From Lepidodermella squamata (Eukaryota; Animalia; Gastrotricha), in the NCBI GenBank assembly GCA_047495785.1, contig JBLDXI010000010.1, forward strand, positions 1,302,001-1,366,000: a stretch of DNA of 64,000 nucleotides. Direction: 5' to 3'. The position numbers and the translations under genes were made by a program. Within the stretch, counting starts at the first letter, position 1. Every line of letters starts with the position of its first letter. Shown here piece by piece: positions 1 to 64,000 of this stretch. The notes beneath the pieces were generated by a model. It was not told where the DNA came from. It saw nothing but the letters and a program-made list of their open reading frames with translations, and ran no database searches.

Positions 1-2
1 GA

Positions 3-3000
3 TTGAATAAAGCGACAAACGCATTGTTGCAATACAAATATGAGGTGGAGAGAGGCTACATTGACAAAGCCGAATATACGGCCGACATTGCACTGTCTTC
101 GATCGACGACGGAGCTGGAACTAGCGTCACTTTTAGCTACGGCACTCGAGACGAAATTAGGACAAATAAACATGATCGCTACTCCTCGAATCCATTCGCT
201 GTTCTGAAAAGAAATATGTTTTTAAAGCGCTTGGACTTGGCAACGCCTTATGTTAGGCAATCGCTTGAATTTCTTTACGAAGTTCGAAACGAGGAGCGTT
301 TGCTGACTGGGATTGCGCAAAATTTCATCAGCGGCGTTCGTGATGATGTTCTTAGGTTCAGTTACGAGTCGCAAGGCCTTCTGAGTTCTCTTTCACTGCC
401 CTCTGGAGCTAAAATCGACTTTTCCTACTCATCCATGGAAGGTCCGTACGTATGGTTGACTCAAGGCGACGTCATAAGGATTCCGGCTGTGACACCGCCC
501 AAAATTGCCTACGGACCAACCTACGCCGTGATAACATACCGTCACGGAGCTGGCAGCGATTCGATTGAGATAAGAGTGTATGACAGAGCTATCCGCAATT
601 TGAAAGCTTCATTCTCCTCGGTCAAAGTTGACCTGATCCAAGACTATAGCGTGCTGGCATTTGACCACATGTTTGCAATTGCTGTCGCCAGCGAACGTTC
701 TACTGAAGTTTTCCTTTTCGCTTGCCATGGCAAGGAAAAATGGGTTGAACGGCCGACGACGTTCAAATTCGCAGCGAAATCCCAAGTTAAAATTGCCGAG
801 CGTTTCGTCGCTGCCCTCGAACCAGGATTTGACAATCAGATCAGGCTAATTTCCAAGGCTAACGAGTACGCCTGGATCGAAAAAGGCTTTGACGTTCCTA
901 GGAAGATTAAACGCTTGGCATTTAATCATAATTTTTTGCTGGCGTTCGATGATGTCGAGCTGGCAATGTTCCAATTTAATGCTGAATCGAAACAATGGCA
1001 TCGAACGGTGCTGGGAAGCTTCCCAAACGCGGCTCAGCATAAACTTCCATTCGATTTGCAGGATGATGTACACAACCAGTTTTTCGACGCCATCAATGTC
1101 TACGGTCTTCGAATACATGGTAATGCCATTATGATGAACAGAATCGAGAACAACTCGGGGACTCTGATAGCCCGCATAATTTTGATCATTCTGAACGGCA
1201 GCTATCGCGTCATTTCAACGGAAGAGTTCACCGTTTCGCGTGAAACTATCATGGATCTCACGATGGAGCAGGAAAATAAAGGTACCAAACTTGAAATTAG
1301 CTACGAGTGGGATTCTGGCTCATCCAAATACAGACTTCGACTGAAAAGCTTCAGTGGAAAAGCTTACGAAGAACTTGAGAGCGCCATAAGCAATACGAAC
1401 CAACGCGAAGAAGTATACAAAAACGTATTGAAGAAATGGAACGAAGACTTGCACGATAAGTTGTTGACTAAGACTTCTCCAATGAAACTGGAGAAATATC
1501 TTGCGAATGTAGGAAATGAAGGCATAATTCTTGGCAGCGATGTGATTTTTCGCATGACTGGCTCTAGGTGGAAGAAAGAAGACTTCGCTGTGAATTCTGT
1601 TCCAATTGGCAAATATTTCGTTCTAGAGAGTGAACTGGACTCAAACAAAAAGCGTCTCTATCGCCAAGACGAAGATGGCAAGAAAACCGGAGGTGTCCTT
1701 AAAGAGATGTCATCCGATGTGTTCCTAAACCGCTACCCGAGTTATATCGCCTTCAAATCGGGTGATAGCGATGTTGAGCTTGTTATCTTCGAAGACGAAA
1801 AGACTCTGGGAAGTTCAGTCACATATCGAGACGAACAGCTTGTGCTTGACAGCGATGGCGCTAATTTGATGACGCATGAAAAGAATGCGAAAGAGATTCG
1901 GATCCGTCCAATGCTGGCTTTGATCAGGTCGAAAGGAAAATCCTATGTCAGTGAAATGAATATGGCTGGTCGGCGGACGTCGTATCACAGAAAACTAGAC
2001 TACGATGCGAAAAACCTTACGTTCACTGAAAGCATTCTGATGTTTCCCGGAGGCCATGGCAGTAAGTGGGGTCACTATAAATCGGAAATGATCTACAGCG
2101 ATAGAACTGCTACGAGTACGAAAACAGACACGTGGTTTGATGCCAGCGGCGAACGAGTGGAACCTAATCAAGCTCCAGAGGAAAATCAAGTGAAACAAAA
2201 CGAGCAAGAAAACTCAACGCCTTCAAGTTTGTTGCTGGATAAAACCGGACAGTGGCAGATAGCAGACTTTACACCGTTTCAACCCAAGGACGACACAGTT
2301 TCGTATTTCGGTTTCGAAAGTTACGAGACCGAAGGCAAATGGGATTTTGCGAAAGGCTCTGTCATCAAAAATGGGGATTCCTTCACTGGAAGAAACTTCC
2401 TTCGTCTTGAATCTAGCAGTCAGAAGCTCTTTGCCACCCTCAAACCACTTTATCAGCAAAGCATGGTATATGTTGCTTCATGTTGGCTTCGAGGCAAGTT
2501 TCAGGTTGGCAAGCCGACTAAAATTGTCAAGGCAAAGATTAAAAAGACTTCAAACGGTGGCGAAGAGCTGATTACTGTAGTAGGTCTGGTCCACCGAAGT
2601 TCCGGCGATTGGTTCTACGTCGAAGTGATTATCGATTTCGGATTAATCCAAGATGTCTATGCAAGATATGTTACTAAGTCAGCAGATGGTTTCTTCAATG
2701 CCAATGAAAAGTTCAGTATAGAGCTGACGATAGCTACAGTTGATGGTCAAGGAGTCGTTGATGTTGATCATGTTCGCTTCTCCCCAATTAGAATCAGCAC
2801 CGGCGTCTTGGTATTCGACGAAGCAACTGGAGATGTTATTGCAGTGATAGCCAACAATGGTCTCGTTTCTAGGGAGGTCTATCAACCGAAAACAGGTCGA
2901 AAAATTGCGACTATCAACGAGGTTGGAAGATTGGTACACTTCGAGTCACTCAGCAAAATAACTGGGCTGAAATTGCAGTTCGAGCCGGTCGATGGATTTA

Positions 3001-6000
3001 TGGAGTCTTTTGACCAATCAGCTTTCAGGCAACGCTGGAGGGCAGAGAGGAATTTCAAAATCTGCGGTGTTCGCCTATTTCACACCTCTCCTAATGTCAA
3101 TAGTGTCTACGTGAGATCCGGCGTTTTCAGAAGTTCAAACTTTGCCGCAATTCGATTTGAATTCAAGCTACGATCCAGGGACAGTCAACTCGTCCTAAAC
3201 TGGGACGGATTTGGCAGTATTCGAATCAACAGCAACGGCACAGTGTCATCCGATTCGTTTCAGCACACCCTCTCATCAACCGAGGGTGAAATGATTGTCA
3301 TGATGGACAATAGTTACTTGTGGCTGTGGTTTGAAGGTAGCCTTCTTTATGAAGGAGAATTCTCGGCGACGAACCGTGTCGACTGGTCTCGACTATCAAT
3401 TTCCGCAAAAGGCGAGGTTGAAGTGAAAAGCTTGATGGTAATGAACGAGCCACGCTTCGAAGCTTCTTTTCGTAACCAAATGGGAGAAAAGGTCCAGTCG
3501 TTGAAGCTGGAAGATTCGCAAACGGGCATTCTCATCGAGACTCTCTATGACGAACTTGGAAGGGCCGCGGTTGTGACAAGGCCTACCAGAATAAAACGTG
3601 ATCATAACGCCACATTGGTCAAGTTTCGAGACAGCTTCATCACGAATCGCAACTCGTTTTGGACATCGAATCAGCTTGAGGGCGATGTAGCGTTCTTAAA
3701 CGCAGCAGACGACGGCTATGCGTATTTTCGAACGGTCTATGCAAACAATCCATTCAATGAAGAAATCACCAGAGGCCTGCCGGGAAAGGAATTCTCAGCA
3801 GATGGCCGTTTTGCGCTGAAAACTTCGTGGCGCGATAAGCAGAGTCTGTTGCGAAATCTGTTCCCTTTTGACCAGTATCGCCACAAGACCGAGTTGAAGC
3901 CCAACGGAGGCAAGGTGATCCGCGTTTTTGACAGACGCGATAATCTTACCGCTCAATATTCAGAGGTTCCAGGGTGCGACAATCTGCTGACAACCTATGT
4001 TTATGACGCGGAAGGCCGGCTCACGACTTTTTTACCACCTGCGTACCACAAAGCCCTGGATACAATGTCGAACTTGTTTCCATGGCAATACAAAAGCAGC
4101 CCGCATGACAAGTTGGCAACTCATTTCATCTACAACGAAGCCGGGCAGTTGACGCAAAAAGTTACCCCTGATGAAGCTCGCATCCACTTTGTGTACGATT
4201 CGGCCGGAAACAAGCGTTTTCAGGCGTTTTTCGATGGCGATAGTTCGACGCTTCCATTCCGGGTCGTCTACTTCAATTATGACAACAACGGCCAGCTGGT
4301 TGCAACTGGAAAATTAAAAGAGCCTGTTGAAATTGAAACGTTGAAAAAGTTCAAGGATGATATTTTCTGGGCCATCAATATGGGCGAGCCGTATCAGACA
4401 TTTCAAACGTACGATGACGATCCTGATGCTAACCTGAGGGGCCGAGACAAAGTTCTGATCACCGATAATGAGAGCGGCAAGGTAGTAGAGCAAGTGACAT
4501 TCGACGAGCAACACCTGATCGTCTCGAAATCGATAACCATAGCGAGCGAAAATGAGACAGACCAGCTGATTGAATTCAAACGTGAGTTCGAAGATGGCAG
4601 AGTTAAGAAACTCGTGATGCATGGGACCGAAATTGTCTACTCTTACAACCGCCTGGGACAGATGGTCGCTATTGGCTACTCCGATAATAAGGAGAAATTG
4701 GCCAAGTTCGATTACCTTCCAAACGGAAGTTTGAAGAGCGAAGAGTATCCATCGGGTGCATTCAAACGCAACTATCACTACAATTCAGCTGGGTATCTTT
4801 CTCAAATCGAAGACCCCATGCTGAAGGAAACCATTGATTATACGCGAAACGGCTATGGTCAGGCCGGTTTCGGCGAAGGCATTGTGATGCGCACTGAGTT
4901 TGAGCCAAAATGGACAAAACACGCAGATAGACGATGGTTTCGAGTGAAGCCAGAAAATGAAGACTTCGAAACTTGCTTTGATGCTTTGAAGCGATCGGGC
5001 TATTTGGACGAAGGTAACGAACCAACTGGGAAGGAATTTGACGTCTTTCTGCCACGTATTTGCGACGGAAGTAATCGCGACATCGCAGCGAGTCGCCTTC
5101 TAACGAAGCATCTTCCGACTCGATACGGGCATAGCTATGCCTACGGCGGCCATCAGGAGCTCACAGCTGCCAAGTATTTCACGAACGAAGTTAAGCCTGA
5201 GCCATTGATGCCTTTGTCGTTCCAAAGCATTGTCGGCAAAGACCAGTCGAGACAAATATTCCGAACATTAGTCCAGAAAGAATACATATATATCCAAAGG
5301 AAGCAAAATGTCATCGACGATTACGACGTCGGTGGCGCTGCGAGGAATATATTCCCATTGAGAAAACTGTTCGACCATCTGAAAAAAGTAGATACAGTTT
5401 ACACGATATACGATAGAAAAATATCGGCTCTGCTTTTGAAAAGCTTCGCTCAGCGAAAACCAATCCCCCTTGAAGATTTCGTCCAAACTTACGTTGAGTG
5501 GCATGAAAATCCGCTCCCATACTTCCGCCAACGTAAGGTCGAAGAGGCCGAGAAAATTGGGGAGGTGTTGCTAGATGCTGGATACCTATCTCTCTCGCCC
5601 AAGTTGATTCTTGATGAAGCCTTCACGGATTCTCTGGCGTCGTTTTCAGACAATTGGCCTGAAATAGTTGGAGTTTTGCTGGAGAAGGAACGCAACGCGC
5701 TGGGCCAGTCGCCGTTCGATTTGGAGTCGTATGACATTGATGCAAACGGCAATCACCGGAAATTTTATCGCGGAACAGATCGCTTTGAGCTAACGTACCG
5801 AAATTCGACCAACCGTATCGATTCTATCAAAGTTGGAACCAAAACAATCCAAATGCAGCACGATTTGATGGGGAATGCATTAGATTCATTGCATTTAGGA
5901 ATAAGCAAGATCGACTACAGCCCAGTTTCACAGAGGACATCGCAAATTGTGATGGGTGACGGGACGAAAATTGTTTTCCTTTACGATGCAAAAGGCGAAC

Positions 6001-9000
6001 GTGTTTTGAAGCGAGTCTTGTCGTCAACGGGCAGAATGATAAGCCAGACGCACTACTTGCGAGACGAGACCGGGCGCGTATTGATGGACCGTCAAACCGT
6101 AGACGACAAGAAGGTTCTTACGGTTTATTTGTATGGACCTCGCGGGCTTGTTGGCTTCATCAGAGACGGCTCTTTCTACAAGGTGACCACAGACCATGCG
6201 GGCTCTGCTCGTTTGGTCTTGGACGCAAATAATAACGTTGTTGCTGCATACGACTATATGCCCTATGGCCAACTGATGCGCTCGTTTGGCAACGCGAGAA
6301 TTCTAAATTATTTGTACACTGGCCAGGAGTTCGATTTCGAAACAGGGCTCTACAACTACCACGCTCGGCTGTATGATCCGACTATTGGGCGTTTCCTCCA
6401 GCCTGATCCGCGGGCACAGAGCCCAAGTCCGTACGTATATGTGGGTAACTCGCCGATTTCGCTAGTTGATCCTAACGGCGAAGAGTTTATCACGCTCATC
6501 ATACTTTGTATCGCGGGAGCCGTAGTTGGGGCTTATCTTGGAGGCGCTGCGGCAAATAACCGATGGAACCCAGCCGACTGGAAATGGAAAGATGGCGGGA
6601 CTTGGCTGGGAATTGTTGGTGGAGGCGTTGCTGGCGGCTTGCTACCGATAGGGTTTGGTGCCTCAGCTGGGCTCATCGGGGTTGGCGGAACCGTCTTGTT
6701 GGGAATAGGCGGTGCTTACCTATCAACTGCTGCGGCCACCGAGCAATGGGACTTGACGAAATGGGACTTCACCTCTCCTGGCGTTTACAGCGCCGCGTTT
6801 CAAGGCTTCTCAGCCGGAACAGGGCTTGTTGGCGGCGTGGCTGGAGTAAGAGTGGCCGCTGCTCGTTTTACAACAACATTGGGAAAGAACATCTTTTACG
6901 GTGTCAGCATTGCAACCGGAGTTGGTGCCATGTACGGCATGGGGGTAGTATCCAACGAAGGCAAGCTGGAGTTTTGGCGTTGGGACTGGACCAATCCGGC
7001 AACTTGGAATGCAATGGTTGATGGTTTCGATAGTGGCACCGGAATATCAGTCGGTTGTGTTGAGATGGCTCGCGGTTTCTCGAAGCTCTCGAAACGAGCA
7101 GCCAAGCTCGGATCGCTGAGCAAATTAGAAAAATCGGCAGTAACAGCCTTTTTAAAGAATCCCAAGAACCCACTCTACAAAATGGCAGCTACTGCTGTAA
7201 TGACGTATTTTATGGGCACGCAAGCCACTAGCGATTGGGACATCACCCGCTGGGACTTAGCATCTTTTTCAACCTACATGGGCGTTCTGAATGGCGTCTT
7301 CTTCGGCAAAGACACCATGGCAATGGTCAAGTCAATTCGCGCATCCAAAGTAAAGATACCAAAGGACTCGACGGCTTTGAAGCATTTCGAATCGAATCGG
7401 CCGTTGCTGGGGGACATTTCGGCTAAAATTCTGGATTATAACTCTAAGGCATTGCTGAAAGAAGCATTTCGCTCTTGGGATGCTTTCAAAGCAAAATTGA
7501 AAAACGGAGAGTCGATTTCGCTTACCAACGAGATTAATATGTTCTTGAAACGTGGCTATGAGTCGATGAAAAGAGGCGAAACGAAGGTTCCGGGCGATTT
7601 GAACAAGGTGATTCAGCGGGAAGCTGATTTGAATGTTAAAAGTGAACGACCGATGCTTCGAGAATTGGCAAACGTTGAGAACGATGGATTAAGACGTCGA
7701 AGCGAGATTTTGGCAGACGACGAAAAGCCGTTTTTGCCGTGCAGCAAGTCGAACAGACGGAAGAGAGCCATCGAAGGTACTGCTGATGTATGCAAATCAC
7801 GGCCGCGATCCTCATCGAAGATTATAAAGGCTCTTCAAGAAAGCCCGGGAGATTTCGTCGCTAATAATGGCGTCATCATGAAAACAATTATCGGCGGAGT
7901 TGAAAATGGAGCCATTTATAATTTCTATTTTCTGGATGGGAAATATCCAGACACGTACCATTTGCGACCCGGTGCTGACCCTGACAGCAGCTCATTTCGC
8001 GCTTATTATCTATCGACTTATAAAACTATCTCTATCAACCCAGCTGGCGACGTCAAATTTATTATGACCCCTGAGCTGCAAGGCTGCACGATATACGCAA
8101 AGCTTGATGGTGCGAAGAATCAGATGGAAGTTTTCCATCATTATCGCAATGAACCAAGTGAAATATTTGTAAATGGCTACCATGGGCGTTTCAAAGGCTC
8201 TGAAGTGGCACAGTTTATCGGGGATGTTACGTTGACAAACGTCAAGCCCGGGTCGGCTTTGTACGATGCATCGGGAACGATGTTGTTGCCGGATGAAGGC
8301 GCCATCAAACTGGACAGGCGACTATTTACCATTGAAAAAGGTAAATTAGTAGAAGTGCAAGGGGCGAAGAATGGAAAAACTGACGGGATAATGGAGACCG
8401 AAATCGAGACCAACAAAAGGAAAATCGAAGAAACTCAACTTCATGACCGCAAATACGAGATGAGTTACAATATGGAATACTACCGCGAGCGCTCAAGCTT
8501 TGAAGATTTTCTCTCCAAACAGCCAATCCAGGCAGGATCAACTCCTATCATTTTTTCAATCGGCGATGAATGGTTCGTAGGATCTCGCCAAATCAAATAC
8601 AACGATGGTCCACAATCCGCTCATGCTTTTTTGGACCCATTGCCCGGATACAAGAAATCTACTATTCTGGATGCTTCTCAGCTGGCCGAAATTCGTCAGC
8701 GATTCCGCGCCGATCCGGTTCAGTTTTTCAGCGGGATGAACACAATCTCGAGAATCGATCCTTATGTAAAAACGAGAAATGGCGATGCCTGCAGTTTCAG
8801 TCTGCGAATGAATGCAGACGGTAAAAGCGTCACACTAGCAGTGCAGCCAATAGCATCATCGCCATATGTTTCATCAACAGAAGGTCATGCTGTATGGATG
8901 GCAAGAGGGCAGAAAGTTGTGGTCAGCCGAGATAATCCATTTGTCATGACGGAACCACTTAGCGGAGGTACGCTTCTCTGGAAAAAGATCGACCATCAGA

Positions 9001-10154
9001 CCATGGAGTTCAACCATTACGTGCCTTTATTTAAAGAAACTATCTTCCTGAACGAAAATACGAGCGGTTCTAAACTCAACAGAGGCAGGAATAATTACGT
9101 CAGTGCGAATGGCAATATACCGGATATTCCCGACGGATCCCGTTTAGTAGGCGAAAACGGACAAAGGCTGGACCAAGACGGCGGAATCGTGATCAAGAAT
9201 GAGAAAATATATGTTGAGCTCAATGGAGAAAGAAAACCCTTGGAAACGCTTCACGGCGAGCCTATATCTGATGTGGCGCGTAGAAATTTAATTAACATTG
9301 GAAAAGACGTCTTCCACCGATCGAAGTACGATGGGGCAATAACAGCGGATCAATACGCCCCTAACGCACGTCTCAATTACTATCTAGAAATCGAAGCAGG
9401 CGCAAGAGGGCATCAGTTCACAAATGCAGTGTTTCATACCGATTCAACAGGCCAAATTCACGTCATTTTGCATCGAGTGACGCCTCAAGGCGATCCGGTC
9501 TACTTACATAGCTTTCCGATTTCCGAAGCGGCAAACTACCGAGCCGACAGGTATCAAAACAGGCCGGCATTGCGAAACAAACGATTCGCCGAAATCCCGG
9601 AAGCAGAAACTATTGCTCGAAACTACTCTAAACTTGAAATGAAGTCGCTCTCATCGTCGGCTTCTCGAAGAGCAAGATTTCTGCCTATTGAATTTGCTAG
9701 AAATGTGCTAACTGTCGCTACAGCTTTTATCACAGCCCGTCTTCCCGAGTTTCCCTCAATCTGGAGCCAACCGCTCCAGCCCAACCCGTCGCACCAAGTC
9801 CTCCCAACATTTGTTGATTGGAATCATTTCAGTACCGACGCCACCTTGTTGCTTGGAATAATGCTTACTCGAAAATGGACGGCCTATCGGCCGCCAAATC
9901 AGGCTATCGAATTTGATCGACACCGGGAGAAATTGCTCCTGGATATGAAAACGGCTGACTTGGTGGCCGCATCGTTTTCTGGGGATATTTTCGAAGATCC
10001 AAGTGGTGTTGTCGAGGCAATGAAGGCAACTCGGCGGCAGCTGATATCTACTGAGCAAAATAGTACGGCTTGCGGTATGCCTATTGTTCCAGGCAATTTC
10101 GATACGAATCGCCTGAAAATTCCTTCGATTCCTAAACTCAACTTCACATTGTGA
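3..10154 (+). CDS. Giant intronless RHS/YD-repeat protein of the SGS (salivary gland surface protein)/Tc-like type; 5' end lies outside the window
   Basis: 3383-aa ORF open from the window edge. It has YD repeats and an RHS core (YLYTGQEFDFETGLYNYHARLYDPTIGRFLQPDP...PISLVDPNG), then a Gly-rich hydrophobic region with W-D-W motifs (NRWNPADWKW), basic sites RRKR and RNKR, and a C-terminal SSSASRR...TLLLGIMLTRKWT segment resembling Tox-SGS/latrotoxin-C. AATAAA at 10157-10162. Confidence 0.85.
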   Translation: MNKATNALLQYKYEVERGYIDKAEYTADIALSSIDDGAGTSVTFSYGTRDEIRTNKHDRYSSNPFAVLKRNMFLKRLDLATPYVRQSLEFLYEVRNEERLLTGIAQNFISGVRDDVLRFSYESQGLLSSLSLPSGAKIDFSYSSMEGPYVWLTQGDVIRIPAVTPPKIAYGPTYAVITYRHGAGSDSIEIRVYDRAIRNLKASFSSVKVDLIQDYSVLAFDHMFAIAVASERSTEVFLFACHGKEKWVERPTTFKFAAKSQVKIAERFVAALEPGFDNQIRLISKANEYAWIEKGFDVPRKIKRLAFNHNFLLAFDDVELAMFQFNAESKQWHRTVLGSFPNAAQHKLPFDLQDDVHNQFFDAINVYGLRIHGNAIMMNRIENNSGTLIARIILIILNGSYRVISTEEFTVSRETIMDLTMEQENKGTKLEISYEWDSGSSKYRLRLKSFSGKAYEELESAISNTNQREEVYKNVLKKWNEDLHDKLLTKTSPMKLEKYLANVGNEGIILGSDVIFRMTGSRWKKEDFAVNSVPIGKYFVLESELDSNKKRLYRQDEDGKKTGGVLKEMSSDVFLNRYPSYIAFKSGDSDVELVIFEDEKTLGSSVTYRDEQLVLDSDGANLMTHEKNAKEIRIRPMLALIRSKGKSYVSEMNMAGRRTSYHRKLDYDAKNLTFTESILMFPGGHGSKWGHYKSEMIYSDRTATSTKTDTWFDASGERVEPNQAPEENQVKQNEQENSTPSSLLLDKTGQWQIADFTPFQPKDDTVSYFGFESYETEGKWDFAKGSVIKNGDSFTGRNFLRLESSSQKLFATLKPLYQQSMVYVASCWLRGKFQVGKPTKIVKAKIKKTSNGGEELITVVGLVHRSSGDWFYVEVIIDFGLIQDVYARYVTKSADGFFNANEKFSIELTIATVDGQGVVDVDHVRFSPIRISTGVLVFDEATGDVIAVIANNGLVSREVYQPKTGRKIATINEVGRLVHFESLSKITGLKLQFEPVDGFMESFDQSAFRQRWRAERNFKICGVRLFHTSPNVNSVYVRSGVFRSSNFAAIRFEFKLRSRDSQLVLNWDGFGSIRINSNGTVSSDSFQHTLSSTEGEMIVMMDNSYLWLWFEGSLLYEGEFSATNRVDWSRLSISAKGEVEVKSLMVMNEPRFEASFRNQMGEKVQSLKLEDSQTGILIETLYDELGRAAVVTRPTRIKRDHNATLVKFRDSFITNRNSFWTSNQLEGDVAFLNAADDGYAYFRTVYANNPFNEEITRGLPGKEFSADGRFALKTSWRDKQSLLRNLFPFDQYRHKTELKPNGGKVIRVFDRRDNLTAQYSEVPGCDNLLTTYVYDAEGRLTTFLPPAYHKALDTMSNLFPWQYKSSPHDKLATHFIYNEAGQLTQKVTPDEARIHFVYDSAGNKRFQAFFDGDSSTLPFRVVYFNYDNNGQLVATGKLKEPVEIETLKKFKDDIFWAINMGEPYQTFQTYDDDPDANLRGRDKVLITDNESGKVVEQVTFDEQHLIVSKSITIASENETDQLIEFKREFEDGRVKKLVMHGTEIVYSYNRLGQMVAIGYSDNKEKLAKFDYLPNGSLKSEEYPSGAFKRNYHYNSAGYLSQIEDPMLKETIDYTRNGYGQAGFGEGIVMRTEFEPKWTKHADRRWFRVKPENEDFETCFDALKRSGYLDEGNEPTGKEFDVFLPRICDGSNRDIAASRLLTKHLPTRYGHSYAYGGHQELTAAKYFTNEVKPEPLMPLSFQSIVGKDQSRQIFRTLVQKEYIYIQRKQNVIDDYDVGGAARNIFPLRKLFDHLKKVDTVYTIYDRKISALLLKSFAQRKPIPLEDFVQTYVEWHENPLPYFRQRKVEEAEKIGEVLLDAGYLSLSPKLILDEAFTDSLASFSDNWPEIVGVLLEKERNALGQSPFDLESYDIDANGNHRKFYRGTDRFELTYRNSTNRIDSIKVGTKTIQMQHDLMGNALDSLHLGISKIDYSPVSQRTSQIVMGDGTKIVFLYDAKGERVLKRVLSSTGRMISQTHYLRDETGRVLMDRQTVDDKKVLTVYLYGPRGLVGFIRDGSFYKVTTDHAGSARLVLDANNNVVAAYDYMPYGQLMRSFGNARILNYLYTGQEFDFETGLYNYHARLYDPTIGRFLQPDPRAQSPSPYVYVGNSPISLVDPNGEEFITLIILCIAGAVVGAYLGGAAANNRWNPADWKWKDGGTWLGIVGGGVAGGLLPIGFGASAGLIGVGGTVLLGIGGAYLSTAAATEQWDLTKWDFTSPGVYSAAFQGFSAGTGLVGGVAGVRVAAARFTTTLGKNIFYGVSIATGVGAMYGMGVVSNEGKLEFWRWDWTNPATWNAMVDGFDSGTGISVGCVEMARGFSKLSKRAAKLGSLSKLEKSAVTAFLKNPKNPLYKMAATAVMTYFMGTQATSDWDITRWDLASFSTYMGVLNGVFFGKDTMAMVKSIRASKVKIPKDSTALKHFESNRPLLGDISAKILDYNSKALLKEAFRSWDAFKAKLKNGESISLTNEINMFLKRGYESMKRGETKVPGDLNKVIQREADLNVKSERPMLRELANVENDGLRRRSEILADDEKPFLPCSKSNRRKRAIEGTADVCKSRPRSSSKIIKALQESPGDFVANNGVIMKTIIGGVENGAIYNFYFLDGKYPDTYHLRPGADPDSSSFRAYYLSTYKTISINPAGDVKFIMTPELQGCTIYAKLDGAKNQMEVFHHYRNEPSEIFVNGYHGRFKGSEVAQFIGDVTLTNVKPGSALYDASGTMLLPDEGAIKLDRRLFTIEKGKLVEVQGAKNGKTDGIMETEIETNKRKIEETQLHDRKYEMSYNMEYYRERSSFEDFLSKQPIQAGSTPIIFSIGDEWFVGSRQIKYNDGPQSAHAFLDPLPGYKKSTILDASQLAEIRQRFRADPVQFFSGMNTISRIDPYVKTRNGDACSFSLRMNADGKSVTLAVQPIASSPYVSSTEGHAVWMARGQKVVVSRDNPFVMTEPLSGGTLLWKKIDHQTMEFNHYVPLFKETIFLNENTSGSKLNRGRNNYVSANGNIPDIPDGSRLVGENGQRLDQDGGIVIKNEKIYVELNGERKPLETLHGEPISDVARRNLINIGKDVFHRSKYDGAITADQYAPNARLNYYLEIEAGARGHQFTNAVFHTDSTGQIHVILHRVTPQGDPVYLHSFPISEAANYRADRYQNRPALRNKRFAEIPEAETIARNYSKLEMKSLSSSASRRARFLPIEFARNVLTVATAFITARLPEFPSIWSQPLQPNPSHQVLPTFVDWNHFSTDATLLLGIMLTRKWTAYRPPNQAIEFDRHREKLLLDMKTADLVAASFSGDIFEDPSGVVEAMKATRRQLISTEQNSTACGMPIVPGNFDTNRLKIPSIPKLNFTL

Positions 10155-11805
10155 TGAATAAAAGCAATATCAACTTGGCAATGAAAATCTCCCGATTTGA
10201 CTGTATAACCTCAAATGCGATTTTCCCACCAAATGTTAATATTTAATTTAAGTGGGTCAATTGTCCCACTTGTGATAATCCAAGGCGATATCGGCTATTA
10301 CATTTGAAGTAAAATTAAAACTACATTTTCTTTTGCGAGAGTTTGATTGCACTTATCGCTTATACCGGACGGTTGTTACATAAATGTTCTACTTGGAAAC
10401 ATCGACGACAACTCAATTTGTTACAAATTATGAAGTGTGAGTAAACTCAAGTCGGTACTTGTGTATAATCGGCATTGAGTGTCGCAAAAATCGCCAATCC
10501 AAACCATCATCCCCAATACTGAGTTCATACAAGTTGCAGCTTAGTTTACTCAAATTGTCAAAACTAAAACGCTGCCGGCCTTTGAGGGTTAATATGAAAC
10601 CATCCACAAAAAAGCTGTGATAATTTTTTGGTGATTATCATCTTAAGGAGGGAGCACATAGAAGTTTTTCGAATGTGACGTGACGTCACGTGACAGCGTA
10701 ATAGCCTCATTATGGGAGTTGCAACGAAATAGAATATGCAAATGAGATAAAAGGCGCGCGATAAGCTGTTCCGGGCAGTTCGTCGATCAAATTTGGGTAC
10801 AGGAAGAGCCTGTCCACAGAAACTGGGGTTGGCCTCCCAAATCTGCCCACGTTCATACAGTGTGGTCTGAAAAGCAAAGAACGCACACTTCTTCAAATAC
10901 CTATCTTTAGCAAGTCCAAACAACGCCTGATGACATTTCGCACTCATCCGGGTTCCGAGTTTCGAGCTCGCTCTAGGCTCGTCCGCGAAGGAGCTCTTTA
11001 GATAAAAAAAGAGCATTTTTTTCGGGCCGCCTGCAAAACAACCGAATTGTTTATTTTTATTATGAGGGATGCTGACGAGCAGCCTCTCATACATAAATCC
11101 GGAGAACGAATATACTGCAAATCCTGCAAGGATCAGTTATGTTTTTATTGATTGCCCATGAAACCCATAAATGCTTATAAAAATAATGCTAATGAAGTTT
11201 ATTGTAGATAATCGAATTCGCGGGAGCTTACCTATGTGTTGAACGATAGGGCGGGCGAAAAGGTGTTCAATTACGCGTGCGAAAAGGTGAGCGGTTCTAG
11301 TTTTTTTAGAGATGCGTTATTTTTACGTAATAAACATCATTACCACCTGTCAGTTTTTTCGCTACGTATTTACGACTACGAAAAAAGTAATAAATTACAT
11401 ACATACAAACATTAGTAACACACAATCTTCGAGCGTTCGAGCTGCTAGAATCGCTATGATCCCACTTCCCTCTCTCGGCATGAAAAGTCAACATTCGACA
11501 TTCCCTGCAAGAATGAAGAATGCATGGTAGCACTCGTGAGAAGAGGAGCTCGCTACCCACCACTATGAAACGCCGCATTGTATGAATGCTGCTGGTATGC
11601 AGCGATCGTTTTTGAGAGATATCTATGCGTAAAAAACCATCAATCCTTATTCTTATTCTACTTACTACCTAATGAGGGATTTCGTGCCAATTTTTGATGG
11701 GCCAGCTTTTATATTGGTTGCCACAGTTTGCAAGACAATTGCTTCGTTTTCTTTGAACGATATTTTGTCTTGAATATATTCAGCTTAGGTAATTACAAGA
11801 TTACA

Positions 11806-13458
11806 ATGAAGCACGTACTCTCTTTGCTGGCGTTCCTTATTTTCGTTAGCTATGCTAGCGCTGTGAAGAAAAAAGTCCCGGCAACATGCACACTTAAGCG
11901 TGAGGATCTTACAGCCCTGATCAAAGCGATCAACAATCCTAGTTCGAATGTCAAGTTCGTTAAAACTGCGTGCAGCGACTTCAGCGAGAGCATGCTGCAA
12001 GATGCCACGTGCGGCACATTGACCTCATTGATCGAATGCGGATACGACAAAATCATAAAAATTGCGACCGAGATGCGCCCTGCAGCTGATTTCGACGCGC
12101 TTATAGCAGAGCGCAACAATTTGGAGGCCCTCCTGGAGCAATCGCGCGACAACCTGGGTAGGCAGAACACTCAGTGGCAGGAGGTATATGATGAACAAAT
12201 GCGCCAGTACAACACCATCGTCAGGCGGCTTGTCGAGTCGGAGATTGACAGTGGTCGCATCAACGGAGCGATAAAGCTGTTCTATTCGCTGAGTGACGCG
12301 CCGAACCTCGTCGGTGCTGTGGTTCGCGAGGCATACGAATATAAAGGCGATGAGCACAATTCCAGCAAGATGCATCTTGAGAATTTCGACAAGGTGATGC
12401 GTTTTATCAGAAAGCTCAAAACATACAACCAAGATGTTTCAGCATACGAAGCTTTGCTGTCCGCAATGGAAAGAAACAACCATAAAGAGAGTTTAAAAAT
12501 GCTCCGATTCGATTTCGAGGTTCGACAGCACCTGTCGAAGTCAGCGACTGTAAAATCGTTTTACGAATCAAATCAACATCGACTTGGCTCTTATGCAATG
12601 AATATCATAAGTCAATGGGCGTTGAAAATTCAGCAATGGAACGACTGGCAGCAAATTGTCAACTACATAAGAAGCAATTCGGATATGAGGGAATACATCT
12701 TGACGCCGTTGATTGATAAGGCTTATCAAAACGAAGGCCACGTGCGAAATATTTTGAAATTCATCATGGAGCTGCCATTCATCGAAGACGTCATTGTAGC
12801 GCTGTATCAGCTTCTTCCGAAAATGAACGCAAGAGGCCACTACGCTGAGCTTGCCCAAATAGCTGCCTACGTTAAAAGAACTGTCGACCTTCCAAATTAT
12901 GCAGGAGTTAGAAAAGAACTGAAAGACACGATGGACCTTTTGGTGGCCTCGCACGGTGAACAGCTGCTCAGCAATTCCGTAAAGCATCTTGCATTTTGGG
13001 GCCACAAGTTCACCATTCAAAGTCAGCGGCACGAGGGCTACAGGCTTTTCGGAGCCTACGGCTGGGTTATGACATACCCATCCGGCTCATCCGGTAGTCT
13101 GCTCTACTACTCTTGCGCCGGACAATTTCATGTATGGGAAGTCAGTCGATGGTTCACAGATGGCCGCTATTACTTTCGTTTTGTGAACCGAGAAACCAAT
13201 CAGGCACTGGCTATGCTCTCCGATTCCACTGCGGTCACACAAGATGGAGATTTCACCAGTCAATACTGGGATGTGATTTTCGTCAGCCCAGAAGTCGCTT
13301 ACCTGAAAAACTATAAGACAGGCCACATATTGGACTCGAATGCGCTAAAACGATGCTCATATAGCTCCACTGGAGAGTGCACCAAGGTTTACGGGTACGG
13401 TTCGTACGTGTCAGGCAACTTGCACCATCACTGGAAGTTCAATTTTGAATTTTTGTGA
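11806..13458 (+). CDS. Intronless secreted protein (~550 aa): signal peptide, coiled coil, helical region, C-terminal beta-trefoil (ricin-B/30K-lipoprotein-like)
   Basis: ATG at 11806 gives MKHVLSLLAFLIFVSYASA (signal peptide); the ORF-track start at 11728 is a TTG. The C-terminus has trefoil-like motifs WEV...YYFRFVNRETNQAL, QYWDV...YLKNYKTGHILD and HHWKF. Confidence 0.7.
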   Translation: MKHVLSLLAFLIFVSYASAVKKKVPATCTLKREDLTALIKAINNPSSNVKFVKTACSDFSESMLQDATCGTLTSLIECGYDKIIKIATEMRPAADFDALIAERNNLEALLEQSRDNLGRQNTQWQEVYDEQMRQYNTIVRRLVESEIDSGRINGAIKLFYSLSDAPNLVGAVVREAYEYKGDEHNSSKMHLENFDKVMRFIRKLKTYNQDVSAYEALLSAMERNNHKESLKMLRFDFEVRQHLSKSATVKSFYESNQHRLGSYAMNIISQWALKIQQWNDWQQIVNYIRSNSDMREYILTPLIDKAYQNEGHVRNILKFIMELPFIEDVIVALYQLLPKMNARGHYAELAQIAAYVKRTVDLPNYAGVRKELKDTMDLLVASHGEQLLSNSVKHLAFWGHKFTIQSQRHEGYRLFGAYGWVMTYPSGSSGSLLYYSCAGQFHVWEVSRWFTDGRYYFRFVNRETNQALAMLSDSTAVTQDGDFTSQYWDVIFVSPEVAYLKNYKTGHILDSNALKRCSYSSTGECTKVYGYGSYVSGNLHHHWKFNFEFL

Positions 13459-14252
13459 TAACAATGTCCCGACTGTTACTAGGTAGCAGCTTGCCAAATG
13501 ACAACGGATAATACGAGTTTCTTAGTTTTTACAATACAAATGGTTATTGACTATTTTACAGGAATCTTCTAAGACAGAAATTACATGAAATTACATGGAA
13601 TTAAAAACTAAAAAAAGTGTAATCGTTAACTAAAAAGAGACCTAGATCCTCGGTAAAAAATATACAAAAATATTTAATTTATCTACATTTATGTGAAGTC
13701 CTATGATCCCGGTGAAAAATTATCACCCCATACCTCTGTAATCAAACAAGGGTCTATCTAGCCACCCTACCTCACGCAAAATTATGAGTTATATTTTTAC
13801 CCCCATCCCCAATTATAAAATGCTCGATAAACCGTTGCATTCTGACTATTTTACAATCTCCCGAAACTCTCGCCTTCCTCCTCATTCTGTGACGATGAAA
13901 GCGGTTAGAAATTATCTGAACTATAAATTTAGTGCGTGGGTGCTGCGTGGAACCGTCTGCGCCGTCTTGCGTGGTTAACAACTCTCACAGTGCTTTTTGT
14001 AAACATATAAAAATTAATTCGTCTTCATTGGTAAACTATGTGACTTCTGCGGTGAGGCGCCAAGAAACAACTTTCTGCTAACCTAAACTTAACTATTTGC
14101 CAACTGTTGAAAAACAATTTGCAATAAAAATGAGTATGAGTATTCAGAATGTGAACATCTATCGCCAGTAAATCTATATTTATCGTGAATATCATTTTTC
14201 GTGAATATATGGCAATATATTATTTGTTTTAGAGCATTTTACATTAATCGAT

Positions 14253-14663
14253 ATGAATTTTGCCGCTTATTTTGTCCTGGCCCTGGCTATTCGGGCCCTT
14301 CGCGGCGAATGTCCCTCTCCAAGCTCCGAAAGCATATGTTTTAATAACGGCGAGCTCGTGTGTGCCAGAATATGGGAACACACCGACTGCAACGGTGACA
14401 GATTTGATGCTGCTGATGGTGACAATGGCGAATGGTCGAATGGACAAACGTGGAACGACAGAATTTCATCCCTTACCGTTCGAGAAGGTTGCAGGCTTGA
14501 GCTGAGAGAGCATCAGGGATGGGCAGGTTATGGCGAACGAAAGACTTGGTACGGGCCTCATATAGCAACTAATATTGGCCATCTAAACGATAAGGCGTCT
14601 GGCTATTCGTGCAATTGCGATGACCGCTGCAAACGCGCGCTTTGTCACGACCGGTACCGATGA
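14253..14663 (+). CDS. Small secreted Cys-rich syncollin-like / beta-gamma-crystallin-fold protein
   Basis: 136 aa, intronless. Signal peptide, then the pattern CARIWEHTDCNG...WNDRISSLTVREGC...LNDKASGYSCNC. Confidence 0.7.
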   Translation: MNFAAYFVLALAIRALRGECPSPSSESICFNNGELVCARIWEHTDCNGDRFDAADGDNGEWSNGQTWNDRISSLTVREGCRLELREHQGWAGYGERKTWYGPHIATNIGHLNDKASGYSCNCDDRCKRALCHDRYR

Positions 14664-14922
14664 TGAATCGGTTTATTCAAGTGAACAAGTCCCGGACTCA
14701 TTAATTGTCATGGAAACTGGTGTGAAATGATGTACAGTATAAACACGTGACTGTCGATAATGAAAAATGATTTGACCTATGATGCTATTTTCCTTAACCA
14801 TATCGTTGGCGTCGTCGAAAAAACTCGGATTTAGGCATGTTTACTAAAGCAATAATTTAGCAGACTCGACCACAAAGATAGTTGTTCGGACCAAGAAAAT
14901 ATATTGTTTATAAATAAACCTA

Positions 14923-15038
14923 CAGGGCGTTCGCGTAATAATACTCTGGGTGAGCTAAAAATAGCTACAAAAAAGCTAAAGTGCATTGAAAAAGTAGCAA
15001 AGCTATTTTTAGAAGAGTATTAATACGCGAACGCTCTG
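14923..15038. mobile_element. Tc1/mariner-type MITE (116 bp) with TA target duplication
   Basis: TIRs cagggcgttcgcgtaataatactct / agagtattaatacgcgaacgctctg (23/25 match) with TA on both sides. The paralogous sequence near 17653-17668 shows the empty site (aaacc-ta-aaacc). Confidence 0.85.
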
Positions 15039-15653
15039 TAAAACCGAGTGATTCAGCGGAATTAACGATATTATCCTACACATTTACGGACGCGCTAGGT
15101 TCCTCCGGCCTCTATAAACCTTAACATTGGCCATTTTCAAGAATCATTGTTAGGGCACTCACGGCATTAGGCCGTTCAAAAATTGCGGGCGACGCGCAAT
15201 TCCAGTCTATAAAATAAAACGTAAAACATCGTACCATAAAAACTGCAAAAAAATAAAGCAAAATATATATGAGAAGTTTTGATGGCTTTCCAATGCGGAT
15301 ATAATACATTGTTTTTGGAATAATAAAGAGGTAATGAATAGTTGTCAGTCATATATGATAGATTAATATGTCTAGATTCTAGATAGATGCATAGTGAACC
15401 CCATTCACGTGCGTCAAAGCGACCCCGTTTGCCACGCGTGCCAGCATGACCGTTTGGCCATATCGATCTCTAACTGATGACTATTTGTTTTATCCCTGAC
15501 CAATAAATTATTGCCCCCTGACCAATCTTTATGAAAAAAGTCGTTTAGATTTCTTAATTTCATTTTGAAATTGTAAACATTGACAATTGAAAATAAAAAT
15601 AATTAAAGTTCTGCTAGGAGCTGAACATCGAATGGCAGCTCGAAGTTTCTACC

Positions 15654-15821
15654 AGGCTAGTGCTCAAAACCAATGAGCAACTACGCCGCGATTAATTCTC
15701 CCCTGAAAACTTGATTTTTTCTATCAGTTGGAACAACGACTTCATCCGGAACAACGAGTTTTTATAGAGCAAAAGGACCATTAATCCATCCACCGTTGCT
15801 CATTGGTTTAAGCACTAGCCT
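15654..15821. mobile_element. MITE-like element (~168 bp)
   Basis: 27-28 bp inverted repeats aggctagtgctcaaaaccaatgagcaac / gttgctcattggtttaagcactagcct; no clear TSD. Confidence 0.65.
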
Positions 15822-16204
15822 CAATTATCAAAGATAGCAAGCCTGGTGTCTGGTGTCTCGTTTCGGATTAAACATTTGGACCGTTCTCTTTTACCCGAAC
15901 ATTATTCATTTCGTGAAAGAAAAAACACCGCATTGTGTGAATAATGCTGCAAGCGTTTTTTTTATAGTAGCTAATGTAATTCATCAGAGCTTTTGCATTA
16001 AACCCTACTATCACATCCGGGGTGAAACAATAGGATTTACTTGTACTTGCACAAAACTTTAACACAAACACAATTTTTCTAGCGAATTTCATCCTTTAAT
16101 GCGTATCGAAGCTGGCTAATACAAGGGCAGCTAATACAAGGAAACTTGGAAATATCTCAGAAGACAGGGCTCCAAATCAGTCTTTAGCGCTATCAGTTTA
16201 TTAC

Positions 16205-16445
16205 GGATTCCGACGTTTCGATTTCTAACAGAAATCATCTTAAATAAAATCTTAAGGCGGATATTTCAAATTGATTATGAAGAACGAAAATCGCTATAAT
16301 ATCAGGCAATCCCATTTGTTTCGTCCCTTCATCATCAAGACCTTGAAGTTCTTATCAATGGCTTCCTTCGCAACACCATGGCTCTGCATGTGCTTGCCAA
16401 TTTCCGTATATCTGTGTCCACGCTAACTCGTTCGTGTAAGTGTTT
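16205..16445 (-). mobile_element. Penelope-like retroelement 3' remnant (GIY-YIG endonuclease tail plus degenerate hammerhead-like motif)
   Basis: The minus strand translates, with one frameshift, as KHLHERV/RGHRYTEIGKHMQSHG...KNFKVLMMKGRNKWDCLIL*. It is followed by ttAAGA-TGATTTCT-gtt-AGAAATCG-AAACGTCG, the typical PLE terminal motif. Confidence 0.65.
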
Positions 16446-16481
16446 ATAATAAATCAGTCTTTGATGCCAATAGGCTTTGCC

Positions 16482-16531
16482 TTCAATTTGCTATATTCAA
16501 TTTGCTATATTCAATTTGCTATATTCAATTT
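16482..16531. repeat. 14-bp tandem repeat (ttcaatttgctata) x ~3.5
   Basis: Read directly from the sequence. Confidence 0.9.
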
Positions 16532-16664
16532 TCTTATTAAACTCGATCCCACTTGAAAATTGAGTTTGTAAAAACATTTTCGGACAATAGCTTATGTGCA
16601 CAATTTTCTGAGCCATAGATAATAGATAACGCAAAAAATGTGGCTTTGCACATGGTGACCTTTT

Positions 16665-17668
16665 TAATTCGGATATAAGGGAAGACATCTTGACGCCGTT
16701 GATTGATAAGGCCTATCAAAACGAAGGCCACGTGCGAAATATTGTAAAATTCATCATGGAGCTGCCATTCATCGAAGACGTCATTTTAGCACAGAATAAC
16801 CTTTTTTCCGGAAATGAACGCAAGAGGCCACTACGCTGAGATTGCCCAAATAGCTGCTTTCATTAAAAAAATTATCGGCTTGCCAAATTATGCACAAACA
16901 AGGAAAGACTTGTGGCAGCCTACTTCGGCTGGGTTGTAACATGCCATCCCGGTGGGTTTTAGTGGCTCCAATCATTTTATATATGGAAAGTCAGCCGGTG
17001 GTTCAAAGATGGCCGTTTTTACTTTCGTTTCGTAATCAACGAATCCAATCCGGCACTGGCTATGTTCTCCAATGGCACTGCGGACTGCGGCCTCAAGAAA
17101 TGGGAAATTCACCAATCAATACTGGGATATAATTTTCGTCAGCTCAGATGTCGCTTACCTGAAGAACTATGAGACAGGCCACATATTAGACTTGATGCGC
17201 TGAACACATACCCATTTGTCCCACACTGCACCACGGTTTACGAGTACGGTTCGTACGTGTCAGGCAACTTGCACCATCACTGGAAGTTTATTTAAAGAAT
17301 AAAAAACTAAGACAAATGCAAACGCTAGCTAAAAAGAAACCTAGGTCCTCGGTACTCAGTACACATTAACAAAGTTATTTATTAGGAAAAGCCTTATGTC
17401 CTATGTTCCCGGTGAAAGAATATCACCCCAAACTGGTGTGAAATGATGTGGCTTTCAATAAAACGGAGATAAAACCGTGCCTTTCGATGGAAAATGCTTT
17501 GACCCAGGCCATTTAACTTTTCCATGCTATAGCGTCGTTGAATAACTCGGATTTGGGCACGTTAGTAAGCAATAAGAATGTAGCCGACACCGGCCGACAC
17601 GACTCCAAAGCTTTTATGATATAGTTCAGACGAATAATATATTTCTTTTAGTAAACAAACCTAAAACC
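16665..17668 (+). pseudogene. Decayed partial duplicate of the 3' half of the 11806-13458 gene and its downstream region
   Basis: 16665-16780 is nearly identical to ~12675-12790 (catcttgacgccgttgattgataagg...ccattcatcgaagacgtcatt), followed by frameshifts and deletions. It matches 13398-13438 at ~17228-17268, and ~13600-13730 joined to ~14715-14927 at ~17280-17668. Confidence 0.85.
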
Positions 17669-18689
17669 TAGATTTTCCTATTGTCTGTTTGTTGATTCTC
17701 AATGTGGTTTGCTTCAATGGGTAACAGCCCAAAAATCAGCGAAACCGAGCTGTCAAAAAGCATTTTTCAGAAACGAACTTTTTACTAAAAATCACAAGAA
17801 TTATTTTTTCACCAATTTCTCAAATTTTATCAAAATTTAACGAATGAAGTTTTGCAGGCCGTGAATCAGCCACAGCCTGCAAAACTAAGATCGATGTATG
17901 GTGAGGATCGATGTATGGTGAGGCATTCTGAATTTTGAGTGAAGCTGACTTACATTAAACCTAATTACCAAAAAGAGGCCAATAGGAAATCGACATTAGA
18001 TCGAGACGAACGGCGTGTATGATAGTCGACCCTTTAAAAGATTAAGAATTGTATAACATACCCCGACCGGCACGTGCCGGTCTGGGTATGAGCAAGATTT
18101 TCTTAGTTTCGAATTAAGTTGTGATGAAATTTTTGGTTTTTCTTGCCTTCCGATTTAGCAATTTTTAAGAAAACGGGTTAAGTTTCAGAGTATTGCAGCT
18201 ATCTATTTTTAAAGGAACTTATTGATTCCATCCGTCAGTTCGTCATTTAAAATGAATATATTCATCGCGCTTATTTGTTGAACTGCGCAACTTGCGTTCG
18301 ACTTGCTCGAAATAACTGGAAAGTTTATTAATTTCTTATTAACTTCTAGGGCTATAAATATTCGGTATTGATTTGAAAAGCCGACGTGACTGTTTCCACT
18401 CCCGTTGCAACGTTGGAATTACCGCTTTAGCTACAGCTGACTGTAATATTGATTTCAAATGTTCTCCTGTTCAACTTATTTGCCCTAATGCCGCGACAAT
18501 TTGAGGTATTGTTCAAGTTTGACATTCATTATTTATTAAGAACGCACCTAGTTTAACAAGGCATCATGTTTATGTTTCTAGGAAAGCGTTCATCGATAAT
18601 ACCCGACATAATGCGGTGGCGGATACGACTGACGTTGTTAATCAATCGACTGTAGTGGCTTTTTTCTCGAAAGATACGATAAATGAAAA

Positions 18690-21600
18690 ATGGCTTTCCT
18701 ACTTCTTGGCTCACTCATATTTCTGCTGAGCCCTACAGGAACTGTTGCTCCACCAGATGCAGCAATTATTAACTCGACATTGTCGGCTCTGCCTTCGCTT
18801 GTTGCGTATTGGCCGTTTTCTAACTTGACGGGCTCAAACGATGCAAAATCGAGCAATAAAATCAACGGTTACGCAACTGTCACTCCTCTAGCTTATGTCA
18901 ATGGGCCCTATGGAGTACCACTGACCGGCATTCAACTTGGCCCGACCACGCCGACTAAAACTTACATCATCATCAACAGCACACAGGTGAATCTGGCCAC
19001 TAGTGCTTGGACTTATGCGATGTGGGTGAAAGCCGATGGGACGGGTAACATGCCCTTCATTGATTATTACATTCCTGGCTCGGTAGGCACTATGATTTGG
19101 CAATACCCCAGTACAGATACTGTTAGCTTCGATGGTGGGCCTGGCATATTCGTTCAGCAAACCTGCAAGGTTACTCAAAACTGGACATTCATAGCGGCTA
19201 CTTGGGACAAAGCAGCCGGCCAAACTAAGGCGTTTTGCGACTCAGCATTCTTCACGACCCCACAAACTGTTGCCACACCCAAGATGTCGAATCGCTTTTA
19301 TATAGGCTATAGGTGATGTTCTATACAAAATCTCAAATGTTTGACGAATTCAACATATTTGAAGGGACGCGAGCGCGTCGGTATTCGGTGACACTGGTGC
19401 CAGTATTAAAGTCGCTTGCGCATCAATGCATTCGGCTACATTGAACCTAAATCAGATGCTTCAAGTTCGAGACGCCTGTCAAGTCTTTTCAGGCAATTAT
19501 TATTTTCACTAATTAACCCTCATTCCCGTAAATTTTTGTGAAAATAGCGAGCTGTCCGTCAGTAAATTGCGCGAATGGTGGCACTTGTGTTGGCTACAAC
19601 ATGTGCAAGTGCGCCAGTCCGTTCATCGGAGAAACCTGTGAAATACGTGAGGTCTTAAATATTCGTAAAATTGGTCTATTTGCGCAATTTTTTCCCAGAA
19701 CCGGCTGTTCGACCATATGTGAAGAGCCAATTCGACCTAACACCGAGTCTGATCGCTTTTTGGCCACTGAACACTGACTATAATATCGGTGATGCCAGTA
19801 CAAAAAACGCTCTCAACGCAACGTGGCAGTCATCAACTCCCCCTGATTTCGCAGCCGGCCCGTATGGTTTGAATGGGTCCTCCATAGATTTCACGAATGG
19901 CACTTACGCAACCGTTACATCCAGCCTGTTAAACGTTGGCGCGAATTCCTGGACATTTTCGGCTTGGATTTATGGCGAAAGCGTTTATCACCCGATTGTT
20001 GCATGGCAAAATCCTTCCAGCACGAGCGTTGGTTCTTTCGGGATGCATTTGTGGGCCTATCACGCAAACGACTCGCTTTGGTTCAACTCCTTTGCTCCAA
20101 ATGGCGTTGCTGCCACTTGCAATTACATGCTAACCTGGGTTTTCGTTGCTGTAACTTATGACTCTTCTACTAAAACGGTGAGAATTTTTTGTGATGACTA
20201 CTTCGTTGCGGGGGCGGTTTACAACACCACTTCCAACCCGGTAACCTCGAATACCATGCTATTCGGTCGAACGTAAGGCGATACGAGCTTCAAACTATTG
20301 ATTTCTATTACTATTTTTCCAGTCAAGGAGATCTGAACAACTACTGGGATGGTAGACTGGCTTGCATCTCAGTATATTCCGCAGCCTTATCACAAATGGA
20401 ACTCCTGCGAGTCAGAGATTATTGTAAAATGTTTACTGGTATTGTCTCTCTTACAATCGTACCTTAGCTTGGAGATTGACTTTTTCAGTTAATTTACCGT
20501 CGAAAAATTGCAATAATGGGGGTACACCTATAGCTTACAACCTCTGCGCTTGTGTAGCTCCCTGGAGCGGCCTACAGTGTGATAGAAGTATGTTAAACTG
20601 TCCTCTCTTTTTACTCCATGAAGCAATTGTGGAATTCAGTTGGTTACAATAAGACATACCTTGCTGATCAATTAGCTTCATTGTCGAGCCTGGTCGCTTA
20701 TTGGCCCCTGAATATGGCCTACGGTGTTGGGGATGCATCGGTGAATGCAATAAATGGCGTAATATATCGAGCTCCAGCTTGGAGCGCTGGAGTTTGGGGT
20801 GCGCCTTACGGCAGTCTTCAAGCTAGTTCTGCTTTGAGCCCGAAACGATATGTAACATTTACATCGCCGAACCTGAATGTTGGAACAGGATCCTGGACGC
20901 TGTCAATATGGGTCAACATGGCTTCAGCTAATATAGACGCAATTTTCGAATTTCAACACCCGACTAACCCAACTCCTAATTCCAATGTTTGTGGAATGCA
21001 CTTTGCTCACTCTCCTGCTGGGACTAATAACGTTTGGTTCAACACGATGGCGACTGGCGGTGTCCAGATGAATTGTAAGATTGTTGGCCAATGGACATTC
21101 ATAGCAGCTACTTTTGACTATCCGACCAAGACACTGCGGCTGTTGTGCAACGATTGGTTCGCCGCATCGTATATCGCCAGTGCCGACCCTGTCACATCTA
21201 ACACGCTTTTTCTCGGAATGAGTAACGCAAATCTCACTGGAAGCACTGGCAACTTAGCTTGTGCTTCAATTTTCAACACTGCTTTGAGCTTAGAAGAACT
21301 CATTAAAGTTCGCGACACGTGCGGCCTGTTCTCCCGTAAGATTCGTCGATGCATGTTCTTTTCAGTCTGATTCACCTTGATTTCCTAGCTTCTTGTTCTA
21401 CTGACTGTTTCAATGACGGGAAATGCGTTGGGGTTAATGTATGCTTTTGCCAACCAGGTTGGACCGGTAAATTCTGTGCCTACGGTGAGCATTGACCCAT
21501 GTCCATCTTTCAAAAATATTCGTTCTTTCAATTGATACTTTTAAGCGATTTCACAAGAACAAGACAACCAGAATGCTCTGGCGAAGTTGCCAGATCTCAT

Positions 21601-24600
21601 CGGTTATTGGCCTCTAAATGCCAATTATTGGGCCAAAGATGCAAAAAAATCGAGCTCAATCGTTGGCTGGTTCAGCAACCGGCGTCCAAAATACCTGAAT
21701 GGGCCTTTTGGTTTACCTCACGGAGCCTTTGAAGCACCTGGCTTGAGCGGCAGTCCTTACAACGAATACGCAGCACTAGATTCGACCCAACTAGACATGG
21801 GGTCAAATTCGTGGACTGTTTCGTTCTTCGTCAATGCGGCCACTACCTCAACTACGCCTTTCATGGAGTGGACCCAGTCAAGCGGATCTTATGGAGCCCA
21901 TCTATGGCAGTGGGATAGCGTTGACAGGCTTTGGTTTAACGATGCAGTTAGTAATGGGTTTTACATACCCTGCACCATGAAAGATGTCTGGCAGTTTGTC
22001 GGTGCCACGTATGATTTCAATTCGAAACTTATCCGCCTGTTCTGCAACAACACATTTGGCTCGACAACGAAAACCCTCACAGTTAACCCATCTACATGGA
22101 ATCGGTTGTATATAGGCAAGAGGTGAATTTCATGGATCTTACACAGGATCAATTCAGCATTTAAATTTGGTTTGGTTAGGCATGACAATACACAAATCTC
22201 ATCGGCCAGATTCGCATGCTTTTCAATTCACAGCTCTGTTTTGAATGAAACAACCCTCTTTCAAGTTAAGGAGATGTGCAATCGTTTCTCTTTCGTTTGC
22301 TTCCCAACTTGTGCGAATGGAGGGACATGTACAGCTTTTCAAACGTGTAATTGTAAAGCCGGTTTTACTGGGGACCGTTGCCGCATGCGTAAGTTAAGAC
22401 CTCATCTGAATCCATAACTTTTGAACTTCGTTTGCCAGCCACTGCTGTGGAGACCGCTATCCAGAATAAGCTTGCCGCGTTTCCTAGCATGACAGCGTAC
22501 TGGCCGTTGAGCTCAGACTACGGGGCCAGAGATGCGAAGAAATCGAGCCAACTCAATGGCTGGTTTACCTACAATACCGTCAATTGGGTGACTGGGCCCT
22601 ACGGGCTGGCCGGGACAGGCTTTCAGGTCTCTGTCAATCAAAGTGATTTCGGATATTCTTCTTCGAATTTCTTTGAGCTGATATCACAAACTACTAACTA
22701 CAACCAGTCTTCATGGACAGTGGCTCTTTTCGTCAACACGCAGAGCGTTAACCCTGTATTTTTTGAATACGAACAAGAAACAAAGAACGCATATGGAGCC
22801 CATTTACAACACTATCCTGGAATGAATGTGTTACTAATCAATTCTATTGCCGGTTCTTACACCATGCCCTGCGAATTCTGGGATCAATGGCAGTTCATCG
22901 CCTTCACATTCAACTTTGGAAATTTGAAAATTTCTCTGATGTGTAACGAGACTGTCGCGCCGTCTACATTATCGGGTGCTCCTATTACAAGTCCAGTTAT
23001 GCACATAGGCTTAAGGTGAGCCATTTTCCTTTCATTGCTCCGACGTGATTAAAAGCTGTCGCGAATCAGGCAATATCCTTCGTCATCTCTGGGTTTGTAT
23101 ACAAAATACTCTTGTGCTTCGGTTTTCAATACGGCACTATCAACGGCTGATCTTTTGAAAGTCAAAGATCTCTGCATGCTATTCCAGAGTAAGTCTTAGC
23201 AACAATGGAGTAATATAAGTTGAATTTTGATCCTTAGCTCAATGCTCGAAACCATGTGTTAATGGCGGGACATGTACCGGCTTCGAGACGTGCACATGCA
23301 CTCTGGATTGGAAAGGACCTACTTGCGAAACGAGTAATGATGAAAAAACGGATTTTGTCAATGTTAAATTATCTGAGGTTCTCGTTGCAGAGGCGTGTGA
23401 TCCTAGCTGTGTTAACGGAACTTGCAACGGAGCGACCTGCGATTGCCTTCCAGGATACACTGGGAAATCGTGTGAAGTATCGATCTGCGACCCTGCATGC
23501 AAGGAAGGCGGGACATGCACGCAACCGAACGTCTGCGCTTGCGACGCTTTCCACTCAGGAACACTGTGTGAAATCTGTAAGCTCAATACAGAATTGCACG
23601 ATTCCAGCATTATATTAGGACAGGTTACAATCTGAGTAATCCTACGTTCATGTTATTCTTTAGCTCAATGCTCGAAACCGTGTGCAAATGGTGGGTCATG
23701 TGCCGGTGTCGATATCTGCAATTGCACCAAAGATTGGAAAGGACCCACTTGTGAAACGAGTAATTTGAATATTGTATGACTGTAAGCTGTAAGGTGAATT
23801 AATGTAATTGTTACAGAGGCTTGCGATCCAATGTGCGTTAACGGAGGCAGTTGTAACGGTGCGACCTGTGATTGTTTGTCTGGGTACACGGGGAAATCGT
23901 GTGAAGTAGCGATCTGCGACCCTGCATGCAAGGCTGGAGGGACATGCACGAAAGCGAACGTATGCACTTGTGACGCTCTTCACTCCGGACCACTGTGTGA
24001 AAATTGTAATCAATTCAATTACTAATTCTGATATCATCGCATCACAAAATAACTTCGTGTTGACAGATCAATGCAGCCCAGCTTGTCCACCAGGCGTCGC
24101 GGTGTGTAGTGGGCCCAATACCTGTACTGTGACAGCACTGGTGAGTTCTGTATTTAAAGACTGGGATGTTAGTAACTCCGAATTCGTAGACATCCCTTTG
24201 CACGAAAATCAAAACTGACATCGGTCCAAGCTGTGTTACCTGGAAGAATCACGGTCAGTGCCTATCGAACCCCGGCTTCATGTGGCCATCCTGTCAACAG
24301 AGCTGTACTGCTTATGCAACTTGCGAGTGCGACGTTGATCCTCGCTTGCCGGTCGACTTCAACTGCACTTGTGGCGACTGGGCCTCTACTGGTGCCTGCG
24401 AAAATGACCCGAGTGGGCAGGCTCAGGCGAGCTGTTTTTACACTTGTGGGCGGAGATTAAGTAAGCCCAGCCAAATTATTTGAATCTCGATCTTATCTTA
24501 GTTACATTATCTCCGTATCAGATCCACTGAACAACTGTTCCAGTGTTCCTGTGATGACACTGGCTCCGAATTCTCATTGGTCTCTATCGGCGCCTCCGCT

Positions 24601-26226
24601 GTCATCCTTCAACGGATTAGCAGGCTATATGCAATCCGCATCGATGGTTTGTGACAAGGGTTTCACAGCCTCCATTCCTGCGGATACCGCTATGCACATT
24701 TGCGACCCGTTCAACCCGAACCCATCGACGGGTAACTGGTTCACAGTAAACTCAAACAAGCCAATATGCATGGCTGCAGCCTGTCCTGAACCTCCGTCTG
24801 TAGCTGCCTCGACTTATGTCAATTTTACTAACGCGGCTTACTACACAATGGGGGATAAAGTGCACTATACGTGTAACACTGGATACACAATGGTTGGCTC
24901 AACCTCGGGCAACGCAACTTGCACCTTTTCTGGACCAACTGGTTGGTCGTGGTTGGAGGGGAAACCTCAGTGCAATTGTAAGCTGCCTATGATAGGCATT
25001 ATTCCTTGTTGAGAATTCATTTCTTGCAGTGCCCCCTTGCAAGCCCTTGGTTGAGGGGATAAACTCTTTCTTCAACATCTCGACTAATCAAACGGGCGGG
25101 GTGGCATCGTATTCTTGTTTACCTGGTTGCAAACCTGTTGTTGATGTTAATTATTTCGTAAAAACTTGTCAAAATGGAGGTGATTGGACTCCAGTCGGAC
25201 AGCCCCAATGTTCTGGTGAGAATTTTCGAGCTAGCTTTATTTCCATATGATTATTTGATTCTCAGTCGTAACCTGTGGTGTGCCTCTCCCAGAGGAAAAT
25301 GCATATTTGGAAGGTCTCAAAAGCGGATCTTATACTTACGGCGATCAAGTGACAACGAAATGCACGAAGGGATCTAACAGTCTGTACGTTGAAGCTGGTA
25401 CCGAAAATATTCCAATGTCATCTGTAACCAAAACCTGTCTCGACTCGGGATTCTGGTCAACAAATTCTCTCTCTTGTCTTTGTAAGTTAATTGATTGTTA
25501 ATTGAAAAATTGGTAATTGGATGCTATGTTTTCTCAGTGGTTAGCTGTGATATGCCACAAACGTTCGAGATTTCAACTTATAGAATCTTGAACTCTTCCT
25601 CTGAAGTGCAAACTATTCTCTACGACAGCGTTGTAGCGTTTGAATGCGATTGGAACCAAGGTTATGAACCAAGTAAGAACCAAACTAACACGGTGGCTTA
25701 CTGGCGATGCAACGAGAACTCAACATGGGACAAAGAGCCTCTATATTGTTCGCAGAATGCGCTTCTGTCAGCCCCCAAACCAGTTAAGGTCGTCGCATAT
25801 GAATCGGAAACTGCTGTTGCCACTGCATCAATGGTGCTCTCGATTTGTGGTTTCTTCATGGGAATAGTCGTCTGTTTGGACTACATGACCCTAGCTCGAG
25901 ATTTAGGCCGGTTACGTCATAATTTCAACCATTTCCTGAAACGGCTACGCGACCACAGCCGAGCCCGAGAATTGCATGACCTTCGAGTTAAGCTGCGCAA
26001 TAAGTACTCAGCTGAGCAATATTTACAAATGCTGGAGGCCCAGAAGGAACAGCAACAACTCGCGGCTGCTGGAATGGCAGGCGGAGCGAAAACAGATCAA
26101 TTAATCGCAAATCCGATGTTGGGAAATCAAGCTCGGCCGTTATCTGGCGATAGGTCAAAAGTACGGCCTCAGCACATCGATGGAGAAATGGAAGTCCCGG
26201 AAAGTGAAGTCACTACCGAAAAGTGA
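18690..26226 (+). CDS. Multi-exon type I membrane protein: signal peptide, 5 x (LamG/pentraxin-like + EGF), further EGF repeats, ShK-like Cys motifs, ~5-6 Sushi/CCP modules, TM, cytoplasmic tail
   Basis: Five repeats beginning (L/M)(V/I/T)(A/G)(Y/F)WP(L/F) with W-x-F-(I/V)-A-x-T-(W/Y/F); CxNGGxC EGF exons; CCP exons (YTCNTGY, YSCLPGC, FECDWNQGY); TM ASMVLSICGFFMGIVVCL. Introns of ~50 bp, e.g. 19313-19364. Not every exon boundary was resolved. Confidence 0.85.
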
Positions 26227-26327
26227 TTGACTGAGTCCGACCATCGAGTTTTAAACGAGATGCAATCATTGAGAACTTCTATTTTATTTCATCTCATCGT
26301 GGTTTTTCTTTAATAAAACGTGAAGAG

Positions 26328-27556
26328 TTAGAGGCCTCCTACTTCCGTACTAACCGTAGAATTCGAGCCACTTATGACTGAATTACGTTCTTCACCACCA
26401 ACTGAGAAGACAACCCTTGAAGACCTCGGATCTGGTATTGTTTGGCTCGCACTCACAGCCACATTGGCGCTATCAGCAGCTCTTCGATTATGTCTAAAGT
26501 GCTGCTTTAGCTTTATTTCGTTCAGACGTCCGCCGAATGTTGCCACAGTTTTGATGGCTTTAATAGCTCGGCTTTGGAAAATCTCTAAGACAAATGAGAT
26601 AACTGTCCCGAGCCAGCAAACTCCGAAAATGAACCAAACGAAAATGAAAACTCTGTACCATTCGGGTGCATCTTCTTGAATTCCTGCTGCTAGATCACCA
26701 AGGGCTATAGTCGTAAGAGAAATAACACAGACTGCATAGAATATTATGACAATTAGGTTGCCTAATGATGTCAAAACAATTCTTACAGTAAAACGATGCA
26801 GTGTAATCCCAATTGTCCATATGAGAAAACAGGATCGCTGGTATCAAGATGAAAGCGACCAGGCCACAGACAAAAATGCATAAAGCTTGAGCGTATAGGC
26901 AATGGCGGTGCCATTTAGGATTAACACTGATTCTTCGCCTGATTTCTCTAGCCAGTGCAACCATTTTTTCGCCGATGCTAGCAACCCAGACGGCGAAAAG
27001 AGGGATTCCGATTGAAACATATAGGCAAGACAGCATTCTACCCGCAGCGGTTTTTGTGATGATTTTACCGTAACCAGCTGTTGCTAGGAGGGTCTCAGTG
27101 TAAAACACGGCGTTGTAGAAACTGGCCCAGCGATCGGGTGGACGATCGACCATTGTCGCTTCGATTGAAATGGTTCGCGGTTTCCCCTCAGTTGAATTCG
27201 TTTGGTTGACTGATACAGAAATGTTAAGTGGTGTGATGGTGATTCCGATTTCCTTGTTGGCTGCTTCAATGACTTGTTCGATTATTAGAACCAGAGTTTC
27301 TGAATCACTTGGCGCCCAAACTTCTGTAAAAAAGGAATACCGAACGGAATTACGGCAAACAGATAATCAAAAACAAAGGCAGATTCAGAGGCTCGAGGTT
27401 AATTTTTGTCTTACCATTGGTCAAATGGCTCGATACAAATTTGTTTGTTCTAGTCGTATCAGGATCTGCTCGTTCTATGAACTGGAAAAGTAGAGCACCA
27501 AGGAGGATGTAGATGAGAACGCCAAATCCGAGAATAACTATCGACTTCAGCCTCAT
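26328..27556 (-). CDS. Two-pore-domain potassium channel (K2P/KCNK-like), paralogue A, 3 exons
   Basis: M1 YILLGALLFQFIE; P1 WASFYNAVFYTETLLATAGYG; GIPL motif; WDYTASFY intron P2 SLTTIALGD; M4 YRVFIFVWFIFG. Confidence 0.85.
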
Positions 27557-27738
27557 TTAAGCCCAACAATAAGTTCATATCATCAAAATTAACTCCTTCA
27601 TGACCATTGCAGTATATAACCCAGTGATCACATATTCAAGTTGCTTCCGGTCATCTAACGTCAATAGCGAGTGCATTAATGAAACAAACATTGGAATTAG
27701 ACCGTGAATGAAAACTGGTTTATTGTAAATTGAAATGA

Positions 27739-29060
27739 TCAGAAACTATGACGTTTAACTGGATGTCTCTCCTCGATAGCAACAGATAATGATCGTACTA
27801 TTGATTTTTTTATTTTAACAGGAGCCTCTACCGGTTTCATTGCCCCAAAAACAGCAGCGGCCAAACTGCTCTCTGAGCTAGATTTCTCCGCCTTTCTCAT
27901 GGCATCCGGTGAAGCAGCGACAGCAACGATAGCCTGAAGACTTTTCCTCAAATCAACCTGAGCTATTTTGAGAATATCCGGCAAACTGCTCGTCCGCCTA
28001 GCACGTCGATTCGCCGGTTGTTCTCTATTGAAGATCGCTAGGTTGTGAAGTTGCCTCTCTGCTGTTCTTATTCGCTTCATCATCATCGTGTTGACCTTTG
28101 ATAATTGGTCACCAGCAGCGGTTGCCTTACTTTTCACGATTTCATTAGCCAATGATATCAGAGTTAACAGCCAGCCAAGGCCGAAGAATATCCAAACAAT
28201 GATGAAGAGCCGGTAAATACCCGGAGCATCTTCATTCATACCTGCTACAAAATCGCCCAAGCCAACGAGAAGTAAAGCGAAAATCGAAACTAGGATGGAA
28301 AAAGATGATTGCTGAATGACGAATTCCATCATGTAAAACTTACAGTAAAATGATTCCAAATACGTCCAACCTTCCATGTAACAAAACAGCAATGATGGGA
28401 ATAACAGGAATAGGAAGCCACCCGTTGCTAGTATAACAAACATCTGTATGAGCTGAATTCTTCGCCTCAACTGCCGATTTTCAGGCGACAATTTTCGCCG
28501 TAATTTTTTGGAGACTTGAAGCAGAAACTCGCCGATTCCTCTCAACCAAACACCTGTAATCGGTATTGTTGAAACAGCGTAGAAACATGTCAGCAACCTT
28601 CCAGCTTCAGTGTGAGGGTAAACGTTTCCAAAACCTTAAACGAAATCATTTATAGCCTGGAAAACTTTGTTGATTTCTTAGTACCTATCGCTGTGCAAAG
28701 AGACGTCGCGTAGAATATTGCGTTGTAGTAATGCCATTTGTTTATAGGCTGAGCAGTCACCATAACTTTGATTATCGTTGAGTTTGCGTCTTCATATTCG
28801 ACCGTCAAATTCGCTTTCCAATACTTATTTGTTGCGTTGTAGAATTGCGGTAACATTGAATTGAGAATATTTTGGGCACCAGTCAATGTATCGTCGGTCG
28901 TGGATGCTGTTGTACTGTTATTCCATATTACAACTTGAACAACAAAATGCTTAGGGTTGTCACGGAAGTATGAAGATTCGATTTCAAGAAAAATGGCTGC
29001 TCCCCCTGCGACAATAATGCCTATCAAACCGCTTAGAAACAGCCAGAATTTCAGCTCCAT
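27739..29060 (-). CDS. Two-pore-domain potassium channel (K2P/KCNK-like), paralogue B, 3 exons
   Basis: M1 GGAAIFLEIE; P1 WHYYNAIFYATSLCTAIG|FGNVYP, split by an intron; EGWTYLESFY intron P2 LLLVGLGDFVAG; M4 YRLFIIVWIFFGLGWL. Likely ATG at 29060. Confidence 0.85.
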
Positions 29061-29309
29061 CGTCGGTCTAAACTTGGTTTTTGAATAGAATTTATCAGTG
29101 CAGAGTAGTAGCATTGCTGAAACTCGCTGTTGTCATTTTGGTATGGGGGCGGCCTATAGATATATATATAATATTATATATTAGAATACTAATTGACGAT
29201 TCTGTCACGGCAACACGGTATCATGAATGAACGTTGAAACAAAGTAAGTACCGGATTTATTTCAGAATTATTCAAAATTATTGAAATATTTCCTATGTTT
29301 GTCCAATAA

Positions 29310-32300
29310 TCACGCGAAATTATGTTCAGGCCTATTGTCTGGCGGTGGCATTTCTTGCATGAATTCTTCCATTGTTAGACCAGCAGTGTCATCAAACAGA
29401 GAACGATTGCGGTTTTTTCGGCGCTGCAATCTACAGAGAATTGAATAATAACGAACGTAAAACAAGAATATTCAACTTACCCGAAATACACAATAACGGC
29501 GATTGCAATCAAAAGCAGCCCACCGAGAACGCCAGCAATTATAATGTAAGTCATGTCTTGATTATCTTCCTCCGTTATTTTTTCCGTCGATGACAGTACG
29601 GCCGTGGTTTTCTCAGTCAAAGGGTCTCTCGATGGTTGGGTCGAGAGTGCAGAAGTGGATTGAGCAGGCTCGGTCGGTATCGGCGTTGTTACTACCTGTT
29701 CAGTTGTGGTCGTTGAAGAAGCTGTTGTGGACTCCTGAGCTGGGGTGGAAGTTACCTCTTCGGTTGTAATGGGCGCACTAGTGGTCGAAGCAGTAGTGGT
29801 GCTAGTGGTGGCAGTAGTCGTAGTAGTAGCCATAGTAGTAGTCGTTGATTCAGCAGCCTTAGTAGTAATCATTGTTGTTGTAGTTGTTGCTGTAGTAGGC
29901 TGTGTGGTAGCAGGGGTCGTAGTAGTGGTCGGCTCCAAGTAGGACAGAAAATACTTGTATAGTATCCCAGAGTCACTATCAACCAGATAAATCCACTCAT
30001 CAGCTACAATCATTTGGCTCCACATCGAGTCTTTCGGAATCACGTTATCAGCCACAATGACGCTATGATCAGCCTTGTTTATAGCAACCATACCACCCGA
30101 AACCAATCCCAGAATGTAGTCCTGCGTGACTATCATGGTCTTGCCCATTTCGTACTCCTTCAATGAGATGCTGTAATTGCGCTTCAACCATCCCAAATCT
30201 CGAGTGTAGACGTCAATCACGTTATCCGACGGTACGTACACACCTTCTGGAGCCAAACATGGCATCGTTACTTCTTGCCCGGAATCTTTCGGAATACTGT
30301 TTGTTGGCCAAGAGTAATACTTTCCATTCGACAAAAACGAGATATCTTCAAAGTCTCCTTTAGCCATAAGTGCAGCTTTTTTATCAGAAACAGGCAGCCA
30401 TGTCTCTACTTTAAAATCGCTTCCAGGGTACTGCTTCAGCAATGCTAGAGTTGCCGGATTCAGCACAAACATTCCATTTGGCGCTGAGACGTACAAGCCG
30501 ACCCCTTCGACTAGTGACAGCCCCAGGATTGGGTCCTGAGGCGATGTTGGGAAATGGAGATCCTGGCTAACGGCAACTCGTTCACCCGTTTCAACCTTGT
30601 AGGCATGAACAGTTTGTTGTGCTGTAAAATAGACGAGTCCCAAATCATCGCTAACAACGCCTCCATATTTTGCGTAAAACACATATTTCAGACCAACTCC
30701 AGCGTCAACACTCCAGGCAATCGACAAATCATGAGTCCGAAGTGCATAGAACATCAACCCGGCATTAACTTTGGAGCTTCTCGTAAAAATCAATGAATAT
30801 TCTTTAGATAAGAAGGGCTGTGAAAATATTCGAAGAGTGTCATCTGAAAGTTGGACAGGGTCTGCGAAGGTATCCGTGAAACTAGAATACCGCCAAATGT
30901 ATGCATTGTCTATATCCATTAGGTACACGTGGTCGTCGAAGTACAGTGGATCATGAACTGCGAACCTATCCCATGAGGGAATAGGACTTTTGGCGACTTG
31001 GATGAAAGCATTCGCAGCGCTAAATCCTAATCCAGAGTTGACGTAACAGGAATGACCATTATCTCCACCGACATTGACCCAGTTCGCGTCAGCCTTATTC
31101 AGCTCGTAGTTGTCAAGCTCAAGTTTCACGAGTTGAGCCTGCTCGCCGTCGACGAGATAAAGACTCTCATCGTCGACAATTAAGTAGTCATTATCAAGGA
31201 TGCTTGGCGTGAGATCATCCACTACTAAAGCATCGCCAGGGTTAGGATTATCGTAAATTGCCAATAAACCACCAGATATAATTGAAAATACAATATTCTG
31301 CGTAGCGATAGGGCCATTTTTAGGATAATAGTCGATTACGGGTTTGTATTTCCGAGTGAAAAGCGAATGTTTCAAAGTACTATCTTCTCGGCTCACCACC
31401 TCGATGACATTGCCTCGACCTATGTAGATGTTGTCAGCAGACATTGCGACTGCACTATCTCGATCCCGAATTTGATGGTAATTGTCCGTGGCCCACGTGA
31501 ACGGTAGTTTGCCATCGTAGTATTCGTATTTTACCTGATCCTGCGCGGACCATTCCATTGTCACAAAACTGGAGCCATATGACACAGGCAGCCACTCTTT
31601 CCCAAGGTTTGAATCTACATCGTATATAATATCTAGTTCTTTCCCAGTTTTCGCATCGACTAAACAAGTGAAACCATTTGAAGCAGCTACGATGGTATTA
31701 TCATTCAATAAAGCTAGACCCAACACATCTGCAAACGATCTATCGCTCAATTCCCTGGTCTCGAAAATATAGGTTCCAGTTTGAATAGAAAGAGCGTGAA
31801 CTGCTAGTCCAACTGGAAAGTAAACAATGTCGTTTACATCGCTAACAACTCCTGGCATCGACTCGTAAAACTTATAGTCTTCGCTCGTCTCAGCTTTAAT
31901 TTCCCATAACTTGACCATCGTCGTTGTATCAAACGCATACAAGACAACTCCGTCTTGCTCGTCGTAACTTCTTGTGAAGATCAAGCCGTGCTTCAGAGAT
32001 GCGAATGGCTGGGCATAGACTTGATGTTTAAATTCGCTCAAAGTTAGCGTCGCTTCACCGGCCAGGGTTTTTTTGTCTAATCGCCAGATTGTGCCATCAG
32101 TTTTCGACATGACGAATATTTTTTCTCCTATTATCAATGGTTCGTGGGCTTTGAGAGGACGACCTTGATTAAACACATGCCGAGCTACCACTGTGAACGA
32201 ATTCTGACGATATGTTGGTGAATGGGGGACATCGACATATCTCGAATGGCCATGATCACCTCCTGAATTCAGCCAAAAGTAACCAGTTACTGGTATTGGT

Positions 32301-35300
32301 GTTGTCGTAGTTGGCGTTTGGTCTTCATATGTCACGATGTATTTAAGTATGCGACCCCGGCTATCGAATGCATACAGAAATTCGCGATTAAGCAAGATGT
32401 AAGAGCTGGAAGGATCGTCGGGAAACGCATCAAGGATTGAGAAGAAATGTTCTTTTGCTTTGTTGAGTCCTCTAAAACCACCAGGTATAATGAAGAACAC
32501 ACCTCCATTCGTAGCAATTGGACCCCTAATCGGCGTTGCCTCATTATGGTAGTAATATTTGAGTTCAGCCAAAGTACTCCTGTCGAGTCGAGCAATGAAG
32601 TAATCGCGATTGATATATACACCATCCGGAGATAAAGCTGGTTCACTAGCTTGAGAGCTGAAGTTGTTGGATGCATACGTTTTCGAATAAGCCTTCGCTC
32701 CTACTGTATCAACGGCAATCCATTGAATCTGATCCGAGCTTGGGTATGTCGTCAAAAGGGCTGAACGCTCATCGACTACAATCTGGAATTCCTCGCCCTC
32801 AGTTCCCGCTTCAGTCGTTACTTCACTGATTGCGCCAGATAATAGATCAATCGAGACATAGCCCCTAGGAACAGCCACCAGCAAAGTTGATTGATCGTGG
32901 GATAGCGTAATGCTGAATACAGATTCTTCACTAGTGATATCTTGGGTTGTGAATTTCGGCTTCCCTGTCGTTATGTCAACGCATCTCACTCTTCTCCCAA
33001 CTCTAAAGTAGACCAAATTCAAACTTTCACTAACAGCCCCGCCAAAGCGGTCGTAAGTATCCATTGCTTCATTAGGCTCAATGTCATCGGCTGCAACAGT
33101 CCATGCCAGATTGAGATCAGATAGACGGAACGCATGAAGTGTGTTAACTTTAGCTACAGGATTGTAACTCCGTGAGAAAAGAAGACCTTGACTCGAGGAG
33201 ATGAACGGCTGGGAATATGTGATTTTCAAATCGCTTTCATCACCAACCCCAGCAAGGTACTCAAAGTCATCCTCAGCATACTTCCAAATAGAAAAACCTC
33301 GCCTAGCCATTACATAAATTGCGCCGTCGAGTATTAGTGGCTCCCAGAGGCCAGTTTCCAGCCAATCCGCAACTACGTCTGTAGACAGGACAAGCTTGAA
33401 AGAATTGAATCCAGTTGGGTGATTGATATTTCTGTATCGAGTGTGGCCCTCGTCGCCTCCGTTATTTGTCCAGGGCGAGTCATTAGGGTCGCTCGGAGCC
33501 GTTGTTGTCAACGTGGCGGGAGTTGTAGTCGAGCTTGATGCTGATATTCGATATTTTCTGAATGTCCCGCCGATATCAAAAGCGTAGATAAATTCACGGT
33601 TTAGAAGAATGTGAGAACTCGTAGCGTCACTATTGAAAATGTCAGCAATATCAACGGTTTTCTTTGTCCGCTTGTGTACTACCCGAAAGCCCTTGTCGAT
33701 AATTGAGATAATGCAGTCGTTTGTTACTACAGGTCCACGCCTTGCAACTGTTTTGTCATAGAAATAAGTATCTAATACAGCGAGATTTTGCCTGTCTAGC
33801 CTCGATAAAGAACCTTCGCCGGATATGTAAACACCATCAGGAGCAAGCGCTGCATCCAAGGCTTCTGGCTGAACATTGGAAGTTGCAAAAGAATTGGAAA
33901 ACCATTTGCCGCTAAATTTGTCAATATTGATCCATTGAGTATAACCAGGAATCGGATTGATTGAAAATACCATAGCAGTCGAGTCAACAGCTACTTGAAA
34001 CGCAGTCGCCGGAGCATTTTCCCAATCATTTGTTTTGATCTCTCCACTCAGGGCGTCGATTTCAATGTAACCAGTTGAAACTGCAGCAAAAATCGATGAA
34101 CCATCTGCTGAAAGAGTAATGCTGTACACTGGACCTGGCCTTACGATATCATCCGTAGTGAACTTGACCTCGCCACTTGGTATATGAATGCATCTCACTC
34201 TCCTCCCGATTCGAAAATAAACCAAGCCCAAAATATCATTCACAGCACCCCCAAATCGATCGTGTATGTCCGTTTCACCTACTGGTTCAATATCTGAAAC
34301 CGGTAATCGCCATAAATGACTAAGATGTGAGATGCCGATGGCATGAAGGGTCGTTATTCTTTCATCAGGTTGGTAGCTTCTCGAAAATATCAGTCCATAG
34401 CTCAAAGATATAAATGGCTGAGAGTAACTGTTCAATAAATCACTCTGATCTGTGACTAAATCAAATAACGAGAAGTCTTCCTCGGAATACGCTTCAATCA
34501 GGAAGCCGCGTTTCGCCATGATATAGAAATTACCATTGAAGAGGAGTGGTTCCCACATCTCATTTTCATACCAGTCAGAACCGGTGGAGACGGTTGATAC
34601 TAGCTCAACAGATTCCAAGTCATCGCCGTGATGTAGGTTCCTAAATCGAGTATGGCCATGATCACCTCCAGAATTAACCCAGGGCAAGTCATTAGGTTGA
34701 AGCACCGGCGTCGTCATAGGAGTAATTTGAGTGCTTGTTGAATCTTCTCGGAACAAAGTGTATCTCATTATCCTACCTCGGACATCGAATGCGTAGATGT
34801 ATTCGCGATTCAATAAAATATGGCAGCCAGAAATTGAGTTGGGGAAAGCGTCTATTACTTCGAAAACTTTCTTTGTTTTCTTGTTGATACCGGTGAACCC
34901 ATTAGGAGTGAGGAAGAAGATGTATTCATTTGTAACAATCAGTTCACCTTTCGGCTTGATTTGCTCCAACCGATAGAAATTATCGTTCATCATCGTGTAT
35001 CTGTCGTAAACATAAACCACCCCATCATCCGCTACGTAAACTTCATCCGGAGTAACAGCTGGTTCATGCTGGAAGGATAATCCTACTTTAGCGAGATCAA
35101 AGCTATCGCCAACGATGTACTCATTGTCTTGCGTTAACGAGGAATAGGCAATTTCTTCTGGAACAGGATAAATTGTTGCGATGATCGAATAGGAATCACC
35201 GGCGAGTTGATATTCATCAGGTGAATCGGCCCAACCTCGCATGTATGAATTCCCAAGCCTGCCAGTCAGCGCATCGATTTTCAAAAAGCCACCTGAAATC

Positions 35301-37234
35301 GCAGCGAATAAAGTTGACCCGTCATTCGAAAGAGTTATGCTGAAAAATTGACCATATCTGGCGACTTCTTCGGTTGTGAAATTGATACTACCGCTAGCAA
35401 TATTCAAGCAACGAACACGATTCCCGATTTTGAAGTAAACAAGATCGAGTTCTTCGTTTACAGCTCCACCGAACCGGTCAACCAAATCGAGGTCCAAATT
35501 GGGTGTCAAGTCACTAGCAGGGATTTTCCATAAATGCTCAATGCTGTCTAGGTGAATAGCATGAAGATAGGTCGTTTGGTCACTGACGTGGAAACTTCTC
35601 GAGAAGAGCAAGCCATGGCTCGTAGAAATGAACGGCTGCGAATATGAATCACCCAAGTTAACTTGGTCGACTATCGAATCTTGGTACTGTAAATCGTATT
35701 CAGAATACTTCCATAAGGCGAATGACTTCTTGGCCATTATGTAGATAGTCGAGTTGAAGATGAGAGGTTCCCAAATCTCTTTATAGTCCCAGATATTACC
35801 GACGCTTATGAAATCTGCAAGTTTGAAGGCGTTGTAATCCTCGCCATAATTAAAGTTTCTGTAACGAGTATGACCGGAATCGCCACCGTTTGTCTTCCAG
35901 GGTAGATTATTCGGTAAATTTGCCGGCGTTGTTACTGGAACTGTATTTTCGATCAGCTCATATTTAGCGACATCACCAAATCTACTGATTGAGTATACGT
36001 AGTTTTGATTAACAACAATGTGGCAACCGGTAAGTTTAGGAAGCAGCGCCCCTTCAACTTTGAACACCTCTTTCGTCTTTAAATTTTGACCAGCGAAACC
36101 ATTGGGAATGAGGAAAAACATGTAGTTATTGGTAACTATAGGTCCTCCCTGAGGTTCGATGTCACCGAGATTGAAAACAGACGATTCTTTCATGGTTTTT
36201 CTGTCGTAGACGTAAATGTTATTGTCCATCGTGATGTAGACTTCGTCAGCAGTTACTGATGGCTCGTTCGTCCTCGAGTCCCCGAGCTCCTTATAAACAT
36301 CAGCAATTAGTACGTCAGAGCCTACGTAAGAAGCCCAGGAGATTTGATTAGGTGAAGGCGAAAAGGCGTAGGTTGTCGAGTAATCGTCTTCAACCAGCTG
36401 GAATTCTTGACCCGGGCTCGCCCAGTTAATTGTGAACGTGGATTCAACTTCACCAGTAGTCGCGTTTATCCTTGAAAAGCCATTCGTGATTGCTGATAAG
36501 ACGTAAGATCCAGAATTCGACATGGTTATGCTGTAGACGTCCGACTGCAAATTCCCGAGTGCAACTGTTTCAAACTTGAATTTGCCGGTCAGAATGTCAT
36601 AGCATCGAACTATGCCGCGCACGAAAAAGTAAACGTAGCCAAGATCATCGTTCGCAGCGTCGCCATATTGGCTGTTGAATTTTGAATCGTCCCTTGGATC
36701 ATAACTGGAGTCTGCTTTCCATACGAGTTTAAAAGTATTCAAATCAATAGCGTAGTATCGGAACTTCAACTCATTGAGATCGAGGCATTTCAGAAAGAGC
36801 ATTTCGTACTTTTCTGATAAAAATGGCTGCGAATATTCAAACTGATAGTCTTCTGGATTAGGCATTGTCATCTTCTGTTCCAGATTTTCCAAGTCTAGTG
36901 CAACAAGCATCCAACTTGTCTTCGTCATAATGTATATTTTTCCGTTGAAGATCAGCGGCTCTAAGGCTCCGGCGGAAAATAAATCGACATCTAATTCTGT
37001 TGTCGCAACCAAGTTGAATGCATTAAATGCATCGCTAGGGTGCGTTATATCTCGGAACCTTGTGTGTCCATGATTGCCACCTGAGTTTGTCCACGGGATG
37101 TTATTAGCGTCTCTGCTGACTAAACCAGAGTTGCCATGGCTTGAGTTCACGCCAGTTTTCAACCAAGCTTCATTCAATGCCCTCGAAAATTGGACAATTG
37201 AAGCAATAACGGCAATCAAGACTGCAAGTCTCAT
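29310..37234 (-). CDS. Beta-propeller-repeat type I membrane protein, family member 1 (6 PQQ-like repeats, Thr-rich stalk, TM, short tail)
   Basis: Signal peptide; six ~400-aa repeats each starting W-x-x-x-GG-(D/N)-x-GH-(T/S); mucin-like stalk; TM YIIIAGVLGGLLLIAIAVIVYF. The ORF-track stop lies inside a GTAAGT donor. Intron 29431-29480; last exon GLQRRKNRNRSLFDDTAGLTMEEFMQE...FA*. Confidence 0.85.
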
Positions 37235-39139
37235 TGCCTGTTAACAAGAAAGTAAAAACTAGTTTTTTTAGGGTTTACTGGCAGTATTTAAACGCTGCAA
37301 TTCGCTGATAAGATAGCGACGTAAGTGATGCTGTAGTCGTGTTGTGAGCTGTGAATAACGACAGGCTATGATCCAAAGCGCAAATTCATACAACTTCATA
37401 TCAAATGAGACACCTCAAATGAAAAAAGGTCTTTATCGTCTGTGTTACGACGCACATAAGGGGTCACTCCTTACTAAAACGGCTGCGTGAATAATTGACT
37501 TTTTCAAAAAAATACCCAGCTTGGTAAAAGACATGTTTCATATACGCTAAGTATAAAATACACTATTAATAAAAGCAGGTCAAAATATGAACAGCCAATT
37601 TTCGGGGCTCCTCGAGATAAATCTTGATAGTCATGAGCCAATTCCGATACCAACACAAGCGCTAAGATATAAAACGAGTAATTGCGAGAGAAACTATGCT
37701 CGAAATTTGTTAATTTATGTTGCAGAGGTGTGTGATCCTACGTGCCGATATAATGTCTTGTCAATTTAAAAATGTTGAGCCCACGGACTTAAAGCAACTT
37801 AAATGTGTGCAAATTTTGTTCATTCTCGCGAAAAATAATAAGTTACAAGGAGAAATTACAATAGTGGACTCAGCGTGCTATTTATTCCAAGCAGAATATC
37901 TCTGTAACAGATATAGAACATTATCCCAAAGCTCTCTATTATTTTGGAGATGCAGTCGTACTAGAGAGTGTAGAAGATGCCTGGGTTGAAGCCAGGGATA
38001 GGCCCTGGGTAGGGTCGACCGCTACCCCTTGCTGGATAACCCAGGTTTGATTTGATTTTGATATCAGAAACTTCCAGCTGTTACGGTTAGAGATCTAGAG
38101 CACTCAAAGTTTAGGTTCAATTCAAGCTTGAAATTCGATCTCTTCGACAATTAAGCAATGGAGAATCTCCTCATTCGGCGACCAGCGCTGCTATTTTCTA
38201 GGAATTTTAGCAATCTGCCAATGTCTTTTTACATATCGATGCAACGCGGCTTGTCCACCAGGTGTCACAGTGTGCCGAATATCTGCACTGTGACGACGCG
38301 GCAGGGCTATTCAAAGCAAACCTATTCTCCAACCACACCGATACAATAGAGAAAAGAAAATTGTATGACCTGTATTTTGGTCCAAGACCTGCCAAAATAA
38401 TCAGAATCAGCTAATAGCTTCAGACATCAGGGCGAGCGGCCAACAGCCCTGAAATTCACGAAAAATGAAATAAGGCGTTCGCACCCGAGTCCGCTTTCAC
38501 CGTTTGATTACGCGATCATTTGTTGAGACAGGCATGAAGCTAAGAACTAAGGGAACCGGAATATAACTTTTTCCGTTGCTCCCTTGCGATGGCCGGATCA
38601 ATATTCGGATAGCCCATCGGCATTTTCCCGATTGGCAGCCTTCCTCTTGAAATAATTTCGCTAAAGCTAGTTTTAAATGCCTCAATGACCCAGAACGGCA
38701 CCATTCTCGATGAACAACGGGGTGAAATCTTGTATTTATCCTTGCTCATCAGCATTTGAGGTGAACAAGGGTGGACAAGGTTGCTAAAACTACTACTCCT
38801 ACAGCCTACACCACCTCACGACCGCACCATCGATGCGATAAATAACTTCGACCTTGTAAGCATCGTCTACAATAACAGAAAAAAGTAAGGTAAATTGTCG
38901 TTACCTAAAACTTGCTTCACCCGCGCTGGGTCAAATGCGACTGTCTTGAGCATTTTTCCTCAGTTTTGGCTAAGTAGGGAGGGCTGAAGGCTGAAATGCA
39001 TGTGAATTGAAGGTAGTCGAGCTATTGTAATACGAAGAGTAAAGAAAATAGTAATTTTTAGATTTCGGACATTTCTCTATTTTCAGGAACTACAGGACTA
39101 CAGGACGTTAACCTAGCCAGACAATTTTCATGTGTTACA

Positions 39140-39946
39140 GAAGCCGCGAGCGATCGAATAATGTATGTATTGCAGTGTGCGAAGTAGGATTTTCGAGCTG
39201 GTGTGTTCCTATGTTAAGCGCCACAAAAATTGCACTCGCTCGCTACGCTCGTTCGCGAAATCAATGTCATTAACTCGACATGGGGGACAATTAGCTGTAA
39301 TTTTAACCCATGAAACGAGCGAAGCGAGAACTTGTACGATTTTTCGGTAAAAAAGGGTTTCAAACCCTCCTAACAATAACTGTTTACAGAGTTAAATTAT
39401 ATTTTCGTCAGCTGCGTTTCTTTCCCATTGTCACATTCTTATTTGGCTTAAATAAGGGCCCTTTTTTTACGCCACGTCTCAAATTCTCAAAAAACTGACA
39501 GAATTAAGTGCTGCATATCTCAACATTACCAGTAATTTCGGCCATACATACGAGCGGAGCGAGAAATTTTATGAAAATGTACCCTGAAGGAGGGTCTGAA
39601 ATCTCATAAAAACGGCAAGGCAATGAGAAAAATGAGATAATGCGGAGCACTGCTCTAAAACATATGGTTTCTATAACAGTTACTATCAGGGTCGATAGTC
39701 GAACCTTGAATTAGCCAGCGTTGCAAAATCCCCAATACAACCTTAAACCCGAATGCGAGCGCAGCGAGCTTTTGCTGACTATATTTTTGAAGATTAAGTG
39801 TCAGGAATAGCCGAAATTGCGTGAAAACGCAACATCCATTGTCCTCACAACTACTTCTTACAACTCAATCTAATTTTTGAAATGTTCGAAATGTCGCCGG
39901 ACCGAGCTGGGGTGTCGCGATGTCGCCCCTGTACTTCGCACCCTGA
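39140..39946. repeat. Probable degenerate non-autonomous DNA transposon sequence
   Basis: Non-coding region with recurring cgagcg(a/g/c)agcgag motifs (~39316, ~39551, ~39756) and an inverted copy (~39238). Ends not defined. Confidence 0.35.
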
Positions 39947-40141
39947 TGTATTGTAGAGCACCTTTTTGATATCGAAAATGGCGGAGAGAACTCAATGACG
40001 GGAGACTAAAGGATTATTCTATAGCTAGCCATAGCTAGCCTCTCTGAAACCCCTCGACTCGTTTGGCTGCGCCAAACTCACTCGGGGTTCCAGATCGGGG
40101 GGAAATTATATTTCTCCATGGTTTGCCATAGAGTAATCCTA

Positions 40142-41066
40142 TTCCCACATGCGCACGACACCTGTAGGCTCCCTAAAAGGGTGTAATAGGTACACAGGGG
40201 TGAATTCACAGTAACCATTTTGAGAAAATAAAACATCCAACTTAAAATTTCACGAAAATGATTCTTCGTTTGTAAAAGAAAATCATTTTTCATTCCGGCG
40301 AATTTTTTCTTGTTTGCAACTTGATTTTTGGTCAACCTTCATTCGTCGTCGAAATCGTCATGCTCTCCGGCTGGCCGAAGCATCAGTATTCAAGATTCAT
40401 GGAATTCAGAGCGCCGATATCAAGCCCGATCATCAAGCCGAGATCATCAGTTGCCTTGGTTCGATGGATTCTGGAAGCGAACAAATCGTTGCCTCGAAGA
40501 ATCCTCTCAAATCGATCGCCAGCCAGCCGGTTGCGCACAGAATTCAATGAATCTACATCGCGCCGTTTGGGAGACTGGCAACGATAAAAGCCATCCGCTC
40601 GCTGCATGGTATCCGATGGTATTCAGGTCGCAGCGGAAATTAATCGTGGATATGGGTCAATTTCGCCAGTCGAAGACTCGCCGAGAAACCAGTCATTGTC
40701 GCGTCTAACGTTGCTTTGGCTAGTCGCTGAATTTCTGCGTTGTCGCTCAAAACCGCGAATCAGGAGGGAAACCGGATCTGCATCGCGACGGCTGCCAGCA
40801 AGAGATTTCGACGACCTCTTTTTCACCTCATTTGGTCACATTTTTGTTTTTGCACGTGAAATTGCTTTTAAATAAAATTGGGGTTTTCGTTGTTCTAGTG
40901 ACTTTCCTAAGATTCTCGAGAAAATGGGTTTTCTGGGGGTTTTGAGGCCAATTTCGAGCAAAATGCTGCCCAAATTTGTGGCAGTTTCAAGCCATAGAGA
41001 AATATTTATAACCATAGAGAAACATGTGTTTCCCCATGGCAAAATTTAACCATGCGTATGTGGGAA
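40142..41066. mobile_element. Candidate TA-flanked non-autonomous DNA transposon
   Basis: Inverted repeat tattcccacatgcgca (40140-40155) / tgcgtatgtgggaata (41053-41068), 15/16 match including the outer TA; no credible coding capacity. Confidence 0.4.
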
Positions 41067-41333
41067 TATTCTGATGGGCGACGAAAGATACTTTCAAGAC
41101 TTATTGCTTCTTTTCTGGGTCCGTTTCTAGTTTCAGGACCCACTCATTTACATCCTTCGACTTAATGAAATAAGAAGACATTCTGGCGCATACTCAAGCA
41201 AGTTAATCAAGGATAATTGGCGCCATTGCAGAGGTATATAACGTCAGTTTGAACACTCCTCGTCATCATGCTTATTATTCACGTAAGATATAGAAAGCGA
41301 CAAGAAGCAAAGAGGAAACAGCGCACTCGAATC

Positions 41334-43944
41334 ATGGAGATAATGCGAATTTTGCTTTACTTCGTGCTCGTTCTGCAATCGACGGTGTCACAGAAGCTAG
41401 ACCTTTCTACGACCATGCCACGTTGGCTGATGGCGAGTAACCATTCGAACGAGAAGCCAACTTTGATTCTGACAACGATCCTGAATTATGGTAAGCATGC
41501 ATGCTCTGGTTTCTTCGCATGAATCGAAGAGTCTGCTGTTGATATAGGGGGCTTCATTCTGCCTATTGGACCTGTTTTATCAGTCGGAATTATGACGGTT
41601 CTCGATGCTGTGAATAAAGCTGGAATCTTAAAGGGTTATAACTTAGCCGTAGATCTGCAGGATGATAAGGTAATATCCATAATCCACAATAATCCATAAA
41701 AATATTCGTTTTCCAGTGTGATCACGGCATTGGTGTTAATCTTGCGGTGAACGCTCTCGCCAACTCTACAACAGCCACAGTGACAAATGAAGCTAATCTA
41801 TCGGGAGGTTACGTGCCGCTTATAAGTGGACCATGCTGCGCGGAACAGTCGTACACGGGCGGTTTGATGCAGCACTACAACTTCGTTCAAATGTCCGTCG
41901 CATCCGTTGTTCTGCCCATCTATACGAACAGGAATTACTACGAATCATTTTTCGTCATAACGCCGTCATTTGAAATTCTATACCAAGCACTGCCAACTTT
42001 CATCCAAAGAATGGGCTGGTCGAAAGTGTTCCTCCTATCAGAAACATACCCATTTTGGGCTGATGTAAGATGAAAGCTTATAAAGCTTAGCCTATATACC
42101 ATAAATCAATATTTCCCATTTTTTAATAGTTCGAAGCAATTTTCCTTGATCGAATCGCTCAACTCAACATCTCCCTCGTTGGTATAAGCAAAGTGATTAC
42201 CCCACCTGGGGAGTTACCTAGCCCTGCAATAGTTGAGATCGCAGTGAAGGATGTTGCGGCATCCAATGCGAGAATAATCATAATGGACACTAATTTCGGT
42301 GGCATATTGGCATGTTGGTTTTATAGATACGGTTTGTACGGGCCTGGTTATGTCATCTTCATCGTAAACTTCAGCTCCTTCATGCCTAACACAGCAACTC
42401 GAGCGGAGAATTGTACTGATGAAATGATCTACAAGGTCCTCTTATCAACATTCGTTTTCAGTCAAGACACTCCGATAGATGCTAACCCAGAGAACGCTGT
42501 CGATTCGCTAGGGAAACGAGGCAGTGAAGTTGAGCAGATTCTGAAAGACCTCATCGATAATCCACACCTTTCAAATCCCTGGTTTTACTTTCGCATGGTT
42601 GGTTACGAGAATACACTAGCGTCAGCTTTAGTCCTTAGCGAGGTCGAAAAGGCACTCAATAAGAACAACGATACATGGCTGAACTGGCTCACTTGGACTG
42701 ACAACTTCAAGAAAAATGGGTCTTATATTCACCGGTTGGTTAAACAAGCTTTCAAAGATCTGAGCTACGATGGAATGATGGTTTCAAAGGATAACAGAGT
42801 CAATGGCAGGACTGGTCTCACTGGAATATACCAATACCAGCTGAAAGAAGGCTCAGAGAAAGATAGTCCAAATTTAGCTGAAAGATTGAAGATTTCGAAT
42901 GTAGCTGTTTGCGAGTCGAGTTCTTGTTGGTCCGGGGCGAGTAAGATTGTGTGGAGAACTAAAGATCGCTTGCCACCATATGATTCTTTAAGAACGATTT
43001 CGTTAGAGGAACCTATTCTTCGCCCTAGTAGATCTTGGCCTGTTATAGGAATCTCGATTTTCATGGCCATTCTTTTGCTTACAGCTTTGATTTGGAACCT
43101 AGCCAGACGCAAACATGAGTCAATCGCTAATTCGGTACCTATCATCAACTGTTTAATATTTGTTGGAAGTTTATTGATGCTTTGTTTTGTATTCATAATT
43201 CCTATGGGGATTGACAGTTCTCAATCGATGGTTAGTAGATGTACCGCCGCTTCCTTTTGTCTTGCCATTGGATTCGCGATTGTAAATGGAGCTATACTTG
43301 GTAAACTTCTCATGGCATACCAAATTTTCAGCAAGCGAGGAGTCAAATCCTCAAGGCGTCTCAAGGATCACAGCCCATCACCGAACATCAGTCGCGATAC
43401 CACTAAAGTCAGCCTGCGAGTTACGGCGACGCCAAGTACGACGAATACTGCGATCGAGAATGCAAATTACAAAGTACCCCTACTAGTGATGCTTGGAATT
43501 TTAATTTTGCAAACAGCTGTTTTCATCGTTATGATGTCAGTCAACCCCATAGCTACTCAAAGTATAGGCAGAGGCATCGATATTTCAGACGTGGATCAAA
43601 GCGTCATATATCAGCATCTCACCAACGCATGCCTTCTCGATGTTTCAAGCATCGTTTCAATCACACTGATTGCACTGATGTTGGTCGGACACGTGCTGAT
43701 TTTCCTGCGTTCAATGTCTCTTTCGTTTTACATGAGGAAACACTCATTTTCGGCTATAAATGACTTGGACAAGTTCAGAATCGCGTCCTACACAATGCCG
43801 CTGGTTGTTGTAGCCGGTGGATTGGTTACGTGGACGCTGTATGCTAGTGATCCTGGTTACATCGAAATGGCTGCATCTGCAATAACCCTTTTAGTCCCCT
43901 TTAATGTAGTCAACTTATTTTTCTTACCCAAAGCAAAGTTGTGA
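41334..43944 (+). CDS. Divergent class C GPCR (GABA-B-like: Venus flytrap domain + 7TM); 3' end uncertain, possibly one more exon near 44060-44317
   Basis: Signal peptide; ILKGYNLAVDLQDDK|CDHGIG; GPCC; MGWSKV; ARIIIM; GLYGPGYVIF. The 7TM region has INCLIFVG, LAIGFAIVNGAILGK and FFLPK. Short GT-AG introns after 41490, 41669 and 42064. Confidence 0.75.
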
Positions 43945-44767
43945 CGGTCGCAGCCTCTTGATAAAATAAGACTAGCTAAGAAGATTCTCGAGGCGAATCT
44001 AAGGCCATCTAATTAAAAAGCCACCTCAAGGTTTCTTCTATTCGATATTTTTTGTTCCAGTACCGCAATTGTTCTTAGTTGATTCTTTGGTTTTTCGAAT
44101 TGAAGAGGAGTGATATATTTTGGGCAACAATGATCAGGTATCAGGCATGAGCCAAGTGCTCATGCAGGATGATGGCTCTACAGACTTCGTGGGATGCAAG
44201 TCGAGCTTGAGAGAAAGTATCGATCGAGCCACGTACCCTTCAGATTTGAAGTTAACCGTGCAGACCGCAGCTAATGCAACTAAAGGCGAAGGCAGCGCTA
44301 CAGCAATAAACGCCTAAAATTCATAGATTCCGCCAGGGGTTAAGGGAATCTGACGTGGAAATAATCATGCATCATAAAACTGATGACCTAGTGATGAAAT
44401 GTCAAACTTAACTCTACTATTGACGTGATCCTAACTTATCCAGCGAATTATAGGGGTGTTGGGGTGTTGCACCCATTTTTTCGCACGAAAACTTTGAGGC
44501 CTATTTTCTCAGCAACCCTGATGAATATCAACCCCTTTCTTTTACCGTTCGACTCGTTAATAGATCTTGAGAGTGGCATCATAATCTCACCATGTTAAAA
44601 ATGTCACCAAACCACACTTTTCACTTATTTTCGGTCAAATCAGAATACTAACTGACGAACACGTCAGATCTAGCATCAAGAATGACCCGCGTGAAAGCGT
44701 CAGACTCGTTTAATTCGCAATTATTCAACAGGTGAAAATAATTTTCAAGTGATTCATTATATAGCAA

Positions 44768-47700
44768 TCATGCAAAGTTGTTGTCAAGTCTATTGTCTGG
44801 CGATGGGATTTCTTGCATGAACTCTTCCATTGTTAGACCAGCAGTGTCATCAAACATTGAACGATTGCGGTTTTTTCGGCGCTGCAATCTACCAAGAATT
44901 AAATAATAACAATTTGTAACACAAACGAAGAATAGTTAACTTACCCTAAATACACAATTACGGCAATTGCTATCAAAAGCAGCCCGCCGAGAACGCCAGC
45001 AATTATAATGTAAGTCATGTCTTGAGGATCCTCCTGCGTTATTTTTTCAGTCGACAGTACAGCAGTGGTTTTCTCAGTCACAGGGTCTATCGATGGTTGG
45101 GTCGACATTCCAGAGGTTGATTGAGGAGGCTCGGTCGCTATGGGCGTTGTGATTACCTCCTGTTCAGTTGTGGTCGTTGATGAAGCTGTTGTGGTAGTTA
45201 TCTCTTCGGTTGTAACGGACGCACTAGTTGTGGCAGTAGTCGTAGTAGTAGTAATGGGAGTTGTCGTAGGTTCAGTAGCCGTAGTGGTAATTTTTGTGGT
45301 GGTAGTTGGTTCTGTAGTAGGCTGTGTGCTAGCGGGTGTCGTAGTAGTAGTACTAGTAGTAGTAGGCGCCGAGAGGCCTATTTTGTACTTGTATAGTATC
45401 CCAGAGTCACTATCGACTAGGAATATCCACCCATCACCTACAATCATTTGGCTCCACATCGAGTCTTTCGGAATCACGTTATCAGCCACAATGACGCTAT
45501 GATCAGCCTTGTTTATAGCTACCATACCACCCGACACCAATCCTAGGATGTAGTCACGTGTGACTATCATGGTCTTACCCTCGCCGTACTCCTTCAATGA
45601 GACGCTGTAATTGCTCTTCAACCATCCCAAATCTCGACTGTAGACGTCGATTGATTTTTCCAACGGAACGTACACACCTTCTGGAGCCAAACAAGGCATA
45701 GTTACTTCTTGTGTAGAATCCCTCGGGATATTGTTCGTAAACCAAGTGAAATATTTGCCTTCCGAAAAGAACGAGTAAGTTTCAAAATTCACCTTTAGCA
45801 CAACTGACGCTTTCTTATCGGATACAGGCAACCATGTTGTTGATAAATAATCGCTTCCAGAGTATTTCTTCAGCAAGGCCAGAGTTTTTGGATCCAGAAC
45901 AAACAATCCATCCGGCGCCGAGACGTACAAGCCAACCCCTTCCACCAGTGATAGCCCCAAGATTTCGTCGTGAGGGGATTGAGGGAAATTGAGATCCTGG
46001 CTAACGGCAACTCGCTCACCCGTTTCAACCTTGTAGGCATAAACTTTTTGTACCGCTGTGAAGTAGACAAGTCCCAAATCATCGCTAACAACGCCTCCAT
46101 ATTTTCCGTAGAACACAGCTTTCGGGCCAACTCCAGCGTCAACACTCCAAGCTATCGACAAATCCTGAGTTCGAATCGCGTGGAACATTATCCCGCGATT
46201 AACTGTTGAGCTTCTCGTGAAAATTAATGAATATTCTTTAGATAAGAAGGGCTGTGAAAATTTTCGAAGAGTGTCATCAGAAAGTTGAACAGGTTCTGCG
46301 AAAGTATCCGTTACACTTGAATACCGCCAAATGTAAGAATTGTCTATATCCATTAGGTACAAGTAGTCGTCGAAGAACAGTGGATCATGAACTGCGAACC
46401 TATCCCATTTGGGAATTGGAGTTTTAGCGACCTGGATGAAAGCATTCGCAGCGCTGAATCCTATTCCATAGTTGACGTAACGGGAATGGCCATGATCTCC
46501 ACCGACATTGACCCAATTCAAGTCAGCTGCATGAGGCTCATAGTTATCGAGCTCAAGTTTCACGAGTTGTGCCTGCTCGCCATCGACTAGATACAGGCTT
46601 TCATCGTCAGCAAACAAGTAGTCATTATCCAGGGTGCTTGGCGTGAGATCGTCCACCACTAAAGCTTCGCCGTTATTAGTTTCGTCGTAAACAGCTAACA
46701 AGCCGCCGGAAATAAGTGAAAATACCATATTTTGCGTAGCGATAGGACCATTCTTAGGGTAATAGTCAATTACGGGGTTGTATTTCTGCGTAAAAAGCGT
46801 ATTCTTCAATCTGCCGTCTTCTCGGTTCAACACCTTGATGACACTCCCTTCACTGATGTAGATGCTATCAGGAGACATAGCGACAGCACTATCCCGATCA
46901 CGAAGCTGATGGTAATTGACCGTAGCCCAGTTGAACGGTAGTTTGCGATCGCAGTATTTGTATTCTACCTGATCCTTCTCATGCCAATTCATTGTCACAA
47001 AACTGGAGCCACGTGACACAGGTAGCCACTCATTCCCAAGGTATGAAACTGAATCGACGCTATCTTGTTTCTCCCCAGTTTTCGCATCGATCGTAAAAGT
47101 GTAGCCATTTGAAGCGGCTATGATAGTGTTAGCATTCAGTATAGCCAGACCTAACACATCCCTATATGATATTTCGATCAAAGAGTGGGTATTGAAAACG
47201 TAGGCTCCGGTTTGAATGGAGAGAGCGTGAACTGCTAGTCCAACTGGGAAGTAAACCATGTCGTTTACATCGCTAACAACTCCTGGCATCGACACGTAAA
47301 ACTTATAGTCCTGATCGCTCGTCTCAGCTTTGATTTCCCATAACTTGACCATCGACATTGAATCAAAGGCGTACAAGACAACTCCGTCTTCCTTGTCGTA
47401 ACTGCTTGTGAAGATCAAGCCGTGCTTCAGAGATGCGAATGGCTGGGCATAGACTCGATTTTGAAATTGGCTCGGCGTTAGCGTCGCTTCAGTGGACAGG
47501 GTTTTTTTGTCTAATCGCCAGATTGTGCCGTCAGTTTTCGACATGACGAATATTTTCTCTCCAATGATCAATGGCTCGTGGGCTTCGAAAGAACGGCCTT
47601 GATTAAACACATGCCGAGCTACTACTGTAAACGAATTCTTTCGATCTGATGTAGGGTTGTCGATGTCTACATATCTCGAATGGCCATGATCTCCTCCTGA

Positions 47701-50700
47701 ATTCACCCAAGAGTACCCAGTTACCGGTTGCGGAGTAGTTGGGGCCGTTGTTTCCAACACGGCGGGAGTTGTAGTCGAGCTGGATGCAACTACTTTATAT
47801 TTTCTGAAGGTCCCGCCAATATCAAAGGTGTAGATGAATTCACGGTTTAGAAGAATGTGTGAACTCATGACGTCGCTGTTGAAAATGCCAGGAATATCAA
47901 TAGTTTTCTTTGTTCGCTTGTGGATTACTCGAAAGCCCTCGTCGATTAGCGCGAAAACGCAGTCGTTTGTTATCAAAGGTCCACGCTTTGCAAGTGTCAC
48001 GTCGTAGAAATAATTATCTAATTGAGCAAGATTTTGTCTGTCTAGCCTCGATAAAGAACCTCGCTCTGATATGTAAACGCCGTCAGGAGCAAGCGCTGCA
48101 TCCAAGGCTTCTGGCTGCAGAAAAGAAGTTGAAACCAAACCTGAACGAGATTTATCGCCATTTTTGTCAACAGTAATCCACTGGGTAACGTCGGGGATCG
48201 GGTTGACTTGAAATACTATAGCAAGATCGTCTACAGCTACTTGAAACGCAGAACTAGCCACGGCGTCTTCCAAATCATTCGATTTGAATTCTCCACTGAT
48301 AGCGTCAATTGCGATATATCCTGTTGGAACTGCAGCCAAAATCGAGGACCCATCTGCTGAAAGGGTAATGCTGTACACGGGACCTGTCGTTACGATATCA
48401 TCCGTAGTGAACTTGACCTGACCACTTGGTATATGAACGCATCTCACTCTTCGCCCTATTCGAAAATACACCAAGCCCAGGACTTCATTCACAGCGCCGC
48501 CGAATCTATCGTTCATATCAGTTTCTTCGAAAGGTTCAATATCGTAAACGGGCAGTTGCCATAAAGGCTCAAGATGCAAGAGGTCGATGGCATGAAGGGT
48601 TGTTGTCTTTTCAACGGAATGATAACTCCTTGAAAACATAAGTCCATAGGCCACAGATATGAACGGCTGAGAGTAATAGTTCAATATGCTGCTCTGATCG
48701 ATTGAAAAATCATCTTCAACGAAGTCTTTCTCGGAAATCTTGTAAACGGTGAAGCCGCGTTTTGCCATGATGTAGAAAACACCATTTACGAGGAGGGGTT
48801 CCCACATCTCATTTCCGGACCAGGCAGGACCGGTATAGACAGACTCAAGTTCCACAGATTCCAAATCATCACCGTAATGTAGGTCTCTGAATCGAGTATG
48901 GCCATGATCACCTCCAGAATTAACCCAGGGCAAGTCATTAGGTTGAAGCACCGGCGTCGTCATAGGAGTAATTTGAGTGCTTGTTGAATCTTCTCGGAAC
49001 AAAGTGTATCTCATCATCCTACCTCGAACATCGAATGCGTAGATGTATTCGCGATTCAATAAAATATGGCAGCCAGAAATTGAGTTCAGGAAAGCGTCTA
49101 TTACTTCGAAAACTTTCTTTGTTTTCTTGTTGATACCAGTGAACCCATTAGGAGTAAGGAAGAAGATGTATTCATTTGTTACAATCAGTTCACCTTTCGG
49201 CTTGATATGCTCTAACCGATAGAAATTATCGTTCATCATCGTGTACCTGTCGTAAACATAAACCACCCCATCATCCGCTACGTAAACTCCATCCGGAGTA
49301 ACAGCTGGTTCATGCTGGAAGGATAATCCTACTTTAGCGAGATCAAAGCTATCGCCAACGATGTACTCATTGTCTTGCGTTAGCGAGGAATAGGCAATTT
49401 CTTCTGGAACAGGATAAATTGTTGCGATGATCGAATAGGAATCACCGGCGAGTTGATATTCATCAGGTGAATCGGCCCAACCTCGCATGTACGAGTTCCC
49501 AAGCCTGCCTGTCAGCGCATCGATTTTCACAAAGCCACCTGAAATCGCAGCGAATAAAGTTGACCCGTCATTCGAGAGAGTTATGCTGAAAAATTGCCCA
49601 TATCTGGCGACTTCTTCGGTTGTGAAATTGATACTACCGCTAGCAATATTCAAGCAGCGAACACGATTCCCGATTTTGAAGTAAACAAGATCGAGTTCTT
49701 CGTTTACAGCTCCCCCGAACCGGTCAGTCAAATCAAAGAACAGATTAGGAGACAAGTCGCTGGCAGGGATTTTCCACAAATGCTCGAGGTTTTCCAGATG
49801 AATAGCATGGAGATACATAGCTTGAGCTTCAACGTGAAAACTTTTTGCAAAGAGCAAATCATGCTTCATTGAAATGAATGGCTGCGAATAGCTGTCTCGC
49901 ATTTCTGATTCAACGATTTTCGCATCACGATACTGCAAATCGGTTTCGGAATATTTCCACAACGCGAACGATTTTTTCGCCATTATGTAGATATTGGAGT
50001 TGAAGATGAGAGGTTCCCATATCTCAATGTATTCCCAGATATTACCAACGTTAACAAAATCTGCGAGTTGGAAAGCGTTGAAATCCCGGCCATAGTTGAA
50101 GTTTCGGTACCGAGTATGACCGGAATCGCCACCATTTGTCGTCCAGGGTAGATTATTCGGTATATTTGCTGGGGTTGTTGTGGGTGAAGTATCTTCGACA
50201 AATTCATATTTCGAGACTGTACCACGTTCATCGACTGCAAATAGGTAATTCTGATTAACAACGATGTGGCACCCAGAAACATCTATCGGAAACATATATC
50301 GATCCCCGAACACCTCTTTTGTTTTCAAATTCTGACAAGCAAAACCGCTTTTGACAAGGAAGCAGATGTAATTGTTGGTAACTATCGGTCCACTTTGAGG
50401 TTCAGAGCCATTCAGTCCATAAATAGCTGATTCTTTCATGGTTTTTCTGTCGTAGACATAAATTCGACCGTCCCTCGTGACGTAAACCTCGTTTGGAGTC
50501 ACGGCTGGCTGATTTGTCCTGGATAAACCACGATCCTTATATTCATCTGCAATCAATGCGTCGGAGCCTGCGTAAGAAGCCCAGGAAATTTTGTTTGGCG
50601 ATGGCGCGAAAGCGAAGGTGGTCGAGTAATCGTCTTCAACTAGCTCGAAGTCTTGGCCAATATCTGCCCAGTCAATAGTGAATGAATAGTCAAAGTCACC

Positions 50701-52587
50701 AGTATCTGCTTCTATCTTCCCAAAACCATTTGTTATAGCTGCTAGAACATAAGATCCGGAATTAGACATAGTTACGCCATAGACGGACGAATCCAAGTCC
50801 GGGATTGAAGATGAAACAAACTTTAAATCTCCAGTCAAAACGTTCAGGCATCGAACGACATTTCCGACGGAAAAGTATACGTAGCCAAGTTCATCATTAA
50901 CAGCGTCGCCATATTGCTCATAGAACGGTTTATATTGCGGAAGAGAAGGCCCTTCAACAAGCCACACGATTTGTAATTTATTCGCATCGATAGCGTAGAA
51001 GTGATATTTGTCGGTTATTAGATCGTAGCTTTTCGTGAAAATCATTTTGTATTTCTCAGACAAAAATGGCTGAGCAAAAAATGTCTGGTATACCACTGAT
51101 CCAGGCATGATCAGCATCTGCTCCAGATTTTCCTCGTCAAGCGCCACCAGCTTCAAATCTTGCTTCGACATGACATATATTTTCCCGTCGAAGATCAGTG
51201 GCTCAAAGGCTCCGCCAAAGTCTTCAAAATTGAGATCTGTTGTCGCAACTAAGTTGACTGCATTGAATCTATCGCTAGGATGCGTTATGTTTCGAAACCT
51301 CGTATGTCCATGATTGCCACCAGAGTTCGTCCACGGGATGTTGTTGGATTTCGGACCTCTGGTGCCCAAACCGTACTTGGAAACCGTACCCCGAATACTG
51401 TCAACGAGAAGGACGTAATCTTGGTTTATTGCGAAGAATGATTCTGTAACGTTGTGATCCATCGCATCGTCTATGTAAAACACATGCTCAGAATTTCTAT
51501 TGAGCGCCGCCACTCCGCCTGGTATCAACACGAAAATGAAGTCCTGCGTCAGTATCGGAGCACTCTGAGTCTTAAGGTTGGGGAAGAAATGGAAATCCGG
51601 GCTGTCGTCTGGCTCTTCTTGATGAATTTTGAAGACAGAGTTTTCGCCTGAGAGGGCGTAAATTCCATTTGGAGTCACCGATGGTGCTAATGAGTGAACC
51701 GGCCTGTATTCAGCATTGAAGCTGACGATTTGCGACATCCAGTCTTCATCTAGCCCAGTTCCAGCGTAAAACACACTATTTTCACCAGCCCATAGAGTGA
51801 CAGTCACTTCCAAGCTATCAATTGCAGGGGCCCAGTCCTCTCCTTGAACCGCGAAGGCATTGTGAAGTTTAGTTCCATTATCAACCACTTCTCCAGTCAT
51901 TGCGTTCAGTTCGAAACAACCTCTTGGAATCGCAGCAACAAGAATCCCCTGCCTTAAAGCCAGACCCATGATTGGCGAGTTGAGAAACGGCTCCACGGCT
52001 AAATCCCCCGTAGTGAATTTAGTCTCTCCAGTATTAGCGACCAGAGCTCTGATTTTTGTGCCGACTTGGAAGTAAACCAGACTGAAGACGTCGCTCTCTG
52101 CCCCACTGAATCTGCCCTTGAATTCACCAGATAGATCATCAGCTATTACGGTCCAGGAAAACCCATCAGGTCCAAGAGCTAAAGCGTGGAACTCTATTCC
52201 AGTTGTTGGGTGATAGCTTTTCGTGAAAATGGTGTTCATACGAGCGGAAATGAAGGCCTGGCCGCACTGTCGACCGGTTTCAGCTGTGAAAGTTAACCTT
52301 TCGTCGAAGGATAGATCTTGCTCGTTTAACACCCAAACATATCCGGATTCCTTTGCTGTGATATAAATTTTGCCGTTGTATATCAAAGGCTCCCATAACT
52401 GCTCACTGTTCCAGTGGTCGAGTTGTATTTTTTCTTTGAGAATGAAAGAGTCGATGGTGCCATCGAATGAGTAGTCGCGATAGCGGGAATGGCTTGAATC
52501 TCCGCCTGTGTTCAACCAAGGCTCATCCCATGCCCTTGAAAATTGAGCAATCGAAGCAATAACAGCTAGTAAGATAGCAATCCTCAT
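44768..52587 (-). CDS. Beta-propeller-repeat type I membrane protein, family member 2 (6 repeats)
   Basis: Paralogue of member 1. Likely start MRIAILLAVIAS at 52587 (an upstream in-frame ATG exists at 52647). Intron 44889-44944; last exon GLQRRKNRNRSMFDDTAGLTMEEFMQE...FA*. Confidence 0.85.
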
Positions 52588-52981
52588 AGCACTTAGCAAA
52601 AAAATAAGTGAAAATAGTCCAGTTAACCTACATTTGCCTGCAACCATTCTCTGATAAGATAACGAATCCTCACGATGGCTATGAATAGCAGAAAATATTA
52701 TTCAAAGCGCAAATAAATGGCGCTTCGTATCAAAATGAACCAAGCTTTGAATGTCGGCCAAAATGTAAACGACCGTTTCGAGGATACGCCCTAAAGTTTG
52801 TTTTCTCGGTTGTCGTGTGTGTCGCGAGTGTCTCATCGCGGGCGACAAACGTTGCTAAGCCCCTCAAGGATAAAATATTTCGCAAATAATCTTGTTTCAC
52901 CATAGAACCAACAAATCAAAGTCTACATTGTGATTTATTTCATATTAAAAGTTCCAATAAATCAATTAGGAGCTTTTGGCA

Positions 52982-55803
52982 TTAGGCTGTGGGATCTCGT
53001 CCCATTTCTTCCATTATTAGGCCATTATTATCGTTAGAACTTGAAAGTTTGCACCAACCCCTTGGTTTAGCGAATCTGGGAAACATAAAAAAAATCATGT
53101 ATGTCAAGCCATATAGTTTTAGAATTCAAGACTTACCCGAGATAAACATTCGCAGCCAAAGATAATAAGAGAAAAACGCCAAGAATACTCCCAGTTATAA
53201 CAAGAGCTGTTTCAAGGTCGTCTTTGTTAGTTTCCTGCGTCGTAAGCCCTTCACTCAGAGTTGTAGTTCGTTCTGACGAAACTTCATCCTGCGCTGTTGT
53301 TGATAGTAATAAATCAGTTGTTGATCCATCAGTAGTCGAAGTGGGCGAATCGGTGGAGACAGCGGGTGTTGATGTTGTTTCATTCGACCTCAAATAGTAC
53401 TTGAGCAATGTTCCAGATTTGCTGTCAACCAAGTAAAACGCATGCCCATAACTAGGATCATCGACCAAAATCAAGTGGCTGTGGGTCAAATCCTGGGATA
53501 TAGCGGTGTTAAGATATATCATGTCTGAGCCCAACTTGCTGATGGCCAAAATACCGCCCGGAATCATACTTACAAGGTAATCTTTGGTTACAATCAATAT
53601 ATTAGAAATTTTATCATTATCCAGATTCACACTGGCTTTAGTGATACGTCTACCCCAATCACGGCCAAAAGCGCTAATCGATGTCTTAGTCGGGATGTAA
53701 ACAGCATCAGGAGCTATGCAAGGCAGGATCAAGTCTTGCTCTTGATCTTTGACTTGACTAGTACTCCACGAGTAATACGGCCCCAACGAATGAAATTGAG
53801 CATATCCGTTGTAAATCGATATCCATATCGCCGACTTCTGATCAGCGACCGGCGCCCAGTTGAATAACTGATCACCTGTTTGCTTGGCAGAGTCCAAAAT
53901 CGATAAGGTTCTAAGATCCAACATGAAAATTCCTGTGGGTACAGAAACGTATAGCCCAACATTTTCAACCAAGGACAAGCCGAGAATGGAGTCGGTTGGT
54001 GAGTTTAGGGTGTACAATGCCTCACTCTCAGCTACAAACTTTCCAGAGTCGATTTTGTAAGCTTGAACTGTTTGTTTTGTTTGAAAATAGACTAGACCTA
54101 GGTTGTCGCTCACTACACCACCGAAGTTAACGTAGAAAACACTGACTGTTGCATTTTCAGCCGGAACTCGCCAACTATCAGACAGATCGGCTGCTTTCAC
54201 TACATGGTACATGAGCCCAGTAGAGGCGTGGTAGCTTCTTGTGAACAACAGGCCACTTTTGGCAGAAACAAATGGCTGAGAATAAAGGCGATTCTTCTCA
54301 ACGAAGATTTGTTTCCGCTGAACTAGGTCCAGTGTCTCCGCAGAGTACTGCCAAATGTAGCCATCCGTGTAATGCATGAGATAAATGAACCCATTCCAAA
54401 CTATTGGCTCAAATAGGTAGATTTTGTCGAAGAATTCAATATTCGCGCCAGCAATTTGTATGAATTCGTTTTTATTACTTCCTAACGCTACGTCTCGATA
54501 GCAGGAGTGACCATGATCCCCTCCGAAATTCAACCACTCGGATGTTCCAGAGTTCGGCTCATATGAACCCAACTTCAGTTGGATCAACTGGGCCTCATTG
54601 CTGTCAACAACATACAAATGATTGTCATCCATGATCAAATAGGCATCAGTGACGTTCTCTGCCATCAAATTTTCACTTAGCAGATAGCTTGCGCCTGCTT
54701 CTTGGTAAAACCCGGCAACCCCACCTGGTACCAATGAAAAAATACTGTTCTTTGTCGAAATGGGCCCATTTTTCGGGGTAATTGGATGCGAGTCATAGAC
54801 GACTTTCACAGCTCCATCACTTCTGCCTAAACCATAGATTGATTTCCCCCAATTGGTGTAAAGTAAATCTTGAGATAGGGATGGAGTCACATCTCGAAGG
54901 TCTTGCGTTGGATATTCTTGTGATAACCAGCTGGGACCATTTAATTCGATATAATTGTATCTCAACTGGTTGAATCGTGTCCAGTAGGAGGAAACGTGAG
55001 CCTTACTATCAGAAACCGGTTGCCACTCAAGGCCAGGTAGGAACTCATTGTTGAAAGTGCAATCTTGAACAAAAACACCCGTTCTAGCATCTATCAGACA
55101 AAAGCCTTGTTTTATCGAGACAACTAGCTGAGTTTCTCCCATCAAAGCGATTCCTAAGGCTTGGCTACCAAAATCTCTTGTTGTGAATACGTAATTTCCA
55201 GTAGTCGAGTTCAAAGCATGGATCTGAGCCCCTGCTGGAAAGTAAACCAAGCCATTTGCATCACTTACAACGCCTGGAAGTCGCTCGTAAAATATTCCCA
55301 TCGATTCCGTCAGTTTCGCTTTAGTTAACCAGGCATAGTGAAGACTTTCAGTATCTATCGCATAGAAAATCAGGCCATCTTTCTCGTTGTAACTTCTTGT
55401 GAATATCAAGCCGTTAGCTTCGGACGCAAATGGTTGAGCGTAGAGATAATTACTTGCTGGGTTAGGAATTGAAACGTCGAGTAAGCTAAGACCTTCTTTA
55501 CGTTTAGCACGCCACATTTCAGACGTTTCTCTGGCGAAAATGAAAATGTGCCCGTTTAAAATCAACGGCTCGTGGAGAAGAATTGGCTTGCCAGCACTGA
55601 ACTCTTCTCGGGCAGTCATAATGAATGTGTTCTTCTCCAAAGGCATAGACAAGTCGAGGTATCTTGTATGCCCGTGGTTTCCGCCAGAATTCAGCCAATT
55701 GAACGCTTTGGGATCTTTATTGGCAAGCTTATATTGCAGGATTCTTCCTCGGCTGTCGAAAGCTAAGATGTTGTCACGGTTTAGCAAAATGTAGCACCCG
55801 GAC
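52982..55803 (-). pseudogene. Family member 3, 3' fragment (piece 3 of 3): two repeats, stalk, TM, last exon
   Basis: Open frame from the footprint edge (SGCYILLNRD...). Intron 53076-53136; last exon ends DPTA* at 52982. It begins with TSD A (acccggac, 55796-55803). Confidence 0.85.
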
Positions 55804-55834
55804 CATAGACAATGATGTACCATCATTGTCTATG
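55804..55834. mobile_element. P-element-type excision footprint J1 (31 bp)
   Basis: catagacaatgatgtaccatcattgtctatg = 16 nt of the element's right TIR plus 17 nt of its left TIR, overlapping by 'ta'. Confidence 0.9.
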
Positions 55835-57412
55835 GTTGACGCTTTCTACATCGAACGAATATCATACAGATGATAGTCGCGTCTACGCTCAACCTGTCAT
55901 TTCAAGCCGATATGGAATTATTTTCACGAGAAGCTTCCACACTAATGGTGAAGATATAATCATCCACGCTCTTAGTACTGTTGACTTACAGCTGATATGG
56001 AATGTTTCGGAACCAGTCAGTATGAATTCGGCCTTCAATAGCGATATCGGTGGGGTGGTTTGCGATGCTTGTGGGTTGGTTTACTTTCAGTCGACCACTT
56101 TTATCAAAGCCTATAAAATTTTAACGGGAGAGCTGTACTTGAATGTTAGCTACTTCCATGAACCTATAGTTGGGCTCTCCCTAGTTGACGATAGTAAACT
56201 TCACGTCTCCACACTCAAAATGTACCAAGTATTAGACGCTACGACCTTAGAGCTCCTCGATTACTCGACGTTCAACGATAATGATTTCGAGAACTGGGTG
56301 CCGATAGCTGACCAAAAATCAGTGATAAGGACTCGAGTGAAATCGCAGTCTCTAACTTTCACATCCAAGGGGAAGTATCTTGATTGGACAACGGCTGAGA
56401 TAGACGCATTCAGCGTACCTTATGTCCCACCTTCTTTGGCCCCAGATGGAGTATACATCGCAAAAAGATCATCAATTGATGTGTACAGTCGTGATTTTGG
56501 GAAAGTCAAAAACATACCACTTGATGGGCTGGCACTCCAACACAGTGTTATAGTGACAAGGAACTATGTCCTTAGTATGATAGGCGGGGGCATGGTTGCT
56601 GTGAATAGGGCGGATTCAACTCGGATTGAAATAGTGACCAACAGTAGGCCGCAAGGTAATGAAGACAGTCATATGGTGTTAGTTCGGGACGTAACTTACG
56701 GGCATGCCATATACTATGTCGACAGGGAATCCGGGAAACTAAGCAAGTATTACCTGGGCGTCAAAACCCCCGATGAAACAACAACTCAAGAAGTAACGAC
56801 TCCTCAGGTTATTGAAACCACAACTACTGTCGAAACAACAACAATGGAGTTGACTACTTCAAAGCCTGTAACAACTCCAAAGCAAGGGGAAACTACGACG
56901 ACAACTCCAGCATACGTGTCAACAGCCGAACCTACTACTACAACCTCGACAGCGCCTGTTACGACCCCAGAAGCCGAAGTAACTACCACTTCAACCGGTG
57001 CTGAAACTACAACAACTTCAAAATATGAACCAACAACCGAACCTTCCACTCCTGCTGGGATCGAGACGACAACAGAGGAGAAGACTACCAGTGCTCCTAC
57101 CACAGAAGGTCCAACTGAGAAGCCAACAACTGAGAGGAATGACTCAGAAGAGCCAGACATCACTCTAGCGGCTATTGCTGGAGTTCTTGGGGGTGTTTTG
57201 CTGTTCTCAGTGCTTGGAAACGTGTTAATGGGGTAAGATCAAATTGAATTTCAGCAAATACATCCTCTGTAACACATCTTTTTGCCAGGCTAAAACTGTA
57301 CCGCAAACCTCGAGAACGCTCAATGTTCGATGACAATGTCGGTCTAACAATGGAAGACTTCTTACAAGAAACGGGGCCGCCTGTTACTGGTAACATTGAT
57401 GATACACCTTGA
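55835..57412 (+). pseudogene. Family member 4, inverted 3' fragment (rest of last repeat, stalk, TM, last exon)
   Basis: Open frame LTLSTSNEYHTDD...TM. Intron 57233-57288; last exon GLKLYRKPRERSMFDDNVGLTMEDFLQE...TP*. It begins with TSD C (gttgacgc, 55835-55842). Confidence 0.85.
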
Positions 57413-57571
57413 AACTAAATTCCGTTGAGATCCAAATAAAACAAGTTGAATATCATTTTTGTATCTTATATCTTTTATTGAGATTCTAACAGCAGAAAGA
57501 GAATCCATAAGCAACAAGGATTAAAGTAAAAATATTTCGCATCGAGAGCCGGAAAACGCCGGAAATGTCTA

Positions 57572-58256
57572 TCATCCTCCTTTGAGTGAAGCTCGCTTCT
57601 CGTCACTAACAGCCGGCGTCCCATCAACGGACTGCATGTTATTCACGATAAGAATCTCCTTCTCGCCAACAATTTGCACGAAGAACGTGCCCTGGTGCCG
57701 TTGCTTCATCTCACGCCTTACATCAAGCGCAATTTTCATCGCCACCCCGATGGTTAATAGACTGACAAAAATTTCGAGCGAGCAGTCGCCGAGTGCTATC
57801 AGTACAAACGTATCTTTCTTCTGAAAATAGTTTGATCGTTACAAAAATTTGGGAAAAATGCGACGAAAAATGACCTCTTTTGCGTAGAAATGACCATCTA
57901 TCGTTTGATTAACTAACCCGAGTCGTAAAAGCTGAATGCTGATTGTACTAACGATTATTCCTGTGATGCTGAGAGATAGCAAAACCAATATGAGGTAGAG
58001 AGTTCGCCTCCTTATTGCGTAAAATCCGGTTAATGCTGTGAAAATTGACTGACAAAACAAGAAAACCTTTAGAGGTTTTGTCTTGACAATTATTAAATCT
58101 TACCATCGCCCCAGTTAAAATGGGCCCAAGACTGTAGGCCATCCATACTTCAGCTCTGATAGCTGATATGATGCCTGTCCCTATGGCTACGACGCCAATT
58201 ACAAGCTGAAGTATCGAAAGAATTATCACAAAAATATTAGAAGCCGAATGAGACAT
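57572..58256 (-). CDS. Four-TM protein, TMEM196-like (MS4A/CD20-like), 3 exons
   Basis: Exons 58256-58104, ~58048-57875 and 57820-57572 splice into one frame: ILQLVIGVVAIGTG...AEVWMAYSLGPILTG...SIQLLRLGLVNQTIDGHFYAKEKKDTFVLIAL. Confidence 0.7.
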
Positions 58257-59393
58257 TTTTTCCCTATGAATAACGGTTATTTGTCGTTTTTAGGCCGTTT
58301 TCAAAATGATGGTATGCTTTAGTGCACAATGATTTTCGTTGGCATGCGGCCATGCGCCTTTGTTATTCGATCGACTAAATATTCTTATGAGAACGATGGC
58401 CAGCGTTTTCATATTGAATTAAATACCCACGGGAGATCAAATTACGAAAAAGACATCTTAGTACAAGAAAAAACATTGCCACGATGCGCAAACAATTTAC
58501 TTATGCGCTATGTTTCTCGTACAGCGAGTCGATATAAGAGAATATAAGAGAATTCTGTATCGATTTCACGAGTGGCTGCTTGTCAATTTAGTCACCCATT
58601 CACGCTGGCGATATGCAAGCATTTTAGCAGCGCAAATATATCCCCATATTCCCGTATTATAATGGTGTCAAAACGCCATCGGCATTCAGTGAATGAACAA
58701 TAGTGGGAATCAATAATCACGAGAAATATCTAGAAAAAGCTTAACTCTACAATTATGGGAGGGCTGTCGAAAAACACATAATGGAAACATTTTTATGGCT
58801 TCGCAGAAAGATTTCGTCCTTGTTGTTCAAGATCTGAGACAACAATTTCTTCTATTTTTCTATTACAGTAAAATGCAGGAAAGTTGCTTTTTAATTGTTC
58901 TCTCCTGTTATTGTCCCAGTTTTCTCCGCTATATTTGTGCGATTGTTGTTACGCACTGCACACAAAATCGCTCAAGTAAGATTATTCCGGCTACCACAAG
59001 TCTGTGGCTAATTATTAGATTCGACTGTTGCCTGAGGGCGCCATGCTTGGTATCAGACAACAAGTCTGAATGCCGGGAACATTGTGCGCTCATCCATCAA
59101 TCCAGATGAAAAAGAAGGAAAACCAGATGTAGCCTCGTGTTAAAACTCCTCGAATTGATGAAATGGCAGGTGAAAAACTTTAACCTAAATTTCTTGGACA
59201 CTGTATAAGCAAATATTGCGACATGACCTGATAAAAATGGCAAAGCCGCTTCAGTATCGTGTATAATGCGATTCTAGTAGAAAGTAAGGGTTTTTATCTT
59301 ATCTATTAATTGATAACTTGACCGAATTACGGTTCCCAAATTGGATCAAGCCATTCCTATGGTTTCCGGATCGGAGTAGACTATTTTTGAGAT

Positions 59394-59648
59394 ATGAATT
59401 CCAGTCTAACCATCTTCATCGGATTATTGTTTCTGCAGCTACCTGGTGGATATTTGTACGAAGGCAGTGCATCAGTCTATAATATTGCTTGGTCGAATAA
59501 TGGAGGAGATTCTGGCCACTCTCGTTTCAGGAATTTCACATACGGGGCAAATTTCGATGCATTTTCCCTACTACGAGAAAGCAATGGTGAACAACCATGG
59601 CAAAGCAACTTCATATGGGAGCCTCTGATTTTCGAAAATGCTATCTAC
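59394..59648 (+). pseudogene. Family member 3, inverted 5' fragment (piece 1 of 3): signal peptide and start of repeat 1
   Basis: MNSSLTIFIGLLFLQLPGG...WSNNGGDSGHSRFR...WEPLIFENAIY, then runs into a TGA in footprint J2. It ends with TSD B (ctatctac, 59641-59648). Confidence 0.85.
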
Positions 59649-59680
59649 CATAGACAATGATGTAACCATCATTGTCTATG
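59649..59680. mobile_element. P-element-type excision footprint J2 (32 bp)
   Basis: catagacaatgatgtaaccatcattgtctatg = 17 nt of the right TIR plus 16 nt of the left TIR, overlapping by 'a'. Confidence 0.9.
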
Positions 59681-60601
59681 ACCCGGACGTATCGTTCAAA
59701 AAAGCGTCGGTGACCTGGAAAGTAAGTCTCGACTGCTTGCCTAGTCCAGTAAATCCTCCAGATGAGAGGAAGAAGATGTAGTCGTTAGCCACGATTGGTC
59801 CACTCTGTGGAAGTATCTCTCCAGAGGCGTAGACGTCAATAATTCTCATAGAGTTTCTGTCATACACAACAATTGATCCGTTTGATGCCACATACAGGCT
59901 GTCATTAGACAAAGCAGGCTCTATTGCGCTGATCGTTATGTTTTGATCAAAATTAATCGATTCGCCGATTTTCTTATCGAAACCTCGCGGATTGAAAGAA
60001 TAGAAGGATAGATGTGCAGAACTAGGCCAAGTTGTGCCGATACTTGAAATCTCATCCAAGGCTATTTGATAAGGCAAACCTCCATCGGCAGTTCCTTGCA
60101 TATAAGTACTTCTTATATCCCCAGTCTTAGCATCAATCTCGACATGACCCCGTGGTATTGCTGCTAATAAAGTGGATTGATCGCTGGAGATCGTTAAGCT
60201 GAAAGCTGATGGGTCTTTCATTTCACGCGTTGTGAAATTCAGTTTTCCAGTCTCAACATCTATAGCTAGAACTCTTGAGCTGTCGAGGAAATAGACTAGG
60301 CCAAGTTCATCGCTAACTGCAGCGCCAAATCGTCGAGTAACATCGAAGTTATCGTCTCGAAAGGAGTTATCTGTTTCAAACTTCCAAGTTTCAGCCAAGC
60401 CAAAAGAATCGACCGCATGAAGAACTGACGTGCCATCTTTCAATTGATAGTTTTCGAAGAAAATCACGCCGAATCTGAGTGACAAAAACGGCTGGGAGCA
60501 ATATGAGTATATTGTGCTAAACGATTTTGTGAGCTGTAAATTCAATGTTTCTTCATCATACTTCCACAGCGTACAGCCTTGTTTTGCCATAATGTAGATA
60601 G
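59681..60601 (-). pseudogene. Family member 3, middle fragment (piece 2 of 3)
   Basis: Open frame IYIMAKQG...DAFLNDTSG, bounded by TSD B' (gtagatag, 60594-60601) and TSD A (acccggac, 59681-59688). Confidence 0.85.
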
Positions 60602-62382
60602 CATAGACAATGATGGTACAGATCGGACACTCACGCACTTCGCATTGAAACACTAATTATGCGTGGATCGGCCATTATAAATCCGGCCGAAAAGTCGTTG
60701 TTCTCCTAAATTCTTGAAAAAAATATCGAAAAATCGGGCATTTTTTTACGGTAATAATGATCCAAGTCCCGTAGTGCGGTTCGATTTCGTTGCCGAGAAA
60801 ATCAATATCGAAAAATCGATTACTCACACTCTGTATTGTTGTGTTGCGTCATCGCGTGCCATGCTCACTCGATAAAAATAAGCATTCGAAAAATGTAAAG
60901 TTGTTGTGTGCATGTGTCATTAAAGTCAGCACTTCAGAGGAAATTTTTAAGGAGGATTTCTTGAAATCTATTTCCTACCCATTTTTATTGAGTTTCATTT
61001 GTATAATGGCGACGATAGCAGCCAAAAGGTGAGTGATGATCCTCCTTAAATTGTGCTCATTTTTATTTTTTTTTTCCAAAATTTTGAAACCGATAAAAAT
61101 ATTTAGTATAGGCTGCAAAATTGTGAAAGAAATTTGAAGTAGGTTTTATTATAAATCTATGAAACAAAATCTCATTTATTGGAAAATAATTCGAAAATTG
61201 ATTTAATTCAATTTTAAATTTAAAAATTGATTTTTCCATAATTTTTTTGAATTTTTCGATATTTTTTATTCAGACCAAGGTTGATTTTGCCTCGATAATT
61301 GAGACTTTATTTTCTTCTAGGTTGCTGAGCTTCATGATTTAACTGAATGGGACGAACTTGAAGCTGAAGACGAGTTACTGCAAAGAGGAATGGAGTACGA
61401 AGCAACGCTCCCCCTAATTGGGGAAGAAATTATTGCCAACATTGGTGGATTTTGCGTCAAAAAACTTCTAACTGACAAGCTGAAATGCCCCGGCTGCATC
61501 GATTCCCTGACACGCGATTTCCTTCTGACTCCATGCCGTGTGATAAAGGGCTTCAGTTTCCGAAAACAAGACGGGAAATTATGGTAATAAACATTTTGCT
61601 TGGAATTCGCTATCTAAAAGTACGATTTCAGTCTCACTCGCCAGTCGTTGACGGTATATCGAATCGTGAAATCCGTCCGGTCGATCATACGTGAAAATCT
61701 GGACAATTACATAAGAACTTCACTACCCATCGTTGCCGTGCAAAGAACGCTTTTTTACGCGGCTTGTGCCAGGCCGGTGCTTCTTGACGGCCTTTGCCAA
61801 GAATTCGACGCCGGTGCTGCGCCACACTCTCATCAACTCTTCAAATCGATTGTCGCTGTTGCGGCTGGAACTTTCCTTCGCCATGAGCTCAAAATGCGGC
61901 AGGTGGCTATGAAGCAACCGACGAAAAGCCGTAAAGCGGCTCAAAACGAAAACATGTGAATGAAAAATGAAAAACGCTTCAATTTCTTTCTATTTTGATA
62001 TCTATCTACAATTTTTCGATCAACTTAAATTAAAGCTGAAAAATAGCAATAAAAATAGAGTATGCCACAGATGTTCGTTTTTCGTAACAATCAAATTTTG
62101 AGTGGCGCTAAAAAAAACTTGAAAATAGACTTAACAACTGACAAAAATCGCTACAATCTTTTTTCCTAATTTAAAAATCATAGGGAAGGAACCGCACCTC
62201 GAAGTTTGCATCACTAGCATCCTTGAAAGATGAGGAATTTTTAGGTCCAAGTTTCAAAAAATTCCGAGGCCTACGACTATTTTCACCTTTTAAATCAATG
62301 CATTTAAATTAGTGTGCAAATTTATGGTTTAGCGTAAACAGGCAAGTGCGTGAGTGTCCGATCTGTTACATCATTGTCTATG
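60602..62382 (+). mobile_element. Non-autonomous P-superfamily DNA transposon (1781 bp, 39-bp TIRs)
   Basis: TIRs 60602-60640 and 62344-62382: catagacaatgatg(gt/ta)acagatcggacactcacgcactt, 37/39 identical, with CA...TG termini. Its 8-bp TSD partners are found at displaced positions, and the internal exons resemble a P/THAP9 transposase C-terminus. Confidence 0.85.
61321..61959 (+). pseudogene. Spliced remnant resembling the C-terminal domain of a P-element/THAP9 transposase
   Basis: Exons ~61321-61583 and 61632-61959 (48-bp GT-AG intron) join in frame: IANIGGFCVKKLLTDKLKCPGCIDSL...GKLCLTRQSLTVYRIVK...HSHQLFKSIV...FLRHELK, compared with the recalled family pattern YIAGFVVRKL..KC..C...L...GGL..PS...H...L+K.I. 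No THAP or catalytic domain is visible. Confidence 0.55.
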
Positions 62383-64000
62383 GCGTCAACAAATCTGTAG
62401 CGTACTTCCATGCGTACCCTTTCGATCTCTCCATCAGATAAATTTGACCGTTGTAGACCAGCGGTTCGAAAAAGCCTGACCCTGGCGTTGCATTAATGAT
62501 ATCAGTCGAATAAGCCAGAATGAATGCATTTGCTACATTTTGAAGGGTGAGGTCACGATATCTCGAATGACCAGGATCACCTCCCCAAGCTGCCCATTCT
62601 TCGGTTTTCGAGTATGGTGTAAAATTGTCCAGAACAACTCGAGTTATATCGCCCTTCTGACTATCGACCGTGTACAGGCTTTCATCGTCCATTACCAAGT
62701 AAGAATCAGTGACGTCCTCAGAAATAGCATCAGTGATCGCAAAAGGCCTGAAGCGATCGCTGCCTGCGTCGTTGTAAATCCCCACGATGCCACCCGAAAT
62801 TATCGAGAAAATACTGTTCCGGTTAACAATTGGCCCGTTATTCGGATGATACTGACGCAAGCCCATATAGCTCTTGATAGATCCTTCGAATCTGTCCAAA
62901 GTAACAAAGGAATCATCTTGGGCTATGACTACTCCATCAGGAGACAATGCCGCTGTTGCAGCTCGATAATCAGAGCCAATATTGACACTTTGCGATCGCC
63001 ATTTGGGACCATTAACTTCGTTGTAGTTGAACGCTACCTCGTCATCTGATGGCCATAATACGAAAACAAAAGCTGCATCGTCGCTAACTGGCTGCCATTC
63101 GTAGCCGTTATACAGTCTATCACCGATAACGCAGTGTTCGTCCATATTACCATTGGTCGCGTTAAGCGTACAGTATCCCTTATTCACTGATATTATCAGG
63201 GTATCGTCATTCATCAAAGCCAAGCCCATAACATTGATGTCAGAGGTAGATGAAACCAATTCTTGGCTTTTGAAGACATACGCGCCATCTGTAATTTTGA
63301 GAGCATGGACTCGCCGATGAGCCAAGAAGTAAACCAATCCATTGCTGTCACTTACAACACCAGGCAATCTTTCAAAATTTTGATCTTCAGTCTCCGGTAG
63401 GTCGATTTGAGTATCCCACTCCGCTACGAGGCCGTTAGCCCTTATGGCATGGAAAATCACACCTGTTTCCAGGTGGTAGCTTTTTGTGAATATGTAGTTG
63501 TAGGCCTTTGAAGCAAAAGGCTGCGAGAAAAGACAGCCTTCAAATGGGCAGTTAAATTGCCATTCCAATTGCTTGTGAAGATATTTCTTTTCGAAAATCC
63601 AGATTGTAGCGTCAACTCGGGACATTACAAAAATTTGATCGCCTAAAATCAGCGGCTCGTGGAGTAGGATAGAAGTGCCGTTTGTCAACTTGTGCTTCGC
63701 TACTCCGGTGAATGAATTCATCCCAGCTGGGCTCGAAAAATTCAAGTATCTTGTATGACCGTTATTACCTCCAGAGTTCAGCCAGTCAAAATTTGTCTGG
63801 AAAGGTCGGGGCGTGGTCGATGTGGATTTTGTTGGAATTATCGGGTCGTATTCCAATGTGTATTTAGACATCTCGCCCCCGCCATCGATTACGTAGATGT
63901 AATCGTGGCTTAGCACCAGGTGAGTTCTCGTAGGATCAGTTGTAAAGCTGCTTTGAAATACCTCCTTGGTATTTCGGTTTACTCCAGCGAAACCATTTTT
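62383..64000 (-). pseudogene. Family member 4, 5' portion (start beyond the window), interrupted at the transposon
   Basis: The frame is open from the window edge to ...GYAWKYATDLLT and stops in the TIR. It ends with TSD C' (gcgtcaac, 62383-62390). Confidence 0.85.

Follow-up and report, generated by a model that had tools for sequence, protein, structure and literature searches.

Two tandem beta-propeller genes in the window (the whole 64-kb stretch of DNA analysed here) were most probably broken by a recent germline rearrangement driven by a P-type transposon, which is polymorphic with an intact, expressed allele; we put the probability of this reading at about 0.85. The change would have converted the order S0-S2-rc(S1)-S3 into S0-S1-S2-S3 over a 7-kb stretch by two nested inversions, with breakpoints at three 8-bp target sites (A, B, and C). 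Of the three element copies at these sites, two would later have been lost by transposase excision, leaving scars of 31 and 32 bp, and the third, a non-autonomous copy of 1.8 kb with B and C as its flanks, would have stayed in place. A recent transposon-driven event that knocked out two genes had been proposed in the first-pass annotation, and this proposal is upheld by the 8-bp pairs, by colinearity with paralogues, and by ancestral joints A and B in read contigs. Exchanged duplications at inversion breakpoints are an accepted sign of transposon-made inversions, as in the case of Galileo of the P superfamily (PMC2775673).

Organization and reconstruction of the locus

The present order in the assembled window is S0-F1-S1-F2-S2-E3-S3, in which four segments are separated by two palindromic scars (31 and 32 bp) and one 1,781-bp element with 39-bp inverted ends. 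Member 3 of the gene family now exists as three pieces and member 4 as two. Coordinates recomputed from the sequence agree exactly with those of the first-pass annotation throughout, and the features are as follows:

52982..53075, minus strand: last exon of member 3 (30-codon cytoplasmic tail and stop), as read from the sequence
53076..53136, minus strand: member 3 intron, 61 nt, GT-AG, separating the transmembrane helix from the tail exon
53137..55803, minus strand: S0, 3' two thirds of member 3 exon 1 (two propellers, stalk, and transmembrane helix), bounded by 8-mer A (55796-55803)
55804..55834, minus strand: F1, 31-bp excision scar
55835..57236, plus strand: first part of S1, C-terminal 467 codons of member 4 (last propeller, stalk, and transmembrane helix), now inverted; starts with 8-mer C' (55835-55842)
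57528..58306, minus strand: small multi-pass membrane-protein gene inside S1, inverted along with S1
59394..59648, plus strand: last part of S1, member 3 start codon and first 85 codons (signal-peptide-like), split off from the remainder of the gene; ends with 8-mer B' (59641-59648)
59649..59680, minus strand: F2, 32-bp excision scar
59681..60601, minus strand: S2, central 0.9 kb of member 3, containing most of propeller 1, limited by 8-mers A (59681-59688) and B (60594-60601)
60602..62382, plus strand: E3, 1,781-bp internally deleted element
62383..64000, minus strand: S3, upstream portion of member 4, open over 540 codons and continuing past the window edge; starts with 8-mer C (62383-62390)

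The six 8-bp flanks form three exact pairs, none of which sits around the same insert, just as had been noticed earlier. Pair A is direct (acccggac at 55796 and 59681), pair B consists of ctatctac at 59641 and gtagatag at 60594, and pair C of gttgacgc at 55835 and gcgtcaac at 62383. Identity ends at 8 nt in pairs A and C and extends to 11 nt in pair B, because the 'cat' of the element end matches there by coincidence. Among six random 8-mers of the window, any direct match occurred in 5.7e-4 of trials, and arithmetic from the measured single-pair rate gives an estimate of about 1e-11 for three disjoint 8-mer pairs arising by chance with either strand allowed.

These three pairs dictate the reconstruction S0-S2-rc(S1)-S3. 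Joining the segments through single copies of A, B, and C restores both reading frames, and the three peptide joints quoted in the first-pass annotation were reproduced. Restored member 3 has an uninterrupted minus-strand frame of 1,276 codons, with its ATG at window position 59394 (on the + strand of S1), followed by the 61-nt intron (53136-53076) and the 30-codon tail ending at 52982, which yields the complete coding sequence of 1,306 aa (3,921 nt) that had been claimed. Restored member 4 has an open frame of 1,003 codons, representing the 3' part of the gene, and leaves the window. At all three joints the peptides align to conserved paralogue motifs with no gap, and the reconstructed genes match paralogues M1 and M2 in single, gap-free HSPs spanning all three joints; as judged by sequence comparison, this colinearity confirms the reconstruction. 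The gene fragments contain no stops and no frameshifts, which indicates that the rearrangement is recent. Both member 3 and member 4 are predicted to be null on the scrambled haplotype.

Read evidence for an intact allele

Read evidence consists of contigs assembled from run X1 (DNA) and run X2 (a cDNA library in which the SMART oligo is visible), covering one DNA sample, ancestral joint A in X2, and ancestral joint B in both runs. In X2, a 3,732-nt contig with about 91% identity to the window links 55797 to 59683, and 60593 to 59648 on opposite strands, corresponding to S0-A-S2-B-rc(S1). The restored joins, for which a search of RNA data had been suggested, are thus spanned by a cDNA contig at A and B, and the order found in cDNA is the unscrambled one. 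In X1, a 496-nt contig at depth 85, with nine SNPs relative to the window, joins 60604 to 59637 on opposite strands, which is joint B without an insert. The unrearranged form carries a single, insert-free target copy at joints A (X2) and B (X1 and X2), and the contigs bearing these ancestral joints directly confirm the reconstruction.

Both alleles were identified in X1 at site 59604, 44 nt from joint B, with G at depth 85.1 and A (the window type) at about 64. The G is linked to the intact joint B and is common to X1 and X2, as are eight SNP sites in 60378-60569 in the intact-joint contigs of the two runs. Because the SNPs differ, including that at 59604 beside joint B, the intact molecules represent another allele and are not unscrambled products. 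That the same DNA sample also contains an unrearranged allele, free of inserts and distinguished by SNPs, indicates that the rearrangement is germline and allelic. That it is an allele rather than a paralogous locus rests on depth arithmetic (about 65 plus 85, compared with about 110-150), and the one DNA sample appears to be polymorphic for the rearrangement.

The full scrambled order is read from the assembly, and its contig support is the part from F2 to S2, where a window-identical X1 contig (depth 66) runs from 59651, including 30 nt of F2, into S2. Contigs bridging F1 or either E3 junction were found in neither X1 nor X2, and over 60173-60604 X1 yielded no window-type contig, the alternative type only. 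X2 also has numerous low-depth (3-7) 'opposite strand' joints, spaced by about 100 nt; they lie all along S1 and S2, fit neither order, and were set aside as fold-back artefacts of the library or assembly.

Element ends and the path of rearrangement

The 14-nt end core catagacaatgatg is present in the window at 55804, 59649, and 60602 only, and its reverse complement at 55821, 59667, and 62369 only; no further end-motif copies or other such loci were found within the 64 kb. The 39-bp inverted ends of E3 start with cataga and are 37/39 identical, with mismatches at positions 15-16, and the element is flanked by B on the left and C on the right. Read on the minus strand, F1 comprises 17 nt of the left end and 14-16 nt of the right end with a 2-nt 'ta' overlap, and F2 comprises 15-16 nt of the left end and 17 nt of the right end with a 1-nt overlap, so neither scar retains more than 17 nt of any element end. 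Each scar is polarised because the element ends differ at positions 15-16, and the polarity from left to right is F1 (-), F2 (-), and E3 (+). True target-site duplications must pair one left-end with one right-end flank, and the observed polarity is one of the two combinations out of eight that give every 8-bp pair one left-end and one right-end partner. The orientations of the scars and the element are as expected if each 8-bp pair formerly flanked one element. We rejected miniature elements or chance palindromes as the origin of the scars, the halves of which match the two different ends of E3 with consistent polarity.

The element is a putative P-type transposon, an assignment made on mechanism scars only (8-bp duplications, 39-bp inverted ends, and no more than 17 nt of either end left in the scars). 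Traits of the P superfamily that are present include the 8-bp target-site duplication (three pairs, with a single copy at empty sites A and B in contigs), inverted repeats beginning CAT, and, in F1 and F2, excision remnants no longer than 17 nt per end. Similarly, P and Pdre elements generate 8-bp duplications, and P transposase performs a 17-nt staggered cleavage (PMC10983969). Autonomous copies in this superfamily code for a GTP-dependent, RNase-H-like transposase with a THAP domain. E3 encodes a short first exon and two 3' exons of a putative ORF. No transposase homology was found for its ORFs in Pfam, PDB sequences, 1.84 billion representatives, or the Atlas, and such homology could not be shown because E3 is an internally deleted copy. 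The two 3' exons had nothing relevant in Pfam, the first of these two had no match in the Atlas, the second gave two spurious membrane-protein matches among the 1.84 billion representatives, and comparison of the exons with PDB sequences returned chance matches only. The ORF layout may resemble the C-terminus of P/THAP9 transposases. A hAT element was rejected despite the common 8-bp duplication: excision left 14-17 nt of each end here, which hAT excision is not known to do. A full-text literature search for the 14-nt end motif found no paper. Element depth in reads is 1,200-3,800 compared with about 120, corresponding to tens of copies, and a copy 100% identical to E3 was identified at another locus in run X2; the multi-copy state and the identical copy elsewhere suggest that the family has recently been active.

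Anatomy, reconstruction, ancestral joints A and B, and orientation logic are direct observations; the path to this state is one that we infer, and hybrid-end transposition, ectopic recombination, and multi-break rejoining yield the same end product. Our preferred path would comprise one insertion, two hybrid-end transpositions into nearby targets, and two excisions, five events in all. In hybrid element insertion in D. melanogaster (Gray, Tanaka and Sved, 1996; Svoboda et al., 1995; both as cited in PMC2775673), the ends of different or sister P copies likewise cooperate and insert nearby, and inversions form between opposed copies, each of which has an old 8-bp flank on one side and a new one on the other. 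Elements may be kept or lost at the breakpoints of P-induced rearrangements. Those cases are reported to come from dysgenic laboratory crosses and mostly from genetic mapping, whereas the present one is a spontaneous allele read at base resolution. Alternative transposition of maize Ac/Ds and in rice transgenes, involving reversed ends or sister chromatids (PMC1592236, PMC3744419, PMC3470690), is also similar in that non-standard end pairs shuffle gene fragments and 8-bp duplications record the history; however, Ac/Ds is a hAT system with hairpin chemistry and tiny scars, in contrast to the 14-17 nt of each end found here.

Ectopic (homologous) recombination is a possible but less favoured path. 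Local insertions A (minus), B (plus), and C (plus) would have been followed by two successive inversions, each arising between oppositely oriented copies, and by two excisions. P elements are known for local hopping, and the orientations needed (one copy opposed to two) are those deduced from the scars. The mechanism has been demonstrated for Galileo inversions with exchanged duplications (PMC2775673). This path nevertheless takes seven events compared with five for hybrid-end transposition, and recombination would have to act between 1.8-kb repeats merely 0.9-4.7 kb apart. In Galileo, chimeric copies are diagnostic of recombination and identical copies of hybrid insertion (PMC2775673), but this diagnostic is blocked here, where two copies are reduced to scars.

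The Galileo inversions of Drosophila buzzatii (Delprat et al., 2009; PMC2775673) share with the present locus opposed copies at the breakpoints, duplications exchanged between breakpoints, a single target copy in the non-rearranged chromosome, and natural polymorphism, and copies in opposite orientation are indeed found at the breakpoints of each inversion here. They differ in spanning megabases and having 7-bp duplications, compared with 0.9-4.7 kb, two nested events, three breakpoints, and 8-bp duplications in our case. Unlike Galileo, two of the three copies have been excised to scars, two coding sequences are cut, and the host is not a fly.

Another route to the same structure, which we regard as unlikely, is one multi-break event in a single germ cell that already carried three elements (P1, P2, and P3). 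P1 would have been excised whole, and cuts at the right end of P2 and the left end of P3 would have freed the 3.8-kb S1, which was then end-joined inverted into the P1 gap, forming both scars at once, while the broken direct repeats P2 and P3 collapsed to E3 by single-strand annealing. Such an event explains F1 as a right-end stub by A joined to a left-end stub by C, F2 as a right-end stub by B joined to a left-end stub by A, and E3 as having its left flank from P2 and its right flank from P3. Multi-break rearrangements at P sites in dysgenic Drosophila, with elements lost or kept at the joints, were reportedly described by Engels and Preston in 1984. The event requires three prior insertions and four simultaneous cuts, however, and two-element scars cannot be told from one-element scars by sequence.

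It is highly improbable that the element family acts recurrently on the propeller-receptor cluster through scrambling, segment exchange, and occasional restoration, in the extreme version in a regulated or tissue-specific manner; if true, such action would provide a fast-evolving surface family with a constant supply of presence/absence and domain-shuffling variation. An assembly artefact, in which haplotypes or repeats were mis-joined at element copies, is very remote as an explanation. Although the F1 and E3 junctions are unbridged in contigs and X1 departs from the window at some sites, mis-joins arise in long repeats and would not make polarised 31/32-bp scars and three exact 8-bp pairs, and X1 contains both the window-identical contig across F2 and S2 and 80% of the sampled 31-mers of the stretch.

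Programmed or recurrent somatic scrambling of a variable receptor family, with the 8-bp repeats serving as pointers as in ciliates, had been raised in the first-pass annotation as an ongoing scrambling-unscrambling system; it is not supported, and we give it almost no weight. Both orders do occur in one DNA sample with the unscrambled one expressed, the restored joints keep one copy of each 8-mer, and the family is variable, but the SNPs at 59604 and at the eight sites indicate that neither form derives from the other, the 'spacers' consist of a multi-copy transposon and of canonical scars of transposase excision, the depths (near 65 and 85) are in line with two alleles, and no other such locus exists in the window. 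In the scrambled genes of spirotrich ciliates (Oxytricha and Stylonychia), segments are similarly permuted or inverted and short end repeats specify the joins, but the process is programmed, genome-wide, and RNA-guided, and somatic copies have the same sequence as the germline segments; the intact form here is a different allele, whose joint contigs carry their own SNPs, and the spacers are transposon scars.

The germline rearrangement is a known kind of mutation, comparable to P-element and Galileo rearrangements, and represents no new category of mechanism. The locus is an unusually legible natural record, at base resolution, of a P-type transposon restructuring genes, in which target duplications, end polarity, 17-nt-limited scars, a hybrid-flanked copy, and a segregating intact allele are readable together. 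These features suggest that aberrant end pairing and the cleavage chemistry of P-type elements are at work beyond Drosophila, in an invertebrate whose element family was active recently.

The beta-propeller gene family

Two genes of an undescribed multi-propeller membrane-protein family are disrupted together on the scrambled haplotype, a natural double knockout allele. Two ORFs (29480-37240 and 44944-52701) and the restored members 3 and 4 lie on the minus strand; the earlier description of four tandem members on this strand is correct as to strand, but other genes intervene between the first two. The family is predicted to comprise type I membrane proteins with three or six BamB/PQQ-like beta-propellers, laid out as a signal-peptide-like start, tandem beta-propellers, a Ser/Thr-rich stalk, one transmembrane helix, and a short conserved tail (with the motif GLIMEEM in member 3 and GLTMEEF in paralogue M2). 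M2 also has the same intron and tail-exon arrangement as member 3. This predicted layout makes the earlier label of surface receptor plausible for the family.

The predicted model of one propeller unit (pLDDT 83.7, pTM 0.85) matched tetrathionate hydrolase and BamB in Foldseek searches (E down to 7e-13, TM 0.6-0.74) and PQQ-like propellers in AFDB (E down to 2e-16), in agreement with a BamB/PQQ-like eight-bladed propeller fold of about 350-400 residues. Of five ORFs scanned against Pfam, the S0 fragment matched PQQ_2 below the curated cutoff and the other four had no match, and a word-index search returned no relatives with either the 2,568-aa paralogue or the 898-aa S0 piece as query. Variability within the family is evident from alleles 2-14% apart in S2 and from a shifted repeat register between paralogues.

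The small gene carried by S1 (57528..58306) contains introns of 54 and 55 nt (57821-57874 and 58049-58103). It has no Pfam match and is transcribed in cDNA run X2, where its joints have CT..AC ends. Elsewhere in the window, a class C GPCR is encoded at 42130-43941 (+) between the first two family members, and neighbouring genes, including Sushi, two-pore K channel, and class C GPCR genes, are consistent with an animal.

Inserts, flanking pairs and element ends

A scripted motif scan located the 14-nt core catagacaatgatg in the window only at 55804, 59649 and 60602, and its complement only at 55821, 59667 and 62369. Three inserts, which separate segments S0 (up to 55803), S1 (55835–59648), S2 (59681–60601) and S3 (from 62383), and three pairs of flanking 8-mers were recognized:

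F1, 55804–55834: 31-bp short palindromic insert
F2, 59649–59680: 32-bp short palindromic insert
E3, 60602–62382: 1,781-bp element
8-mer pair A, 55796 and 59681: direct
8-mer pair B, 59641 and 60594: inverted
8-mer pair C, 55835 and 62383: inverted

None of these pairs flanks one and the same insert, and the core positions and pairs match exactly the layout described in the first-pass annotation. When six 8-mers were drawn at random from the window, any direct match between them arose in 5.7e-4 of trials, from which we calculate a chance of the order of 1e-11 for three disjoint pairs on either strand.

P-family elements generate 8-bp target duplications, and P transposase cuts one strand 17 nt inside the element end (PMC10983969). 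The 39-bp inverted ends of E3 are identical at 37 positions and mismatched at positions 15–16 (left ...gatgGTa, right ...gatgTAa), so that the polarity of the scars can be read. On the minus strand, F1 consists of the first 17 nt of the left end followed by the last 14 nt of the right end (16 with a 2-nt overlap), and F2 of 15–16 nt of the left end followed by the last 17 nt of the right end; all halves are ≤17 nt. Judged by their sequence, F1 and F2 would be the expected product of end-joining two P-type donor stubs. F1 and F2 are minus-oriented and E3 is plus-oriented, and this combination is one of only two among the eight enumerated in which one member of every 8-bp pair adjoins a left end and the other a right end. 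These orientations imply that the copy originally enclosed by A lay in minus orientation and those enclosed by B and by C in plus orientation, with a site order of S0-A-S2-B-rc(S1)-C-S3.

Reconstructed genes and the propeller family

Segments S0, S2, the reverse complement of S1, and S3 were joined so that each of A, B and C is present once, at its joint. Of the two broken genes, member 3 is then open over 1,276 codons from its ATG at 59394, and a 61-nt intron and a 30-codon tail exon (ending at 52982) complete a 3,921-nt CDS (1,306 aa), which reproduces the length claimed earlier. Member 4 reaches 1,003 codons and extends beyond the window. The two genes were compared with two intact paralogues:

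M1, 29480–37240, minus: intact single-exon ORF, about 2,586 codons
M2, 44944–52701, minus: intact single-exon ORF, about 2,586 codons

Member 3 aligns with M1 in one HSP (aa 34–1192 against 1257–2432) spanning joints B and A, and member 4 with M2 in one HSP spanning joint C. Every joint is crossed without a gap, and conserved motifs continue across it, as in WEPLIFENAIY|IMAKQG versus WEPLILDGAIYVMARRG.

The S0–S3 fragments share 25–39% identity with M1 and M2, with a periodicity of ~400 residues. The AlphaFold model of one propeller unit (alignment of 15 units) is confident (pLDDT 83.7, pTM 0.85), and the modelled unit matches eight-bladed BamB/PQQ-type beta-propellers. The sole Pfam match in the family ORFs scanned was a sub-threshold PQQ_2 on the S0 fragment, and word-index sequence searches with a paralogue and the S0 piece as queries found no relatives. 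From the N- to the C-terminus, the proteins contain a hydrophobic signal-like start, three or six propellers, a Ser/Thr/Pro-rich stalk, one transmembrane helix, and a short tail, which is encoded by a separate exon after a ~60-nt intron and carries a common GLxMEE motif. Because of this layout, the proposed label of putative cell-surface receptor is reasonable.

M1 and M2, both with six propellers, are out of register relative to each other. M2 47741–51345 (units 2–4) shares 80% DNA identity with M1 33495–37105 (units 1–3), one whole unit (M2 48937–50154, M1 34691–35908) shares 90%, and the 3′ 3 kb align in register at 83%. The register shift implies that each gene gained or lost a different unit, and points to unit-level unequal exchange within the family.

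Two probable alleles in the sequencing contigs

Logan contigs of a DNA sample (X1) and a second run (X2) were inspected over a 6-kb stretch without joint C. X2 was taken as a cDNA library because the SMART oligo is present as a loose end. Its 3,732-nt contig covers S0, skips from 55797 to 59683, continues through S2, and then passes from 60593 to 59648 on the opposite strand; this is the ancestral order with joints A and B insert-free, at about 91% identity to the window. X2 also contains an element copy that is identical over 792 nt and differs in its flank. Another X2 contig (depth 59) joins 60640 to 61583, inside E3, on opposite strands and probably represents a further copy from this element family that has been rearranged internally.

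X1 contains 80% of the words sampled from the stretch and has window-identical contigs, one of which runs from inside F2 into S2 (59651–60080, depth 66). A 496-nt X1 contig (depth 85) passes from 60604 to 59637 with a change of strand, representing an insert-free joint B, and eight of its nine SNPs against the window are common to X2. Position 59604 lies 44 nt from joint B and is mixed in X1: G (85.1) is the letter of the intact-joint contig and of X2, and A (about 64) is that of the window. Read most simply, the sample carries two alleles, one scrambled and one ancestral and expressed; allelism versus a second locus was judged by depth (about 65 + 85 versus 107–149 where both coincide). No X1 or X2 contig bridges F1 or either E3 junction, and X1 has no window-type contig in 60173–60604.

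The two alleles diverge very unevenly. Over S2 as a whole, the non-window allele differs by about 9% (cDNA contig), and in the first half of S2 (59683–60170) by an estimated ~14%, because only about 8 of 78 differences fall in 60173–60593, whereas the two alleles are nearly identical in S1 (0–0.4% different; 55836–57557). This unevenness suggests that, in the first propeller of member 3, the alleles are old or have undergone conversion.

Origin of the present order and neighbouring genes

The flanks, scars, colinear paralogues and ancestral-joint contigs support the original interpretation of a recent transposon-driven rearrangement breaking two genes, and the locus is a very clean new example of an already known kind of event. 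As a net change, S1 crossed S2 and became inverted, equivalent to two nested inversions with breakpoints A, B and C. We prefer, on parsimony, a five-event route of one insertion, two hybrid-end insertions that use sister copies and hit targets close by, and two excisions. In this route, each hybrid-end insertion would produce an inversion between opposed copies, each copy having one 8-bp flank that is old and one that is new. A second route needs seven events, namely three local insertions (−,+,+), two ectopic recombinations between opposed copies, as shown for Galileo (PMC2775673), and two excisions. In a third, three insertions are followed by one multi-break event, with the freed S1 ligated inverted into the gap of the copy at A and two direct copies collapsing to E3. 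P-type or other cut-and-paste elements are known to behave in each of these ways. The three routes yield an identical product, and the sequence gives no choice between them because the Galileo chimerism test needs copies that are now scars.

The first-pass suggestion of programmed or ongoing scrambling and unscrambling of a receptor family is not supported: unscrambled molecules differ in sequence from scrambled ones, the spacers consist of transposase scars together with a transposon present in many copies (E3 depth 1,200–3,800 versus about 120), and an end-motif scan found no other instance within the 64-kb window. The evidence fits an active element family rather than a dedicated system. 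An assembly artefact is argued against because an assembler cannot create scars of 31 and 32 bp that have a polarity and come with three complementary 8-bp pairs, and the F2–S2 side is reproduced exactly in X1.

S1 also carries a small multi-pass membrane-protein gene (57528–58306, minus) that was moved and inverted along with it. This gene has no match in Pfam, seems intact, and is transcribed, both of its introns (54 and 55 nt) being visible in the X2 cDNA. Other genes in the window include:

18687–25009, plus: multi-exon gene with repeated Laminin_G_3 domains and a Sushi domain
26331–29132, minus: two-pore-domain K channel gene
42130–43941, plus: class C (7tm_3) GPCR gene without a recognisable ligand-binding domain

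At 3–10151 (plus), a frame of 3,383 codons stays open throughout and extends past the window start. It contains RHS/YD repeats (E 1e-9), matches DUF6443 weakly, and is predicted to be a giant intronless teneurin/Rhs-like gene with no relation to the propeller family.

Follow-up and report, generated by a model that had tools for sequence, protein, structure and literature searches.

Within the window, a 64,000-nucleotide stretch of the genome of the gastrotrich Lepidodermella squamata, one P-superfamily transposon and two footprints of the same family each lie between unlike target-site duplications. We propose that this arrangement arose in four events, namely two insertions, one alternative transposition and one excision, and we assign this history a probability of roughly 0.65. 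What a sequence-only reading of the window had taken for two nested inversions is more likely to be one transposase-made rearrangement, which we favour because of an exhaustive event search and because a second locus holds the non-chimeric intermediate that such a history predicts. It is also more likely that a true excision is needed for just one of the two footprints in the window.

The transposon family and its traces in the window

The surviving element is a 1781-bp non-autonomous copy on the plus strand (positions 60602-62382, left then right end), with its left terminal inverted repeat (TIR) at 60602-60640 and its right one at 62344-62382. These 39-bp repeats mismatch solely at positions 15-16, where the left reads GT and the right TA. 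The sequence-only reading had used these two positions to type transposon ends, and the difference is kept by each of the 14 family copies that we aligned and by every end that we typed genome-wide. The 14-nt tip of the repeat occurs 79 times in 121 Mb, versus 0 occurrences of a control pattern.

Footprint 1 (55804-55834; 31 nt) and footprint 2 (59649-59680; 32 nt) both consist, when read on the plus strand, of a right-type tip followed by a left-type tip, with at most 17 nt kept per end in footprint 1. Footprint 1 has duplication A on its left and B on its right, footprint 2 is flanked by C and A, and the 1781-bp element by C and B, in the same order. Duplication A (ACCCGGAC) is present as direct copies at 55796-55803 and 59681-59688; B (GTTGACGC) lies at 55835-55842 and, reverse-complemented, at 62383-62390; and C (CTATCTAC) is found at 59641-59648 and, reverse-complemented, at 60594-60601. 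All three pairs are perfect over 8 bp. Once the ends are reassigned to their duplications, sites A, B and C have one left-type and one right-type end apiece, A in reverse and B and C in forward orientation. The succession right-left, right-left, left-right and the pairing of ends that had been read from the letters are thus confirmed, as are the places of the features. Three exact 8-mer cross-matches with the correct end polarity are excluded as an accident.

The 1781-bp element derives by internal deletion from a 4.28-kb element that codes for transposase. Full-length copies have the Pfam TNP-like RNase H N, GTP-binding insertion and RNase H C domains, with PF21787, PF21788 and PF21789 all at or above the cut-off in a 473-aa exon of the 4.28-kb copies (PF21789 exactly at it, 24 bits). 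Pfam returned nothing significant for the internal ORFs of the 1781-bp copy, and the identity of the family therefore comes solely from the full-length copies. Their transposase core matches that of the Drosophila P transposase (PDB 6P5A), with weak similarity (E=1e-6). A simple ORF scan, which a domain split over 5′ exons could escape, gave no THAP match in the upstream ORFs. Perfect 8-bp direct duplications border more than 25 ordinary copies and footprints. Both this duplication length and an RNase H fold interrupted by a GTP-binding insertion domain are shared with Drosophila P and vertebrate THAP9/Pdre. The TIR of the Drosophila P element is 31 bp. At 39 bp, the TIR described here also differs from the 13 bp of zebrafish Pdre2 (10.1101/2024.03.22.586318).

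The footprints are stereotyped. All 13 in this subfamily measure 31-32 nt, with neither end represented by more than 17 nt, and several from a sister subfamily are of about equal length, also with at most 17 nt per end. To judge from the sequences, this length would fit the 17-nt staggered cut for which P transposase is cited in 10.1101/2024.03.22.586318, a further likeness to Drosophila P, THAP9 and Pdre. We conclude that the family is a young, active cut-and-paste DNA transposon of the P superfamily.

Host genes and a probable unrearranged allele

Four segments of host DNA are separated by the footprints and the element. S0 (53133-55803, minus strand) encodes, according to the ORF list, the C-terminal two thirds of host gene 2, with propeller-like repeats, a Thr-rich stalk and a membrane anchor, and ends at duplication A. 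M1 (55835-59648, plus strand) is an inverted and displaced ancestral segment that starts with reverse-complemented B and ends with reverse-complemented C. From host gene 1 it contains the C-terminal half (55835-57236) and a probable short last exon predicted from about 57290, and from host gene 2 the signal-peptide start (59394-59648). On the opposite strand of M1 lies an unrelated small membrane-protein ORF. M2 (59681-60601, minus strand), the middle piece of host gene 2, starts with the right copy of A and ends with C. Finally, S3 (62383-64000, minus strand), the N-terminal part of host gene 1, starts with B and extends beyond the window.

Re-pairing the six flanks by their duplications gives the order S0, M2, reverse complement of M1, S3, with an A-to-B span of 4.72 kb. 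In this order two reading frames are restored, one of 1277 aa (host gene 2), which crosses sites A and C, and one of at least 1003 aa; by alignment, both are colinear with an intact 2568-aa paralogue over all three junctions. Host genes 1 and 2 are shown to have been adjacent minus-strand membrane-protein genes of one family before the rearrangement. All three target sites are exon sites, and the rearranged allele destroys both genes. Pfam searches of the host proteins gave a sub-threshold PQQ/BamB-like propeller match and none that was significant.

The ancestral order is also seen in a public sequencing run, X1, the sole run used, which is stored as short contigs (unitigs). One of these connects 60604 with 59637 on opposite strands through 11 shared letters, corresponding to an empty site C, and its length of 496 is exactly that predicted for the empty site. 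Another has a 31-nt loose end before 55836 that agrees with reverse-complemented S3 in 29 of 30 letters, corresponding to an empty site B. The empty sites seen in X1 are C and B; S0 is poorly covered, and A was hence not seen. Both contigs have the predicted order and about half depth, and about half depth also applies to a contig (record 7) in which 30 nt of footprint 2 are joined to M2. Because M1 and M2 are single-copy in the assembly, we take the X1 contigs to be alleles and not paralogues. Given the half depth of empty C and B, the sample seems to carry the unrearranged haplotype as well, and the rearranged allele appears to be heterozygous with it. For the derived order, the evidence is the assembly itself and the coherent way in which the duplications fit together.

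The ancestral locus that the sequence-only reading had reconstructed, with three targets within ~4.7 kb in coding exons of one gene family, is therefore borne out by the restored frames and by the empty sites C and B. A search of the assembly for a second haplotig or a close paralogue of M1 and M2 found none.

Event histories and a second locus

We searched exhaustively over insertion, hop, excision, recombination and alternative transposition for the shortest route to the present order. The minimum is four events with alternative transposition and six without it. A three-event history was rejected, as every combination of the searched event types that reaches the present order takes at least four steps. 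Two mirror histories tie for the shortest, and the footprint made in the third step is footprint 1 in one of them and footprint 2 in the other. Parsimony (four versus six events) is an argument, not proof.

In the four-event history, a 1781-bp copy would first enter site A in reverse orientation. A second copy would then enter nearby in forward orientation, either at C, 0.9 kb off, or at B, with the donor copy retained or restored through repair. In the third step, the transposase would bring together one copy's left end and the other copy's right end, both on the same chromatid, and cut them. The two flanks, each with up to 17 nt of end, would be ligated to give a footprint, and the two freed ends would be inserted at the third site, so that one reaction would create both a footprint and the third 8-bp duplication and would also invert and displace the 3.8-kb segment. 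Lastly, the other copy, now between unlike duplications, would be excised normally and leave the second footprint. The history supposes that P transposase can pair the ends of two copies on one chromatid, an ability that we infer by analogy with hybrid element insertion and Ac/Ds.

A second triad is the exact product of the proposed third step without the fourth, i.e., the predicted intermediate. It comprises a footprint (C10:1773114-1773144) and a 1597-bp copy (C10:1928249-1929845) on contig C10, and a 4282-bp copy on contig C31 (C31:129719-134000). The duplication ACTCAGGC borders the C10 copy at its left end and the C31 copy at its right end, and the footprint has unlike duplications and one left and one right tip, as do both footprints in the window. 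When the empty target was rebuilt, a paralogue on C48 aligned across it without a gap. This alignment settles junction Y, where Pfam gave no match for either half of the frame across the junction; junctions X and Z have short reading frames only in the ORF-continuity test. Both copies keep class-diagnostic bases at both ends and are non-chimeric.

The main rival is the history of the sequence-only reading, in which full copies pile up by local hopping, two successive homologous recombinations between inverted copies produce the inversions, and two excisions follow. It formally yields the present order, and the local hopping that it assumes does occur in this genome, where three further loci have an element and, 0.9-1.8 kb away, a footprint with a proper duplication. 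Recombination between P-superfamily copies in inverted orientation did produce natural inversions in Drosophila, in which the duplications are exchanged (PMC2775673), and inverted Ds copies 1.1 kb apart in rice recombined in 11% of plants (PMC3239180), so such a history is not far-fetched. However, the three insertions, two inversions and two excisions are not the shortest path. Even if one excision was the donor of the third insertion, at least six events are needed, and the cost over alternative transposition is two to three events. At the second triad, moreover, recombination predicts reciprocal chimeras of the 1597-bp and 4282-bp copies, but in each copy the bases specific to its own class persist from about position 150 up to about 50 bp short of the other end, and any crossovers there would therefore be confined to the outermost 50-150 bp. 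Judged as at the Drosophila transposon Galileo, the second triad has the exchanged duplications and lacks the reciprocal chimeric copies, which argues against recombination at C10/C31. In the window, where only one element survives and all 1781-bp copies are nearly identical, chimerism gives no guidance between the two histories; the window fits a new duplication common to the ends of two elements only if one later excision is allowed. On balance, we consider the recombination history unlikely.

An assembly artefact, or random breakage and end joining unrelated to transposase, is highly improbable, as, although no X1 contig spans either footprint (short unitigs break at repeated tips), neither would yield three exact 8-bp cross-matches, a left and a right end at each site, and footprints of the family's stereotyped length, and the junction of footprint 2 with M2 recurs in X1.

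Whether the family repeatedly restructures chromosomes through pairing of two copies' ends on one chromatid is a broader question, on which we are evenly divided. That reading would take in the window, an inversion of at least 155 kb with an exchange between both contigs at C10/C31, and a fold-back duplication at C16/C32. For two further elements with unlike flanks (C13:3011966 and C20:2866470) and a footprint (C20:3201558), no partners were found among 99 ends.

Comparison with known systems

The closest parallel to the four-event history is single-chromatid alternative transposition (SLCT) in rice, which involves two inversely oriented Ac/Ds elements and in which 24 of 34 such events came with excision (PMC3239180). 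As in rice, flanks are ligated with a footprint, ends are reinserted nearby, one new 8-bp duplication is common to two elements, a segment is inverted, and one or both copies are often excised as well. The rice events concern the hAT superfamily in regenerated transgenic plants, whereas those described here concern the P superfamily in a natural animal genome. The footprints also differ, with about 15-17 nt kept per end in the window and a few changed flank bases in rice, and the target in the window, unlike that in rice SLCT, lies outside the interval bounded by the two elements.

Hybrid element insertion of Drosophila P (Gray, Tanaka and Sved 1996; Preston, Sved and Engels 1996; both as cited in PMC2775673) likewise involves the P superfamily, a left and a right end from different elements, and a new 8-bp duplication, as far as it is described there. 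In its classical form, according to the same account, the ends come from sister or homologous copies at one site and give flanking deletions, duplications and recombinants. In contrast, the paired ends in the window came from copies at two different sites, because the flank-joined footprint has unlike duplications on its two sides.

Galileo in Drosophila buzzatii (PMC2775673) shares with the present case the P superfamily, natural chromosomes, exchanged target-site duplications and empty sites in unrearranged chromosomes. Its breakpoint copies are chimeric, proving ectopic recombination, whereas those of the second triad are non-chimeric and, together with the flank-joined footprint, point to a rearrangement made by transposase.

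Alternative transposition is already known from experiments with the P element and Ac/Ds, and the window is a clean natural example of it rather than a new principle. If the broader reading of repeated restructuring is true, single-chromatid alternative transposition would here have its first natural record at sequence resolution for the P superfamily. Such a record can be read because left and right ends differ inside the 17 nt kept in footprints. When transposons have rearranged a natural genome, recombination between copies is commonly given as the cause, since wrong-end joining by transposase leaves little diagnostic evidence. In the present case, the set of traces is complete: typable ends, footprints, exact duplications, an unrearranged allele in the same sample and a second locus at the predicted intermediate. 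The family would thus allow a natural test of how frequently animal chromosomes are reshaped by alternative transposition, as opposed to recombination. In Lepidodermella squamata, the process may still run, and could be traced in pedigrees or populations.

Typed ends and paired duplications

Between 55796 and 62390 of the window (G000:C10:1302001-1366000, from a 121 Mb animal assembly), six copies of the 14-nt tip of a single transposon family are present. Two tips lie back to back in each of two footprints, at 55804-55834 (31 nt) and 59649-59680 (32 nt), both of which read right-type then left-type on the + strand, and the remaining two cap a 1781-bp element (60602-62382), which reads left then right on that strand. 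The 39-bp terminal inverted repeats of the element mismatch solely at positions 15-16 (GT in the left end, which is the end upstream of the transposase remnant, and TA in the right). This difference is kept in 14/14 aligned copies, as well as in all ends typed genome-wide, and is a property of the family. Footprints retain up to 17 nt of an end, positions 15-16 included, and so remain typable; our inspection of the tips bore out the orientations assigned in the sequence-only reading (both short units right-left, the element left-right).

The six 8-mers flanking these units sort into three perfect pairs, each of which joins one left and one right end. Site A (ACCCGGAC; 55796-55803 and 59681-59688, direct) received its insertion in reverse. 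Site B (GTTGACGC; 55835-55842 and 62383-62390, reverse complement) and site C (CTATCTAC; 59641-59648 and 60594-60601, reverse complement) received theirs in forward orientation.

The ancestral gene pair and its unrearranged allele

Collapsing the pairs gives the ancestral order: S0 (to 55803), M2 (59689-60601), M1 (55835-59640) in reverse complement, and S3 (from 62391). On the minus strand of this order two long reading frames are restored. One, of 1277 aa, opens with a signal peptide, spans C and A, and closes with a membrane anchor; the second, at least 1003 aa long, spans B and continues beyond the window edge. An intact 2568-aa paralogue at 44941-52647 aligns colinearly with both frames across all three junctions, and therefore all three insertions were in coding exons. 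The two genes struck are neighbours and belong to one lineage-specific family, whose only Pfam match is propeller-like (PQQ/BamB-like) and sub-threshold.

The tandem members of this family, at 44941-52647 (-), 53133-55826 (-), and 62378-63916 (-), are very large, apparently near-intronless single-pass membrane proteins with a Thr-rich stalk and a C-terminal anchor. Their repeats, roughly 400 aa as estimated from paralogue self-alignments, have in common the recurrent motif SGGD/N-x-GH-(S/T)-R(Y/F). A small ORF without a Pfam match, at 57948-58256 (-) in M1 between the two large genes, encodes a multi-pass membrane protein and was taken along with M1 by the inversion.

Empty sites are present in X1, one public sequencing run stored as short contigs. 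One contig, whose length of 496 is exactly that predicted, connects 60604 with 59637, in opposite strands, through 11 letters common to both, and is empty site C, where the duplication stands once. Another leaves 55836 backwards for 31 letters, matching the reverse complement of the S3 start at 29/30, and is empty site B. Since M1 and M2 are each single-copy in the assembly, these contigs represent alleles and not paralogues. Contig depths in X1 (~60-85 for allele-specific contigs vs ~115-135 where both alleles coincide) suggest heterozygosity of the sample, with one rearranged and one unrearranged allele. Empty site A is missing among the X1 contigs because S0 is barely covered, and the footprints are unbridged by any of them because unitigs break at the repeated tips; the derived, present order rests on the assembly and on the internal coherence of the scars. 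The restored frames, the colinear paralogue, and empty sites C and B uphold the ancestral order and the exon targets in one gene family that had been proposed from the sequence alone. X1 contigs also differ at many positions from 56672-57866 and 59212-59604 (with a dense cluster at 57831-57866), and over parts of M1 the variant form alone is found, so the X1 haplotypes there are not identical to the assembled one.

A P-like family that hops locally

The 1781-bp copy is an internal-deletion derivative of a 4282-4283-bp element, of which the genome holds four nearly identical copies. The main exon of the long copies encodes three Pfam domains of P-type transposases (RNase H N-terminal, GTP-binding insertion, and RNase H C-terminal) and gives a match of E=1e-6 to 6P5A, the solved Drosophila P transposase; a simple search of the upstream ORFs found no THAP domain, though one split over 5' exons may have escaped it. 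Ordinary copies are flanked by perfect 8-bp duplications. We counted 13 genomic footprints of the element's subfamily, with further ones of a sister subfamily; in both they are about 31-32 nt long and retain at most 17 nt from either end, as the 17-nt staggered cut of P transposase (cited in 10.1101/2024.03.22.586318) would predict. The majority are one identical 31-mer, which is explained by a 2-nt overlap of the two retained tips. Three loci combine an element with a nearby footprint that has a proper 8-bp duplication, at distances of 0.9, 1.2, and 1.8 kb (C16:655677-658379, C13:3010716-3013746, and C17:287963-291575; L002, L003, L005, and L041). Chance alone would give about 0.01 pairs of this kind, so the family hops locally, in agreement with the earlier proposal.

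Alternative transposition and recombination as possible routes to the present order

The sequence-only reading had derived the present order from three insertions, two nested inversions, and two excisions. With the locus coded in symbols, we ran an exhaustive search that allowed five types of event: insertion, excision, cut-and-paste hop, inverted-copy recombination, and alternative transposition, in which transposase pairs the left end of one copy with the right end of another on one chromatid. The minimum was six events without alternative transposition and four with it, so that the targets and order of the earlier history stand, and its chain of seven is formally workable but not the shortest. 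In the shortest history, one copy would have inserted at A in reverse and a second at C or B in forward orientation. One alternative transposition targeting the remaining site would then have generated, in one reaction, the third duplication, a footprint whose two flanks differ, and M1 in its inverted, displaced position, to be followed by one ordinary excision. Two mirror histories are equally short, and the flank-joining scar is therefore not assignable to either footprint. The surviving element is uninformative for mechanism, because all 1781-bp copies differ by no more than 1-2 bases; favouring alternative transposition over recombination here rests on parsimony and on analogy with a second triad.

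This second closed triad, which turned up among all ends surveyed and whose three 8-mers cross-matched, supports alternative transposition as the mechanism. It comprises a footprint (C10:1773114-1773144), a short element of 1597 bp (C10:1928249-1929845), and a full-length element of 4282 bp (C31:129719-134000; loci L037, L011, and L033), and its pattern is exactly that expected directly after one alternative transposition, without later excision. The footprint joins the old left-end flank of the short copy to the old right-end flank of the long copy, and a new duplication, ACTCAGGC, is common to the short copy's left end and the long copy's right end. Recombination would give reciprocal chimeras, whereas these elements, of structurally different classes, each keep class-diagnostic bases at both ends and are therefore not chimeric. 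A paralogue on contig C48 aligns without gaps over the rebuilt empty target, in which ACTCAGGC occurs once, and shows independently that the C31 left flank and C10 right flank were once contiguous. The event fits an inversion of about 155 kb, with sequence swapped between the present contigs C10 and C31.

The sister subfamily has, at C16:880643-886570 (L080), a unit whose ends are both left-type and whose flanks are inverted. This unit lies between 1283-bp inverted duplicates and adjoins a footprint with a proper duplication; its flank 8-mers are common to an element at C32:644018-645675 (L066, L089). This more complex third example resembles what sister-chromatid or hybrid-end transposition would leave as a fold-back product. 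Unlike flanking 8-mers were also seen at two elements (C13:3011966-3013746 and C20:2866470-2868584) and one footprint (C20:3201558-3201588), for none of which the 99 ends collected contained a partner. The same process may have made them as deletion-type products, or the partners may have disappeared later.

Alternative transposition of rice Ds likewise entails a cut, flank ligation leaving a footprint, and a shared 8-bp duplication, with excision in 24/34 events (PMC3239180). In the same study, inverted copies recombined in 11% of plants, and we therefore retain recombination as a live rival. Hybrid element insertion provides the experimental parallel for the P superfamily, and the natural inversions of Galileo have been ascribed to recombination because its copies are chimeric (PMC2775673), in contrast to the elements of the second triad. 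What the gastrotrich provides is not a new principle but a new natural case of a known mechanism, one that is unusually easy to read and comes from another animal and a new P-like family.
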